Assembly (NCBI GenBank): GCA_026770705.1 | Contig: JANJGN010000014.1 | Span: 24,862,001 to 24,926,000, forward strand | Reading direction: 5' to 3' | Length of the DNA: 64,000 nt | Source: Isurus oxyrinchus | Lineage: Eukaryota | Shown: positions 1-64,000 of the stretch, one piece after another | Layout of the letters: every line of letters begins with the position of its first letter | Numbering within the stretch: position 1 is the stretch's first letter | Made by a program: the position numbers and the translations under genes | Notes under the pieces: model-generated | The model's database searches: none | Seen by the model: only the letters and a program-made list of their open reading frames with translations | What the model was told of the DNA's origin: nothing

Positions 1-1249
1 CATTTTTCCAATGTCTCTTCATAACTAAAGCTCCACCATTCACGATACCATCTTTATGAATCTGTTCTGTATCCTCTCCAAGGTCATCACATCCTTTCTG
101 AAGTACGGCATTTAAAAACTGGTGACACTGTTAATAACGACAGTCTAACCAATCACTTGCTCAGATTTGGTTTTGCTTCTTTGCTTTTGTACTCAACATT
201 GGTAGCAAAACCCATGATCCCATATATTTTTTAAAGACTCAACCTCCCACTTTTAAAGATGATGTATCTGATTTCCTAAGTCTCTGCTCTTCTACACCTT
301 TTTAAATTTTACATTGCGTTTTCTCCTTATTCTTCCTCCCACAAGATATCTTTTTACATTTCGCTATATTATTTAAGAATATCAATGTTTTTTACATTGC
401 TTTACCTGTAATAGAGGCCAAACTATAACATGCAAATGATTTGTTCAAATCATTTTCTTGAAAAACAAATTTTCCCTATCATGTTCTCTTGAGACTTTCG
501 CAAACTGATTAAGTTTTGGAAAAACTGGCTTTTAGCACTGCAGGGAATGCCATAAGTGCATACATCAGAGGATTGTTTATTGAATCAAGGGAAATGAGGG
601 CTAGGGCAAGAAAGTGGAATTGATGTAAAGTTAAGCCATAATCTTATTGAATGGAGATGCAGGCTTAAAAGGCCATATGGCCTATTTCTCCTCCTATTTA
701 TGTTACTCTTAAAAGGATAGTTTGGGGTGGGTAGATGTTGATGCAATAAATAAGTAGTAACAATCTGTTGCTAAAAAGGTACTAATGTCTGTTTGATAAA
801 CTATTTGAAACAAATGGGTAGTTATAAAACATGAGATATGGATGACATTCAGCAGGAAGAGAACTATGAGCCAAAATAACGCAAGACAAATGACATGTTT
901 AACTTAGAGAAGGAAAAGAACGAAACCGAGATGTGAACATGCTTGGAGAAGCCATCTTCATGATTTTTTATTAAATCTTTCCACAGTAAGTTTCAGATGC
1001 AGGGTGAGCTTGTGCTATTCTGTATGGTTGGTTAGTGTTCAAGATTAATGTTTTGTCAGTAATAAAGTATAAACCTTATTACCATCTTTAGTTGTCTGAA
1101 TCAGTTAAAGCGGTTAAGGAATGAATTATCCAACACATTAAATTTCATCAGACAAATCTGCCAAACTACTAACCTACATGTAGTCCTGCAGTTATTACTG
1201 TACTCTTCACAGTTAACCATGCTCCAATTTTTATGCTTCCATATTCAAG

Positions 1250-3075
1250 CCATAGAGTCAAAGAGTTATACAGCACAGTGACACGCCCTTCGGCCCATCG
1301 TGTCCGGGCCGGTCATCAAGCACCTATCTATTCTAATCCCATTTTCCAGCACTTCGCCCGTAGCCCTGTATTCTATGGCATTTCAAGTGCTCATCTAAAT
1401 ACTGTGAGGGTTCCTGCCTCTACCACCCCCTCAGGCAGTGTGTTCCAGATTCCAACCAGCCTCTGGGTGAAAAGATTTTTCCTCATATCCTCGCCTATCC
1501 AGTCTCTTCACAGCTGAAACACTCCAGCTCAGGCAATATCCTGGTGAATCTCCTCTGCACCCTCTCCTGTGCAATTAGATCCTTCCTGTAATGTGGCAAC
1601 CAGAACTGCGCACACAGTACTCCAACTGTGGTCTAACTAGCATTTTATACAGCTCCAACATAACCTCCCTGCTCTTATATTCTATGCCTCGGCTAATAAA
1701 GGCTAGTATCCCATATGCCTTCTTAACCACCTTATCTACCTGTGCTACTTCCTTCAGGGATCTATGAACACGTACACCAAGGTCCCTCTGATCCTCTGTA
1801 TTCCTCGGGTTCTATCAATCATTGTGAATTCCCTTGCTGTGTTAATCCTCAGAAAATGCATCACCTCACACTTCTCAGGATTAAATTCCATTTGCCACTG
1901 CTCTGCCCATCTTGCCAGCCCATCTATATCGTCCTGTAATCTAAGGCTTTCCTCCTCACTATTTACACCACCACCAATTTTCGTGTCATCTGCAAACTTA
2001 TTGATCATACCTCCTCCATTCATGTCTAAATCATTAATGTACATTACAAACAGCAAGGGTCCCAGCACCGATCCCTGCGGGACACACCACTCATCACAGG
2101 CTTCCAATTGCAAATCAACCTTCGACCACTACCATCTGCCTCCTGCCACTAAACCGATTTTGGATCCAATTTGCCAAATTGCCCTGGATCCCATGGGCTC
2201 TTACATTCTTGACCATTCTCCCATGTGAAACCTTGTCAAAAGCCTTACTGAAGTCCATGTAGATTACATCAACTGCACTACCCTCATCTACATAACTAGT
2301 CACCTCCTCGAAAAATTCAATCAAGTTTGTTCTATATAATCTCCCCCTGACAAAGCCATGCTGACTATCCCTGATCAATCCCTGCCTTTCCAAGTGGAAA
2401 TTAATCGTGTCCCTCAGAATTTTTTTTCCAATAGTTTCCCTACCACTGATGTTAGACTCAATAGCCATTAATTACTTGGTTTATCCCTACTATCCTTCTT
2501 GAATAATGGTACCACATTCGCTGTCCTCCAGTCCTCTGGCACCTCTCCTGTGGCCAGAGAGGATTTGAAAATTAGTGTCAGAGCCCCTGCAACCTCCTCC
2601 CTTGCCTCACAAAGCAGCCTGGGATACATCTCACCTGGGCCTGGGGATTTATCCACTTTTAAGCCTGCTAAAACCGTTAATACCTCCTCCCTTTCAATGT
2701 TAATTTGTTCAAGTATATCACAGTCCCGTCCCTGATTTCTGCACCTACATCATCCTTCTCCAGAGTGAAAAGTAATCATTTAAAACCTCACCTATGTCCT
2801 CCCGTTCCATGCACAGATTGTCACTTTGGTCCCTACTCTTTCCTGGTTATCCTCTTGCACTTAATATATTTATAAAACGCCTTGGGATTTTCCTTTATCT
2901 TGCTCGCCAGTGCTTTTTCATGCCCCCTCTTCACTTTCCTAATTACTTTTTTAAGTACCCCCCTACACTTTCTATACTACCCTAGGGTTTCCACTGTTTT
3001 CAGCCTCTGTATCTGCCATAAGCCTCCTTTTATTCCCCTTATTCAATTCTCTATATTCCTTGACATCCAGGTCTA
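1250..3075 (-). mobile_element. CR1 LINE, 5'-truncated and degenerate (RT + 3' end)
   Basis: Frameshifted RT pieces: KSPGPG, DFSKAFDKV, VPQGSVLGPLLF, KFADDTK. Confidence 0.9.
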
Positions 3076-3627
3076 GTTCATCTATATGCAAAATGCAGCA
3101 ATGGTTCCCACTTTGAACATGGGGAGCATCACTGTTTATAACCCTTCAGTCTAGAGCAAATTCCACTAGTCACAGTTCTGTTTTCTGTCCTTCAATCTGT
3201 TTCCTATTCATGCCGCCACATTCCCTTTAGCGCTGTAGCTCTTGAGTTTATCAAGAAGCTGATGCATTACCTTAACAAATGCTTCTTGAAAAAGTATTTA
3301 CACAACATGCACTACAATTCCTTTATCAATACACAGTTATTTCAAAGCACTTATTTTATCTCAATTTCTTTCTCTGAATCACATTCGGTTCTCTTTATCT
3401 AATTACCATCTTTCACAATAAACTGCAAGTGCAATACATTGAACTGTTTTTCCGTCGAAAGGACATGGTTTCAGCCAATGTCATCAAAATTCAGTTTCCA
3501 GAATCATAAAACCAGAGATAAATAAGGTTCTCATTCCTTTGTCATCCCCTCATCACCACAACATACTGTAATTCTACAAAACTCAGTCCATTCTAGAATG
3601 AAAATGTAAAATAGAAACACAATTAAC

Positions 3628-3894
3628 CTGCAGCACAGGGCAGGCTTGGGGGTCTCCACTCTCTCAATCGATGGTCAATGCAAATGGCAACAATTTCATC
3701 CCAAGGTATTTCTGAAACCAAAGGCCCCTCATCTATCGTGACTTCCAACGTCAAGAGACAGCTTTCTCTCCATTTGCCGTAAACTCTATTCAGGAGATGT
3801 TCAATCTTTGACAGCAGCAGTGGGCAAGTTTGCTGTGACACTGGCACCTGCGACACGTAATGGAAGATCATATCACAGACCTTAGCCCATGGAG
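3628..3894 (-). CDS. MCM3AP: MCM3AP exon (PWAKVCDMIFHYVSQ...EIPWDEIVAICIDHRLREWRPP)
   Basis: EIPWDxxxAxCIxHxLRxW motif; TAG acceptor, GTTAAT donor. Confidence 0.95.
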
Positions 3895-3984
3895 CTATGA
3901 GGAACAGAAAACAATTATTGCAGTCGTATGAATGATGAGATCACCAACACTGAGTAAAATTGTCTTTCAGAATTATGCTCATAC

Positions 3985-4375
3985 CATGCAAGGGAGGTAG
4001 ATCCATCACCGGTAACTGAAAAGACATCACAGCTTTCTTTAGCCAGGCCAGATGGTTATTAGAATTCCACTCTTTGTGTGCCAGTATTTCATGAGCAGCA
4101 GTTCCAGAAAACTCAGCAACTGGCCAGGAAAGATTGTAGAGTTGCTCAGAGGACACCACTTCTGCAAGGAAACGCAGCACATCATTGTAATACTCAATGA
4201 TGGAGCTTGGGTCCTGGGAAGGTAATGCAGCCAATAGCCTTTCGGATTTATCACTGTAAAACTGGTCACTGAACTCTCGACATAGTCCGTCCTCAATGAA
4301 CTGCATCAGAGTCTGACAGCAGACCTCCGGCGGTGATGGGCAACGTGAGGCCAGCCACCTTACAGCTTCAGAGAC
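3985..4375 (-). CDS. MCM3AP: MCM3AP exon (VSEAVRWLASRCP...CCQTLMQFIEDG...MDLPPLH)
   Basis: C-terminal MCM3AP domain: VVSSEQLxxLSWPVxEF, HLAWLKxAV. Confidence 0.96.
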
Positions 4376-4699
4376 CTAAAAGAAATGGAATCTCACTAAG
4401 ATGTCTGACAAAAATAACACACTGCAAAGCACTGGAAACATGGTCCACAGCATTATTTTCCATGTGGTCTGTTTGTTGCGAAAAAGGTGGGGAGGAGTAA
4501 GGAGCAGTCAAGAGAGTGTCGGGTCATGTGATGGGAGCAGTCATGTGGTGGGAATAGAATAAGAGGTGGCTGAAGACAGCTCCCTTGATTTCTGTGGTTT
4601 ACCCCTGTGGAAATTGCTGATGTTGGGTTGAAAGGTTCAGCTTTTTGACTGTCAAGTGTTTTGGGGTTTGCTCTGATGGTCAATGTACATTTGAACTGT

Positions 4700-7600
4700 C
4701 TAAACCAGAGGCAAACATAATCAGAATGAAACCAAGCCTGGTGCTTTATCGACTGCAGTGTCCAATACTACAACATGGTTCTAAATCTAATTCTGTCAGC
4801 ACACTTGGTGACTTAGAGCACTGTTCTCGCTGAATTTCCTGGACTCCATTCGGAGCTGTGTTCCTCTGTTTCTACTCAACAAGCTTCTGTTGCTCCTCTA
4901 CAAACCTCTGTCTCCTCCTTCAACCAAAGGCTATGGGACGTTGAACTGACTCAAGTGATAGAATTGTGGCTCTGGAAACGTGCTGCACCCAGCTGGAAGC
5001 CCAGAATACTAAATTGTTGACGAAGGTGGATGACCTGAGGAATCACAGCCAAAGACAAAACATAAGGATTCTCTCGGTTCCCGAGGGTGCGGAACAGGGA
5101 AACCCTACAACTTTTACTGAGGCATTTCTTTTCAAGATTTTTGGCAAGGAGAATTTCAATTCACTGCCGGTAGTGGATCGAGCCCATTGCTCTTTAGCAT
5201 CGCAGCCACAGCATGGCGAGTCCCCGAGGTCTTAAATACTAAGACTGCATCACTATAGAGTGAAGGAGCAAATTATGCCTCTCTCTCGAGAAAATGGTCA
5301 ACTATACTTTTGTGGAAGCAAGATATTCATCTACGCTGACCTCAGCGTGCATCTAGCCTTGCATCATGGAGAATATAGATTTGTGAAGCTGCAAGAAGCT
5401 TTAGCCTTTTTCAAGGACACAATTGAACCTTCTCTTAATAAGTCAGATCATGACTTCACCCAGGACAAAATGGTACTCGATGCTTAATTAGGTAACTATG
5501 CATGATGGTTCTGTTACACAGTAATTTTTGTTGGTTACACCAATCTCTTTGTACCTTATGTCCAAATTGCACTAATCGCTTGATATTTTATATAAACCCT
5601 ATGGGTGTTTATTTTTTACCTTTTACCACATGTATTATCATATTATTATTGTCTGTTTTCGGAATGCTTTCTCTCTAAAATGCACCCTTTGTTTATTCTC
5701 TTAAAGAGGGATAAGAATCCTCTGTATTGCAGTTCATACTGGCCTATTTCCCTTTTAAATGTGGATGTCAAGATACTAACTAAAGCCTTAGCCCACTGCC
5801 TTGAACCTGTCCTTCCATCTATTATCTCTTCTTACCAGACAGGTATTATACAGGACAAGCAATCCTTCCCTAATTTAAGGTGTCTTTTCAATATTATTTA
5901 TACACATTCAACAACTCCCTGAGGTTCTTTTAAGTACAGATGCAGAAAAGGCTTTTGATAGAGTGGAATGGGGCTACCTTTTCTTTACTCTTCAAAAGTT
6001 TCGATTTAGACCCATTTTTATAAAATGGATAAAACTATTGTATTCCTCACCAGTTACTTCAGTATGTACAAATAATATCCTCTCTAAATTCTTTGACTTT
6101 CATCGAGGTACCAGGCAGGGCTGTCCCCTTCCCCTCTACTTTTCGCTATTGCTATTGGGTCCCTTGCAATTTCACTGCGGACCTGTGGAGATATACAAGG
6201 TGTTATGTGGAATGGAGTCGAGCAGAAACTCTCCCTATACGCTGATGCCCTGCTTCTTTATATATCTGATCCAGCCTCATCTCTCCCACATATTTTCTCT
6301 ATTCTTGAGCAATTTGGTCACATTTCAGGTTTCAAAATTAATTTGCAAAAGAGTGAAATTTTTCCTATTATCTCTACTGCAAAAAGTTACCTTCTTTCTT
6401 CCCTCCCCTTCAAGGTCTCAGTAAACAGTTTTAAATATTTAGGAATTTTAGTTACTTGGAGACCTTTTTAAGCTCAACTCTGACCCTTTGGTGAAACATA
6501 CGAAGCAGGATTTAGCACGTTGGTCTAGCTTTCTTTAGTTGGTCATGTAAATTCTGTAAAGATGAATATTTTGCCAAAATTTCTATACGTATTTCAGTGC
6601 ATTCCACTGTTTATTCCCAAGTGTTTTTTGTTGCAATAGACCAATTTCTTCCTTTATTTGGAATAAGGTAACACCCAGAATTCGTCAAGTTTTTCTACAA
6701 AGTTCCAAGCATTTTGGCACTGCCAAATTTTCAGTTTTATTATTGGTCTGCTAATATATTTAATATTTCTTTTTGGCTTCATTTGGACTTGGTTGGTTTA
6801 GCCTGGGTGCAATTGGAGGCAGCATCCTATCAATCCACATCTCTGCTCTGTTGTGCTTCTCCATTGCTTTCTCAGCCAGTCACTTTTCTTCAAACCCTAT
6901 TGTGACAGTTTGGACCCAGTTCAGAACACACTTTGGGCTGCAATTTATCTCTTTATGCAGCCCTATTAATGCAAGCCATTTATTTCCACCTTCATTAGGA
7001 GGTTTTGTCTTTCAAGTCTGGCATGCGAGAGGTGTCAAAACCCTATTATACATGAATAATATTTTATCTTCTTTTGACTCTCTCTCTCTCTCTGAAATAT
7101 GATCTGCCTCACACACACTACTTTCGCTATTTACAAATCAGAGATTTTGCGCACAAAAAAAATCACCCAGTTTCCTTAATTGCCCCTAAATCACTGATAG
7201 ATAGTATGTTAGAATTAAATCCTTTCATTAGGGGGTTCATTTCCAAATTGTATTTTCTAATTTTTTTCACTATACTGCCCTTCGCTTTCTACCTTAAAAA
7301 CTCTTTGGCAGCAATATTTTGACTTAGACTTATCAGAAGATAACTGGAAGTCTATTCTCTCTCATGTATATTCCTCATCTGTATGTGCAAGACAGAGAAC
7401 CATAGAAAAGTTACAGCACAGAAAGAGGCCATTCAGCCCATCTTGTCCATGCCAGCTCGAGGACACCCATTCTAATCCCACCTTCCTGCACCCAGCCCAT
7501 AGCCCTGCAGCTTACAACACTTCAGGTGCAGATCCAGGTACTTTTTAAAAGAGTTAAAAGTTTCTGGCTCTACCACCAACTTGGGCAGCAAATTCCAGAC

Positions 7601-8560
7601 ACCCACTACACTATGCGTAGGAAAGTTCTTCTTCATGTCCCCCTTACACCTTCTGCCACTTATCTTGAATCTAAGTCCCCTGGTTCTAGAATCCTCCATC
7701 AAGGGAAACAATTTTATCCTGTCCACTCTATCTATTCCCCTCATAATTTTGTACACCTCAATCAAGTCACCTCTCAGCCTTCTTTGTTCTAAGGAAAATA
7801 ACCCCAACCTATCCAATCTCTCCTCGTAGCTGCACTTTTCTAACCCTGGCAACATTCTTGTAAACCTCCTCTGCACTCTCTCCAGAGCTATTACGTCCTT
7901 CCTGTAATGTGGTGACCAGAACTGCACACAATACTCCAGTTGTGGCCTCATCAGTGTTTTATACAATTCCAACATTATATCCTTACTTTTATATTCTAAC
8001 ATGGGTTGCTATAATTTAAAATCTTATATCGTATCTATCTATCTATCCAAGGTGAAACTGTCTAAGGTTTATCCAAATCTTGATTCAACCTGTAATAAAT
8101 GTCATACTGCCCCAGCCTCTAATTCATATGTACTGGTCATATCCTAAATTGGCTTTATTTTGGACAAAAAACTTTAGATCACTATCACATATTTTCAGTA
8201 GCAACAATGAACCTTCTTCTATTATAGCACCCTTTGGAGTGGAACCAAATGGCACCCCCTTAGAAATATTCAGACTGACGCACTTGCCTTTTCAACATTA
8301 TTTGCCAGATGCATTATTCTATTAAGTTGGAAACAGTCTGGCCCGCCTTCTTTTACTAATTGGATACGAGATCCTATGCAGAATCTTAAACTTGAGAAAA
8401 TGAAGTACACTATAAGATGTATTTTATGCAGCTTGGCAACCTTTCTTAGATTACTTTGAGGAACTACAGCTCTCTACTTTCATATAACTGACCCTAATTA
8501 GGTTGTATGCATTATATCAGGTGAAACTATATCTGACCTATGATTGTTGTTGATTTTTAT
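4700..8560 (+). mobile_element. L1-clade LINE, degenerate (ORF1 + ORF2 RT; endonuclease region deleted)
   Basis: ORF1-like DDLRNHSQRQNIRI...DRAH; ORF2 PISLLNVDVKILTK, DAEKAFDRVEW, RGTRQGCPL, SLYADALL. Confidence 0.85.
7395..7999 (-). mobile_element. CR1 3' fragment nested in the L1
   Basis: LEYCVQFWSPHYRKD...RRLRGDLIEVYKI; interrupts L1 ORF2 C-terminal sequence. Confidence 0.88.
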
Positions 8561-9925
8561 TTAATTTTTGGGGGATTGGGGAGGGATTTTTTTCCCCCTT
8601 TCCTTATTCTTCTTCTTCCTCCTACCTCTTTTCCTTTCTACAGACCCATATGCAGACTAAATCCTGTGACCATGTCTACTGAACTTAATCTCTCAGTTGT
8701 TAATCCAGTACCTAAACACTGCTCTACTATAGAAATGGAAGGACAGATTAAATACTGAATTTTGTTTTCTAGGATGTGTGTAATCACATTCCAACATCCA
8801 TATCAGGAAAAATTTGACTCATTTCAAAGAAGAGCAATTTGGATGTCATTGTATAAATTGGACTTGGGAGTTTACATTTTGAAAACTTTTGACAATACTG
8901 CAGCACTACTTTCTGAGTCAGACTCTTTGAACTAAAAGTTAGTGATAACTATTGCAAGTATTGCAAACTATTTACAGCCCAGAAAGAGGCCATGCAGGCC
9001 AACAGGACTACGCCAGTGTTTGCGTTCCACACTAACCTCCTCCCATCCCTATTCATATAACTCCATCAATATATCCTTGTGTTCTTTTCTCTCTCATGCA
9101 CTTCTCTAGCTTTCTCTTGCATCTATGCCCTTTACTTCAACCACTCTTTGTGGCAGCCAGTTCCATATTCTCCCCACTCTGTAGTAAATAAGTTTCTACT
9201 GAATTCCTTTTTGGACTTATTAGTGACCAGTTATTTTTATGGTCCTAGTTCTGGTCTTGCCTACAAGTGGAAATATGTTCTCTCGTGTCTACCTTATCAA
9301 ACGCTTTGATAATTTTCAAGGTCATCCCCCAATTTACTATTCTGGAGAGAAAGAGTTCAAGGCTGTTCAATCTTTCCTGATTGGTATAAGCTCTCTGTTC
9401 TGGTATCATTCCAGCAAATCCTTTTTGTACCTTCTTCGGGGCATCTTTTTATAATATTAATAGTATTCTAAAATTGTGGTGCAAATCAAGGTTCTCTACA
9501 AGTTTAACATAGCTTCTCTGCTTTTCCTTCAGGAATGAAACTTCATGCTTGTACTTTTTATTTTAAAAAGGCCTTATTCACATGTGTGCCTACTTTGTGA
9601 TTTGTGTATCTGTATCCCCAGATCTTTCTGATCCTCTAGCCCATTTAGACACTTATTTTCTCCACTTGTTGGAGGCAAGTTTGATACTCATAAGGGAATT
9701 GGATTGCTACCTGAAAGGAGAGAATGTATAAGGTTGCAGGGATAAGGCAGGGGAGTGGGAATAGGTGGAATGCTCTTTCAGAGAGCCAGGGCAGACTCGA
9801 TGGGCTGAATGGCCTCCTTCTGCACTGTAAAGATACTGTGATATTGTTATTGCCTTTTCTAATGAATTTTTTATTTGTGTACTTATGCCTTTTTACATGC
9901 ACAGATGCAATCTATCTGGACAATC

Positions 9926-10280
9926 TACCTGGATAGAGTGGACATAGGGAAGATGTTTCTATTAGTAGGAGAGACTAGGACCTGAGGGCACAGCCTCAGA
10001 GTAAAGGGAAGACCTTTTAGAACTGAGATGAGGAGAAACTTCTTTAGCCAGAGAGTGGTGAATCTGTGGAATTCATTGCCACAGAAGACTGTGGAGGCCA
10101 GGTCACTGAGTGTATTTAAGACCGAGATAGATAGGTTCTTGATTGGTAAGGGGATCAAAAGTTACGGGGAGAAGGCGGGAGAATGGGGCTGAGAAACTTA
10201 TCAGCCATGATTGAATGGCGGAGCAGACTCAATGGGCCAAATGGCCTAATTTCTGCTCCTATGTCTTATGGTCTTATGGA
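9926..10280 (+). mobile_element. CR1 3' end fragment
   Basis: TEMRRNFFSQRVVNLWNSLP-coding DNA and a (tcttatg) tail; same family as 14728-15100. Confidence 0.85.
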
Positions 10281-10338
10281 CCAGGAGTTTATCTGCTCTA
10301 ATTTTGATTTGTTAATCAATTTAATAATGACACATTAC

Positions 10339-10433
10339 CTTGTTTGATCCTTGAAGATTGCTTTTTCCTGGGATCAGGACGATCAAAAATTCAGACACGA
10401 GGTGAGTAGCCACTAACGCTTCAAGCTTTAGAC
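10339..10433 (-). CDS. MCM3AP: MCM3AP exon (GLKLEALVATHLVSEFLIVLIPGKSNLQGSNK)
   Basis: Hand-translated; GLxL..LV..LQGS motif; AAG acceptor, GTAATG donor. Confidence 0.88.
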
Positions 10434-11395
10434 CTTTATGTAAAATAAATGTTTCTATCAATAAGACTTTTTCAACATCAAAACCTCCCTCAACATTATT
10501 TCAATCAAGCTCCTGGCCAACTTTTCGCCCCAAACTTTCTGACAATCAGGCAAACCCTTTAAAACATTACCATCGCCTTTCACCACTAACAACCCACCCT
10601 CAAACTCTACTAACGTATCAAATATCCCCTTCATCTTAACGTGCTTCCCCATCACCCCACCAAAGATTCTTAAATAGCTTTGTGCTCATTTTTCCCACTG
10701 TTGCATGTCCAAGTTCCTGACCAGCTGGCACTGAGCCACATTGTGACTGCAGTCACAGCTCACTGTCCCTCTTCACCTTCTTCACCCTTTCTTTTACCTT
10801 CATCACTGCTCACCACTCCGCTCTCCTCCATCTTTCTTACTTGCTGCCTCAGATCCACCTGTTCTCCAACGTGCTTGGAGGCCATCTTTCTTAAAAAGGA
10901 GTATTATGACTTCCTCTAGCCTCCTTAAAAATGGATCAATACTACAAGATAGACAGCCTGAATGCTACTAGCAGATACCAGAGGATGCTGCACATTGAAG
11001 CCAGAAGTAACTATACATTGTGAAGCAGAAAAACTAATAAGTAGGTTAGCACTAGAAGGCATGCGGCATGTCTAACTCAAAAATGGCGAAGCACAGGAGG
11101 CAGGAAAGGACATGGTTTTACTGAAAAGCACAGCCATTTACAGAAACCAACTGGATCTTACAAACAAATTTCTAGCTTGAATTTGACAAAAGGGACAGTA
11201 ATGGCTGTAATGACTGTAAACTAGATATGCTGGCTGAAATAGAGTTTTAAATCTACTGGCCAGAGAATTTCTCATGCTTACAGTTTTTGAAAACATGATC
11301 CCAAGGCAAAAATTCCAATTTAAAATCAACATTTTAAGTTTCCAGCCTTTATTATTCTACTACAGTAGTTGTACAGTGTTGGCTTCAGATCTCAC

Positions 11396-11654
11396 CTTCT
11401 ATTACCTCTTCCTCATTGAATAACTTTTCCTCTCTGGGAACAAGGATGACCAGTGGCACTGCAGGATTTAAAGGTTTAGCTTGTAAAAGTTGTCTGACTT
11501 GAAGCATAGCAGACAGCCAATAGACTTCCTCCTCGTCCTGGTCTGTGCCTTCTTCTCGAGCGGGTAGCAAGAGGATTAGAGCAGTTGTTCCCAGTAGTTC
11601 TTTCCGCTGTTCCATTGCATCCACATCTGTGTCACTCAGAGGGCCTTTGGTCAC
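11396..11654 (-). CDS. MCM3AP: MCM3AP exon (VTKGPLSD...VYWLSAMLQVRQLLQAKP...EVIE)
   Basis: VYWLSAxLQxxQLLQAKP motif; CAG acceptor, GTGAGA donor. Confidence 0.95.
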
Positions 11655-11817
11655 CTGGTTAACAAAACCACAGATCACTAATGGGTGTGAACCAGGCACA
11701 AATGTAATTTCTGAAAGAACATTTATATGTTATTGAACCTTTTCAAGTCAACTTTTAAAAAACTGTAACCTTTATACACCACTTACCTTTACAAAGATAT
11801 TTGCACAAGGCCCTTAC

Positions 11818-11968
11818 CTTCACACAGATGTGCACAAGGGCATCAATTGCTTCACTGCTGCTCACTGCTTTGCAGAGGTGTGTCTGAATGATGTTGTCAG
11901 CATCACCCACTGGATCATCCACCCTTTCACTTCCTTGAAATTTTGTTTTCAGCCAATCAATCAAAGTT
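11818..11968 (-). CDS. MCM3AP: MCM3AP exon (TLIDWLKTKFQG...VHICVK)
   Basis: WLKxKF motif; TAG acceptor, GTAAGG donor. Confidence 0.92.
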
Positions 11969-12637
11969 CTAAAAAAAAGTATTTGATGAGAAAATAATTT
12001 GAGAAGAGATATTCCTATTTTCTAGTTAATTTAAAATTAAAAAATGACATGGTAATTTAGTGATAAAAGCTAAAAGGTTTGTGATTTTCTTGCAACTCAT
12101 TAGTCCAAATATTTTTTTAAAAATCACAATGATAGACATAATATGTTCTGAGGATTGCTACAATTTTGCAGCTGAGTTCCAATCTCAGCGGCACTTTAAT
12201 CTTAATCATTGGTGTGCAAAGTGCTGGTGCACCTGGCTGTGTTAATGTGAAGGATGTTACCAGGTAACTTACTCACCATATGGCCCAGTCACCAGCAATA
12301 TTTAAAATTAGATTGTGAGTTTAAGTGTCAGTGAGTGGAACTGGTCCTACAGTCAATAATGTTGTTCTCCACAGCACCCTAAGTTGCTCATTCGCAAGAC
12401 TATTTTCATTACATTAATTTCACAATTTTGCAGCAGCAATACACCTCCTGTCAAAGTTAGTAAAAGCAACACACAGCTATCGTACAGACAAGATGATTCA
12501 AAGTCTGTGCTGAGTTTGCTAATCTCAGGCAGGCTACTGTGAGAACACTTCAACTGGACTCTGCTCTCCAGGCTAGAGTTTAAAAAAAAGAGACAAGGTT
12601 TCTATCCTTGAATTTTAAATAGATCTGTCGAGAAGCT

Positions 12638-13018
12638 CTATTTGCAGCTGGTATATTTAGTGACCGCCTTGGTGCCCTCGGAGACGGCATGTTTGGCCAG
12701 TTCCCCCGGCAACAGGAGGCGGATGGTGGTCTGGATCTCCCGGGAAGAGATGGTGTGCCGTTTGCTGTAGCGGATCAGGCGGGAAGCCTCGCAGGCGATG
12801 CGCTCGAAGATGTCGTTGACGAACAAGTTGATGACACTCATGGCTGAAGAGGAAATGCCGGTGTCGGGGTGGACCTGCTTCAGCACCTTATAGACGTAGA
12901 TGCTGTAGCTCTCCTTCCTGCTTTTCTTGCGCTTCTTCTCACCTTTGCCATGTTTCTTGGTGGCAGTTTTCTTTGGCCCCTTCTTGGGGGCCATGCCCTT
13001 CGCCGCCGCTTCAGGCAT
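12638..13018 (-). CDS. H2B: Histone H2B, divergent variant or retrocopy, nested in an MCM3AP intron (126 aa)
   Basis: MPEAA...[24 protein letters not shown]...[24 protein letters not shown]; intronless intact ORF; no canonical 3' stem-loop visible. Expression unknown. Confidence 0.9.
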
Positions 13019-13733
13019 TGCGAATGAAAGTCCTACCCATTTCAAATAGAGGTTAAAATGTTTCAGGTGCTGTTGTTTCAGCTCAGATTTGAGTTAAGTA
13101 GCATTGTCATAATGGCTCCCTCAGTCTGCACCTGGATGCAATGGGTCACTTGGGCAGGTTGGAGCATGTCCAGTTTTCCAATATTCTCTGCATCATGATC
13201 CAGTGTAACTGGACAGAGGCCCAAGAACACATACCCTTAAAGTATCTTTTTAAACCAGATTACCACATGGAGATTTCCACTGGATGGTGCATTTTACTGA
13301 CATTCTCCTCCACCTATTTAAAGTTACTTTCAAGACAATGTTGCCTATCAGTATCGATGTGGTGGCACTGATCTAAGAACATTTGATTCCTCTCACTACG
13401 CTAAGTTTCCAGTCCCAGCTAATGCATGGACTTCCCATGTGCCGGCTGATAGCAAGAATAAGAAGCCAAATGAAGGTGACAAACTATCACCCCACCGCCA
13501 CTCTATTGCAGGTGTGCCTAGCTCTCAGAAACAGAGGAACTCAGGAAGGAGTCACATCCTCAACAAACAAATATTCATTTTTGGCACTTCCGTGGCCTGC
13601 ACGAGTCCCTGGCTGTCAAGTTGAATTTGTGATCTACTCTAAGGTCTCTTGCATTATCTTAACAATCTTGGGTCAGCAACATTGCAGACATTTAACAAAA
13701 TACTTAATACAAAGATTCACAGCTTTTTTTAAC

Positions 13734-13868
13734 CTGTTGGTGTCGCTAAGTCCATATCCTTCATCACTTGGCAACAGCAGAACAACCTTCCAGAAGATTC
13801 TCTTCTGACGAGTTGGAAAGCTATCCACCACCAATGCGAACAAATCCAAAGGAGTCCAGGCAGCTTCA
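13734..13868 (-). CDS. MCM3AP: MCM3AP exon (EAAWTPLDLFALV...IFWKVVLLLP...TNR)
   Basis: AWxxLDL and FWKxVLxLP motifs. Confidence 0.93.
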
Positions 13869-14727
13869 CTAAAAGTGAAATTACAATCCAAATGTAAGAA
13901 TAACTGCTGTATTTTGCTTCATAGGCATCATACACATAAATATTAGCACCCATTAAATCACCTACAACAAACAGCACCACCCACTGACTACCTCCGGATT
14001 AAAAAACTCCTTCAGCTGTTTATAGTCACCTTTGCTCTCAATGGACTCCTTTATGCAAGTTGCCTACTTTACATCATGACTGGTGTAACGTGGTAGCATT
14101 AACAACAATTTTCCCCAACACTAAACATAAAACTATCCTGATCAATTTCAAAGATCCTGAATTGCTGTCACTGTGTTTGTGAATATCATCCAGAAATTAA
14201 TATTTAATGATGGTGTGATTCAAATACATTACAGCTATAGCAGGGTGAATGGCTAAATTTTATATCTATTCCTTTGTATAATCATCAGCTTAATTAGTAG
14301 TAACAGTTAGACTGTAGCGGTTGTTACCTACAATGAGTCCCAGTTCATTTTAATGTTCCTGAATCATTGCTGCCACCTTTGGGAATTTGTTTTACAAACT
14401 AACACTTCATAACAGAGTGATTCAGATGCATAACAACAAGTGCTGCCGGGAAATGGACAGGGGAGTGTGGAAGATGACTCTGAACAACTGTTTGACCCGC
14501 TTGAAATATCTGGTCTACTTAATACCGTTTAAGTGGAACCCTTATAACTGATGTCTATGCTGATGGCAAATGGTCAGTCAATTTTGGTTTGTCAAACATA
14601 TTGGCAGGCATGCTGCATATACAGGGATAGGATAAGTGGTAGGGTCTGTAAGTCAATGGTTAAGAAAGCAGAGAGATAACTATCCTTTCTGAAAGGTGAG
14701 AATATCAATGGTGTCTGTACTGAGTAA

Positions 14728-16980
14728 GACCATAAGACCATTAGACATAGGAGCAGAGATTAGGCCATTCGGCCCATCGAGTCTTCTCTGCCATTCAATC
14801 ATGGCTGATAAGTTTTTCAACCTCAATCTCCCGCCTTCTCCCCTTAACCTTTGATCCCCTTACCAATCAAGAACCTATCTATCTCGGTCTTAAATACACT
14901 CAATAACCTGGCCTCCACAGCCTTCTGTGGCAATGAATTCCATAGATTCACCACTCTCTGGCTAAACAGGTTTCTCCTCATCTCGGTTCTAAAAGGTCTT
15001 CCCTTTACTCTGAGGCTGTGTCCTTGGGTCCTAGTCTCTCCTACTAATGGAAACATCTTCCCCATGTCCACTCTATCCAGGCTTTTCAGTATTCTTTAAG
15101 TTTCAATCAGATCCCCCCCTCATCCTTCTAAACTCCATCGAGTATAGACCCAGAATCCTCAAATGTTCCTCATATGTTAAGCCTTTCATTCCTGGGATCG
15201 TTCTCATGAACCTCCTCTGGACCCTCTCCAGGGCCAGCAGATCCTTCCTGAGATACGGGGCCCAAAATTGCACACAATATTCTAAATGTGGTCTGGCCAG
15301 AGCCTTAAAATGCCTCAGCAGCACATCCCTGCTTGTATATTCTAGTCCTCTCGAAATAAATGCCAACATTGCATTTACCTTCCTAACTACCAACTCAACC
15401 TGCAAGTTAACCTTAAGAGAATCCTGGACTAGGACTCCCAAGTCCCCTTACACTCCAGATTTTTGAATTCTCTCCCCATTGAGAAAATAGTCTATGCCTC
15501 TATTCTTCCTACCAAAGTGCACGACCTCACACTTCCCCACGTTATATTCCATCTATCACTTCTTTGCCCATTCTCCTAACCTGTCTAAATCCTTCTGCAG
15601 CCTCCCCACCTCCTCAATACTACCTGTCCCTCCACCTATCTTTGTATCATCTGCAAATTTAGCCGGATGCCCTCAGTTCCTTCATCTAGATTATTAATGA
15701 ATAAAGTGAAAAGTTGTGGACCAAAACTGACCCCTGTGGAACTCCACTAGTCACTGGCTACCATCGTGAGAAGGACTCCCTTATCCCCACTCTCTGCCTC
15801 CTACCAGACAGCCTGTTCCCTTGTGGGCTCCACCACAAGCTGCTCCAAAAAGCCATCTCATAGACATTCTACAAATTCCTTTTCTTGGGATCCACTACCA
15901 ACCTGATTTTCCCAGTCTACCTGCATATTGAAATCCCCCATGATCACTGTAACCTTGCCCTTCTTACACGCCTTTTCTATCTCCTGCCCCACATCCTGAC
16001 TACTGTTCAGAGGCCTGTACATAACTCCCATTATGTATTTTTACCTTTGCGGTTCCTCAACTCTACCCACACAGATTCTACATCATCTGACCCTACGTCA
16101 TTTCTTGTTATCGATTTAATTTCATTTCTTACTATCACAACAACCCCACCCCCTCTGCCAACCTGCCTATCTTTTCAATAGGATGTATATCCTTGGATAT
16201 TTAACTCGCAGTCCTGATCCCCTTGCAGCCATGTCTCCGTGATGCCCACCACATCATAACTGCCAGTTTCAATTTGCGCCACAAGCTCGTTTACCTTATT
16301 TCGTATACTGCGTCCATTCAGATACAACACCTTCAGTCCTGTATTTCCCGTCCCCTTTCTCAATGTCGTCCCTTTATCTGATGTGCTTGAAGTTAGATTC
16401 CTAGCCCTTTCCAAACACTTTTTGGGTTCTGGGGACTTTAATAGCCTCTCCTGGGCTCTCCTTTCTTTTCAGTTTTTTCATAATTTTCCATGAAGTTGAA
16501 TCCATCCCCCCACACACTAACCTGCTGCTTTGTTTCCCATTAGTCATACTTCTTGGAGTTTTACCCTTCTCTCCTCCACCACTTTCTAGTTTAAAGTCCT
16601 GTTGACCACCCTATTTACCCTTTTCGCTAGAACATTGGTCCCAGATCGGTTCAGGTGGAGACCAGCCCAACGGTACAAATCCCTCCTGTTCCAATACTGA
16701 TGCCAGTCCCCCATGAACTGGAACCCCTCTTTCCCGCACCACTCCTTTAGCCACGTGTTTACTTCCCTTATTCTCGCGTCCCTATGCCAATTTGCACGTG
16801 GCTCGGGTAGTAACCCGGAGATTATAACCCTTGAGGACCTGTTCTTTAATTTAGTTCCTAGTTCCTGATAATCCCCAAACAGGTCCTCTTTCCTAGTCTT
16901 ACCTATGTTATTTGTTCTGACGTGGACCACAACAACTCCCCCTCCCTCTCCAATATCTTTTCAAGCTGGTCAGAAATGTC
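14728..16980 (-). mobile_element. CR1 LINE with large internal deletions (ORF1 esterase end, EN start, RT end, 3' tail)
   Basis: SGNH-like VHVxTNNIG...GLHLN; LYLNGRSIRNK...GITETWL; LEYCVQFWAP. Confidence 0.88.
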
Positions 16981-17027
16981 CCTTCACAATAGATTTATCA
17001 CAAAATTTGACAAACAAATTCCTGTAC

Positions 17028-17096
17028 CAAAGGAGCTGCTGGTAGAAATTTTGAACTCTCATTTGATGAGCTGTCGCCTTCCTCTTCTGGAGCAAC
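17028..17096 (-). CDS. MCM3AP: MCM3AP exon (LLQKRKATAHQMRVQNFYQQLL)
   Basis: Hand-translated; TAHQMxVQxFYQQLL motif. Confidence 0.92.
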
Positions 17097-18751
17097 CTGC
17101 AACACAATGGAAAGAAACAAACATCTGTAACACGTCTTTATGTATTTTCTCATCTCAGCATACCAAGTTGTACTGTTTCAGGTCCAACATTAGAGTCTGC
17201 TCATTAGCAGGCATGGAGAGATTACAGAAACCACCACACAAAGGAAGTCTTCAGCATATCTAGAAGATGGTTTCAGGAGGTCAAAGTAACAATTGTTACT
17301 ATTTCTGTCTCCCACTGTTGCACCTCAATGCTGTCCTCTAGACTCAAAAATTAAATACACCAATCAAAGTAGCTGAAGGCAAGTGTCTGTCAGGTGTAAA
17401 ATTCCAGTTGAAGTACTGAGAACAGTACTCCAGTGGCTAGGATGCTACTTAGTGTGTCAAAATAAAATCCACATCTTAATTTCAAAAAATGTCCTGCAAC
17501 TATTTGCTGCAAACAAAAACTCTAAATATGACCTTGATATCTTGCCACAGACTGCTCCTGCACCAAGGCTAATGTTAAACTTGTCACTCTGACAAGGAAG
17601 TATGGGTAAAACCCACTTCTGTAATCAAGTAACTAACACTACCTTAGTCCAAAAAAACATTCATTAATGGATCATGGGACTGGGTGGGAAATGGCAAGAA
17701 ATAATGTTGGCTACGTTGTAAAGGATAGATGGTATGAGAGAACTCAAACGGACAAGAGAAATTAACAAAATTAAATTGATCAATTAGCATCTGAAAAAAA
17801 AAGTTTGGTTAGTGTTTTGAATGGGACTTCATCAGGAGCAAAATAAAAGGATGCACCATGGGAACAAAACAGGAAGGGGTAAGTAATAACCAGAACAGAA
17901 AAAAAATGACAGATGAGGTAATCAAAGGTCAGAGTGTGATTCTCAGCATAACCTTTCTTACAAAGTAAATACAACTTTATGGCATTATTGCTCAGTGGGA
18001 GGACAGGGCAATTTAGAAGAGTGGGACAATATATCAATTGGTGAAGTATGCATTTTATGCTGGTACAGTGGAGGTTTAATACTCTCAGGCTGGAAAGTTA
18101 GTACTGTACTTTCGTTACAGTGCTCCAACTGTTGTGTCATTTCCTCAAAGTCTTTGTTCAATGTCTTCTTTGTTGTAAGTTACATCCTTTTGTTTTTTTT
18201 TAAAACAAAACAATCATTTGGGATATTGTTTCAGCTGCTGCCATAATGAGCCTCACTGGAGGGCGGGGGTGGGGGCAAAGTGGTGCAGAGAAGCACAAGC
18301 AGTGATGACGAGAGAGAAATGGAGGTAGACAAGGAGGGAGGAGCCAGGGAAGGCAAGGGGTTTCAATTAAGAAGACCAGTTAGTTAAAAAAATTTGAGCT
18401 GAAATTATTGCTTCCAAGAATCTGAAACAAATTGCTGAAGTATATTTTGCACTTCTGTGCATTGTTAAAGGTGCTAAATGTAAGAGCCAGTAATAAATCC
18501 AATATATCTTTCAGGAAAAACGTCTTTAACCAAAGAGAGTGGTTACATTGTGGAACTTCCTCCAACAGGGAGTAATTGAGGCAAATAGCATAGATGCATT
18601 TAAAGAAAAACCTAGATAAGCAGGATGCAAAGGATATATTGATAGAGTTAGATGAAGAGGGTTGGGAGGAGGTTTGTGTTGAGTGTAAACACTGACATGG
18701 ACCAGTTGCAAATATATATATATAAATGATATCCATATAACCGTATAGTAC

Positions 18752-18907
18752 CGTATACATGAGATGCTGAGGTTGTCATCTGTGGGCAGATCTGGGTTCA
18801 CCACTTGGGGACTCAGTTTGCAGTCAGGGCCTGCCCAGCCTGGAGCTGCTGGGAATGTCCACATTTGTTTTCTCAGGCGTTTCCGAGCCTCCGCAGTAGC
18901 TCTCCAT
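18752..18907 (-). CDS. MCM3AP: MCM3AP exon (WRATAEARKRLRKQMWTFPAAP...ISCIR)
   Basis: WR..ARKxLRxQMxxFPAAP motif; donor position chosen by phase. Confidence 0.88.
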
Positions 18908-19075
18908 CTAGCAGAATGTTTGGAAATTAAGAGTTAAAAAGTCATTTAAGGATACATAAATGAAAAATACACGCATGAATTTTTTTTACTCTTAATAATG
19001 CAAGTCTTTCTTTTTTTCTTTTTCTTCCCACTTGCCGTTAACAATTCTAAAGAATGACATTTTCCTTTCACTTAC

Positions 19076-19228
19076 TTCTTTAAGTATTTGCAGAAACAAT
19101 GAACTTCCTGCAGCGTCTCCTTCACTGCCTGAAAGATCTCACTTTCCAACGTTTCTTTGATGAGGTAGTTGCAGAACTCCGTGGAGCAGCGGTTAATCCG
19201 TGCTCGCCTATCCTCCTCCACTGCAAGC
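19076..19228 (-). CDS. MCM3AP: MCM3AP exon (LAVEEDRRARINRC...EIFQAVKETLQEVHCFCKYLK)
   Basis: CID region (ENY2/centrin binding); TAG acceptor, GTAAGT donor. Confidence 0.94.
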
Positions 19229-20372
19229 CTACAAGGAACAAAGTGAAGGGCTGAGTACAACTATCTCTTTAATCGCATTAACTAATGGAATTTAGGAGGA
19301 CAATCCTTGTTTACTCAGCAACATCCTGCCCTTTCCCAGAAATTGATCGTAATTTTGCAGATACAAAGCCTCTGAAACTTGAAAAGTGCCACCCTGTGTT
19401 CTTGAAAACATCGATGGCTTAGAAACTTGTAATGATAGGTTGCTGATCGGAGCATACTCAAACTGTCTCTTTATCTGATCTAAAACTACCAATTACTGAA
19501 TAGCCATTTACAGTCTTTGAGGCCCTGGGAGTTTAAAACCTGAAATAGACAAGTCTGAATCACCTGAGCACATAATGGAGAAGGAAGAAAGTCATATTAC
19601 ATGTTCACAGGCTGGGTTCAGACTACAGGCCATGTCTTGGGACAGCCTTGCTGGAGAGGAAAGAGTAGATTTGGAACTGGCAGACAAGATATGACAAAAA
19701 GTAGTATAGACGGATTGGGATCCGTTTGGAAACTGGTCACAAGAATCAGTGTTGAGGCCATTGCTATTTCCTATTTTTATCAATGATCCAGATGCAATTG
19801 AGGGCATGATCTTCAAAGATCATGCTCGTGTAAGAAACGTAGATGATGCCAAATGGCTTCAGACAAATCTTAATGTGTTGGGATGTTGGGCTCATGATTG
19901 GCAAATGATCCTCATGATGATTCTCATCCACACAGGTAGAAAATACCTTGTAACTGTTGGTCAAAAACAAGGGCTCAAGCTCCTCCATCAATATATCCTA
20001 AAATAACCCCAAAGAACCACCCAAATCCATTTCACATGTGGCACCTGAGTCAATAAAGGGATTCTTAACACCCATTCAGTCTCAGTTCAAATGGCATAAA
20101 GCTCTCACAGGTCAACTGTTGTTTGAAATGAATTTGAAAGGTCTTGGGAAATAAGACATTGTTGAAATGCGCAGTGCTGACACACAGTGTTAAGATTTTT
20201 CCCCACTTCATGGTATTGCCTGTCCATCAACAAACCAATGTGGTTCTGCCAGTCAAGCTAACTCTACAAGCCCCCAACCTCAATTATAGTCCTGTGCCTC
20301 AGTCCAAAAGCTGATCCATACACAAATAGCACAATTCCTTCCTTCCATGGCTTCAAAAAACTGCTGTGTTAC

Positions 20373-20486
20373 CTTAACTCCTGAATGGCACATTTTCTTA
20401 CAGAGTAATCCACAACTTGCTCTGTAAGTTCATCACATAGGGCCTGACTGTAGCGGCTCTTCCACAACTCCCGTTCCTGCTTCAAT
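20373..20486 (-). CDS. MCM3AP: MCM3AP exon (LKQERELWKSRYSQALCDELTEQVVDYSVRKCAIQELR)
   Basis: Hand-translated; LKQEREL motif; phase 2/2. Confidence 0.9.
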
Positions 20487-21013
20487 CTGCAATACAAAAA
20501 ACATTCGGAGATTGCTCTTGTATGATTTATAAGTGTCAGGATTTATCTGTTCCAGACAACAAAACTGAACACTTGGAAAATCCAGATTACGGGAACTGAT
20601 GTCAACAGGTTTGCCCTGTTGCACCTTTTGCACCTGAGCACAAATGAGAGACAATAACTTGCATTTGTATTGCACCTTTAAAAATGTGGCAAGTTCCAAA
20701 GCATTTCACAAAGTTTTATCAAACACAATTTGACACGAAGCCACATATGGGTATTAGGAGAGGACAGGTGAGTAAATCATTGGTCAAAAAGCTAGGTTTT
20801 AAGGAGTGTCTTTAAGGCAGAAAGAGGTAAAAAAAGCAGAGAGATTTAGGGAGAGAATTCCAGAGCTTAGGGCCTAGGCAGCTAGTGGTATGTCAATGGT
20901 GAAGCAAAAAAAATCAGGAAGGTGCAAGAGGCCAGAATTGGAATAATACAGAGATCTAGGAGTGATCGAGAGTTGGAGGAAGTTACAGAGAAAGGGAGAG
21001 TGTCACTACTTAC

Positions 21014-21145
21014 CTGGCCTGTTCAATTCTGCGCTTTTCATCTTCAATCCTCTGTCTCTCTGCCTGAAATTCCTCAGATGAAGTTTGCGTTAGTATTTCT
21101 GTGGTGACTTCTGCAATTAGTTCCTCGGTCGACATGTTTGACAAA
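21014..21145 (-). CDS. MCM3AP: MCM3AP exon (LSNMSTEELIAEVTTEIL...RRIEQAR)
   Basis: Helical region preceding/within the CID; TAG acceptor, GTAAGT donor. Confidence 0.9.
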
Positions 21146-22379
21146 CTAGCAAAATACAAAATGATGTCACCCATGGCAAAGTTCAGTGGACTTTTAAAAG
21201 CCAATCATACATCGAATTACATAATTATACAGCACAGAAACAGGCCATTTGACCCAACCAGACCAAGCCAGCGTTTATTCTCCACTCGAGCCTTCTCCCA
21301 TGCTTCCTCATCTATCAGCTTAACCTTCTATTCCCTTCTCCTCATATGCTTATCTCGCTTTCCCTTAAATGCATCTGTATTTTTCACCTACCATTGCAGT
21401 AGTGAGTTCCACATTCCCACCACTCTCTGCGTTTCTTCAGAGTTCCCTACTTGATTTCTTGGTGACTATTTTATTTAATGGCATCTAATTTTGCTCTTCC
21501 CCACAAGTGAAAGCACCCTCTCTTTTTGTCTACTCTGTTAAATCCTTTCATAACGTTCAAGACCTCCATAAAATCTTCTATTATGTTCAAGACCTCTATT
21601 GGGTCACCCCTAAGCCATCTCTTTTTAAGAGAACAAAAAACACCCTGCCTGTTCATGCTTTCCTAATAGTAACAATCTGTCCTGGTAACATCCATGCAAA
21701 TCTCTTTTTTTGCACCCCTGCCCATGTCGCTATATCCTTTTTATAATATGATGACCAGAGCTGCACACAGTATTAAGTGTAATAGCTCACATTTAGTTTA
21801 GCGCAACTTCTCCATTTTTCAATTTGATCCCTCCTGAGTGCTCAGTTTGCTTTCTTATGGTCTTATTGACTTATGTTGCAACTTTTAGTGATTTATGTAT
21901 TTGTATTCCAAGATTCCTTATTTTTAAGTAATACTGCATTATTTTTCTTACCAAAAGATAATACCTCATAATTAGCTTGTTTCAATAACTTTTCTGGTGT
22001 TGCTCGAGACATGTTGATCCAGGAGAATGGGATACTGTTCGTTTCACACATGTGTCAACACCAACCATTGCAATGTCAGCTATAAATGATTTGGTGCAAA
22101 GTGAGGCTCCTACTAATGTGAAAAAACAACCTTAGATTATAACCCCAATCATTTTCCATTCCCCCAACGCCAGCTGTCCTATGGCCTCTGAGTAAAAGTA
22201 CTGCCAATTAGAGACAGTTCTGCATGAGCAGTTGCAGGTAAGACTGTGCCAACTATTTCAGGCAGGACCTTTAAATCGAGGAAAAATGTGACACTACTGT
22301 CACAGGCGGGAACAGCTTCACAGACATTAAAGTTGGCCAGCTTTGAGACTGTAGTGCTGTTGAGATATCTTTATAATTT

Positions 22380-25300
22380 CATAGAAACATAGAAACAAGG
22401 AGCAGGAGTAGGCCATTCGGTCCTGCTCCACCATTCATTATGATCATGGCTGATCATCCAACTCAATAGCCTGCTCCCGCTTTCTCCCCATACCCTTTGA
22501 TCCCTTTTGCCCCAAGAGCTATATCTAACTCCTTCTTGAAAACATACAATGTTTTGGTCTCAACTACTTTCTATGGTAACAAATTCCACAGGCTCACCAC
22601 TCTCTGGGTGAAGAAATTTCTCCTCATCTCAGTCCTAAATGATCTACCCTGTATCCTCAGACTGTGACCCCTGGTTCTGGACTCCTCCACCAGCGGGAAC
22701 ATCCTTCCTGCATCTACCCTGTCTAGACCTGTTACAATTGAATAGGTTTTTTTGAGATCCCCCCTCATTCTTCTGAACTCCAGCGAGTATAATCCTAATC
22801 GACTCAATCTCTCCTCATATGTCAGTCCCGCCATCCCAGGAATCAGTTGGGTAAACATTCGCTGCACTCCCTCTATATCAAGTACATCCTTCCTCAGATA
22901 AGGAGACCAAAACTGCACACAATATTTCAGGTGTGGTCTCACCAAGGCCCTGAACAATTGCAGCAAGACATCCCTGTTCCTGTACTCAAATCCTCTGGCT
23001 ATGAAGGCCAACATATCATTTGCCTTCTTTACCGCCTGCTGCACCTGCATGCTTATCTTCAGCAACTGGTGTACAAGGACACCCAGGTCTCGTTGTATAT
23101 TTTCCTCTCTCAATTTATAGCCATTCAGATAATAATCTGCCTTCCTCTTTTTGCTACCAAAATGGATAACCTCACATTTATCCACATTATACTGCATCTG
23201 CCATGCCTTTGCCCACTCACTCAGCTTGTCCAAATCACACTGAAGCATCTCTGCATCCTCCTCACAGCTCACCATCCCACCCAGCTTTGTGTCATCTGCA
23301 AATTTGGAGATATTACATTTAATTCCCTCATCTAAATCATTAATATATATTGTGAATAATTGGGGTCCCAGCACGGATCCCTGTGGTACCCCACTAGTCA
23401 TTGCCTGCCTTTCAGAAAAAGACCTGTTTATTCCTACTTTGTTTCCTGTCTGCCAACCAGGTTTCTATCAATACACTACCCCCAATCCCATGCGCTTTAA
23501 TGTTACACGCCAATCTCTTATGTGGGACTTTGTCGAAAGCCTTCTGAAAGTCCAAATAAACCACATCCACTGGCTCCCCCTCATCAACTCTACTAGTTAC
23601 ATCCTCGAAAAATTCCAGTACATTTGTTAGGCACGATTTGCCTTTCATAAATCCATGCTGACTCTGTCCGATTCTGCCACTGTTTTCCAAGTACTCAGCT
23701 ATTAAATCGTTTATAATGGACTCTAGAATTTTCCCCACTACCGACATCAGGCTGACTGGTCTATAATTCTGTTTTCTCTTTGCCTCCCTTTTTAAATAGT
23801 GGGGTTACATTAGCTACCCTCCAATCTGTAGGAACTGTTACAGTGTCTACAGAATCTCAGAAGGTGACCACCAATGCATCCACTATTTCTAGGGCCACTT
23901 CCTTAAGTACTCTGGGATGTAGATTATCAGGCCCTGGGGATTTATCAGCTTTCAATCCCATCAATTTCCCCAACAGGATTTCCCGACTAATACTGATTTC
24001 TTTCAGTTCCTCCCTCTCACTAAACCCTGTGTTCTCCAACATTTCTGGTATGTTATTAGTGTCCTCCTTTGTGAAGACAGAACCAAAGTATGTATTTAGT
24101 TGGTCAGCCAATTCTTTGTTCCCCATTATAAATTCCCCTGTTTCTGACTGTAAGGGACCTACATTTGTCTTCACCAATCTTTTTCTCTTCACAGAGAAAC
24201 TTTTACAGTCAGTTTTTATGTTCCCTGCAAGCTTACTCTTGTACTCTATTTTCTCCTTCTTAATCAATCCCTTGGTCCTTCTTTGCTGAATTCTAAACTG
24301 CTCCCAATCCTCAGGTCTGTTGTTTTTTCTGGTCAATTTTTATGCCTCTTCCTTACATCTAATACTACCTCTAATTTCCCTTTTAAGTCATGGTTTGGCC
24401 ACCTTTCCTGTTTTACTTTTGCGCCAGACAGGAATAAACAATTGTTGCAGTTCACCCATGCACTCTTTGAATGTTTGCCATTGCTTATCCACCGTCATCC
24501 CTTTAAGTAACATTTCCCAATCCATCATAGCCAACTCACGCCTCATACCATTGTAGTTTCCTTTATTAAGGTTCAGGATCCAAGTCTCAGAATCAACTAC
24601 ATCACTCTCCATCTTGATGAAGAATTCTATCAAATTATGGTTGCTCATCCCCAAGGGGCATCACACAACTAGATTGCCAATTATTCCTTTCTCATTACAC
24701 AATACCCAGACAAGGATGGCCTGTCCTCTCGTTCGTTCCTCAATGTATTAGTCCAGAAAAACATCCCGTATACACTCCAGGAATTCCTCCTCTACGGCAT
24801 TGTTACTAATTTGATTTGCCCAATCTATATGCAGATTAAAGTCACCCATAATAATGGATGTTCCTTTATTACATGCGCCTCTAATTTCCTGTTTAATGCC
24901 ATTCCCAACATCACCATTACAGTTTTGGGGTCTATATACAACCCCCACTAACGTTTTTTGCCCCTTAGTGTTTCTCAGCTCTACCCTTACAGATTCCACA
25001 TTGTCAGAGCTAATATCTTTCCTCACTATTGCATTAATTTCCTCTTTAACCAGCAATGCAACTTCACCGCCATTTCCTTTTTGTCTGTCCTTCCTAAATA
25101 CTGAATACCCCTGGATGTTCAGATCCCATCCCTGGTCACCCTGCAGCCATGTCTCCATAATCCCGGCTATATCATACCCGTTTACATCTATTTGCGTGGT
25201 TAATTCATCCGCTTTATTGCGAATGCTCCTTGCGTTAAGGTACAAAGCCTTAAGGCTTGTCTTTTTAACATTACTTATCCCATTCCCACTATTTTTCACT

Positions 25301-27110
25301 GAGGCCCTGTTTGATTCTTGCCCTTGATTTCTCTGCCTATCACTTTTCTCATTCCACTTTGTCTTTTGTTCTTGTCTTTGATTCCACCTTCCTCTGACTC
25401 CTTGCATAGGTTCCCATCCCCCTGCCATTTTCATTTAAACCCTCCCCAACCACTCCAGCAAATGTTCCCCCAAGGACATCGGTCCTGGTCCTGCCCAAGT
25501 GTAACCCGTCCAGTTTGTACTGGTCCCATCTCCCCCAGAACCAGTCCCAATGCCCCAGGAATCTGAAACCCTCCCCCTCACATCATCTCTTCAGCCACAT
25601 ATTCATCCGATATATCCTGCTATTTCTACTCCGTCTGGTACGTGGCACTGGCAGTAATCCTGAGATCCTTTGAGGTCCTACTTTTCAACTTACTACTAAC
25701 TCCCTATATTCTGCTTTTAGGACCTCATCCCTTTTTTCACTTATGTCGTTTGTACCAATGTGTACCACAACCACTGGCTGTTCCCCCTTCCCCTCCCCCT
25801 TCAGAATGTCCTCTAGCTGCTCTGAGACATCCTTGACCCTAGCACCAGGGAGGCAACATATCATCCTGGAGTCTCGTTTGCAACCACAGAAACGCCTATC
25901 TATTCCCCTTACAATTGAATCCCCTATAACTATTGCATTCCCACACTTACTCCCCCCCTGTGCAGCAGAGCCAACCGTGGTGCAACGAATTTGGCTGTTG
26001 CTGCTTTCTCCTGAGAGGCCATTCCCCCCAATGATATCCAAAGCAGTTTATCTGTTTTGCACTGCCTGCCTAGTCCTCTTGCTTTGCCTGGTGGTCACCC
26101 ATTCCCTTCCTGCCTGTGGACGCTTAGCCTGCGGTGTGATCACCTCAATATACCTGCTATCCACGATACTCTCTGCCTCGCGGATGCTCCAGTGTCCCCA
26201 GCCGCCACTCCAGGTCCAAAACCCAGGCTTCCAGGAGCTGCAGCTAGAGACACTTCCCACACACATGCTGGCCCCGGGCACTGGAAATGTGCCCGGCTTC
26301 CCACATAGAGCAGGAGGAGCACACCATGGCTTTGAGCTCTCCTGCCATGACTTATCCCTTTAAATTAAATTAAATCTTTTGGAAGATACTTAATATCAAT
26401 TACTCTTGGGCGCTTCTTCCCTGCTCCTCATTGTTACAGAATATAGACCCTACAAACGATGAACCACAAAATACGACCTTAAAAACTATAAGCAATAAAA
26501 GTAATAAATGCTTTCCTGGCCATACTCATGATACTCAAAGGATCACCTCATTCCCTCCTCACTCAACTTCCCTCAGTCACCCCTGCTCTCCCAGCTTCTC
26601 TTCAACCCCCGGCTCCTCTCCCGCTTCTCTTCAACTCCCGGCTCCTCTCGCGCTTCTCTTCAACTCCCGGCTCCTCTTCAACTTCCCGGCTCCTCTCCCG
26701 CTTCTCTTCAACTCCCGGCTCCTCTCCCGCTTCTCTTCAACTCCCGGCTCCTCTCCCGCTTCTCTTCAACTCCCGGCTCCTCTCCCGCTTCTCTTCAACT
26801 CCCGGCTCCTCTCCCGCTTCTCTTCAACTCCCGGCTCCTCTCCCGCTTCTCTTCAACTCCCGGCTCCTCTCCCGCTTCTCTTCAACTCCCGGCTCCTCTC
26901 CCGCTTCTCTTCAACTCCCGGCTCCTCTCCCGCTTCTCTTCAACTCCCGGCTCCTCTCCCGCTTCTCTTCAACTCCCGGCTCCTCTCCCGCTTCTCTTCA
27001 ACTCCCGGCTCCTCTCCCGCTTCTCTTCAACTCCCGGCTCCTCTCCCGCTTCTCTTCAACTCCCGGCTCCTCTCCCGCTTCTCTTCAACTCCCGGCTCCT
27101 CTCCCGCTCC
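22380..27110 (-). mobile_element. Near full-length CR1 LINE (5' tandem array, ORF1 Zn-finger + SGNH esterase, ORF2 APE + RT), frameshifted
   Basis: ORF1 MAGELKAMVCSSCSMWE (ATG ~26348), IVIGDSIVR; ORF2 LYLNARSIRNK, MGDFN, SGVPQGSVLGP, KFADDTK; (tttctatg) tail at ~22380. Confidence 0.92.
26586..27108. repeat. 29-bp minisatellite (CTCCCGGCTCCTCTCCCGCTTCTCTTCAA), about 18 units
   Basis: Directly visible near-perfect tandem array. Confidence 0.95.
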
Positions 27111-27769
27111 TTTTCAATTCCTGACTCCTCTAGGTGCTGCTGACTACCTGTCCCAGAGTTCTCCTCTCGCTCTCTCCTATCTTGCTTTCCTCCATTTTCC
27201 TTTCACATCCTAGTCTTAATTAATATAATGTCTCAGTCTGCAATGCTGGAAGAGTTGGGAGAGGGTGAACATTCTTCAATGCCACCTGCCAGCCAGCAAA
27301 TAGCATACTTGAAATAGATGAAGGAACAGTCTCTCTCCAATGTGACTTTCTCCTTGCTGCTTGGTGTCTGTCTACAACAGCACATTCAAAGTTCGGTTGG
27401 GGGGGGGGGGGGGTGGAAACCCTACTGATCAAAGTTTCTTTGTATTGTGCATGGTCCATTCCTTAAAGGTAACATTACCTTTAAATTCTCTGCATGGCCA
27501 TGCTATTTTAAAAGGAGAAAATTGTGCATGGCCTGCACAGTGATTTACAGGTTGCTGCACAGCCATGCAGCTGTGAAGGAATACTGCTGCTGACCAAATG
27601 TTTTATGCCACAAAGCTGGCCAAACATTTAAAACATCTAATTTAATGACATTTTTATAATTTAAAAAAATTACTCCCACACTGGAACTCTCAAGCACTAA
27701 TTAAAAGTTCCCATTAATTTTGGACAACCCGAGTATCTTATTACCTAAAACCCAATACTGAACATTGGA

Positions 27770-28660
27770 ATACAAGTAAAATTTCAAAATTTGTTGATAA
27801 TACAAAACTTGGATGAATGGCAAACAGTGAAGATGATACCAAACGACTCCAAATACACATAGATAGGCTAGTGGAATGGGTTGATAAGTGGCGGATGAAA
27901 TTTAATACAGACAAATATAAGTGACGTGATGCATTTTGGCAAAAGGAATTAAGAGAGGCAATAAAGACTCAATGACAGTTCTAAAGAGCATGGAGGAACA
28001 GAGGGACCTGAAGATTCATATGCACTGACCTTTGAAGGTGGCAGGACATACTGAGGGTGATTAGAAAGGCATACAGGATCTTAGGATTTATAAATTTACG
28101 TATTCAGTACACATTATGCTGAACCTTTATAGAGATTTGGTTAGGCCACAACTGGAGTATTGTTCCCATTTCTGGTTACCACACTTAAGGTGCGGTGTGA
28201 GGATCCTTGAGAGGGAGCAGAGGAAATTTACCAGAATTGGTCCAGGGATGGGGGCTTTCAGCTACAAAGTTAATTTGGAGAAGCCAGGGTTGTTCTCCTC
28301 TTAAAGGAGATTGAGGGGAGATTTAATAGAGGTGTACAAGATTATGACAGTTTTGGATAAGGTAGCCAAGGAGAAACTGTTCCCATCAGCTAATGGTACA
28401 AGGATGAAGGAGACACAGGTTTAAGGTTTTGGATAAGAGATGCAGGGGGAATGGTAATGACCTGTAACTTGTTGCCCTCAAAGGAAGCAGAGATGATCAA
28501 TGGCTTCAAAGGAAATTGGATGGACACTTGAAGGAAATAAACTTTCAGGGCTACAGGGATAGAGTCGCGGAATGGGACTGCCTAGATTGGTCTGTGGAGA
28601 GCCGACTAAGACTCAATGGGTCAAATGGCCTCCTTCTGTGCCGTAAATAACTCTATGTAA
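27770..28660 (+). mobile_element. Old CR1 3' fragment
   Basis: LVRPQLEYCSHFWLP and a CR1-type 3' UTR. Confidence 0.75.
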
Positions 28661-28716
28661 ATGACTCTCTAAACCCCTTACCAGTGACAACTCATGAGCC
28701 TGAAGCAGCCTTTTAC

Positions 28717-28829
28717 CTGATGGCTTCAGCAGCATAAGCTGCCCCTGCTTTCGCCAGCTCTTTACACTCCACACAGAGAACATCCTTTACCATATCATTA
28801 ACCAAGTCTTTGACCACTTCAACGATCAT
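28717..28829 (-). CDS. MCM3AP: MCM3AP exon (MIVEVVKDLVNDMVKDVLCVECKELAKAGAAYAAEAI)
   Basis: Hand-translated; AGAAYAA motif; CAG acceptor, GTAAAA donor. Confidence 0.9.
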
Positions 28830-29959
28830 CTGAAAGAGAGAGACAGCAGTTCTGAAATAGGGATAGGGACAGTCATCCTGAAACAAGATTTAGAACCCTT
28901 CATCCATTAATCCTTTCTCTTGATTTTAAAATTAACATCTCCTGTCTAATTTTTAAGACTTTTTTTGACCCTCATTTTCCTTTGGTTTTCTTACTCTGTA
29001 CACCTGAGGAACAGCAATTTACAAAGAACATCTTACTCACTACGCCACCTAATTATCACCCAGAACTGTTCTTATTGTATAACTTTGCGGTACTCGATTT
29101 TTTTTATTTTCCAAATTTTTCTCCGTCTTTCCGTGGAATAATACATAAATCTAAAACAAACTCTCAGGATCAAACAGAGACATTACAGGAAATACACAGC
29201 AATGTACCCAATAACCATGAAAGATTGCTCAAAGTACAAGGGCTAAAACCTGGTACATAAATCACACTTTACAAATGTTTACTATGTATGTATAAATTTC
29301 TAGTTTCAGATTGGGATGCTCGTGCTGCCACTGAGCCAGGATAAGTCATCATGGCTCAAACCTCACCCCAAGATTTGAACACATTCTTTAGGCTGACAAT
29401 TCTGTGCTTTACTAGGAGAGAGCTGCATTGTTGAATGTGTTGATCAAAGGAAATTTAAACAGAGGCTGTGTTACCTGTTCAGGTGATTGTAAAAAAAAAA
29501 CCCATGACATTATTTGAAGACCAGTTGGCTCTTTCAGTATCCCAGCTAACTTTCCTCGCTCATCTAACAACAGAAAGATTAAGTGCTCCTTTTCCTCTAA
29601 CTTGTTGTTTGTGAAACCTTGCTGTGTGTGAGCTGACTGTTATGTTTTTGCACATAACAACATGAACTACAGATTCATTGGCCATGAATCACTTTGTAAT
29701 GCCCCAAAAAAGACATATAACTTACTATAGGAAAGGGACAGATTATGAAATATTATAATAAAACTTCTGTTGCATTTGCAAACAGCAATGGAGAAGCATA
29801 CTGCAGATGGTAGAAACAATCGGCAAAAATAAATTCACTGTCCTGTACACATACCTGATATAACTTAATAGTCACAAGCACGCATACATTAGTCATTAAA
29901 GCCAGACATCTCTAGTGAGTGAAAAGTAATCTCCCTAGTTTATAGTCTGCAAGAACTGC

Positions 29960-30875
29960 TTACTATTCCAGGATAATCCTAGAATAAAGAGTAACCTCCA
30001 GCTTCTTTGCTCTTCTGAAAGCCATCTTTTTAAAACTGTCTCCCATATCTGTCCGTCCGTCTTCGTCTCCAACAAGTGTGAGAAGCTCATGGGTTTCTTT
30101 GACACCCAGATTGAGACCAACTGATCAGCTGGCTCTGCCATTTCCCTCCTTTCCCACCAGACTAAGTTCCTTTAAGGATATCCCCCTGCCCAGTCCTGAG
30201 CTTGTACCTTTCTCTATGTTCTCTTCCATCTCCCTCAACCTCTCCAAGCTCATCTTATCCATGATAACTACCTGCTGCTCCCCCGACACTATTCTCACTG
30301 AACTGTTGACTACTTAACCTCCCTTTCCTCCCCAAAATCTTTGAATGTATCTTCCAAATTCATGCCCATCCTTCTCCTGGCCAGCCTCCCATATTCTACC
30401 CTCAGAAACTTGCAGACATCCAGACATCCTAACTCACACTAAATCCCATTCACTCTTCACCTGTGCTTGCTGCTCTGCATTGCCCCTGGTTAAGCAATAC
30501 CATGATTTTAAAATTCTTGTCCTGTTTCAAATTCCTTCTTGGGCTGGCTTCCTCCCTATCTCTGATAGTCTGAGGTCTGTATTTCTCTAATTCCAGCCTG
30601 AGCCTGAAGCAACCCCGTTAGTGGCCATGCAATCAGTTGCCTAGGCCCTACACTCAGGGATTCCCTCTATATACTTCTCTGCCTCTCGACCTCACTTTCT
30701 TTCCTTTAAGACACTCCCTAAAACCTACCTTTTTGATCAAGCTTTTGATCGCCTGTCCTAATATCTCACAATGTAGCTCAAATGTCATATTTTGTTTCAT
30801 AACACCTCTGTGAAGCACCTTGCAAGATTTTATTACATCAAAGGCACTGTATAAATATAAGTTTGTTGTTGTTTA
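29960..30875 (+). mobile_element. Degenerate L2-like LINE fragments with (gtt)n tail
   Basis: C/T-rich decayed ORF; 3' end 'aaaacctacctttttgatcaagc...ataaatataagtttgttgttg' recurs at ~37200 and ~45120. Confidence 0.5.
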
Positions 30876-31052
30876 CATGATGAACAAAACCACTCAAACT
30901 TCACTGCTTTAGATGTCAACTAAACTCCTAGATTAGATTAACCTCCTGAAATTTAGTAAGGGGGGCAATTTAGGCTAGTCACATAAGGAACAGTGAAGGT
31001 GAAGTAAATTCAAGAAAATAATGCAAACACTTCTGATGTGGCTAGTTTGTAC

Positions 31053-31222
31053 CTTTTCAGAGTAGACTGGCTGAGGCTTAGGTGGAGGTGCAGTGGGCAC
31101 CTGAGGGGTGATAGGCAACAGAGCTGTCGGAGGAGCAGTAACCTGAAGCAATGGCAGTGGCTGAGAAGGCTGTTCGACAGGAGGCATTTCTGGGGCTAAC
31201 AATCGGTCCTCCAGCAGTACAG
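31053..31222 (-). CDS. MCM3AP: MCM3AP proline-rich exon (VLLEDRLLAPE...PPPKPQPVYSEK)
   Basis: Pro-rich linker ending PxPVYS as in GANP; CAG acceptor, GTACAA donor. Confidence 0.88.
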
Positions 31223-31414
31223 CTGCAAAGATACAAGATAAAATAGTAAAACACAAAACGCAAGTGACAAAAACTATAATTGTCAACATCTATCAGTATG
31301 GTGAATGAGCCAAGATTACAAAATCAATGGAAATTTACATTTAAAACAGCTGGTCATGTCCACCCTGAGAAGATCCTTTTTTACACAAGTTAAGTATTTC
31401 AGATGTTTGGAATT

Positions 31415-31598
31415 TGAAATGAAAACAGAAAACTTGGGAAACACTCAAAAGATTTGGCAGCAAAAGACAGTTAATGTTTCAGATCTGTGACCTTTCATCA
31501 GAATTATGATCAAAAGTTCACAGACCTGAAAACATAAATAGTTTTCTCTCTCCACAGATGCTGCCTACTAAGTATTTCCATCATTTTGTTTTTATTGG
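31415..31598. mobile_element. Short palindromic element made of two inverted PLE 3' tails (hammerhead-containing)
   Basis: Imperfect inverted arms centred on AATT at 31502-31505, each homologous to the PLE terminal module. Confidence 0.75.
31469..31505 (-). ncRNA. Minimal hammerhead ribozyme motif, partly decayed
   Basis: AATT-CTGATGA-A-AGGTC-ACA-GATCT-GAAAC-ATT-AACT. Confidence 0.65.
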
Positions 31599-33424
31599 TA
31601 TTTTTGATTCATTGCAGCAAATCTTCCCATTCTTTGAACGGAGTTCTAGTGTTTTCACAAAGTCTGCAGCTGAGACACTAGGGGCGGTATATAATGGAGA
31701 TGACGGGGTCCTTGCCCACTGACCGGAGAGCCGGCAAGAGTCCTGCTCTTTTAGAGAAGGCTCACCAAAATAAGTGATACTCAGGCACTTAACTAGACAC
31801 GGGATCCATGGATCCATGGGATCGTGGACCCCGAAGCAGATGTCCCACCTGCAGAGCTACTGGGTCAATCATAGACTGGCAGCTGTACTGAATGGCAGCC
31901 CCTCTGGGAAGGCAGCAGCTGCTGTCGGTCCAATACCCATCCAAGGCTGGTATCACTGCTGGATTCCAGGCCACAGGTGCATGATAAAAGGAGGGGGCCA
32001 CAGGGGATTTGAGGGTATGGGGACAGGGTGGCTCAGTAGCAAGGGCAGTGGCTGGCTCTTGGAACCCCTCCCTTCCCAAAGTCAGGTTCCTCAATCAGTC
32101 ACTGAGTGCCTTTGAACAAGGAATCTCACTGGGAGCCAGAAAGCAACACCAGAAGTTGGGCCACAACTGGCAGTCCAGCCACCAACTTAATCAGGGAGGA
32201 GGTGGGGTGGTAGTGGAGCTCCACCCGCCATCCGCCCACTTAATTAAATGCCACCCTCATCATCAAACTTGACATAGCTGAGGGCATTAAATACCACTGA
32301 GGTGTTTTTCAACAAGAGTTCTGAGTGTGTGAAATTTTCAGGTCTTTCCAACCTGGGTTGTAGTCTTGGGATCAATTTAAGATGAAGAATTCAGATTGAG
32401 GCAAAAAAAGCATATTGATAAAAAATTGAAACTTACTGGAAATGCAAAATAACATATTGGTAAAAACACATTGCGCAAAGCTACTGACACCTTAATTGGT
32501 CCAGATTGGCTAACAAAAAGTAACAATCCTCACAGCATTCCCATCATCAGAGTATCAATGCAAATGTTGGGCTTGTTTTAGTCCCAGCTGCTCATAAGAT
32601 GTCATCTGCATCACTGTTCGATGCTTTCAGGAAGATTAGCAATCAAGATCAAAATTGAAGTCATTTTCAGGGGTTTCAAAAAACAGAAATAAACAAGCTG
32701 CTGGCATCTGAAAGAACCCTTCACTATTACATTTATGAATTTGATTGGAAACACAGGCCAGATGTATTATTTTCTGCCAGATGATACACAGACAAAAAGA
32801 ATTAGCTAAAATCACGCCAGGTCAGAGAGAGAAAAAGCAAAGGTGACTTATACAGAGAGTGCTTTATATGTACAATTTAACCTACTTTCTAAGAATGAGG
32901 ACAACCACACTAATGGGAAGGTAAAACTCCTCCTTATACATTCAAACCTCCATACACAAATTAATTTTATCTGGGTAATAAGATGCTTACAACCAAGTGG
33001 AGGCTAACTGGGAACACAGCAGCGCCAAATACTTGCGCCTTAAAATATCAGATCAAAACAACAATGTTTCAGGCACCAGATGGTGCAGTGGATTAGACAT
33101 AGGCTTTTTCATCTCAGAATCCTGGGTACAGATCCAGGCCAGTTAGGTGAAGTGCCTGCCTGATAGAAGGGTAAAAGAAACCACAGGTTAGCTGGTATGG
33201 AAAATGCCACACTGGTACAGTGGGTAACATGTATCAGAGATTGGAGCTGAGGCATGTAATTTGACAATATAGAAAGGGCTTCATTTTGCATTACGATTGA
33301 CACAAAGTACTGCATCCCTCAGCTTCATAACACAAACTTCCACACCAAAATATTACAACGGCATGATATTCCTTTAACAGTAATACTGCTCTACATAATT
33401 AATCTACAGAAACTCATGACTTAC

Positions 33425-33478
33425 CGGTACAGGATGTAACAGGATGAGTTTCAACTTTTCTTGCTGCATCTTGACCAC
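33425..33478 (-). CDS. MCM3AP: Probable 54-bp MCM3AP exon (GGQDAARKVETHPVTSCT)
   Basis: ttttgattttag acceptor, G|GTAAGT donor, stop-free, symmetric phase 1/1; weak protein homology. Confidence 0.65.
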
Positions 33479-33834
33479 CTAAAATCAAAACAAAATGCAC
33501 ACAATGTTGCTTAACAGTGGGCTATTTTATGTTTCCAACCAAACAAGCAAAGGGTTCAATAGCTTAAATGATTTTTTCCTTAGCTCTGGGGCATTGGGTT
33601 CAGCCCAAAATGATGAAATTAAAATCTTTTGGCTGCTAGAGAGCTGCATGAAAGTTGAGAAATCTAAATTCAGTTTCAAGCAGACATAAGCACAAAAACC
33701 AAGGTGAACTAGGAGGCAGAGAGAAAGCAAAGAGAGAGAAAGACAGAAAAGAGAAAGACAGCAGAGAGAAAAAGACAAGAGGAGGGGGAGAGAGGAAAGA
33801 GAAAAGGAAAAAGAAAAAAATGAAAGGAAAAAAT

Positions 33835-34190
33835 ATCACTCTTCACAAAGGCAGGACATCCCAAAGCATTTTAGTCAATAAGATATTTTTGAAGTGTAGC
33901 CACAGTCGCAGCAACCAATTTGCACACCGCAAACCCCCACAAACAGCAATGTGAAAACCATCAGATCAACTGCTTTCAGCGATGTTGGTTGAGAAATAAA
34001 TAATGACCAGATAACTGGGAATAACTCCCCTGTTCTTTCTTTAAAAGTGTCATGGGATCTCTTACATCCACCTGAGAGGGCAGATGGGACCTCAATTTAC
34101 CATCTCATCTGAACGACAAAGATCACAGGATGGCTGGTGTAGGAAATAGTAAAATGTCACACTGCTGCAGCACAAAGCACTCTGAGGTTG
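33835..34190 (-). mobile_element. SINE remnant (probably DeuSINE/SacSINE1-like)
   Basis: Resembles the Deu-type core from memory; related decayed copies near 29300-29700 and 48950-49280. Confidence 0.45.
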
Positions 34191-34682
34191 ATCTGCAGAC
34201 ACATTGTTACATAGACTACATGAAGCTATAGTATATACATAACCAGAGCTGCAACTGGAAGCATTTGACAGCAAGACTGGGTGCTGGAATTCCCCATCGC
34301 TGATAACCTTGACAAGCACAAAATTCTACCTCAAGAACACTGGCAGCAGTGAAACTTTCTACTCCATGATTTCCAAAAAAAAATTTTTGGAGACAATTCG
34401 TGATGAAATTTTTCAAATAGCTCTCATGAGAAGATCAAAATCAACAAACAAGGATTTGGACATTTCAGTGCAAGCTCTCAACTGCTCTTTTACCAATTAG
34501 CTTGAATTGGGTGAATGTTATATTTTAAAAACATGGTCAAGAACAGTCAACTCCTTGGTATAAAGACCTTGGGTTTTAACACTTCAATTATCTTCAAAAG
34601 GTCTTTCCTTGATCAGAGGAAATTAATCTCATTTACCCAAAAGAAATAGTATGACAATTTTCCTAAACAGATTTATACACAC

Positions 34683-34918
34683 CTTCTACACTCAGAGTTG
34701 GTTTCTGACTGGCACTATTTGGCTCACGGCTCTCTCCAACGTATCGCCCTTGATTGTCAAAGCTCAAAACAGGGATATATGGTGTAAATAGTGGAAGCTG
34801 CCCTCCATTCACTACCTCCCCAATCAGTGCAGTGCGTTTCTGATCAATAAACAGGGACTTCTTGGGCAAGAGTGGATAATCTGGATCGGTTAAGGTCAAT
34901 CGGTTCAATTCAACACAC
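34683..34918 (-). CDS. MCM3AP: MCM3AP exon (CVELNRLTL...IGEVVNGGQLP...SVE)
   Basis: CVELNR and GEvVNGG motifs; phase-compatible junctions. Confidence 0.92.
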
Positions 34919-35099
34919 CTGCAACATATTAAATTTCATATCAATTATACAGGGCAGATTGCTCATTATCCACCATCTCTTTTGTTCTTGGAATGAAATT
35001 GAACCTCCTTATTTAATTATAAACGATCATCCTACAGCATGGTGTAGGGATGAAGAAACGGGAGTAAGTTGGAAAAAAGTTGATTTTAAGTAGATAAGA

Positions 35100-36550
35100 A
35101 TGGAATGAGGGAAAAATTCATTGATGAATAGAACAGCAATGTAAAACATTTAAAGCAGTGCTTAAAAAGAGTCAAGGAGAAATAATCCCACTAAAAAGCA
35201 AGTAATGGTACCACCGTAGGTGAACAAATAAATAAGGGCATAATTGTAACTGAAGAAAAGGCATACATTAAGAACAAAACAAAGGAGAAAAATCACAAAA
35301 GGAAATTTTAAAAAACTAATAAGTCAAAAAAGCAGTAAGATGACAAAGAGAAACTACAAAATTGAATGATCAAGGGATATAGAAAGAAAGAGTAAAAGTA
35401 TTCCATGAGCACAAATAACAAAAGAAAAATCAAGATACGGAGAGGACACTAGGGGATGCACGTGCTAAATTCACATATGTTTAAAAATATCAGAAGAGAA
35501 TACTGCCAGAGGACTGGAGGACAGCTAATGCGATTTCTGTATATAAAACGGGAGGCATAGCAGCCCAGGAAACTATAAAACAAAGTGCTTAACACTGGTG
35601 ATAGGGGAAAAAATGGAATTCTTATTCAAAGATGTAATAGAAAAACATCCAAAAACTGAAAATATAACCAAGTGATCAGCACAGATTCCAAAATGAAAGG
35701 TCATGCTGGAGCAAACTTATTGACCTCAGACTGACAAAGGGTGAGGAATGGTGCTCCATAGCATCAGTGCTGGGACCACTGTTGTTCACTATTTCAACAT
35801 AGATAAATGTACAGTAATATATTTTGATAGAAAGAAAGAAAATATTCCTTGGAAAATAATTGTCCAAATGAGATGGAGAAACAGAGGAATCCAGGGATAT
35901 AGGTACTAAAAATAGCGATGCTGGTTAATAAAGCCATAAAAAAATAACAAAGCACTGGTATTCACTTCTAGAGGGATAGAATTGAAAAGCAGCTAAAGTT
36001 GTACTTATACTAAACTCATATAAAACTTCAGTCAATCAGACACTTAAAGTATGTAAACAGTTCTGGTCTTTTTTTTATATATCAAAATGATCTTGAGACA
36101 CTGGAGAAGGTCCAAAAATGATTTGCTACAACAATACAAGAACAAAGAAGTTGCATCTATCAGAAAAGTTTGAATAGGCCGAATCTCTTTTCTCTAAAGG
36201 TGAGAAGGCTGAGGTGTGATCTGACAGAGGTCTTCAAGATTATGAAAATGTTTGATAGGACAGAACAAGAGGTCATAAAGATAAGATAGTCACTAATAAA
36301 TCCAACAAGGAATTGAGGAAAAACTTTACCAAAGAGTGGTTAGAATGAGAAACTGGCTACCACAATTGAGGCAAATAGCACAGATGCATTCAAAGGGAAA
36401 CTAGATAAGTATGTAAGAAATAAATAAATGGAGGCATATGTTGATGGGGTTAGATGAAGAGGAGTGGGAGGATGACCATGTGCAGCATAAAGACTAGCTA
36501 AAGACTATACATCTGTTAGACTGAATGACCCATTTCTGTGCTATAAATAT
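35100..36550 (+). mobile_element. Highly degenerate CR1
   Basis: Remnants such as 'gaggactggaggacagctaatg', 'tcagtgctgggaccactgttgttc' and a CR1-type 3' end. Confidence 0.65.
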
Positions 36551-38796
36551 TTTGTGACCACCAAGGACACAGGCTGCTTAAATCAGGGATATACAACTTT
36601 GTAGAGCTGGGGACATATAGATATGGAAAATTCTGTGAATGACCCCAATATAACACTCACACAAAGTGAGACCACACAACCCCAACACAGTGTGTCAACA
36701 AACACACAGGAATCAAGCTGAGACTTCCATAGATAAAAGAAAATGAAACCACAAGTGAGAATTAGATCCAATCACACAAAACAGGACACATGCACACAAA
36801 TCGAGGACCTCCTCTGTGCTCTTTTCCCCTCTCTCACAAAAGTGGAAGCTTCAGCTCCTAAGATCCTGTGCCTGAAAGACTACAGAGGATTGCTTGCCAA
36901 TTGGATTTTGATTTTGCTCAGGAAGCAGCCTCTTCCAGTGCTTCAATTTCAGGAACTTCTAACCAGCTGAAATCAGTTGTGAGCAGAGTGTAAAGGCACT
37001 CAAAGGCTCAGTCAGAGAATTGTCATCCTTGTGTTCAATTCCTCCTGGGTCTCTTTCCTTCACTATATCCATAACCTCCTCCAATCCGATAACCCTCTGT
37101 GATCTCTTCCCTTCTGCACCGACTTCCATCGGCGCACTACTAGTGTTTGTGCTTGTGTCCCCAAGTGCTAAAATTCCCTCCCTTAAAGGAGAAAAATGAG
37201 GTGGAGAAGTTAAGATGTTTCTTACAACCTACCTCTTTGACCCAGCTTTGGGCCAAGTCTCCTGATAGCTCCTTATGTGGCTCAGAATTAAATTTTGTTT
37301 TATAGTGTTCCTGTTAAGCCTCTTGGAAGATTTTATGTTATAGGTGCTGTACAAATGCAGGTAAATGAAGGTGGGTTGAGGTAATGTTTTCAGCTCTGTT
37401 TGTTAGTCTGTTTGTTGGTAAACACTGTATATAAAAAAACTAATGGGACAGATTTCAACGAAACACAGTACAAAGCTAGGGTATTGCCCAAGGGAGAACT
37501 GATTAGCCTTTGACGACGTTGAGGATCTGATTCAGATCCTGAAATTTTTTTAAAGGATCCGTTAACATTAGGAGATAGGGAGAACGGAGTGTTTTTTTAA
37601 AAAGGATATTGTTGATTGTCTTAGAATGTTGTGGATTGTCTCAGTTGATGTGGTGGAAATTGTCAACCTTTCAAAATGTAAGCAGAGTTTTCAGAGCAGG
37701 TAGTTAGATGTGGATTGGCCCGAAGCTGCCTCAGTGAGATGGAAGCTCTTAATAAAAGACTTGTTTTTTCAGTTTTGTAGTCACAGAGCATTAAACTGGC
37801 AGGGAACAGCTGCGTAACTGTAATAATGTTGTTAACATAGCCTGACAGAGGTATACGTTCCAAGTGCCCTCTTCACTTGTATCATAACTACAATTTGAAA
37901 CAGGTCTTTTATGGGAGTGACAAGGGGAAATCAGGTCAGGACATGTCATGAAAACAATTTGGGGGAAATCAGTAGAGAGCACGAGTTCAAACCAACTCTA
38001 ACTTTCACTAACAAGCAGGGAATGGCCTTCAGTCTATTAATTAATGGTTAAAATGTTAAAAATCCTGATAATCTTCAAAAACTATACAACTCAGTCCTAC
38101 TTGTACTCATATTTCTTGCTCTCTGATGTTTTTCTGTTTGAATTTTGTAAGCCTGGAGATTTGGAAAGGATTTTCCCAGCTGTTGCCTCATTGATGGATG
38201 AATTCTAAATCAGAGCACCATATGTCAATATTCACAGCTTGAGATAAATTTAATCTAAAAGACCCAATGACCAAAACTTATAGTCCCAAGGAATTCACTC
38301 TATGCTCAATGATAGAGCTTGGACAATCCTTCACAATATAAGGGTCAAGTTTAAAAGAGTGGATGTCGTCATCTAAGTATTTGAAAGAGAAATGAACATG
38401 TTGATATAGCATAAAATAGACAAAGGGCCCAAAGTAAGAGACACACACTTTCCAAGAGGAAAATAGGAGCAACAGCAAGGCTGTCAATATCAGTGTTCAG
38501 ACAAAAAGGAGAATGAATGCTGAGGAGGAGGAGAGGGCACTCCTGAAACCTGTGTCGGTAGTATAAAGGTTTAATAGCTATTATGCTAATATACATCATC
38601 GGTGATGTTAGATCATGTGTCACTGGAGCTGAGAGAGAGAGAGATAGTTCTGGAAGGAGCCTCATGTTTATCTATCCCTTAAATAGTTGTATATAGTTAA
38701 TAAATATTTGATAGTTCCTGGAAGCCTTGTTTCCTGTACTCTATGTTAAACCTGGGACCATTTGTGATGATACTTCAGTGCCAAACTGAGCTGGAG

Positions 38797-40170
38797 CAAA
38801 AGCAAAAAACTGCGGATGCTGGAAATCCAAAACAAAAACAAAAATACCTGGAAAAACTCAGCAGGTCTGGCAGCATCTGCGGAGAAGAACATAGTTAACG
38901 TTTCGAGTCTGAATGACTCTTCAACAGAACTAAGTAAAAATAGAAGAGAGGTGAAACATAAACTGGATTAACGGGGGTGTGACAAGGAGAGCTGGATAGA
39001 GGGCCAGTGAAAAATGTCACAGACAAAAGGACAAAAAGGTGTTGAGGGTGGTGATATTATCTAAGGAATGTGCTAATTAAGGGTAGAAAGCAGGACAAGC
39101 AAGGTACAGATAGCTCTAGTGGGGGTGGGGTGGGGTGAAGGAATCAAAAAAGGCTAAAAAGGTAGAGATAAAACAACGGATGGAAATACATTTAAAAATA
39201 ATGGAAATAGGTGGGATAAGAAAAATATATATAAATTATTGGGAAAAAAAAGGGGGGGGGATCGGAAAGGGGACGGGGATGAAGGAGAGAGTTCATGATC
39301 TAAAATTGTTGAACTCAATATTCAGTCTGGAAGGCTGTAAAGTGACTAGTCGGAAGATGAGGTGCTATTCCTCCAGTTTGCGTTGAGCTTCATTGGAACA
39401 ATGCAGCAGGCCAAGGACAGACATGTGGGCATGAGAGCAGGGTGGAATGTTGAAATGGCAAGCGACAGGGAGGTCTGGGTCATGCTTGAGGACAGACCGA
39501 AGGTGTTCTGCAAAGTGGTCACCCAGTCTGTGTTTGGTCTCTCCAATATAGAGGAAACCTCATTGGGAGCAGCGAATGCAGTAGACTAAATTGAGGGAAG
39601 TGCAAGTGAAATGCTGCTTCACTTGAAAGAAGTGTTCGGGCCCTTGGACGGTGAGGAGAGGGCAAGTAAAGGGGCAGGTGTTGCACCTTCTGCGGTTGCA
39701 TGGGAAGGTGCCATGGGAGGGGGTTGAGGTGTAGAGGGTGATGGAGGAGTGAACCAGGGTATCCCGGAGGAAATGATCCCTGCAGAATGCCGCCAGGGGG
39801 AAGGGAAGATGTGTTTGGTAGTGGCATCATGCTGGAGTTGGCAGAAATGGCAGAGGATGAGCCTTTGAATGCTGAGGCTGGTGGGGTGATAAGTGAGGAC
39901 AAGGAGGACCCTGTCATGGTTCTGGGAGGCAGAGGATTGTGTGAGGGCAGATGCGTGGGAGATGGGCCAGACATGGTTGAGGGCCCCGTCAACCACGGTG
40001 GGTGGAAAACCTCGGTTAAGGAAGAAGGAAGACATATGAGAGGAACTGTTTTTGAAAGTGGCATCATCAGAACAGATGTGACGGAGGCGAAGGAACTGAA
40101 AGAATGGGATGGAGTCCTTACAGGAAGCGGGGTGTGAGAAGCTGTACTCGAGGTAGCTGTGGGAGACGGT
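38797..40170 (-). mobile_element. Penelope-like element, 5'-truncated (RT C-terminus, GIY-YIG, 3' tail)
   Basis: MSSFFLNRGFPPTVVD...VLTYHPTS; same family as 53844-58003. Confidence 0.9.
38893..38931 (-). ncRNA. Minimal hammerhead ribozyme motif
   Basis: AGTT-CTGTTGA-A-GAGTC-ATTCA-GACTC-GAAAC-GTT-AACT. Confidence 0.75.
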
Positions 40171-40478
40171 CGGTTAGCTAGAGCATTGTTGGATGTCAAG
40201 GACGGAAGGGCTGGATAGAGCTCAAGTGATGGGCCTTAGGGAAATCAAGGTTCGTTTTGACGGTTCAGCAGTTATCCAATCTCTGTATGACTTACCAAAC
40301 ATAAAGGAGATCACACTTTCAGCAGCAACACAGAATAATCAATTAGGACAAGTGTGGGAAGCAACAAAGTGACAGGTGTTTCACGTGTTGTAGTTACAAA
40401 ATTTGTCTCAAGAAGAGATGCATGTAAGGAAGATGGTTATAAGCAATTTTAAACACCCAAGCTCTTTTTGACACTTAC

Positions 40479-40639
40479 CCATCACTCAAACTCAGACCGT
40501 AGTGCCTGGCAAATTCTTCTGCCTCTTCACAGTCTTTAAACAGCAACATTCTAACAAGAGTGTCCACTGGGAACATTGTGGATCGCTGAGAACTCACCGT
40601 GAAAGCAAAATTCAAAGTCTTCAAAGCCTCACGGCGTAC
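40479..40639 (-). CDS. MCM3AP: MCM3AP exon ([54 protein letters not shown])
   Basis: Hand-translated (absent from ORF track); matches the GANP PCI-fold segment; CAG acceptor, GTAAGT donor. Confidence 0.95.
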
Positions 40640-40829
40640 CTGAAACAAACCAACATCTGAGACAATGCTCTCCTAGTAAGCTTTCACCTGCCTGATTCAG
40701 ATATTCAATAATACAGAGCTGGAGATTAGAGAGGATAGGACCTACTAGTTTGTCAAAAATTAGCCAACAAGCTGTACTGGGCCCTAAGATATACTGTCCT
40801 CATGCTACATGTTCACTGGAATGTAGGAA

Positions 40830-42130
40830 CAGGAGTGTGGCATCAAGGAGCCCTAGCAAAACTGGAATCAATGGGAATCGGGGGAAAACTCTCCACTGGT
40901 TGGAGTCATACCTAGCACGTTACCTACCTCATAATATTTAAGAAGTATTTAGATGTGCACTTGTGATGCCTTGGCATACAAGACTATGGGCCTAGTGCTG
41001 GAAAATGGGATTAGAATAGTCAGGTATTTGTTTGACTGGCGCAGACTCGATGGGCTGAAGGGCCTTTTTCTGTGCTATAGACCTCTATGGTTATGACAAA
41101 GGAAGGCGGTTGTGGTTGTTGAAGGTCAGTCATCTCTCTCTAGGACATCAGTGCAGGAGTTCCTCAGGGTATTGTCCTAGGCCCAACCATCTTCAGCTGC
41201 TTCATCAATGACCTTCCTTCCATCATAAGGGCAGAAGTGGGGATGTTCGCTGATGATTACACAATGTTCAGCACCATTCGTGACTCCTCAGATACTGAAG
41301 CAGTCCATGTCCAAATGCAGCAAGACCTGGACAATATCCAGGCTTGGGCTGACAAGTGGCAAGTAACATTCACACCAGTGTCAGGCAATGACCATCTCCA
41401 ACAACAGAGAATCCAACCATCGCCCCTTGATGTTCAATGGCATTACCATCATTGAATTCCCCACTATCAACATCCTGGGGTGGGGGGGTTACCATTGACC
41501 AGAAACTGAACTGGACTAGCCATATAAATACTGTGGCCGCAAGAGCAGGTCAGAGGCTAGGAATCGTGCAACGAGTAACTCACCTTCTGATTCCCCAAAG
41601 CCTGTCCACCATATACAAGGTACAAATCAGGAATGTAATGGAATACTCCCCACTTGCCTGGATGAGTGCAGCTCCTACAACACTGAAGAAGCTGGATACC
41701 GTCCAGGACAAAGCCATCCGCTTGATTGGCACCACATCCACAAACAATTCACTCCCTCCACCACCAACACACATCCACAAGATGCACTGCAGGAATTCAC
41801 CAAGACTCCTTAGACAGCACCTTCCAAACCCACGACCACTGCCACCTAAAAGGACAAGGGAGCAGATGGATGGGAACGTCACTACCTGGAAGTTCCCCTC
41901 CAACTCACTCACCATCCTGACTTGGAAATATATTGCCATTCCTTCACTGTCGCTGAGTCAAAATCCTGGAACTCGCTTCCAAGCAGCACTACACAGTACG
42001 TACACTACATGGGTTGCAGCGGTTCAAGAAGGCAGCTCACCGGCACCTTCTCAAGCGCAACATGGGATGGGCAATAAATGCTGGCCCAGACAGCGAAACC
42101 CACATCCCGTGAGTGAATTAAAAAAAAATC
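40830..42130 (+). mobile_element. CR1/L2-supergroup LINE 3' portion, interrupted by a short CR1 3' piece (~40920-41095)
   Basis: AGVPQGIVLGPTIF, GMFADDYTMF, YKVQIRNVMEYSPLAW; A-rich end. Confidence 0.75.
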
Positions 42131-43727
42131 TCAAGTCTGTTTGGCCATTCAATTAGATAACGGTTGCTCTGAACCTGAACTCCACTTTCCAGCCTTTGTT
42201 CTGAAATCTTTGACAGCCTTGCCTAACACAGCTAACAATCTCAGTTTTGAAACACTGATTCTACATTTACCTTGATCTATGCAAGGCCAAGCTCAAGAAA
42301 GGGTGTCAACTTTTGAGGACCAAAATGCTTTTCCACCCTTGGCACCCACCCAAAGATACCACAAAACAATGAACAATGAAAACAACAACCCACTACAACC
42401 GTAGTGCAGCACTGTAGGTAGAAAGTAAGTGCAGCCTCAATCGTGAGTCAGGATCCAACTTGAAAGTGGAATGAAGCAGAAAGAGATTCAAGTCAGTTTG
42501 GGCCACGACATTTGTATAACGTTACTTAAATCTAGGGTGTGTGCAAAGCAAAACCATTTCACATTCAATTATAGTACGAAGTGGATCTTAAGGTTCAATT
42601 TACTGTATCTGAAGAGTATGTTTTTAGAGAGAGAATGCCACTCCCTGTGTAAAAAATGAATTTTTCTATTTCAACTCCAACCACCCTTATCACTCAAAGA
42701 TTTACATTTGACTCCCAAAGGGGCAGGTTTATGAATGGATTGATACTAGTTAGAAAGCATGTCATGGCTGCCTGAATGACCCTCACAGACAGCAAGGGAG
42801 GGACAGCAGTTTTAGCCCATCATTCTGGGCAAGAATTTAGGTGTCAGATTCTGAACAAACAGGATCCTAACCAATCAGTGTTCTGGTTGAAAAATCAAGA
42901 ACAGAACAGAAAACATGTAAAAGCATTTTGCTGCAGTGAATCACAGCACTGTGTGCAACAGGCAGTGCACCATGCAGAGGCTGGAGTCGTTACTGCATAA
43001 AGCAGAAAGAAAAAGAATATCACTTTAATAACAAGGTGACTTGCAAAAAAAGCTTCAAAAGTTATTGCAGAACTAGTGGGACGAGTTCAATTTTCCAAAT
43101 AAATGGCCAACTTTCACCAAAAGACAACAGAACATTCAGAAAGGTTTTCATTCTAGCTTCCCTAATGTTCAGTTGTTTAAGCAATTCAGTTCCTGAATCA
43201 TGCAGCTCAGGGAGACTGGAAAAGATAACACAGGAAAATCTGTGACAAGAACAGTGATTGGGCACATTGGTTGTCCTTTGAGCTCCTTTTGAATAGGGAC
43301 GGGGAGAATCAGAGTTCCTCTCTGATTGTTATCCAGCTGGAGAGCCTGTCGATGATGGGTGAGGACAGGAGCAAGCTCAAACATAGCAATAATCATTTAT
43401 ATTCTCAAATAAACAAATGACAGCAGTATCAGAGACATGCTGACACTTATGGAACCCAAATATAAGTTAGCACCTTCAGAAGAGGGGAACAAATGTGGAG
43501 AGAACTGAATTGGAAGGTAGAATAACGGTGGTGCTGCAGTGGATAAAATCAGAGTTTTGCCCCAAATTTTATACTAAAATTAAATAAGCAAAGAGAGGTC
43601 CGCACAATCATGGCCAGCCACAAGACTAGTGACTCTTACAAAATTACTCACTTCCCTGCTTTCACAAAGAAGATAGTGTGATTCATAAGTTAATACATTT
43701 CTCAGCTTGTCAAGTGAATGGATGTAC

Positions 43728-43890
43728 CTGTTTGAAGTAACGATGCAATATGCAAGCATTAAGATATGAGGCTGCCCTGACCAGCTTGAAAAACCTCACA
43801 AAGTTGTTGTTGTTAAGAGCAGCGAAGGCCTGGACTGCCAACTTCACCTCTGGGGAGTTCCGGACAGTTGGACGGAACTGCTGAACTTCC
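43728..43890 (-). CDS. MCM3AP: MCM3AP exon ([15 protein letters not shown]...[10 protein letters not shown]...HRYFKQ)
   Basis: NNFVRFFKL motif; CAG acceptor, GTACAT donor. Confidence 0.96.
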
Positions 43891-44577
43891 CTGTAAAAGT
43901 ACAGAGCATGAAAACAGTAAATCATCAATTTTAAAAACACAAGTACACTGAGCCAGCAGAGCTCAGTGCAGGAGGCTGCTGCCAATAACACTACATATCT
44001 ATTTTTCCCCCAATACAGTGCTTATTTTTCTTCTCAAAATGAGAATGGTTGCCAAAGAATCATTCTTGCATTTCATGGCACAGGAACAGAGATCTGGGGT
44101 TCATATATATAATTCTTTGAAGGTGGCAGGACAAGTTAACAAAGCTGTTATTTGTCATGTGTCAGAGATGAGCATCTGACCACAGACCTACTTTATCAAC
44201 AAGACTGCCCACTTGCACCTCTAACCCCACCCGCTCTGACCCTGCCTCAGCTCACCTGTTACTGAAATATTCATCCATGGTAGTGACCTTTAGACTCGAC
44301 GATTTCAATGTTTTCATGGCTGGTCTCCCACCTTCGTAAACCCAAACTCATCCAAGGCTCTGCTGCCTGCATCTTAGTCTGCGCCAAATCCAGTTCACCC
44401 TTCATCGCCAAGCTCACCAACCCATCCCGCCTCCTGCAGCTCAATAAGGCTTTGAGATCTCCAAACTCCTTTCATTCTGGCACTTTGCATATTCCAAATT
44501 TTTGTTACAATTAACAGCCATGCTTTCAGTTGATTCAGCCCCAAGCTCTGGAATCTCTTTTTACACCTTTGCACCTT

Positions 44578-45100
44578 CCTCTTATCTGAAGAAAGATGTT
44601 CTTGCTATAGAGGGAATGCAGCAAAGGTTTACCAGACTGATTCCGGGGATGGGGGGATTGACATATATGAGGAGAGATTGAGTCGGTTAGGATTATATTC
44701 ACTGGAGTTCAGAAGAATGAGGGGGGATCTCATAGAAACCTATAAAATTCTAACAGGACTAGACAGGGTAGATGCAGGAAGGATGTTCCCGATGGTGGCG
44801 GAGTCCAGAACCAGGGGTCACAGTCTGAAGATATGGGGTAGACCATTTAGGACTGAGATGAGGAGGAATTTCTTCACCCAGAGAGTGGTGAGCCTGTGGA
44901 ATTCGCTACCACAGAAAGTAGTTGAGGCCAAAACATTGTATGTTTTCAAGAAGGAGTTATATATAGTTCTTGGGGTGAAAGACATCAAAGGATATGGGGA
45001 GAAAGCGGGAGCAGGCTATGATCATAATGAATGGCGGAGCAGGCTCAAAGGAACGAATGGCCTACTCCTATGTTCTATTTTCTATGTTTCTATGTTTCTT
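44578..45100 (+). mobile_element. CR1 3' fragment nested in an L2-like remnant
   Basis: RLGLYSLEFRRMRGDLIETYKI; (ttctatgt) tail. Confidence 0.85.
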
Positions 45101-46679
45101 CTCCTTTAAGATCTCCTAAAAACCTACCTCTTTGACAAGCCTTTTTGTCGCCTTTCCTCATCTCCTTATTTTGCTTGGTGTCAAATTCTGATTAATAACA
45201 ATTCTATTAAGTGCCCTGGGATGTTTTGCAGTGTTAAAGGTGCTTTATAGATTCCAAACTGTAGTTTTTATTGTTGTAAAAAGGTATAGGGGATTCTTGG
45301 CTTTCAAGCAGCAGCATCTTTATAAAACACTGGTTTAGCCCTCAGCTAGATTGTGTTCAATTCTGGGCATCATGCTTTAGGAAGGATGTCAAGACCTCAG
45401 AGATAGTGCAAAGGAGATTTATCAAAATATTACTAAGGATGAGAGTATTCAGTTATATGGAGAGATTAGTAAGGGTTGGGGCTGTTTTCCTTAGAGCAGA
45501 ATAAGTTAAGGAGAGATTTGATAGAGGTTTTCAAAACTGAGGCTTTTGATAATCTCTCTACCTGTTCCATTTCCCTTGGTAGGAATGTCAGTAACTAAAG
45601 AACACATGAGATTTTTTTTGCTATTTAAAAACACTCAAAAGGGTGGCGGAAGCAAATTCAATAGTATCTTCCAGAAAGGAATTGGATAGGAAAAATTTGC
45701 AGGGCTATAGGGAAAAAGTGTGGGAGTGGGGACTAATTGAATAGCTCTTTCAAAGAACTAGTATGATGGGCCAAATGGCTTTCTTCAGTGTTCTATGATT
45801 TTATGATATAGGTTATGTGAAATAATGGCCCAAATGACTGAAAATGTTAAATTGATGCAGTAACTTCATAACCCATGCACTGAGCTGCAGATTGAGTAGA
45901 AAATGCACAATATCTCAAAGATCATGAAGAGAAAACACAATGTAGGAGGCCCTTTGCCAAATCTAGTTCGTTCTTCCAATAGACTCATGATTTCACCCTC
46001 TTACTCCCCGCCCTAGCCACAGCAATCAGTGGTCTCTTCAACGACCTTACCAAGTAATACCTAGGATTTTTATGGAGGTATATTCCAGACACCAGTCCAT
46101 CAGCCCTGACATCACTTTGCATTTACATCCCTCATTATGATTAAATTTTAAGTCATACTGTAGATGAACATTTTCAATCCCAAATATCATAACTTTTCAA
46201 GCTTGCCTCTCATCTGCCACCTTTCAAATGGAAATGTGCAAGTCAAATACCTTACAAACTCTAAGCACTGTCTGCCTTGCCCAGCACTGGCACAAGCCTA
46301 TGTACAATGTGAATAAAATGTGTTGGAGAGAACTACAATTTTGCTACTTTAAGTATCAGCCATGACTCAGTGGTAGCATTCTCACTTGAATCAGATTTTC
46401 ACTCCACCTCCAAAGGCTCGAGAGCACTTCCGAACAGTGCCATGGGAGTGCAGCATTGTCAGAGGTACTGTCTCTAGGATGAGACATTAAACCGAGGCTA
46501 AACATTTGCCTAAGACAGTGACGAAACTTCCAAAATACTTGAATTGTTGTAAAGCATTGTGGGACAGCCAGAGGGTCATGAAAGAACTTTCCTCCATCAT
46601 TCCTCCTAACTTGCAAACACTCCACCCCAGTGCTCAGAGAAGTTACCGCAAATCACTGCATCTCACTGATAAAACATCT

Positions 46680-47246
46680 GGGCCAGGATTTTCTCATCGC
46701 CAATTTGGGCGGGGGGGGGGGGGAAAACGGGGCCGCTCGCTGACGGGAAAGTGATGTGGGTTAACGTCGGGAGGAACCCCCGACGTCATCCCGGTCCATT
46801 TAAATGTTTAGGAAGGCAGGCGGACAGCCAATTGAGGCCATTGACAGGATAATTAAGATCATTAAAGACCCTGCCCATCCAACCTTAAGGCTGACAGGCA
46901 GGCCAAGAGCCCCAGCGGGCTTCTGAAAAAACGTGAAACCTCATCCACTGGCGGGATGAGATTTCATGTTCGTGTTTCAGTGCTTCTTATTAACATGTTC
47001 CATCTTGTGTGACATCGTCACGTGAGGGGGGCATGCTAATAATGTTTTTATTTTTCTATATTTAGATTTTTTTAACCTGTCATTAATAGGCGCGAAAGAG
47101 CGCACTTTGACAGTTGGGGATTCCCTCCCCAGCACAGGCCACTGGACGGGCCTTAATTGGCCCACCCACTCAAAATGGCGGCGGGCCCCGTTTCGGCGGC
47201 GGGGTTCGGCTGCCCGCCCGCCCACCAAGAGCAAAATTCTGCCCCT
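46680..47246. mobile_element. GC/CpG-rich interspersed element with imperfect short terminal inverted repeats (MITE-like)
   Basis: Starts gggccaggattttc, ends aaaattctgcccc; CpG-rich in an AT-rich intron. Confidence 0.45.
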
Positions 47247-47489
47247 GGTATTTTGGAAATTAAATAATAGACAAGTTGGAGTTGAGAACCTTAAGAAGTT
47301 AATAGCACCCTTGTACATTTAGATACAGGAGGTCAAGTGAGGCGTGAGCTAGCCCACTTCCACCTACACGCATCTTCACCATTGTAAAATCGAGGCTCAA
47401 ACTATCTTGTACTTCAATTTAAGTCAAGGTTCATTGAGTGAGAGGAGGTGGGAGCCTGGTGCAATGCAAGTAAAATATTTCCCACTCAC

Positions 47490-47758
47490 CGGAGAATATC
47501 TCCCTCATTGAGATTGAGAAGAACATGGTAGCCCCGGAACTCTGCCTCATTCTCACAGTAGGTATCCTTGGTAGCCAAATCCTGGTACATCTCTTTCAGG
47601 CTTTGCAAGCACTTGGTTAGGTTTTCATCATTTATCTTGGCATCATAGGAGGACATTGGCTCCTCGCAAAGATGATGGCTGCAGTGGATATGGAATCGTG
47701 TGCACTTCTCAATGAGCACCACCGTCAGCTGATTACATAGATGCTGCTGAGTAATATC
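47490..47758 (-). CDS. MCM3AP: MCM3AP exon (DITQQHLC...[20 protein letters not shown])
   Basis: SAC3/GANP domain; CAG acceptor, GTGAGT donor. Confidence 0.97.
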
Positions 47759-50197
47759 CTGGCAGAAGGGAAAGAAAACACAGTGTCTTTAGGAAGATAC
47801 AGTTTCTGCTCTTGAAACTGGAGTAATGTTTGACATTTTGTAATAAAGAGTTCTAACTTGACAGTACTCGTTGTAGGGGTTCCTCTTTTCCCTCAGAGAC
47901 CCTCCCCACACTCAAGTTCATGATACCAGATTCACAGGTATATGGCTTGAACAGAATGACCAGAAAGACAAGTTTCTTGATAAATCACAATAAATTTAGT
48001 GGATCACCCACAACCCTACAGTACAAAATCCAAAATGTAAAACAACCTATTCCCAGTACCTGACACAAAGTTATCATGACTTGGTTAAAACTTACAAAAC
48101 CACAGGCAAAACGCCATGCCCTGTCCTGAAACCTTAAGAAAAAACCCTCAGACCAATATCACCAAGATATAGCTGAAACAAATTACAAGGTACCAGCAAA
48201 AAACGCCAAGTTTTTGCAAACCTTCACAAAACCCTCGGACCACTATCACTATGATTTGGCTGAAACCTACAATCCCCAAGACAGCTGGTCTGTCCAGTGT
48301 TGACTGTAGGCCTGAATCGAGGTGACCAAACTCGAACCTTCTTCCAACTGCAGCCCAAATACTCAGGCGTGCTCTTTTACAATAACTTAACTCAGACATG
48401 TCACAACATATTTCTGTTGTTCCAATGTTCAGTTAGTTGATTCCAGCAAAGTCCAGACAAATATTATCAGCTCATGCTGGTTGAAACAATACAGGGGTTT
48501 CCATGGAAGATGTATTCAGACGAATATTACCAGTTCACATTGTATGAGCAATTCTCCTGCTGTTTGAGGTGGCACAGTAACAGCACCTGGCTCCAAAGTT
48601 AATGAGGATTTGAATGACCCTATTCCACTACCTGTGGTGGTTGAATGATTCCTTGAGTGTATTGTATTGATGATATATCCTTTATGCCATTGTATTGGGT
48701 AATCAAACTTCGTGATCATGTTAGTCAATGTCCAACGCCTTTTGATGAGTCACTGTGTTTTCACTGAAGTCCGAATTAATCCCTTGCTGCCCAGCCTTGT
48801 ACTGCTGACTGCAGTTTATCTTTTTGAAATTTATCGTTACAATCGTGAGGTCAAAACATGTCCGTGGGTTTGAAATTAAGTTTCATAAATTTCCTCAGTT
48901 ATAGAGGATTTTGATCCTACATCCTAAGTACAGGTCTGTCACTGCACAACACTGGGAAGCAGTGCTAAAAGGTGCAGGTCCTACCACTGTAAACAGACTT
49001 GAGCACCTTATCTAGATGGATTGTAAATTAAAGCATAAAAGAAAGGATGCACTGTATGAGGTGCCGTCTTTTGGATGAACTGTTAAACTGAAGCAAAAGT
49101 ACAAGATCTCATGTTACTAGCCAAGTAGAAGCAGGAAGCTTCTCTGATCAAAATGTATTCCTCAATAAACACCATTAATCACAGGTAACTTAATGCATTA
49201 ATTTGCTGTTTGTAATCACAGTCTACAGATCAGTAATTACACTTCACCTGTTGGGATGTCTTCAAGATGTGAAAAAGTGATAAAAAAGCACAAGATCTCA
49301 CATTTCTTTAAACTCACCCTGCCCCTATCACTGACTAAAAACTGACTGACTAATTTAGTTAGCTGCATGCCTCAAGATATTGCTTTAAATATAAAGCATT
49401 GCACATGCTGTGTATAGATTCAGTCACTTTTCTGCTAAATTTAAAAAAAAAGGGGGTGCTGAGCAATGGGTACACTTCTATCCTGTTCCAACAATATACT
49501 TCATCCCCCAACTAAGAAGTGGGCTCCAAAATTACTCATCTGAAAATTTCTATTTTTCATTGCAGTCACCCTGTGGTCCTCTGAATTGGAAGACAAATTT
49601 AATGTTGACCTAGGGACAATTATGCCGTGGACTAATGCTGACTGGAACTGGATTGAGACAGCCAAACTCCGAAGTGCTTCAAATCAATCATTTTTGGGGC
49701 TAATTCACAGGTAACTAGCCCTGGGACTTAAACGGACAGCCACAGGATTACAAATACACTATTTTGATCTGCTATATTAGTGCACCTGCAAGCACCATGT
49801 ATTTTTAGTCAAACTGGACTGTCAATTGGAAGCTGCAAATGCAAAGCATGTCAATTTGTGCTTTTATCATTTATCATTGGCTCATGTCTCACCCAACTTT
49901 CGCAACTAAATGTACAAGAATGTCATAAGGTTCTTAAGGAACTCAACTCCAATATAACCATTATTCAATTTCCAAAATACCAGAAGTTGCAAAAGTGAGT
50001 TCCAATGATCTGTGGTAACTCCTCTTGGCACTGGTAAGTTTGGATAAGAGTACCACCTCACCTGCATTTCCCTGTCACTAATGTGAACAACTTTCCTAAT
50101 GTGAACATCACTGGCAAGGCCAGTATTTATTGCCCATCCCCAATTGCCCTTGAATTGAGTGGCCTGCCAGGTCATTTCAGAGGGCAGTTGAGAATCA

Positions 50198-51282
50198 ACC
50201 AAAGATACTGCAGATGCTGGAACTCTGAAATAAAAGCTGAAAATGCTGGAAAAATTCAGCAGGACCGATGGCATCTGTGGAGAGAGAAACAGAGTTAATG
50301 TTTTGAGTCTGTATGACCCTTCTTCAGAGCTACACCGAAGGTGTTGCGCAAAGTGGTCACCCAGTCATTTGGTCTCCCCAAAGTAGAGGAGACTGCACTG
50401 GGAGCAGCGAATGCAGTAAACTAAATTGAAGGAGGTACAAGTGAAGCGCTGCTTCACCTGAAAGGAGTGTTTGGGCTCTTACACGGTGAGGAAGGAGGAG
50501 GTAGAGGAGCAGGTGTTGCACCTTCTGCGATTCCATGGGAAGGTGTCATGGGAAGGGGATGAGGTATTGGGAGTGATGGAGGAATAGACCAGGATGTCCT
50601 GGAGGTAATGGTCCTTACGGAATGCTACAGGGCAGTGAGAGGAAGATGTGTTTGGTGGTGGCATCATTCTGGAAATGGCAAAGGATGATCCTTTGAACAT
50701 GGAGACAGGTGGGGTCAAAAGTGAGAACAAGGGGGGACCCTTTCATGGTTCTGGGAGAGAGGGGAAGGTGTGAGGACAGAGGCGCGGGAGATGGGTTGGA
50801 CACGGTTGAGGGCCCTGTCAACCACAATGGGTGGGAAACCTCGGTTAAAGAAGGAGGAAGACATGTCAGAAGCGCCGTTTTGGAAAATGGCATCATTGGA
50901 ACAGATGCAACGGAGGCGAAGGAACTGAGAGAATGAGATGGAGCCCTTGAGGAAAGCAAGAAGTGAGGAGCTGTAGTCAAGGTAGTTGTGGGAGTCAGTG
51001 GGCTTGTAATGAATATTAGTGGACAGTCTATCACCAGAAATGGAGACTGAGGTGTCAAGGAAGGGAAGGGACGTGTCGGAGATGGACCATGTGAAGGTGA
51101 GAGAGGGATGGAAATTGGAAGCAAAATTGATAAATTTTTCCAGATCCAGATGAGAGCATGAAGCAGCACTGAAACAGTCGTCGATGTACCAAAAAAGCGT
51201 TGTGGGAGGGGGGCTTGAGTAGGACTGGAACAAGGGATGGTCCACATACCCCATAATGAGACCGGCATAACTGGGACCCAAG
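50198..51282 (-). mobile_element. Older Penelope-like element fragment with internal deletion
   Basis: GPSYAGLIMGYV, WYIDDCF, LPFLD, YKPTDSHNYL; 3' tail at 50198-50331. Confidence 0.88.
50293..50331 (-). ncRNA. Decayed minimal hammerhead motif
   Basis: AGCT-CTGAAGA-A-GGGTC-ATACA-GACTC-AAAAC-ATT-AACT (GAAA changed to AAAA). Confidence 0.55.
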
Positions 51283-51661
51283 GACCGATGTGGGTCTGCA
51301 GTCACATGGAGGCCAGACTAGTAAGGATAGCAGATTTCCCTCCCTAAAAGACATTTCTTTTTTTTTGCGTTCCCTAAAAGACATTAGTGAACCAGATGGG
51401 TTTTAATGATAATCAGTGATAGTTGTCATGATCATCATTAATGAGATTAGCTTCCTATTTCCAGGTTTATTAACTGAATTTAAATTCCACCAGCTGCCAT
51501 GGTGGGATTTGAACCCATGTCCCAGAGCATTAGCCTGGGTCCTTGGATTATTAGTCCAGTCACATTACCACTATGTCACAATCTCCCTGCTCACCATTCT
51601 GCTCAGATGTTAAAGATACATTAAAGGTGTTATAAATAACAATTGGGCATTATTAATTCAC

Positions 51662-51859
51662 CTTCCTCACTCCACGAGTTCTGTTCCATACGAAATCATA
51701 CCAGTCCCGGTAATTGCCGTCACCCAGATCCATGATCTTAGTCACTAGATAATCCATGGTCATTTTCAGGACAGCGGCAGGTCGAAGTTCATGAGGTAAA
51801 GGTTCTTCCTGATCTGCTGATGACCTGCTATATTCTTTGATTGTAGCTTCATGGTTAAC
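51662..51859 (-). CDS. MCM3AP: MCM3AP exon ([19 protein letters not shown]...WNRTRGVRK)
   Basis: SAC3/GANP domain; 198 bp, phase 0/0. Confidence 0.97.
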
Positions 51860-52159
51860 CTGTGGTGTGGCAAATATATCCATTGGTGCCAGTTTGTGAT
51901 ACAGTTCCCAATACTGAGTCACTGGAACTTGGGCAACGCATCTGAGGGCTTACAAGACAGAGTTGAGGCAGTCTAATTCTGCAGTATATTTTAACAAGTG
52001 ACCAGGAAAATTGCTGTGTAAAAACAGCTAATGATATACATGCCTAGAGCAAAAGCACCTGGGACATAGTTATGAGCAATTATGACCTATGTACAGGTCT
52101 GTATATAGCACCCTGCCGTTGAAAGGGTCAAGGAACAGTGACTGAGCCAGTGCCTTCTT

Positions 52160-52665
52160 ACAAAGATGTGAAGGCATTGGACAGGGTGCAGAAAAGTTTC
52201 ATGAGAATGGTTCAAGAGATGAGGAATTTCAGTTACTTCGATAGATTGGAGAAGCTGGAACTGTTTTCCTTGTAGGTGTAGGTAGAGAGGAGACTTGATG
52301 GAGGTATTCAAAATCATTAGGGGTCTGGATGGATTAGATAGGTAGAAACTGTTCCCAGTGGTGGAAATATCAAGAATCAGAAGGCAGAGATTCAAGATAA
52401 TTGGCAAAAGAAGAAATGGCAACATGAAGAAAACCTTTTAACGCAGTGAGTGGCTTGGATTTGAAATGAGAGCGTGGAGGAAGATTCAATCATGGCTTTC
52501 AAAAGAGAATTGGATCATTATCTAAAAAGGAAAATGTGCAGGACTATGGGGAAAATGCAGAGAGTGGCTTTAGGTGAATTGCTCTTGCAGAGGGCCAGCA
52601 TGGACACAACAGGTCAAATGGCCACTTTACGTGTTGCAACCAGTCTCTAATTTTATGATTCTATG
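52160..52665 (+). mobile_element. CR1 3' fragment
   Basis: Decayed CR1 C-terminal coding sequence and (attctatg) tail. Confidence 0.7.
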
Positions 52666-53940
52666 AAAACCTAATTTCTCCAAATGACAATGAACCAGAA
52701 GGGTAAAGAAGCAGAAAATGATGAAGAGGGTGTCCAGCAAGGAGGACTGGCTTCACACAGTGACTCCAACAGACTGGTTTCATCTGGCTGAGAGATCCTT
52801 CTTCCATGAAAAGGAATCTAACTAGCCTCGCTCACCTCCCAGAAGTGGATTGAGCAACACATGGCTAAGTTACAGTGTACAGGAGAAGGGAAGAACGAAA
52901 AGGAAATATTTTAGATTGTGTTCTTCTTTATAATTTACTTCTCAAATCAATAAGATGCTTAAACATTGATTATCACTGACTTATTAAGCATACCGAAAAT
53001 GAATAGTACTTAAAACATACGCCTAAAGAATAATACTTACAAATGAACCTTACTGGTTTAGTTAAGGGACTTTCGGTTCACAGCTCCAAGCTTAGTATTA
53101 CAGATTGTTGAGACCTTATTGGTCCTAGGTATATGTACAAACTCCCACTTTTTAAAGTGGGAGTTCTACATGACAATCCACGATTAACTGCATAATGTAG
53201 AAACATAAATTTGACTTTAATTTCGTACCAGTCCACCCCTTGCTTCCATGAAAATTCCAATTAAAAAGCATGATGTATACCCAGATGTTTCTTCTGCAGT
53301 ACCAATTGCTTTTCTGTACTTGCTACCAATTAATTAAAGTTCTCTGAAATATGAATCACTATGCACTTGCATGTCTTTAAATTGGAATTACAAAGTGACA
53401 AAAACAGCCTTAAGGCAGTTTAGTGGTCACTGCAGCTAAATTGACCTGCTTAACAGGCAAAAGCTAATGGTTACTATTACCACAACAAAAGAGATTTCAA
53501 TAACAGTACAATATTAGCAGACCTCAGAAACTGGATTTGTACACAATTTTCAATAACAAGACATTGCTAGAATAAAGATAAGAGCAATGGTTGCAAGCTC
53601 ACTTGATCACTTGCTTCCTGCAGTGTGCAGGGCAGTTGTCCCTATGATTAAATATCCGATTTTCTTAATAAAACTGTGATAATCCTTTCCTTACAAAAGG
53701 AAAGGAAACAGGAACTGTGAAACAATCAAGGCTTATGTTGCTCTCAATGTCAGTGAAGGAGAAGGGTGCTATGAAAGTCACATTCATTCCAGATAGTTCA
53801 CCCCAGAACACAAAATTAAACCAAATAATTAGAATTCAAGTATAAAAACCAAGAAAACTGCGGATGCTGGAAATCCAAAACAAAAACAGAATTACCTGGA
53901 AAAACTCAGCAGGTCTGGCAGCATCGGCGGAGAAGAAAAG

Positions 53941-53979
53941 AGTTGACGTTTCGAGTCCTCATGACCCTTCAACAGAACT
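53941..53979 (-). ncRNA. Minimal hammerhead ribozyme motif (type I), best-preserved copy
   Basis: AGTT-CTGTTGA-A-GGGTC-ATGAG-GACTC-GAAAC-GTC-AACT; predicted cut between 53945 and 53944. Confidence 0.82.
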
Positions 53980-54372
53980 TGATTTCGAGTCCAAGAAAGA
54001 GTTGAAATATAAGCTGGTTTAAGGTGGGTGTGTGGGGGGGCGGAGAGAGAGTGAGAGACAGAGGTGCTTGTGTAGACAAACAAGCAGTGATAGAAGCAGA
54101 TCATCAAAAGATGTCAGCGACAATGGTACAAAAGAACACATAGGTGTTAAAGTTAAAGTTGGTGATATTATCTAAACGAATGTGCTAATTAAGAATGGAT
54201 GGTAGGGCACTCAAGGTACAGCTCTAGTGGGGGTGGGGGGAACATAAAAGATTTTAAAATATTTAAAAATAATGGAAATAGGTGGGAAAAGAAAAATCTA
54301 TAAAATTTATAGGGAAAAAAAAGGGAAAAAAAAGGGGGAAACAGAAAGGGGGTGGGGATGGGGGAGGGAGCT

Positions 54373-55508
54373 CACGACCTAAAGTTATTGAATTCAATAT
54401 TCAGACCGGAAGGCTGTAAGGTGCCTAGTCGGAAGATGAGGTGTTATTCCTCCAGTTTGCGTTGGGCTTCACTGGAACAATGCAGTAAGCCAAGGACAGA
54501 CATGTGGGCAAGAGAGCAGGGTGGAGTGTTAAAATGGCAAGCGACAGGGAGGTTTGGGTCATTCTTGCGGACAGACCGCAGGTGTTCTGCAAAGCGGTCG
54601 CCCAGTTTACGTTTGGTCTCTCCAATGTAGAGGAGACCACATTGGGAGCAACGAATGCAGTAGACTAAGTTGGGGGAAATGCAAGTGAAATGCTGCTTCA
54701 CTTGAAAGGAGTGTTTGAGCCCTTGGACGGTGAGGAGAGAGGAAGTGAAGGGGCAGGTGTTACATCTTTTGCATGGGCATGGGGTGGTGCCATAGGAGGG
54801 GGTTGAGGAGTAGGGGGTGATGGAGGAGTGGACCAGGGTGTCCCGGAGGGAGCGATCCCTACGGAATGCCGATAAGGGGGGTGAAGGGAAGATGTGTTTG
54901 GTGGTGGCATCATGCTGGAGTTGGCGGAAATGGCGGAGGATGATCCTTTGAATGCGGAGGCTGGTGGGGTGATAAGTGAGGACAAGGGGGACCCTATCAT
55001 GTTTCTGGGAGGGAGGAGAAGGCGTGAGGGCGGATGCGCGGGAGATGGGCCGGACACGGTTGAGGGCCCTGTCAACGACCGTGGGTGGAAAACCTCGGTT
55101 AAGGAAGAAGGAGGACATGTCAGAGGAACCGTTTTTGAAGGTAGCATCATCGGAACAGATGCGACGAAGGCGAAGGAACTGGGAGAATGGGATGGAGTCC
55201 TTACAGGAAGCGGGGTGTGAGGAGCTGTAGTCGAGGTAGCTGTGAGGGTCGGTGGGTTTGTAATGGATATTGGTGGACAGTCTATCACCAGAGATTGAGA
55301 CAGAGTGGTCAAGGAAGGGAAGGGAAGTGTCAGAGATGGACCACGTGAAAATGATGGAGGGGTGGAGATTGGAAGCAAAATTAATAAATTTTTCCAAGTC
55401 CCGACGAGAGCATGAAGCGGCACCGAAGTAATCATCGATGTACCGGAGAAAAAGTTGTGGAAGGGGGCCGGGGTAGGACTGCAACAAGGAATGTTCCACA
55501 TACCCCAA
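54373..55508 (-). pseudogene. PLE RT C-terminus + GIY-YIG ORF (inverted arm), premature stop at 54444
   Basis: RYIDD...PCPCKRCNTC...VYCIRCSQCGLLYIGETKRKLGDRFAEH...RKLEE*. Confidence 0.9.
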
Positions 55509-57531
55509 AAATACCCCAGTTCAACGGATCCTTTTACCCATCTCCAATATTCTCCCTCCACCTGGACCCCTCCCTCTGGATTCTTACCTTCTCTTGATCT
55601 TTTCATTGAGAACTGTCGGCGCGACATTAGTCGTCTCAATTTCTCTGCTCCTCTCACCCATTCTAACCTGTCTCTCTCTGAACTTACTGCACTCCATTCT
55701 CTCAGGTCCAACCCTGACATTGTCATCAAACCCGCTGACAAGGGTGGTGCTGTTGTTGTCTGGCGCACTGACCTCTACCTCGCGGAGGCTGAGCGTCAAC
55801 TCGCAGACACTTCCTCCTACCTCTCCCTGGACCATGACCCCACCACTGAACATCAAGCCATTGTTTCCAGGACTGTCACTGACCTCATCTCCTCTGGGGA
55901 TCTCCCTCCCACAGCTTCCAACCTGATAGTCGCCCAACCTCGGACGGCCCGCTTCTATCTCCTACCCAAAATCCACAAACAGAACTGCCCCGGTAGACCG
56001 ATCGTCTCAGCTTGCTCCTGCCCCACAGAACTCATTTCTCGTTATCTTGACTCCCTTCTCTCTCCCCTTGTCCAGTCCCTTCCCACCTACATCCGTGATT
56101 CCTCTGACACCTTACGTCACATCAACAATTTCCAGTTCCCTGGCTCCAACCGCTTCCTCTTCACCATGGACGTCCAATCCCTCTACACCTCCATCCCCCA
56201 CCAGGATGGTCTGAGGGCCCTTAGCTTCTTCCTCGAACAGAGGCCCGAACAATCCCCATCCACCACTACTCTCCTCCGTCTGGCTGAACTTGTTCTCACG
56301 TTGAACAATTTCTCCTTCAACTCCTCTCACTTTCTCCAAATAAAAGGTGTGGCTATGGGTACCCGCATGGGCCCCAGCTATGCCTGTCTCTTTATGGGGT
56401 ATGTGGAACATTCCTTGTTGCAGTCCTACCCCGGCCCCCTTCCACAACTTTTTCTCCGGTACATCGATGATTACTTCGGTGCCGCTTCATGCTCTCGTCG
56501 GGACTTGGAAAAATTTATTAATTTTGCTTCCAATCTCCACCCCTCCATCATTTTCACGTGGTCCATCTCTGACACTTCCCTTCCCTTCCTTGACCTCTCT
56601 GTCTCAATCTCTGGTGATAGACTGTCCACCAATATCCATTACAAACCCACCGACTCCCACAGCTACCTCGACTACAGCTCCTCACACCCCGCTTCCTGTA
56701 AGGACTCCATCCCATTCTCCCAGTTCCTTCGCCTTCGTCGCATCTGTTCCGATGATGCTACCTTCAAAAACGGTTCCTCTGACATGTCCTCCTTCTTCCT
56801 TAACCGAGGTTTTCCACCCACGGTCGTTGACAGGGCCCTCAACCGTGTCCGGCCCATCTCCCGCGCATCCGCCCTCACGCCTTCTCCTCCCTCCCAGAAA
56901 CATGATAGGGTCCCCCTTGTCCTCACTTATCACCCCACCAGCCTCCGCATTCAAAGGATCATCCTCCGCCATTTCCGCCAACTCCAGCATGATGCCACCA
57001 CCAAACACATCTTCCCTTCACCCCCCCTTATCGGCATTCCGTAGGGATCGCTCCCTCCGGGACACCCTGGTCCACTCCTCCATCACCCCCTACTCCTCAA
57101 CCCCCTCCTATGGCACCACCCCATGCCCACGCAAAAGATGTAACACCTGCCCCTTCACTTCCTCTCTCCTCACCGTCCAAGGGCCCAAACACTCCTTTCA
57201 AGTGAAGCAGCATTTCACTTGCATTTCCCCCAACTTAGTCTACTGCATTCGTTGCTCCCAATGTGGTCTCCTCTAGATTGGAGAGACCAAACGTAAACTG
57301 GGCGACCGCTTTGCAGAACACCTGCGGTCTGTCCGCAAGAATGACCCAAACCTCCCTGTCACTTGCCATTTTAACACTCCACCCTGCTCTCTTGCCCACA
57401 TGTCTGTCCTTGGCTTACTGCATTGTTCCAGTGAAGCCCAACGCAAACTGGAGGAACACCACCTCATCTTCCGACTAGGCACCTTACAGCCTTCCGGTCT
57501 GAATATTGAATTCAATAACTTTAGGTCGTGA
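55509..57531 (+). pseudogene. PLE reverse transcriptase + GIY-YIG ORF, 5'-truncated, frameshift ~57025, stop 57274-57276
   Basis: IKPADKGGAVVV, YLLPKIHK, GRPIVS, MDVQSLYTSIP, GVAMGTRMGP, RYIDD, LPFLD; VYCIRC..CGLL*IGET, HF, GLN. Confidence 0.93.
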
Positions 57532-57930
57532 GCTCCCTCCCCCATCCCCACCCCCTTTCTGTTTCCCCCTTTTTTTTTTTCCCCTTTTTTTTCCCTATAA
57601 ATTTTATAGATTTTTCTTTTCCCACCTATTTCCATTATTTTTAAATATTTTAAAATCTTTTATGCTCCCCCCACCCCCACTAGAGCTGTACCTTGAGTGC
57701 CCTACCATCCATTCTTAATTAGCACATTCGTTTAGATAATATCACCAACTTTAACTTTAACACCTATGTGTTCTTTTGTACCATTGTCGCTGACATCTTT
57801 TGATGATCTGCTTCTATCACTGCTTGTTTGTCTACACAAGCACCTCTGTCTCTCACTCTCTCTCCGCCCCCCCCCCACACACACACCTTAAACCAGCTTA
57901 TATTTCAACTCTTTCTTGGACTCGAAATCA

Positions 57931-57969
57931 AGTTCTGTCGAAGGGTCATGAGGACTCGAAACGTCAACT
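57931..57969 (+). ncRNA. Minimal hammerhead ribozyme motif
   Basis: AGTT-CTGTCGA-A-GGGTC-ATGAG-GACTC-GAAAC-GTC-AACT. Confidence 0.8.
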
Positions 57970-58159
57970 CTTTTCTTCTCCGCCGATGCTGCCAGACCTG
58001 CTGAGAATTCAAGTATGGTTGGACAAAATCCATAGCCAGTTGGGATCAGATTTGTAAAAATGGAAACCAAAGCTGCCCAAATGAATACAGCTTGCATTAT
58101 AAATGAACTTCAGAATGATCACCCTCATGGATTAAGTAAATGGAGAATTTGAAACCAAC

Positions 58160-58299
58160 CTTATCAGTGCCAGGTATTGTCTCAAAAGAGCTAAGTTGGT
58201 ATCTTGTCTCCCTCATGTAACGCTCTTTCTCTGGACACATATCCAAACAGGTCCCCACCACAGCTTTAGCCTTCTCCAACTCAGTTCTTTTCACTCGTG
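58160..58299 (-). CDS. MCM3AP: MCM3AP exon ([47 protein letters not shown])
   Basis: SAC3/GANP N-terminal motif GTCxDMCPExER; TAG acceptor, GTTGGT donor. Confidence 0.96.
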
Positions 58300-59339
58300 C
58301 TATGGGCACAGAAGAATCAGATAAAAATAATATTTTTTGCTCTGCACATATGAATCATGCTCAATGCCAGCACTAGGAAATGACACTGTCCTTAAATGTT
58401 AATCACCATCTCAGGTTTTCTTTCAACTTAAATTCAATGAACACATTTTAAATCCTTCGTTCACCCCCTCAAATCCTTTATTCATCTTCGCATGTTGCAA
58501 CTCTTAATTAATTCCATCATGATGTTACTTTATTCTATTTGCATAAAAAGCTAGCAAAACATCTCAAAAACGTCTCTTCAGTCTGGTAGTGACATGGAGA
58601 AGTTATTTGAAAAGTTCTTCACTTAATTTCCCATAAACTAGGCTTGAACAACAATGAATCAATTAAAAGGCCATCCTTAAACTACAACTTCGGTCATTGG
58701 TATTTGTTGCAGTAGTTTCCAAATGCTTCACTGCCAGCCAGGGCAATGGGTGAAGGAAAACTGCACTCCTCCCTCCAGCTACAACCAACCCATTCCCATT
58801 CAGCCTGAGGCCCCTGTACAATCGCTTCTCGACCCAAGAAGCATTCCTTCCTTCACACCCAGAAAAGGCATGGTCATTTCCGCAGCTATTAGGGTTCCAA
58901 GCCTAACAACAGATGAAGGTAAGAAAAAAAGAGAGTGCATGCGACAGAGAGAGAGAAAATGCATGCCAAATATACAGAAAAACATAAGTATCAGAGGCAG
59001 AAGGAATAAGTGAATTGTAGAAGGGTGAGAAATGGTAAAAAAGCAAAAAGGAGACATCATGAAAGAGGGAATGAGGCAGAATGCAAAAAATGGAGACAAA
59101 TTGAGCTACCTAGACAATGAAAAAAAAGTGTACAAGAACAGAAAACAGAGGAATAGAGAGAAGAGGAAAAAGAAATTAAAGAATGGAAAAAGCACAAAGA
59201 CAACAAATTAATTCACTGTCAACGGGCAGAAAATCTAGCTCTTGGACAAATCATTTTTATAATTCTACAGGGAATGCAATTGGAGATCAATTAGTACCTT
59301 AAAAATAATGAACTTCGCCAAGAAATGATGCATCATTAC

Positions 59340-59545
59340 CTTGCCTCATTAGCTTGTCCCGCTGGTCAAGTACCCTGTATTTCTCCTCGGGAGTAATGGC
59401 AACTATGCCAATTAAATGATTGAGGGAAGAAGGTAGTGCCCCTGCACGTTCAGAAATTGACACCTGATCTTCCATACCCTGTGGATCCTGGGATTCATTC
59501 TCAGATTGCAGAGTCTTTGAAGAAGATGGTTTCTTAACTGGCGAC
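59340..59545 (-). CDS. MCM3AP: MCM3AP exon (SPVKKPSS...EKYRVLDQRDKLMRQ)
   Basis: CAG acceptor, G|GTAATG donor; GANP motif EKYRxLDQRD. Confidence 0.93.
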
Positions 59546-59864
59546 CTGCAGAGCAAATCTAATGAACATCTGATTCTGTTTAAAACCCCAGTTCTTATCT
59601 TATTTCTCTCCTCACTTAGCCCCTCACATTCAATTTGTTCATAACAGAAAGGGATGGATCATGCAGCCTCACAGTGCATCACTTATGAATGAACCCAACT
59701 ACACAGTGTCACAGGATGCACAAACATTCAGGACTGACAAACTCACCCAGTGTCAGCCAGGATCCACACCTGTAACAGATTGACAAACTCACCCAATAAC
59801 AGAACAAAAACAGAATTACCTGGAAAAACTCAGCAGGCCTGGCAGCATCGGCGGAGAAGAAAAG

Positions 59865-59903
59865 AGTTGACGTTTCGAGTCCTCATGACCCTTCAACAGA
59901 ACT
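59865..59903 (-). ncRNA. Minimal hammerhead ribozyme motif
   Basis: Identical to 53941-53979. Confidence 0.82.
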
Positions 59904-60869
59904 GGGTGAATCCAAGGAGAGGGGTGAAATATAAGCTGGTTTAAGGAGTGGGGCGGGGGTGGGAGGGGGGGGGGGGGGGGGGAGGTGTGGAAAGAAGTGG
60001 AGGGGGGTGGTGTGGTTGTAGGGACAAGCAAGCAGTGATAGGAGCAGATCATCAAAAGATGTCACAGACAAAAGAACACAGAGGTGTTAAAGTTGATGAT
60101 ATTATCTAAACGAATGTGCTAATTAAGAATGGATGGTATGGCACTCAAGGTACAGCTCTAGTGGGGGTGGGGGTCATAAAAGATTTAAAAATAATGGAAA
60201 TAGGTGGGAAGAGAAAAATCTATATAATTTATTGGAAAAAAAGCAAAAGGAAGGGGGAAGAAACAGAAAGGGGGTGGGGATGAGGGAAGGAGTTCAAGAT
60301 CTAAAGTTGTTGAATTCAATATTCAGTCCGGAAGGCTGTAAAGTGCCTAGTCGGAAGATGAGGTGCTGTTCCTCCAGTTTGCGCTGGGCTTCACTCGAAC
60401 AATGCAGCAAGCCAACGACAGACATGTGGGCAAGAGAGCAGGGTGGAGTGTTAAAATGGCAAGCGACAGGGAGGTTTGGGTCATTCTTGCGGACAGACCG
60501 CAGGTGTTCTGCAAAGCTGTCGCCCAGTTTACGTTTGGTCTCTTTTGTTTTTTCCAATAATTTATATAGATTTTTCTTTTCCCACCTATTTCCATTATTT
60601 TTAAATCTTTTATGCCCCCCACCCCCACTAGAGCTATACCTTGAGTGCCATACCATCCATTCTTAATTAGCATATTCGTTTAGATAATATCACCAACTTC
60701 AACACCTCTGTGTTCTTTTGTCTGTGACATCTTTTGATTATCTGCTCCTATCACTGCTTGCTTGTCCCTACAACCACACCACCCCCCTCCACTTCTCTCC
60801 CCCCACCCAACCGCTCCCTCTCCCAACCTTAAACCAGCTTATATTTCACCCCTCTCCTTGGATTCACCC

Positions 60870-60908
60870 AGTTCTGTTGAAGGGTCATGAGGACTCAAAA
60901 CGTCAACT
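60870..60908 (+). ncRNA. Minimal hammerhead motif with G12A change (likely inactive)
   Basis: AGTT-CTGTTGA-A-GGGTC-ATGAG-GACTC-AAAAC-GTC-AACT. Confidence 0.65.
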
Positions 60909-61281
60909 CTTTTCTTCTCCGCCGATGCTGCCAGACCTGCTGAGTTTTTCCAGGTAATTCTGTTTTTGTTTTGATTTCCAGCATCCGCAGTTTTTTGTTT
61001 TTATCACCCAATAAGAGAGTCCATCCCATTGAAGCTAATCTTAAATAGAGTCAATGTATTTTGTGAATTGAAATTAAAACTTCATGAGCACAGTAAGCAC
61101 AGGGTATGATAACAATAAGGCAAAGGAAAACTTGTTTATTGTTTCTTGTACCCAGCAATACTGAAAAATAATTCTCACTGGCCTTTATCACAGAGGTTAA
61201 TAGAAAAACAAAATACTACAGATGTTGGAAATCTGAACTAAATACAGAAAACATAGGCAGCATCTGTGGAGAGAGAAATTG

Positions 61282-61318
61282 AGTTAACATTTCAGTTCTG
61301 GGACCTTTCATCAGAACT
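61282..61318 (-). ncRNA. Minimal hammerhead motif in a solo PLE tail (~61203-61320)
   Basis: AGTT-CTGATGA-A-AGGTC-CCA-GAACT-GAAAT-GTT-AACT. Confidence 0.62.
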
Positions 61319-61359
61319 GGGACAAGATTAATGCTGGCAATTTCTTTGCACAGGATCAG

Positions 61360-62200
61360 TACAGAAGATTCTCTTACTGTTCCGATGGCGATTAAGCAAA
61401 GCAGTTCTGGGACCCATAATTGGGTCCTTGAACGTTGTGTCATCTCCCAAATTTGTTCTAATCTTCCTCACAATCCCTTGTTTCAAACTTTTCATCAGAT
61501 TTCTGCCAAGCGACAGTGCAAAATGACTAACTCAAAGTCAGAATTTGTATCCCATGTGAGTGATCTTGGCAAACTATTCCAGCTACTCCTCTCTGCAACT
61601 TTTGACAGGGTCCAGGACACCATATTCCTCCTAGGTTGTCTAGCCAAGTGGGATTGCCTTGGTTCCATATTAAATGTGGTAGGTATCCTATATCTAATAC
61701 TGTCCACCAGAGTTTCTCGCATGACGCCAAATTGAATGCCTTCTCAAAATCAATAAAGCACATGTACATTGGCTGCTTGTGTTCTTAGGCTTTGTGCATT
61801 ATGATTCTAAAATTGGTGACTTGATTCCTCTTCTGCATCAAAATCCAGCTTACTCATCAGCAATCTCAATCTGTCTTTTTCCAGATCTGTTCCAGGACAA
61901 TCCTGAGCAATTTTACTATCGTGGGAGATATGAGTAATTCTTCTACAATTTGTGCACCATTTCAGGTCACTTTTCTTCAGAAGAGGGATAAAGGTAGAAT
62001 CCGCCCAGTCCAGTCACCTGCCTCCTGCACAGCCACACATATTCAGACATCCTGTCCACTACGAATTCTTCTCCCATCTTAAGTAATTCTGCCGATATAT
62101 CGTCTGGTATTTAGCCTTATGGCTGGCCTTCTGAAGAATAGCTCACTGTACCTCAGATCAAAGTGGAGGCAATTGTATGCATCCACTATCTCCCTCAGCT
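61360..62200 (-). mobile_element. Degenerate RTE-clade LINE RT fragment
   Basis: YMCFIDFEKAF; decayed 'PLLKKSDLKWCTNCRRI' and QAGF-like segments. Confidence 0.6.
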
Positions 62201-62447
62201 CCTCCAGTGCCTGTAGAATCAACCTGTTTGTCCCAACATATAGGTTTAGATGAGCAGCAGCTTCTTCCAGTTTACACTACAAAAGCAGAAGTCATAATTT
62301 TTAGCCCCTGATATAAACTCCACACCCTTGCCACCAATTCCATCAAAGACCCGCCCGCTTTCACCACTGTATCATCCATTGTAGCATTTTACTGAAACCC
62401 TGATCTGTGTCTCAATCACCTTCAGACCCAAATATGTCAATGCTCTG

Positions 62448-62785
62448 GACATAAGAACAAGCAGGAGTAGACCACATGACCTGTCGAGCCTGCTCGGCCA
62501 TTCAATATGATTATGGCTGACCTTTGACTTAAACTGCACTTTCCCATCCACCCCCCATATCCCTTATTACCATCCCCGATTCTGAGAGACAAAACATCTG
62601 TCTATTTCAGCCTTAAATATATTCAATGATTGGACATCCACAACCCTCAGAACTCCAAAGATTCACAACCCTTTGAGTGAAGAAATTTCTCATCTCAGTT
62701 CTAAACACTTACCCCCCTCAGCTAAGACTGTGCCCCCATGTTCTCGATTCCGCAGCCAGGGAAAAAACAACCTCAGTGTCTCCTG
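62448..62785 (-). mobile_element. CR1 3' fragment
   Basis: 'gcaggagtagaccac...ttcacaaccctttgagtgaagaaatttc' matches the other CR1 3' ends. Confidence 0.7.
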
Positions 62786-63962
62786 GTCAGCCTCATATCC
62801 TCCAAACCTCAGTTCATCCGAAACTCTACTACCTGTATTCAGCCCCACTTCAATAGTGCAACTTTACGGACCCTCCCATCAGGGGGATTTTCCCATCCCA
62901 CCAAAATCAATGGACTTTTGAATGGCTCGCCACATTTTCTGGTCCCACCCCAGCCATGACAGGGCTGTAAAATTCCACCCCAAGCCCCACCCACATGGTG
63001 TTTGCTGACTTATAATGGCTCCCAGTAACCCCCCACCCCCCCCCCAACCCCCACCCAGCCCAAAGACCTTAATTTTAAAATTTTGCAACCCCTTATCTAA
63101 ATCTCTTCATGGTCACCAATCCCCAAAACCACGTCCAGCACCAAAACCAACTCCTTCCCTTAAATATTTGGATCCTCCAATTTTGACCTTTTTTTCAAAA
63201 TATGCTTCTGAAGTACCTTGGGATGCTTTCAACGTTATAAGACTTTATACAAATGCCAATAGCTGAAGACAAATTATTGACTACTAGAAACTGGCTTTTC
63301 ACTGTCCTTCAGAACTTTGTGAGGTTAATCTGAATAGGGAGGATTAACATGCCCGTGGCCAGATTTTATCCCAAGTCTCTGCCAGGTTAGCCACCTTCGC
63401 CCAAGGTGGCTATTGGAACCCAACAATTGGAACCAGCACACTTGCACCAGACAGGAGGAAGATCATGTAAACCTCTTGATCCAAACCTGCACCCAGCTGA
63501 TAATTTGTATGAAAACAGGCTCAGACTCAGTCATGATGGATTGTCAGTCAAATGCTCTGCTAAAACTTATCTTGTTTTATGCATAATAACTAGGTGCTGC
63601 AGTGTGACTAGCATTTATGGAACCCTAACTGAGAAAGGAATCAATGGATTCATGTAGAAAGGTTAGGAGAATAAAAATTGCTAACAAAAGAAAGTAATAA
63701 AAAGTGGCTTACATATTAAATTTTGGGTCACCATTCTATCATATCACTAAATGGTAATAAAATAAGATTTTTCCACTGTACACTGAGCTGTCATACAGAC
63801 GGGCCTGCAGCTGCACAGCTACACCTCCATGAAGTTGCACGAGTTCCACATCTCCATAGCTATACTCTCAGCATCGTTAAAGGACCCTGAGAGAAATTCA
63901 CTTTCCCCAGAGCTTCTAAAAGCAACACTAAGATTCTCAAGATGTGTGTAAGATGGCGTTAC

Positions 63963-64000
63963 TTGTTCATAGCATTTCCTGCAGAAGATCTTGCTGTTGG
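63963..64000 (-). CDS. MCM3AP: MCM3AP exon, cut by window edge (PTARSSAGNAMNK)
   Basis: Donor AA|GTAACG, phase 2; joins the next exon to give NKSPVKKPS, as in the homologous GANP segment. Confidence 0.75.

Follow-up and report, generated by a model that had tools for sequence, protein, structure and literature searches.

A large head-to-head Penelope-like element insertion in the Isurus oxyrinchus genome and its bearing on the formation of inverted copies

Within the 64-kb stretch of Isurus oxyrinchus DNA analyzed here (the window), positions 53831..58016 hold one insertion of a young Neptune-type Penelope-like element (PLE), in the head-to-head form that is usual for its family. Two 5'-truncated copies of the element are joined at their 5' ends, with their 3' ends facing outward, inside a single 13-bp target-site duplication (TSD). 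Such a pair within one TSD is a known form and is very common in this genome; size, in the top tenth of the family, is the sole special trait of this copy, which is otherwise an ordinary, clean example. The family statistics constrain a step of PLE integration that published papers call undefined, the formation of inversions and of the one-sided tail, and they favor two-ended priming with a fixed pairing of long and short ends over fold-back or hammerhead pairing. In practical terms, about half of the family's insertions create inverted repeats that can reach several kb, a point to heed in assembly and annotation.

Results

Anatomy of the insertion

The left TSD copy (53831..53843, plus strand), whose last 2 nt also match the element as priming microhomology, is followed by the left arm, a 1664-nt copy on the minus strand (53844..55507) containing the end of the reverse transcriptase (RT), a linker, the GIY-YIG endonuclease (EN), the 3' region, a hammerhead motif, and a long tail that ends about +129 from the hammerhead anchor. 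The right arm (55514..58003, plus strand, 2490 nt) includes the RT core and a segment, 55514-56394, to which nothing in the left arm corresponds; the arm stops early, at about +64/66 from the anchor, and lacks the tail. The right TSD copy (58004..58016, plus strand) shares its first 2 nt with the element. The window contains the 13-mer AGAATTCAAGTAT at two positions and no others, 53831 and 58004, and the match does not extend further; by chance, at least 10 nt were common to 2 of 2652 mismatched flank pairs.

A sequence-only reading of this DNA had described a tails-out PLE palindrome within one exact 13-bp TSD, and both the structure and the duplication are borne out. It had also placed the arms at 53844-55508 and 55509-58003, joining directly. 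The outer borders stand, but the direct join does not: boundaries set by comparison with other family copies lie at 55507 and 55514, separated by a 6-nt insert (55508..55513, to which no strand is assigned). Similarly, both outer ends are element 3' ends with a hammerhead motif, as had been stated, but they are not equivalent, the left arm having 61 nt more 3' tail than the right. At the center, CCCCA is common to both truncation points and ATACCCCA is present twice, at 55500 and 55511; the insert is likely a templated slip during end joining.

The left junction was found in short-read contigs of two runs (53300-53870; 0 and 1 differences), which may derive from the source sample; the contigs reach 27 letters into the element, below the 31-letter bridging threshold. 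The center and right junctions are taken from the assembly. Compared with its own assembly, the left flank matched the window locus and 7 short repeats only, with no alternative haplotype among the matches. Runs of a second species contain about half of the words of the flank, but contigs of two such runs leave the unique left flank almost uncovered (93% likeness); an orthologous empty site was not seen there, which does not speak for its absence.

Identity of the element

An RVT_1 match lies in the plus arm and a GIY-YIG match in the minus arm. In another family copy (L016), the two occupy one uninterrupted 926-aa frame, although the GIY-YIG match there (E 9e-4) is below the Pfam curated cut-off. 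A single ORF with RT followed by a C-terminal GIY-YIG is the arrangement of EN+ PLEs, as is the inverted 5'-truncated copy with a one-sided tail seen in the window and across the survey. Partial tandems (pLTR) with units of about 3.3 kb are present in L040, L073, and L016. The CCHH motif of EN+ PLEs, described in the accessible part of PMC8557442 as having two cysteines between GIY and YIG, appears as VY-CIRCSQC-GLL-YIG followed by two histidines that look conserved by eye. The CX2-5CXXC linker between RT and EN, which the same text gives as a feature of the Neptune/Nematis clade, reads C-PRKR-C-NT-C in the plus arm. By this linker, which marks Neptune and Nematis together, the element is classed at the motif level as a Neptune-type PLE.

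Comparison of the two arms

The duplication of about 1.6 kb between the arms, claimed previously, is confirmed by an alignment of 55511-53905 with 56391-58005 that spans 1615 columns with 13 mismatches. One of these is the junction base 55508, so 12 substitutions separate the arms; gaps account for 8 columns in 3 homopolymer runs. The arms do carry different lesions, as had been reported: a TAA stop codon in the left arm (54446-54444, minus strand), and in the right arm a TAG stop codon (57274-57276, plus strand) and a +1 C frameshift (seven C in the run near 57021-57027, where the minus arm has six). They are no sign of two templates, since the stops are both near-private and the extra C recurs in 4 of 51 family copies. 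The stop codons are private later decay, and the frameshift is a recurrent homopolymer slip.

Inverted insertions across the family

The sequence-only reading had proposed surveying the genome for the share of tails-out palindromes. Among 62 sampled anchored family insertions, 32 are complete tails-out pairs, 31 of them with a TSD of at least 10 bp, and 3 more are inverted and cut by the edge of the fetched sequence; after weighting for the double chance that inverted insertions have of being sampled, the inverted share is about 46-49%. Pair statistics were taken from a wider set of 80 loci plus the window, which includes 52 complete pairs. TSDs measure 11-16 bp in 48 of the 52 (mode 14). No clear nick-site motif emerged apart from A+T richness (66% A+T in the TSDs).

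A long end, at about +129, is combined with a short end, usually at about +92, in 50 of the 52 pairs (binomial p 3e-13 versus an independent 50:50 choice). At +64/66, the right end of 53831..58016 falls short even of the usual short end; of 96 scored ends, 5 lie below +76. Both arms reach at least 1.5 kb in 4 of 50 surveyed insertions, and arms with a long tail show no difference in length from those with a short one (medians 742 and 736; Wilcoxon p 0.55). Among the 38 simple two-arm insertions, 18, with 53831..58016 one of them, lack the tail on the arm that extends further 5' and have it on the other. In these, copying of one arm from its partner is excluded, because the further-5' arm lacks a tail that the other possesses. 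Center junctions without an insert show microhomology of at least 3 nt in 10 of 18 cases, versus about 4% at random. Inserts were scored at 27 of 45 center junctions, and some of these are probably mutations near the junction.

At subfamily-informative non-CpG sites the arms are discordant at 20 of 450, whereas the closest quarter of other copies predicts 80; the arms agree at every such site in 20 of 31 pairs, and 53831..58016 has 0 of 22 discordant. Recurrent mutation would account for at most 7 of the 20 (14 observed and 6 expected without L007, a copy with two short ends, no TSD, and 6 discordant sites). A minority of pairs may stem from two templates, from conversion, or from hypermutable sites. 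For 53831..58016, 2 of the 59 other copies compared resemble the arms more closely than the arms resemble each other. The family-typical TSD length, the pairing of a long with a short end, and the shared subfamily haplotype of the arms uphold the earlier view of a single event.

Hammerhead-like motifs

EN+ PLEs have a minimal hammerhead in the terminal repeat. Each arm here carries a minimal hammerhead-like motif, assigned at motif level only: 53945..53975 on the minus strand, with core CUGUUGA and GAAACGUC bearing the palindromic ACGU, and 57935..57965 on the plus strand, with core CUGUCGA. Helix II and GAAACGUC are present, and self-cleavage is putative. The Rfam scan of the window gave 0 matches at gathering score, and folding of the hammerhead and tail region was not above shuffles (z 0.3-0.5). 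The hammerhead core consensus is CUGANGA; the core here is CUGUYGA in 141 of 144 copies. The ACGU palindrome is intact as GAAACGTC in most of 150 copies. The arms end 101 and 38 nt past the putative cut, and neither begins at it.

Discussion

Priming from both target strands

We consider 53831..58016 to be a family-type insertion, probably made by a dimeric RT-endonuclease complex that primed from both cut target strands at once. Both-strand priming is supported by the non-nested arms, the ends at family start sites, the long/short pairing, and the microhomology-rich centers. That both strands were primed at a 3' end had been proposed from the sequence, and it agrees with the cutting and extension of both strands by a PLE protein in vitro, as the accessible part of PMC11167929 reports. 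The GIY-YIG domains would cut each strand once, with about 13-14 bp between the nicks and a 3' overhang on either side, and each 3'-OH would prime reverse transcription inside the RNA, downstream of an uncut hammerhead, one at a distal start (about +129) and one at a proximal start (usually about +92; here +64). A single RNA, or a tandem transcript contributing two of its units, would likely supply both starts, with the cDNA in front displaced by the RT that follows it. Both cDNAs would stop early, their 3' ends would pair over a few complementary bases (here CCCCA/TGGGG), a brief templated slip accompanying the join, and fill-in and ligation would produce the palindrome and the TSD. One RNA possibly served as template for both arms; concordant arms do not prove this, since two RNAs from one active source locus predict concordance too.

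Priming of the two strands from separate RNAs, one per dimer subunit or from two complexes at one nick pair and with the hammerhead uninvolved, is unlikely. It would make strand displacement unnecessary for the 1.6-kb overlap and would account for those few pairs (L038, L016, L070) whose informative sites disagree more often than expected, but most pairs examined (20 of 31) have none, and two equivalent RNAs offer no obvious cause for the near-constant combination of a long and a short end. We regard as very improbable the proposal of the sequence-only reading that two RNAs, paired by hammerhead dimerization through a palindromic helix III, each primed one strand. The intact ACGU is that of dimer-type minimal hammerheads, but the core departs from the consensus, both arm ends lie well past the putative cut, and asymmetric ends are not what a symmetric RNA dimer would lead one to expect. 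Motifs of this type have been proposed to act as dimers (PMC4209133); against a role for them here, Naiads and Chlamys, which lack canonical hammerheads, have the tandem and inverted insertions of other PLEs (PMC8557442, accessible part), and hammerhead mutants insert normally in vitro in an assay that, in the text available, scored no inversions and tested no pairing (PMC11167929).

Self-priming, whereby a single cDNA (or an antisense template) folds over and serves as its own template, was proposed for rotifer Penelope head-to-head inversions (PMC3846280, accessible part) and is poorly tenable here. The CCCCA/TGGGG microhomology would permit a snap-back and L067 holds a hairpin insert at its center, but cDNA fold-back needs nested arms, which 18 of the 38 simple cases contradict, and each outer end abuts the TSD at a start site of the family. 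We find it scarcely credible that the structure arose from two separate insertions or from an assembly fold-back artefact: L007 suggests that composite cases may exist, and the center and right junction come from the assembly, but one exact TSD of family-typical length, non-nested arms differing at 12 substitutions, a left junction present in short-read contigs, and a like arrangement in roughly half of the copies sampled stand against them.

Relation to known systems

In L1 twin priming the second primer anneals internally, and the inverted parts do not overlap. At 53831..58016, by contrast, both starts lie within about 65 nt and 1.6 kb is copied twice. The contrast with L1 drawn earlier is thus correct, but not as a sign of anything unusual, the pattern being a known one for PLEs. 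An L1-type twin-primed inversion was rejected because about 1.6 kb lies in both arms and there is no poly(A) tail. The two systems share priming from both target strands, internally joined cDNAs, and one TSD, according to the portion of bioRxiv 10.1101/2024.08.27.596794 available.

An inverted, truncated layout with a one-sided tail of 30-40 nt is typical of PLEs in the accessible text of Craig et al. 2021 (PMC8557442). The insertion resembles the canonical EN+ PLE unit given there in its 5' truncation, the inverted truncated copy at the 5' end, and a tail at one end only; it differs in lacking an upstream pLTR or tandem unit, in having two long arms, and in a tail difference of 61 nt. As in Adineta vaga Pen2a_Av / Pen2_Av (PMC3846280) and D. 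virilis Penelope (PMC2377424), the latter known for large inverted terminal repeats, inverted repeats flank the whole insert within one TSD, with an optional tail on one arm; head-to-head is there called the commonest form. TSDs of 11-16 bp in the Isurus oxyrinchus family compare with 9-10 bp in the rotifer, and, unlike either of these systems as described there, the center here links two unrelated truncation points through microhomology or an insert. The non-nested arms argue against the self-priming model offered for rotifer Penelope in that text.

A biochemical parallel in the start sites is PAc (Poseidon, Anolis, in vitro; PMC11167929), where, in the part of the paper available, two adjacent internal RT starts downstream of the hammerhead bound the tail, a dimer is predicted, and both strands are cut and extended. 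PAc belongs to a different PLE clade (Penelope/Poseidon, without the CX2-5CXXC linker). In the same text, top and bottom strands do not differ in where RT starts, the pair of starts is not connected with the two arms of an inversion, and no model is put forward for how inversions arise.

We suggest, tentatively and with slightly more doubt than confidence, that PLE integration is intrinsically two-ended. One dimer would prime both strands from two similar, adjacent U-rich start motifs that lie about 37 nt from each other in one RNA molecule, so that every inversion would have a long and a short end. If so, the tail would be the gap between the start sites of the two subunits, apparently one-directional copies would be those whose second arm was aborted after a few bases, and the self-priming account of head-to-head PLEs would be replaced. 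The 50 of 52 pairing, the 18 of 38 non-nested arms, and the shared arm haplotypes make this idea testable. No counterpart was found in the literature searched, a scope that excluded older subscription reviews; the accessible parts of PMC9977147 and bioRxiv 10.64898/2026.07.22.740005 hold nothing on inversions.

A second insertion nearby

A second tails-out insertion, older and smaller and of a related subfamily, lies 1.8 kb away at 59789..61014, with a minus arm that runs to about 60543 and a plus arm from 60545. Its 11-bp TSD, TCACCCAATAA, is found at 59789 and 61004. The short end is on the left and the long end on the right, and the arms differ at 18 of 426 aligned sites.

Structure of the focal insertion

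The focal insertion consists of two 5'-truncated arms of a Penelope-like element (PLE) in tails-out orientation, joined at their 5' ends with the element 3' ends outward. With bounds set against other family copies, the minus arm spans 53844-55507 on the minus strand and the plus arm 55514-58003 on the plus strand; the paired arms described in the sequence-only reading are upheld, but the direct join that it placed at 55508/55509 is replaced by a separation of six bases. The 64-kb window contains exactly two copies of the 13-mer AGAATTCAAGTAT, at 53831 and at 58004, confirming the one exact 13-bp target-site duplication (TSD) reported around both arms. The join is spanned by two occurrences of ATACCCCA, and CCCCA is common to both truncation points. 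The outer ends lie at +129 and +64/66 from the hammerhead anchor, as at surveyed locus L040, with a left-arm tail 61 nt longer than that of the right arm and a primer-template match of 2 nt at both ends. Aligned over 1615 columns, the arms differ by 12 substitutions and a single mismatch at the junction; a further 8 columns are gaps, all within three homopolymer runs. The stop codons (54446-54444 and 57274-57276) and one extra C are present as originally described. No more than 2 of about 80 copies carry the stop alleles and 4/51 the 7-C run, so the lesions that distinguish the arms come from later decay or slippage. The truncation points of three arms fall within 4 nt of a single position in the element, where there is a G run (window 55507, L016 ~5121, L020 ~4991), and the minus arms of L016 and of the focal insertion stop at an identical base. 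This position is possibly a reverse transcriptase (RT) pause site, but L016 and L020 were chosen by a query covering that region.

By its motifs, a CXXC within the GIY-YIG endonuclease (EN) and a CX4CXXC linker, the element appears to fit the Neptune/Nematis type, which is defined by such features in excerpts of PMC8557442. Tandem copies of the family have a unit of ~3.3 kb. Each focal arm contains a minimal hammerhead-like motif with palindromic GAAACGUC, its core reading CUGUYGA in 141/144 copies; Rfam detected no hammerhead in the window, and the motif is a putative ribozyme at motif level only. Read by eye, the tail (53844-53905, minus strand) contains two similar units (TTTCCAG ... T-rich TTTGTTTT); one unit terminates where the usual short end lies, the other where the usual long end lies.

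Frequency of tails-out pairs

The focal structure is real and of an already known form. Excerpts of earlier reports describe, as typical, a 5'-truncated copy lying alongside in inverted orientation and a 30-40-bp tail on one side only (PMC8557442), inverted pLTRs within one TSD, the head-to-head form being called the most frequent and self-priming being proposed (PMC3846280), large inverted terminal repeats that vary in size in D. virilis (PMC2377424), cutting and extension of both strands with two RT starts (PMC11167929), and dimer-type minimal hammerheads with opposite-strand pairs 100-700 bp apart (PMC4209133).

The 5.0-Gb assembly contains 522 exact matches to a 33-nt family pattern. The survey of the tails-out share called for by the sequence-only reading covered 10 kb at each of 60 distinct sites, the first such sites in a listing of 100 matches (contigs C1-C3), and 20 stretches around matches of a separate search, among 40 listed. 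Of 62 pattern-bearing insertions, 32 were complete tails-out pairs, of which 31 had a TSD of at least 10 bp, 3 were inverted but ran off the edge of the sampled stretch, 26 were one-directional (12 with a TSD), and 1 was unclassified; weighting for the double sampling chance of two-armed insertions gives an inverted share of 46-49%. Of 30 bystander copies in the same loci, 9 were complete pairs, and a further 4, located at an edge, were inverted as well. Across all loci and the window, 48/52 complete pairs had a TSD of 11-16 bp (mode 14), the chance level for a flank match being 2/2652 mismatched flank pairs. The focal copy is atypical in size only: total length was at least 4 kb in 5/50 pairs, and both arms were at least 1.5 kb in 4/50.

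Other arrangements were also seen. At L007 (2628-8679), two near-full copies stand head to head over 6 kb; both outer ends are short, there is no TSD, and 6 marker sites are discordant, so that the locus is likely a composite or rearranged one. In L001-L002 (G000:C131:524100-539750), about four units of 3140 bp, with an internal deletion in common, are repeated in tandem; a short arm in inverted orientation ends the array, and a matching 14-mer was found on one side. The array at L014 resembles it, with short units that are rearranged, and these arrays suggest multimeric templates. Short tandem-plus-inverted arrays at L035, L062 and L065, made of 330-450-nt hammerhead-bearing units including the ORF start, lie within one TSD and are retrozyme-like derivatives. 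In some seemingly one-directional insertions (L008, L031 and L013), the far TSD is preceded by a few nucleotides of the tail in inverted orientation, resembling aborted second arms. One-directional copies with a TSD had a short end in 13 cases and a long end in 5.

Mechanism of insertion

The proposal that the focal insertion arose in a single event, with priming from both target strands, is well supported and very probably correct. A dimeric RT-EN complex would likely nick the two strands ~13-14 bp apart, the two 3' ends would prime at neighbouring internal start sites that lie downstream of a hammerhead left uncut, and the resulting cDNAs, both aborted, would be joined through microhomology. 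One long end (~+127 to +133 from the anchor) was paired with one short end (mostly +87 to +95) in 50/52 pairs, and both exceptions were without a TSD. Of 45 centre junctions scored, 27 contained inserts, some of them probably nearby mutations; microhomology of at least 3 nt was present at 10 of the 18 insert-free centres versus about 4% at random.

Whether the arms were copied from one RNA or from two is anywhere from evenly balanced to modestly in favor of one. Informative subfamily sites were discordant between arms at 20/450 positions in 31 pairs versus 80 expected, with none in 20 pairs and 0/22 at the focal pair. The 20 discordant sites nevertheless exceed the 7 or fewer expected under recurrent mutation, which speaks against a strict one-RNA rule, and arms copied from two RNAs of a single source would be indistinguishable from arms copied from one. 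Fold-back of a cDNA on itself cannot yield a tail-less arm that reaches further 5', the configuration in 18/38 simple two-arm insertions. The suggestion that two RNAs were held together by hammerhead dimerization fares poorly and is unlikely: the arms end 101 and 38 nt past the putative cleavage site, the ends are paired asymmetrically, and, in excerpts of the respective reports, Naiads without canonical hammerheads have the same architecture (PMC8557442) and hammerhead mutants insert in vitro (PMC11167929). An assembly fold-back is an unlikely source of the palindrome because the arms differ by twelve substitutions and are non-nested.

Read support, at the left junction, comes from short-read contigs of two runs, maybe from the source sample, that reach 27 letters into the element. 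No empty site was seen in the shark's own assembly, searched with the left flank, or in short-read contigs, in which the unique left flank had almost no cover in a second species.

Genomic neighbourhood

An exon with a SAC3/GANP domain match (58100-58354, minus strand), presumably of the MCM3AP/GANP gene, lies 84 nt to the right of the focal insertion, which is therefore likely intronic. A second tails-out pair (59789-61014), older, of a related subfamily and with an 11-bp TSD, lies 1.8 kb from the focal insertion, and older PLE-related fragments of ~80% identity are present at 38798-40175 and 50334-51280 on the minus strand.

Follow-up and report, generated by a model that had tools for sequence, protein, structure and literature searches.

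The nine hammerhead-like motifs in a 64,000-nucleotide stretch of Isurus oxyrinchus DNA (contig JANJGN010000014.1, positions 24,862,001 to 24,926,000 of the forward strand; the window) almost certainly descend from the minimal hammerhead ribozyme (min-HHR) of Penelope-like elements (PLEs). The account that we find more likely than not, by a modest margin, is that an ancestral dimer-type ribozyme lost strength in a lineage whose transposition continued, a lineage with U at core position 6. Hammerheads at PLE ends were already known; the inherited U6 is the new part. The evidence comes from six insertions in this one 64-kb window, resolved by self-comparison and target-site duplications. Insertions are labeled E31 to E61 and motif copies by their first position, and core positions are named by standard hammerhead numbering, as used in PMC3088659.

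All nine stretches were found by direct sequence check at the coordinates and strands in Table 1, and their stem II and loop sequences agree with those quoted in an earlier note on this DNA. Counted there as eight copies plus one decayed copy, they correspond to six insertions, three of which are inverted pairs. The pattern proposed in that note, AGTT-CTG(W)NGA-A-stemII-GAAAC-GTH-AACT, fits 38893, 53941, 57931 and 59865, while the other four of the eight main copies deviate from it; its W masks the U at position 6. The sequence GAAA (G12 to A15.1) was present in six of the eight main copies, with A at G12, a catalytic position of the hammerhead core, in 60870 and 50293; the G12A of 60870 is absent from the sister arm of E59, which keeps G12. 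U-H and an extra A before stem II were present in all eight, and stem III is loopless. The triplet after which cleavage was expected, GUC, was present in four copies and replaced by GUU in two and AUU in two, and the palindrome ACGT, to which stem III was said to be reduced, was present in five, with ACAT in 50293 and 31469 and ATGT in 61282. Stem II had been described as pairing despite sequence change; 61282 is mismatched (GAACT, not GATCT), and the step from GGGTC/GACTC to GAGTC/GACTC is one-sided. The loops, described as varying freely, include all those quoted, and four of the eight copies share one identical loop. One stem mismatch was found in each of 50293, 31469 and 61282. CpG observed/expected was 0.29 across the window, and the changes at G12 and in the palindrome may all be expected products of CpG decay; ACAU could alternatively be a family state, and one coelacanth representative has C/A at these palindrome positions (PMC4209133).

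Table 1. Hammerhead motifs, insertions and associated features in the window
Feature	Position	Strand	Remarks
min-HHR homologue	53941..53979	-	U6, G12 and ACGU intact, GUC; putative cut 53945/53944; left arm of E53
min-HHR homologue	57931..57969	+	U6 core CUGUCGA, GUC; right arm of E53
min-HHR homologue	59865..59903	-	U6 core, GUC; left arm of E59
min-HHR homologue	60870..60908	+	U6 core plus G12A; right arm of E59
min-HHR homologue	38893..38931	-	U6, GUU, stem II A-U replacing G.U; insertion E38
A6-type copy	50293..50331	-	G12A, ACAU, stem I mismatch; abuts PLE endonuclease fragment (E50)
A6-type copy	61282..61318	-	AUGU, stem II mismatch; short hammerhead-plus-tail unit without nearby ORF (E61)
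A6-type copy	31469..31505	-	ACAU, stem I mismatch; half of head-to-head inversion, centre AATT 31502-31505 (E31)
decayed A6-type copy	31502..31540	+	second half of E31
conserved tail	53844..53940	-	pyrimidine tract, ATG, long hairpin; presumed 5′ start of next tandem unit
E53	53844..58003	.	5′-truncated Neptune-type PLE preceded by inverted truncated copy
target-site duplication of E53, 13 bp	53831..53843	+	partner 58004-58016
PLE ORF	55512..57531	+	RT (PF00078), linker, GIY-YIG region; ~225-240 N-terminal residues missing
inverted 3′ ORF part	54372..55511	-	CX4CxxC linker, GIY-YIG match; one in-frame stop near end
E59	59800..61003	.	inverted pair of short truncated copies; built like E53
target-site duplication of E59, 11 bp	59789-59799 and 61004-61014
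E38	38799..40175	-	single truncated copy, thumb and endonuclease region
target-site duplication of E38, 10 bp, 1 mismatch	38789-38798 and 40176-40185
E50	50195..51284	-	more distant ORF fragment, hammerhead, tail; 3′ boundary approximate

The association of minimal type I hammerheads with PLEs, given as established in the earlier note, has already been published, and the anatomy seen here agrees with it (PMC4209133). Metazoan PLE min-HHRs were described there, including those of fish Xena, Poseidon and Neptune elements, mostly as solitary motifs or opposite-strand pairs (Cervera and de la Pena 2014, PMC4209133), and share with the shark copies a 4-bp stem I, an extra nucleotide after A9, no loop 3, a palindromic 15.2/16.2 (CG) and a position in the pLTR; unlike them, the otherwise intact shark copies all carry U6 and are missed by the descriptor of that study. 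A diminished stem III and dimer cleavage are shared by the Penelope-associated dimeric hammerheads of Lunse, Weinberg and Breaker (RNA Biol 14:1499), as summarized in PMC6765202.

The published min-HHR descriptor (cuganga; PMC4209133 Fig. S7) gave 0 matches in the window, whereas it gave 4 once its position 6 was set to U, against a mean of 0.005 and a maximum of 1 in 200 dinucleotide shuffles; the hits are above chance, and because the copies are related they count as one origin. Rfam gave 0 matches at gathering score across the window and, at E up to 10 over 53500-61500, five unrelated weak matches with no hammerhead family among them. A chance resemblance to the hammerhead would sit well with the Rfam result and the empty search with the published descriptor; set against the shuffle mean and the agreement of core, stems, extra nucleotide, palindrome and pLTR position with the published consensus, it is extremely improbable. 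For stems I and II, which in the published class have at least 3 bp and 3-7 bp respectively, 75 of 81 cells were paired, a level reached in 0 of 500 shuffles, and slid controls gave 18-47%. Two-sided change was seen at three pairs (8 of 500 shuffles), the copies being related and two of the pairs resting solely on the decayed 31502; the only pair independent of 31502 is the first of stem II, changed from G-C to A-U in 31469 and 61282. Because the sequences are related, the pairing is consistent with the structure and does not amount to a formal proof of covariation.

A covariance model built from the nine copies found no further copy in the window; of its 14 matches, the best after the training sequences (43-63 bits) scored 16.7 bits. 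An nhmmer scan of the window returned the nine copies and six weak matches, none a convincing tenth; the best of these, 17786-17835 (-), resembles a hammerhead-plus-tail remnant (E 1.4), was missed by the covariance model and was for that reason not counted. An alternative core register starting at UUGA was set aside on inspection, since stem I would be lost.

The location at PLE 3′ ends that the earlier note gave to the motifs is borne out by element context. In a Pfam scan of 23 ORFs, the RT of E53 matched PF00078 (E 4e-8), and the inverted E53 arm matched GIY-YIG PF01541 at E 3e-4 and 21.4 bits, just under the curated cut-off of 22.6. Both copies of the E53 ORF are interrupted, the plus-strand one by a frameshift of one base near 57020-57027 and by a stop at 57274-57276. 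The ORF is collinear with full-length relatives, RT being followed by a C-terminal GIY-YIG; the closest named proteins, from Chiloscyllium, Mobula and Stegostoma, are 65-73% identical, which points with high probability to a cartilaginous fish as host. Among 240 relatives examined, a CX2-5CxxC linker was present in 115 of the 119 having the endonuclease motif. According to PMC8557442 and PMC3846280 this linker marks Neptune (and Nematis) as opposed to Penelope/Poseidon, and by its CX4CxxC linker between RT and endonuclease the element is assigned to the Neptune type.

The arms of E53 show 13 differences in 1607 aligned positions and those of E59 15 in 401, and the inverted arms, one-sided tails and short duplications of both follow the PLE pattern set out in PMC8557442 and PMC3846280. 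PLE coding sequence was found in four of the six insertions; E31 and E61 have no ORF, and E50 is without the endonuclease end and the 3′ UTR. Target-site duplications sought at E31, E50 and E61 yielded 6-8 bp matches, which were not accepted, and these three are older insertions. A head-to-tail tandem unit was not found within the window. The nearest same-strand motifs lie 1.4 and 2.9 kb apart, in different insertions and with one of each pair damaged, and E31, E53 and E59 each carry their two motifs on opposite strands, so that no dimer would form from one insertion at these loci. Three of the six insertions have a 5′ boundary that coincides with the 5′ edge of the hammerhead (31502-31505, 50331-50334 and about 61318-61324), corresponding to the inversion centre in E31, the endonuclease-fragment junction in E50 and the start of homology in E61. 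Such a boundary may be a transcript start, a splice point or an RT stop; that of E61 could alternatively be due to a diverged upstream UTR.

These edges bear on an alternative that we consider improbable, in which the short A6 copies are not truncated PLEs and represent a non-autonomous retrozyme or SINE family of their own. Such a family would account for the missing ORFs of E31 and E61 and for the homology in E31, E50 and E61, whose start coincides with the 5′ edge of the hammerhead or lies no more than a few bases away. Retrozymes, however, are tandem arrays, and 0 of the 14 tandem-repeat rows of the window cover a hammerhead; E50 adjoins PLE coding sequence, and the tails of the A6 copies are 70-83% identical to that of E53. 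Animal non-LTR retrozymes with a type I hammerhead, found in one chondrichthyan genome and proposed to originate from the PLE pLTR, are described in PMC7229834 and bioRxiv 10.64898/2026.07.22.740005 as tandem non-coding units, whereas the shark copies are solitary or inverted and mostly accompanied by PLE coding sequence.

The U6 core, CUGU(U/C)GA, was found in five of the eight main copies, from E38, E53 and E59, including all four that are otherwise intact. A6 was found among the main copies only in 50293, 31469 and 61282 (E50, E31 and E61), each of which is damaged elsewhere. Because A6 is missing from every otherwise intact copy, the motif falls outside the min-HHR class in the strict sense and was classed as a variant. 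Position 6 is A in 56 of 56 representatives in PMC4209133 Fig. S3, although these came largely from a search whose main descriptor fixed A6, and no cartilaginous fish was listed. No U6 hammerhead class was described in the literature searched; the PLE variants of Lunse et al. may include one, and the supplements of bioRxiv 10.64898/2026.07.22.740005 could list shark motifs.

Differences from the E53 ORF at first, second and third codon positions numbered 26/27/44 in E38, 3/0/7 in E59 and 36/40/80 in E50, and the third-position excess, uncorrected for any codon-position bias of CpG decay, was 44/97 for E38 (p 0.009) and 7/10 for E59 (p 0.02). The masters of E38, E53 and E59 thus diverged while under selection for protein, and because the ORFs of the U6 insertions diverged in this way, U6 was inherited through transposition and not produced by decay. 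A6 is taken as the ancestral state because both the family consensus and E50, the more distant insertion, have it; this reading draws on six insertions of one window, and the E50 hammerhead and the adjoining ORF piece may be of different lineages.

Between E38 and E53 the motif differs at 5 of 39 nt, all at tolerated positions (three in the loop, one wobble to Watson-Crick, one at H17). This is as expected from continued selection on the ribozyme and would speak against lost function; the motif identity of 34/39 is not above that of the 3′ UTR (0.84, ungapped columns) and is below that of the tail (0.94). The remaining core positions, both stems and ACGU are retained across E38 and E53, as would be the case if U6 were tolerated and a fully functional, protein-assisted dimer cut tandem transcripts to unit length, after which the units would circularise and RT would pass the junction; this joins the inference of the earlier note, that self-cleavage processes the element RNA, to the circular model of PMC4209133. 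Natural core variants with some activity are described in PMC3088659, and the hammerhead of PAc is reported to cleave only with protein (PMC11167929). We regard this possibility as doubtful, though it deserves the most weight among the alternatives to a weakened ribozyme: it has to be reconciled with the uniform A6 of the published representatives, with the reduced activity reported for position-6 changes in PMC3088659 and PMC9901934, with anole RNA-seq in which, by the account in PMC11167929, no reads end at the cut site, and with a dimer modelled at -10.1 kcal/mol, against -8.3 for each of two locked monomers, which together are the more stable.

Activity was measured on hammerhead scaffolds other than this one, and A6U is not given separately in the relevant passages of PMC3088659 and PMC9901934. 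A natural A6C hammerhead, that of phage Bcep176, had a kobs below 0.1 per min (PMC3088659); it is likewise changed at position 6, but to C and not U, in a bacteriophage and in a non-PLE motif. In a full mutational scan, activity was low for all CUGA-turn mutants except a C-G swap (PMC9901934). In a folding model of the 39-mer, U6 permits a UGUU/AACG helix that buries core and palindrome, with a pair probability of G5 and U6 of 0.6-0.97 in four of the five U6 copies and 0.13 in 57931; when position 6 was barred from pairing, the helix fell to <=0.12. With 20-nt flanks it persisted in two of the five copies, and with 40 and 100 nt it was <=0.19 in all. Because the helix fades with longer flanks, core-locking is treated as a lead only.

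The motif sits in the pseudo-LTR (pLTR) of a Neptune-type PLE. In the account that we favor, the hammerhead of a tandem element would lie ~20 nt upstream of the conserved ATG and tail of the next unit. Active cores would arise when two copies join through their ACGU palindromes and exchange stem I strands, as is established for the family; because stem III is loopless, an active core needs two copies. For min-HHRs in vitro, no monomer activity and low dimer activity are reported in PMC4209133. The copies in the window are passengers of 5′-truncated insertions. The sequence 3′ of the predicted cut was 40, 69, 98, 99 and 101 nt long in the five U6 copies, and the older copies are also tailed. 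Because the U6 copies extend past the cut site, the template RNA was either uncut or re-ligated, and reverse transcription would have begun within the tail, 40-101 nt 3′ of the cut, and run through such a hammerhead. A re-ligated circular template would also explain the read-through, and circular templates were proposed for PLE hammerheads in PMC4209133. In its ancestral A6 form the ribozyme probably worked slowly and with the help of a dimer partner or of protein, and the lineage of E38, E53 and E59 would have fixed A6U and gone on transposing. Because A6U was fixed while transposition continued, the ribozyme of this lineage was most likely weak or nearly inactive, and from this we infer that cleavage was dispensable or marginal for insertion.

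A close parallel is the one reconstituted PLE, PAc, a Poseidon element from Anolis carolinensis (Frangieh et al. 2024, PMC11167929), for which hammerhead mutants are reported to leave in vitro insertion unchanged, uncut RNA to be the main template and RT to start inside the RNA. As in PAc, a tail follows the pLTR hammerhead of the shark elements, the insertions end past the hammerhead, and one end may have a longer tail. PAc is a Poseidon in which the ORF starts inside the hammerhead, whereas the shark elements have a Neptune-type linker and a conserved ATG ~20 nt after stem I.

The tail was compared among copies and is 88/94 identical between E38 and E53. Its role as the start of the next unit is presumed by analogy with PMC11167929 and PMC3846280. 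A pyrimidine tract, CAG and ATG directly follow the hammerhead at 38870-38892, 50270-50292 and 61260-61281 (-) and at 31541-31562 (+), an arrangement that resembles a 3′ splice site plus start codon; in E53 and E59, CCG replaces CAG, and a donor-like CAG/GTAATT lies ~27 nt past the ATG. The frame of the ATG is open to the element end in E38 and closed after 10 codons in E53. The tail ATG was also considered as an ORF start; the best match of nine tail translations against 151 N-termini had an E of 0.055 and lay in another frame, and the candidate was dropped as unsupported.

A 10-bp long-range hairpin in the tail (53860-53930 (-) and equivalents) was 78.5% paired in seven copies, with slid controls at 17-54%. 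Its covariation was not above shuffles (248/500), and the tail consensus by RNAalifold reached only -0.75 kcal/mol. The hairpin may correspond to the stem-loop at which RT begins in PAc. The strong conservation of the tail, the hairpin pairing and the pyrimidine tract, CAG and ATG of four copies would also suit a fold retained, with its conserved tail, as a signal and no longer for catalysis (protein binding, RT start, promoter or splice context). We think this quite unlikely, given the covariation and consensus-energy results, the CCG of E53 and E59, and the report that the full pLTR is dispensable for PAc insertion in vitro (PMC11167929).

The role of PLE hammerheads has been called unclear, and they may simply parasitise PLEs (PMC8557442). 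A direct comparison of A6 with U6 becomes possible where a lineage goes on transposing while it passes on a change at a core position that is otherwise invariant. We tentatively propose, as a possibility well short of even, that a U6 class exists in a recently active shark Neptune lineage, invisible to cuganga screens, in which the core zips onto the palindrome to give either a locked ribozyme, opened only by element protein or a partner RNA, or one catalytically retired in an element that goes on spreading. If so, the A6 and U6 sister lineages, side by side in one genome, would amount to a natural experiment on the reason for hammerheads in PLEs. The empty search with the published descriptor suggests that fixed-core screens undercount these motifs.

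Other repeats were also present in the window. A homogeneous, pyrimidine-rich tandem repeat with a 29-bp unit spans 26586-27131 in ~16-19 copies with up to 98% match. LINE-type RT and AP-endonuclease fragments at 5879-6421, 22574-23464 and 24751-25434 belong to a second repeat family that has many copies between 1 and 63 kb, and an inverted 352-bp pair at 9928-10279 and 14730-15081, 93% identical, is younger than the other copies of that family.

Follow-up and report, generated by a model that had tools for sequence, protein, structure and literature searches.

A fixed A6-to-U core variant in the minimal hammerhead motif of a shark Penelope-like retrotransposon

The window analysed here, a 64,000-nucleotide stretch of the Isurus oxyrinchus genome, lies within the gene for MCM3AP (GANP). 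Its exons run on the minus strand between positions 3629 and 59559, correspond to residues 535-1749 of the white shark protein, and include one that is 98% identical to white shark GANP; the gene extends past both ends of the window. The region also contains a histone H2B-like open frame in an MCM3AP intron (12638-13093, minus strand), its identity read from the translation, and a tandem repeat array (26374-27213, plus strand) with open frames in three registers. Eight copies of a hammerhead-like motif are scattered through the window, all of them in MCM3AP introns. The one of primary concern, at 57931-57969 on the plus strand, lies in the pseudo-LTR of a Penelope-like retrotransposon (PLE). 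It is a minimal hammerhead of type I and carries U in place of A at position 6 of the canonical core CUGANGA.

The element that hosts this motif is represented by a 5'-truncated open reading frame (55416-57531, plus strand) encoding a reverse transcriptase (RT) with a YIDD box, a CxxxCxxC linker and a GIY-YIG endonuclease, the frame being broken near 57040. It is followed by the 3' UTR or pseudo-LTR (57532-58005, plus strand), an interval that takes in both the motif, with which the 3' UTR ends, and the start of a conserved downstream block. An AT-rich, TATA-like block of putative promoter function lies about 30 bases upstream of the motif. Within the window the element occurs as truncated and inverted arms, paired at 53842-58005 and 59800-61004. 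A more complete arrangement is found at another locus, L181, where pseudo-LTRs are repeated in tandem with a period of 3,340 bases around an intact 918-codon ORF that has U6 motifs on both sides. This ORF encodes an RT, a CPRKRCNTC linker (of the form CX2-5CxxC, between RT and endonuclease) and a GIY-YIG domain; in Pfam, RVT_1 scores above the cut-off and GIY-YIG, at E 9e-4, just short of it. The first in-frame ATG lies about 175 bases after the start of the motif. A single ORF combining RT with a C-terminal GIY-YIG domain, the linker, and tandem pseudo-LTRs are features of EN+ PLEs of the Neptune/Nematis type, and the shark element has all of them; it also shares the inverted 5'-truncated arms and the tail with the elements of these clades, as far as the accessible text on them goes (Craig et al. 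2021, PMC8557442). Relatives of the element make up 4.7% of 1.33 Mb of unselected shark DNA.

Two further observations concern L181. Its tandem units (2200-8990) have private variants in common that are absent from the family majority, which suggests that a single template was copied repeatedly or that the units were duplicated later. Between motif and ORF, the leader contains a CAG-GTAATT donor-like site and polypyrimidine-CAG acceptor-like sites (5640-5680), which may mark a small 5' UTR intron or splice signals of the kind present in other Penelope elements.

The motif at 57931-57969 belongs to the youngest subfamily of the element. Its stem I, AGUU/AACU (57931-34/57966-69), encloses the core CUGUCGA, with C3 at 57935, the substituted U6 at 57938 and C7 at 57939, followed by an extra A at 57942; stem II, GGGUC/GACUC (57943-47/57953-57), is capped by a five-base loop. 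GAAAC follows, with G12 at 57958, and a palindromic ACGU (57961-64) leads into the GUC that ends in C17 at 57965, so that the layout predicts a cut between 57965 and 57966. Except at position 6, this is the consensus layout of the minimal hammerheads (min-HHRs) of PLE pseudo-LTRs as far as it could be consulted (Cervera and de la Pena 2014, PMC4209133): type I, with a short stem I (3-5 pairs), an extra base after A9, G10.1-C11.1 closing stem II, no helix III, a palindrome at 15.2-16.2 (here ACGU), and a pseudo-LTR site among thousands of dispersed copies, which at L181 means a motif every 3,340 bases around the intact ORF. GAAA (12-15.1), U16.1 and H17 are all present, GAAAC being followed by GUC in the young subfamilies and by GUU in the older ones. 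On these features, the U6 motif lacks the A6 of CUGANGA but appears to descend from a canonical min-HHR and to keep every other characteristic of one. The published min-HHRs have low activity, include a reported U3-A8 core variant and, in the text available, come from no shark; A6 is present in 56 of the 56 representative families of Fig. S3 in that study, families obtained largely by descriptor searches built on the catalytic boxes (PMC4209133). Rfam hammerhead models return no match in the window at E up to 1, A6 copies included, nor in L181 5400-9100 at E up to 10. Elsewhere in the element unit the sense strand has no second canonical hammerhead, and the antisense strand has four hammerhead spacings, all without stem II.

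The initial annotation had listed eight copies of the motif, five with U6 and three with A6, and all eight are present where it placed them and with the letters it gave. The 57931 motif has an inverted partner arm 98.7% identical to its own (53842-55511, minus strand), carrying CUGUUGA at 53941-53979. A second inverted pair (59800-61004), assigned by sequence comparison and tree to a middle-aged U6 subfamily, has CUGUUGA motifs at 59865-59903 (minus) and 60870-60908 (plus), the latter having also lost G12. The fifth U6 copy (38798-40175, minus strand; motif at 38893-38931, again CUGUUGA, with a GUU site) belongs to an older U6U7 subfamily and shares only 79% identity with the young element across 1.4 kb. 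The A6 copies are old and all on the minus strand: 31469-31505 and 61282-61318 read CUGAUGA and have a shorter stem II region, while 50256-50331, the copy listed at 50293, reads CUGAAGA and has lost G12.

Several smaller features accompany these copies. A further decayed tail copy (31490-31592, plus strand) lies inverted relative to the one at 31469. The abundant old A6A7 subfamily has AGCU as its stem I 5' strand (50328-50331, minus strand, and several random loci), and given the C-A mismatch that this places next to the core, impaired versions of the motif may predate U6. The youngest subfamily has gained GGACTCGAA as a second copy just upstream of the motif (57918-57927, plus strand); it duplicates the stem II 3' strand and the start of GAAA, arose stepwise along the subfamily ladder, and could compete for pairing. 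At five loci (L216-L220), old A6-type copies are interrupted at one common spot inside GAAACAUU, four of the five being joined to an end of the GGAAAATT..CC type; about 20 copies broken at GAAACAUU occur among the 100 matches listed in a search for A6-family copy ends. The insert is presumably a DNA transposon that targets the GAAACAUU site.

Since the five U6 copies in the window represent one inherited event, the window alone is weak evidence for the status of U6, and it is the genome counts that settle the matter. Within a 35-base background whose other 33 bases had to match exactly, the genome contains 66,327 U6 copies against 98 with A6 and 1,322 with C6 or G6; reversed-pattern controls gave none, and the background for a single site in this frame amounts to 185-319 copies. 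A structure descriptor with position 6 left free, run over 133 unselected 10-kb stretches (1.33 Mb), recovered 36 intact motifs, 34 of them U6 and 2 A6, with none in the reversed sequence used as control, which extrapolates to about 130,000 motifs genome-wide. U6 is thus not sporadic, as it would have had to be to tell against the initial annotation. Among 86 copies parsed in 1.2 Mb, 48 belong to U6 lineages, including nearly all the young ones, and 37 to A6 lineages. The youngest master is U6C7: by hand count, 88 of the first 100 of the 66,327 U6 copies read CUGUCGA. Some UU copies are CpG-decayed forms of U6C7 and others are members of older U6U7 subfamilies, so the earlier description of the young core as CUGUUGA/CUGUCGA, though right about the letters present, holds for the youngest master only in its second form. 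Contigs under two other organism labels, aligned to U6 references, read mostly U, with A at about 1% and 6% of depth, a reading that is biased by the references and shows presence only. Unlike the published min-HHRs, with their A6 (PMC4209133), the shark family therefore has U6 as its master state, in over 66,000 exact copies.

The minor variants of position 6 in the young background do not form lineages. About 1,120 copies are CUGCUGA (C6U7), a figure derived from 85 such copies among the first 100 of the 1,322 with C6 or G6 (for example L201-L215). They make up about 9% of the U7 pool, compared with roughly 0.5% for T-to-C change at U16.1, an excess near 18-fold by hand estimate that is seen only with U7 and not in the C7 context. 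A second, C6 master lineage was considered and rejected: nine C6 copies need eight changes on the tree (shuffled 8.3), and C6 is found in both arms at only two of eight unselected loci with a partner arm, a count from which three further both-C6 loci, chosen because they were paired, are left out. CUGCUGA is therefore recurrent, and a repeat-templated mutation hotspot (making CTGCTG) or a repeated advantage from unzipping the rod-like fold described below would both fit. A surviving A6 sub-lineage fared no better, seven A6 copies needing six changes; these are scattered back-mutations. Nor are they depleted, the 98 A6 copies comparing with about 35, 44 and 108 single transversions at three control sites, figures scaled by hand from the first 100 matches listed per site.

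On a ladder-shaped tree of 51 unselected copies, built with positions 6 and 7 masked, the distribution of A6 and U6 needs one change (shuffled mean 9.4), which points to a single origin, the A6/U6 branch itself being weakly supported (67/0, 66% of bootstrap trees). Together with the 66,327 to 98 ratio and the intact ORF flanked by U6 motifs, this supports the earlier proposal that U6 was carried by active masters and is not random decay. Subfamily majorities were sorted on flanks and on stem II or loop letters, a scheme that placed 154 of 236 copies; loci chosen for their position 6 are among those in classes S4-S7, and the S7 majority is built from four copies and is not reliable at positions 6-7. 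The order runs from A6A7 to A6U7 and then to U6U7, in which stem II is unaltered and the site is GUU, followed by a stem A-U pair becoming G-U, a new loop together with C17, two flank steps, and finally U6C7. Divergence of copies from their majority falls from 8.0% at the last A6 step and 5.5% at the first U6 step to 2.1% in the youngest. In the older background U6 already predominates (73 against 19 A6 in a hand count of the first 100 of 3,986 copies), so the change predates the young subfamily. The title of the initial annotation, which had U6 fixed in the young subfamily, is right that U6 is the master state there; it needs correcting in that U6 is not confined to it, and the 38893 copy sits on an older U6 step.

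What happened to the motif after U6 can be read from the later subfamily majorities. None of the other 13 core positions changed, and the 18 stem positions show one change, which keeps its pair, against four of the seven free positions (N7, N17 and two of five loop sites); the contrast between 1 of 31 structural and 4 of 7 free positions is significant (Fisher p = 0.002). Over the same span 19 of 159 four-fold sites and 49 of 306 positions in the 3' UTR changed, a neutral divergence of 12-16%, and the flanking spacers were altered at many sites. Measured against this neutral rate alone the conservation of the core is modest, with hand-calculated probabilities of about 0.1-0.2 for no change in 13 core positions and about 0.03-0.1 for at most one in 31. 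Other blocks outside the motif are equally conserved, so a promoter acting at the DNA level could account for some of the conservation, though not obviously for the fit to the hammerhead map. Two CpG sites (G12, and C15.2-G16.2) are often decayed in single copies and are retained by every subfamily majority. Among individual young copies, variants at core A13 (185), core U16.1 (319) and a loop site (293) are about equally common. The pattern after U6 would fit the suggestion, made in the initial annotation, of a tolerated natural core variant.

Folding was computed from secondary-structure energies of natural 39-base motifs, without tertiary contacts or protein. In U6U7 motifs, pairs G5-C15.2, U6-A15.1 and U7-A14 are predicted, with probability 0.85-0.97, to zip the core into a rod, which C7 undoes. 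Separating an active dimer from free monomers is a computed gap of 4.7 kcal/mol in the A6 ancestor, 6.5-6.7 in U6U7, 4.5 in U6C7 and 3.9 in C6U7; a structure for the dimer, joined through the ACGU palindrome, can be drawn up and given an energy, but other folds lie lower. The rod is not the thing conserved: the positions that it leaves unpaired (G8, A9, the extra A, G12 and A13) stayed fixed, and the most numerous subfamily has lost the rod's U7-A14 pair. In natural A6 back-mutants with C17 the gap rises to 9.5-12.5 kcal/mol, reaching 12.5 in the young background, the A6C7 form being predicted to make a five-pair UGACG/CGUCA hairpin. Reversion to A6 in the young motif is thus predicted to be blocked by this inactive hairpin, and a simple U6-to-A swap, as proposed earlier for comparing cleavage, would be confounded by misfolding. 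When the 60 bases that naturally follow the young motif are included, its hammerhead stems are expected to form seldom (stem II probability under 0.15). Two other accounts of the change were set aside. Selection to remove an upstream AUG (A6-U7-G8) is at odds with the young leader, which has two other upstream AUGs, one of them acquired after U6, and a shifted register using UUGAAGA as core in U6U7 copies loses stem I pairing and is absent from the youngest master.

The ends of truncated copies bear on where transcription begins and whether cleavage leaves a trace. Among 56 young copies, 25 start at -3 to +14 of the motif and one at +33 to +38. By hand tally, 15 of the first 100 of 1,257 copies ending in the interval +30 to +41 begin at +35, six of these 15 being stem I microhomology inversions, and the same 100 include 13 starts at +32, 12 at +30 and 12 at +40. 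No clear peak of copy ends is therefore seen at the cut site in the U6 family, and none in an A6 family in which about half of the matches listed are length variants, so that copy ends do not tell the two families apart. The starts at -3 to +14 suggest that transcription initiation overlaps the motif. Short copies at random loci span the motif from -3..+14 to +97..+105 and resemble a strong-stop product, as if reverse transcription from an internal start had run off the 5' end of the transcript. The lack of such a peak agrees with the PLE of Anolis (PAc, a Poseidon element), in which unprocessed RNA is the main substrate and, in the data seen, RNA-seq shows no ends at the site (Frangieh et al. 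2024, PMC11167929).

Like the shark element, PAc has its hammerhead upstream of the start of reverse transcription; cutting there depends on the PAc protein, and insertion in vitro proceeds even with catalytic mutants (PMC11167929). PAc differs in belonging to the Poseidon clade, in having an ORF that begins inside stem II, and in that the accessible text mentions no change at position 6. Among EN+ elements, canonical hammerheads occur in the Neptune/Nematis-type clades and are absent from Naiads (PMC8557442); the shark lineage would stand between the two, its fold kept and its core altered. A natural pyrimidine at position 6 is known from the A6C hammerhead of phage Bcep176, whose activity is low but detectable (kobs under 0.1 per min), though it is a single phage locus and has C, not U (Perreault et al. 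2011, PMC3088659). The same study rejected core mutants as matches, noting that they were mainly parts of repeats; unlike these, the shark U6 is a founder state and not decay (PMC3088659). All single CUGA mutants had low activity in a deep scan of another hammerhead, and the part of the supplement consulted gave no value for the single mutant A6U (PMC9901934); nor do the accessible portions of PMC6765202, PMC11014351, PMC6155905 and bioRxiv 2026.07.22.740005 report A6U. In the literature listings searched, neither a natural A6U hammerhead nor the present shark family is reported, and the only paper there with both 'hammerhead' and 'A6U' deals with twister ribozymes. Lunse et al. 2017 (RNA Biol 14:1499), reportedly on PLE hammerhead variants, and Ruffner et al. 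1990 may bear on the novelty of A6U and on its rate.

A6U here is a genuine core variant, fixed in a ribozyme of a known kind, and the explanation we favour, at about even chances, is that the master lineage swapped A6 for U once and that the motif is a tolerated, slower, still working ribozyme under selection. Transposition went on through at least five later subfamily steps. Transcription would start near the 5' end of the motif, reverse transcription would start about 100 bases downstream and pass through it, and uncut RNA would be the template, so that slow cutting would cost the element little. Cutting would come late, either between two tandem motifs paired as a dimer or, as reported for the anole element, assisted by the protein that the element encodes. 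U6 would remove an A6 contact and is predicted at first to have let the core zip into the inactive rod; the later changes of U17 to C (the GUC site) and then of U7 to C are predicted to have brought the folding gap back to the ancestral level. More tentatively, the A6U hammerhead may still cleave with the element's protein, C17 and C7 may have re-tuned its core, and a return to A6 may now be harmful because A6 would lock the five-pair inactive hairpin.

A possible, if somewhat doubtful, alternative is that the U6 motif is catalytically dead and has been kept as a protein-bound structure at the 5' end of the transcript or as an internal promoter in the DNA. It would account for the short copies starting at -3 to +14, which are expected if the transcription start overlaps the motif, for the equally conserved blocks on its flanks, and for the missing ends at the cut site; it gains from the normal insertion of anole catalytic mutants in vitro (PMC11167929), from the high copy numbers reached by Naiads without canonical hammerheads (PMC8557442) and from the low activity of CUGA mutants (PMC9901934), as far as these sources were available. 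The changes after U6 nevertheless fall where the hammerhead consensus allows them, the one stem change keeping its pair, and a DNA promoter would not be expected to follow the hammerhead map. N17, moreover, went from U to C and so to GUC, commonly the preferred cut triplet of hammerheads. That the whole motif is vestigial, with A6U hitchhiking and the rest looking conserved for lack of time, strikes us as improbable. Neutral divergence since U6 is indeed only 12-16%, an unchanged 13-letter core is not improbable alone, and young copies carry core and loop variants at similar frequency; against this, the free sites (4 of 7) and the adjacent spacers turned over while 31 structural positions saw one compatible change, and the two often-decaying CpG sites survive in every subfamily majority.

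We give equally little credence to selection for U6 as a means of damping cleavage, whether by releasing a brake on the insertion template or by avoiding harm to the host from sense copies in introns. That the anole element mainly uses unprocessed RNA as substrate (PMC11167929, in the portion seen), that U6 lineages include nearly all young copies, and that U6U7 is predicted to zip the core shut all agree with it. Yet A6 subfamilies, at 37 of 86 copies, reached great abundance too, back-mutants to A6 show no depletion, and the later C7 is predicted to have undone the zipping. The intronic version, raised in the initial annotation as an attenuated ribozyme less harmful inside host introns, is unsupported: relative to MCM3AP, all three A6 copies of the window lie in sense orientation, a small and decayed sample, as do three of the five U6 copies. 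Harm from A6 in introns is further disfavoured by one published test, as far as it could be consulted, in which a single minimal hammerhead gave no cleavage (PMC4209133).

The role of hammerheads in PLEs has been debated, with RNA processing set against possible parasites (PMC8557442), and in the one biochemical test they were dispensable in vitro (PMC11167929, as far as that account was available). The shark family bears on this debate in that one PLE lineage altered a core letter and left dated natural sequences from before and after the change. If the more tentative reading, of a re-tuned hammerhead that still cleaves, is true, standard CUGANGA searches would overlook motifs numbering on the order of 100,000 in a single shark genome, and the subfamily ladder with its dates would form an evolutionary series for testing the hammerhead's part in Penelope transposition. 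Should U6 RNAs cut, position 6 would lose its standing as invariant, and most motifs in this genome would be escaping descriptor searches, the CUGANGA rule keeping 2 of 36. Should they not cut, an element with a C-terminal endonuclease would have been transposing with great success and without cleavage while the shape of the motif is kept, which would point to a non-catalytic role. Either outcome would be informative on why PLEs carry hammerheads.
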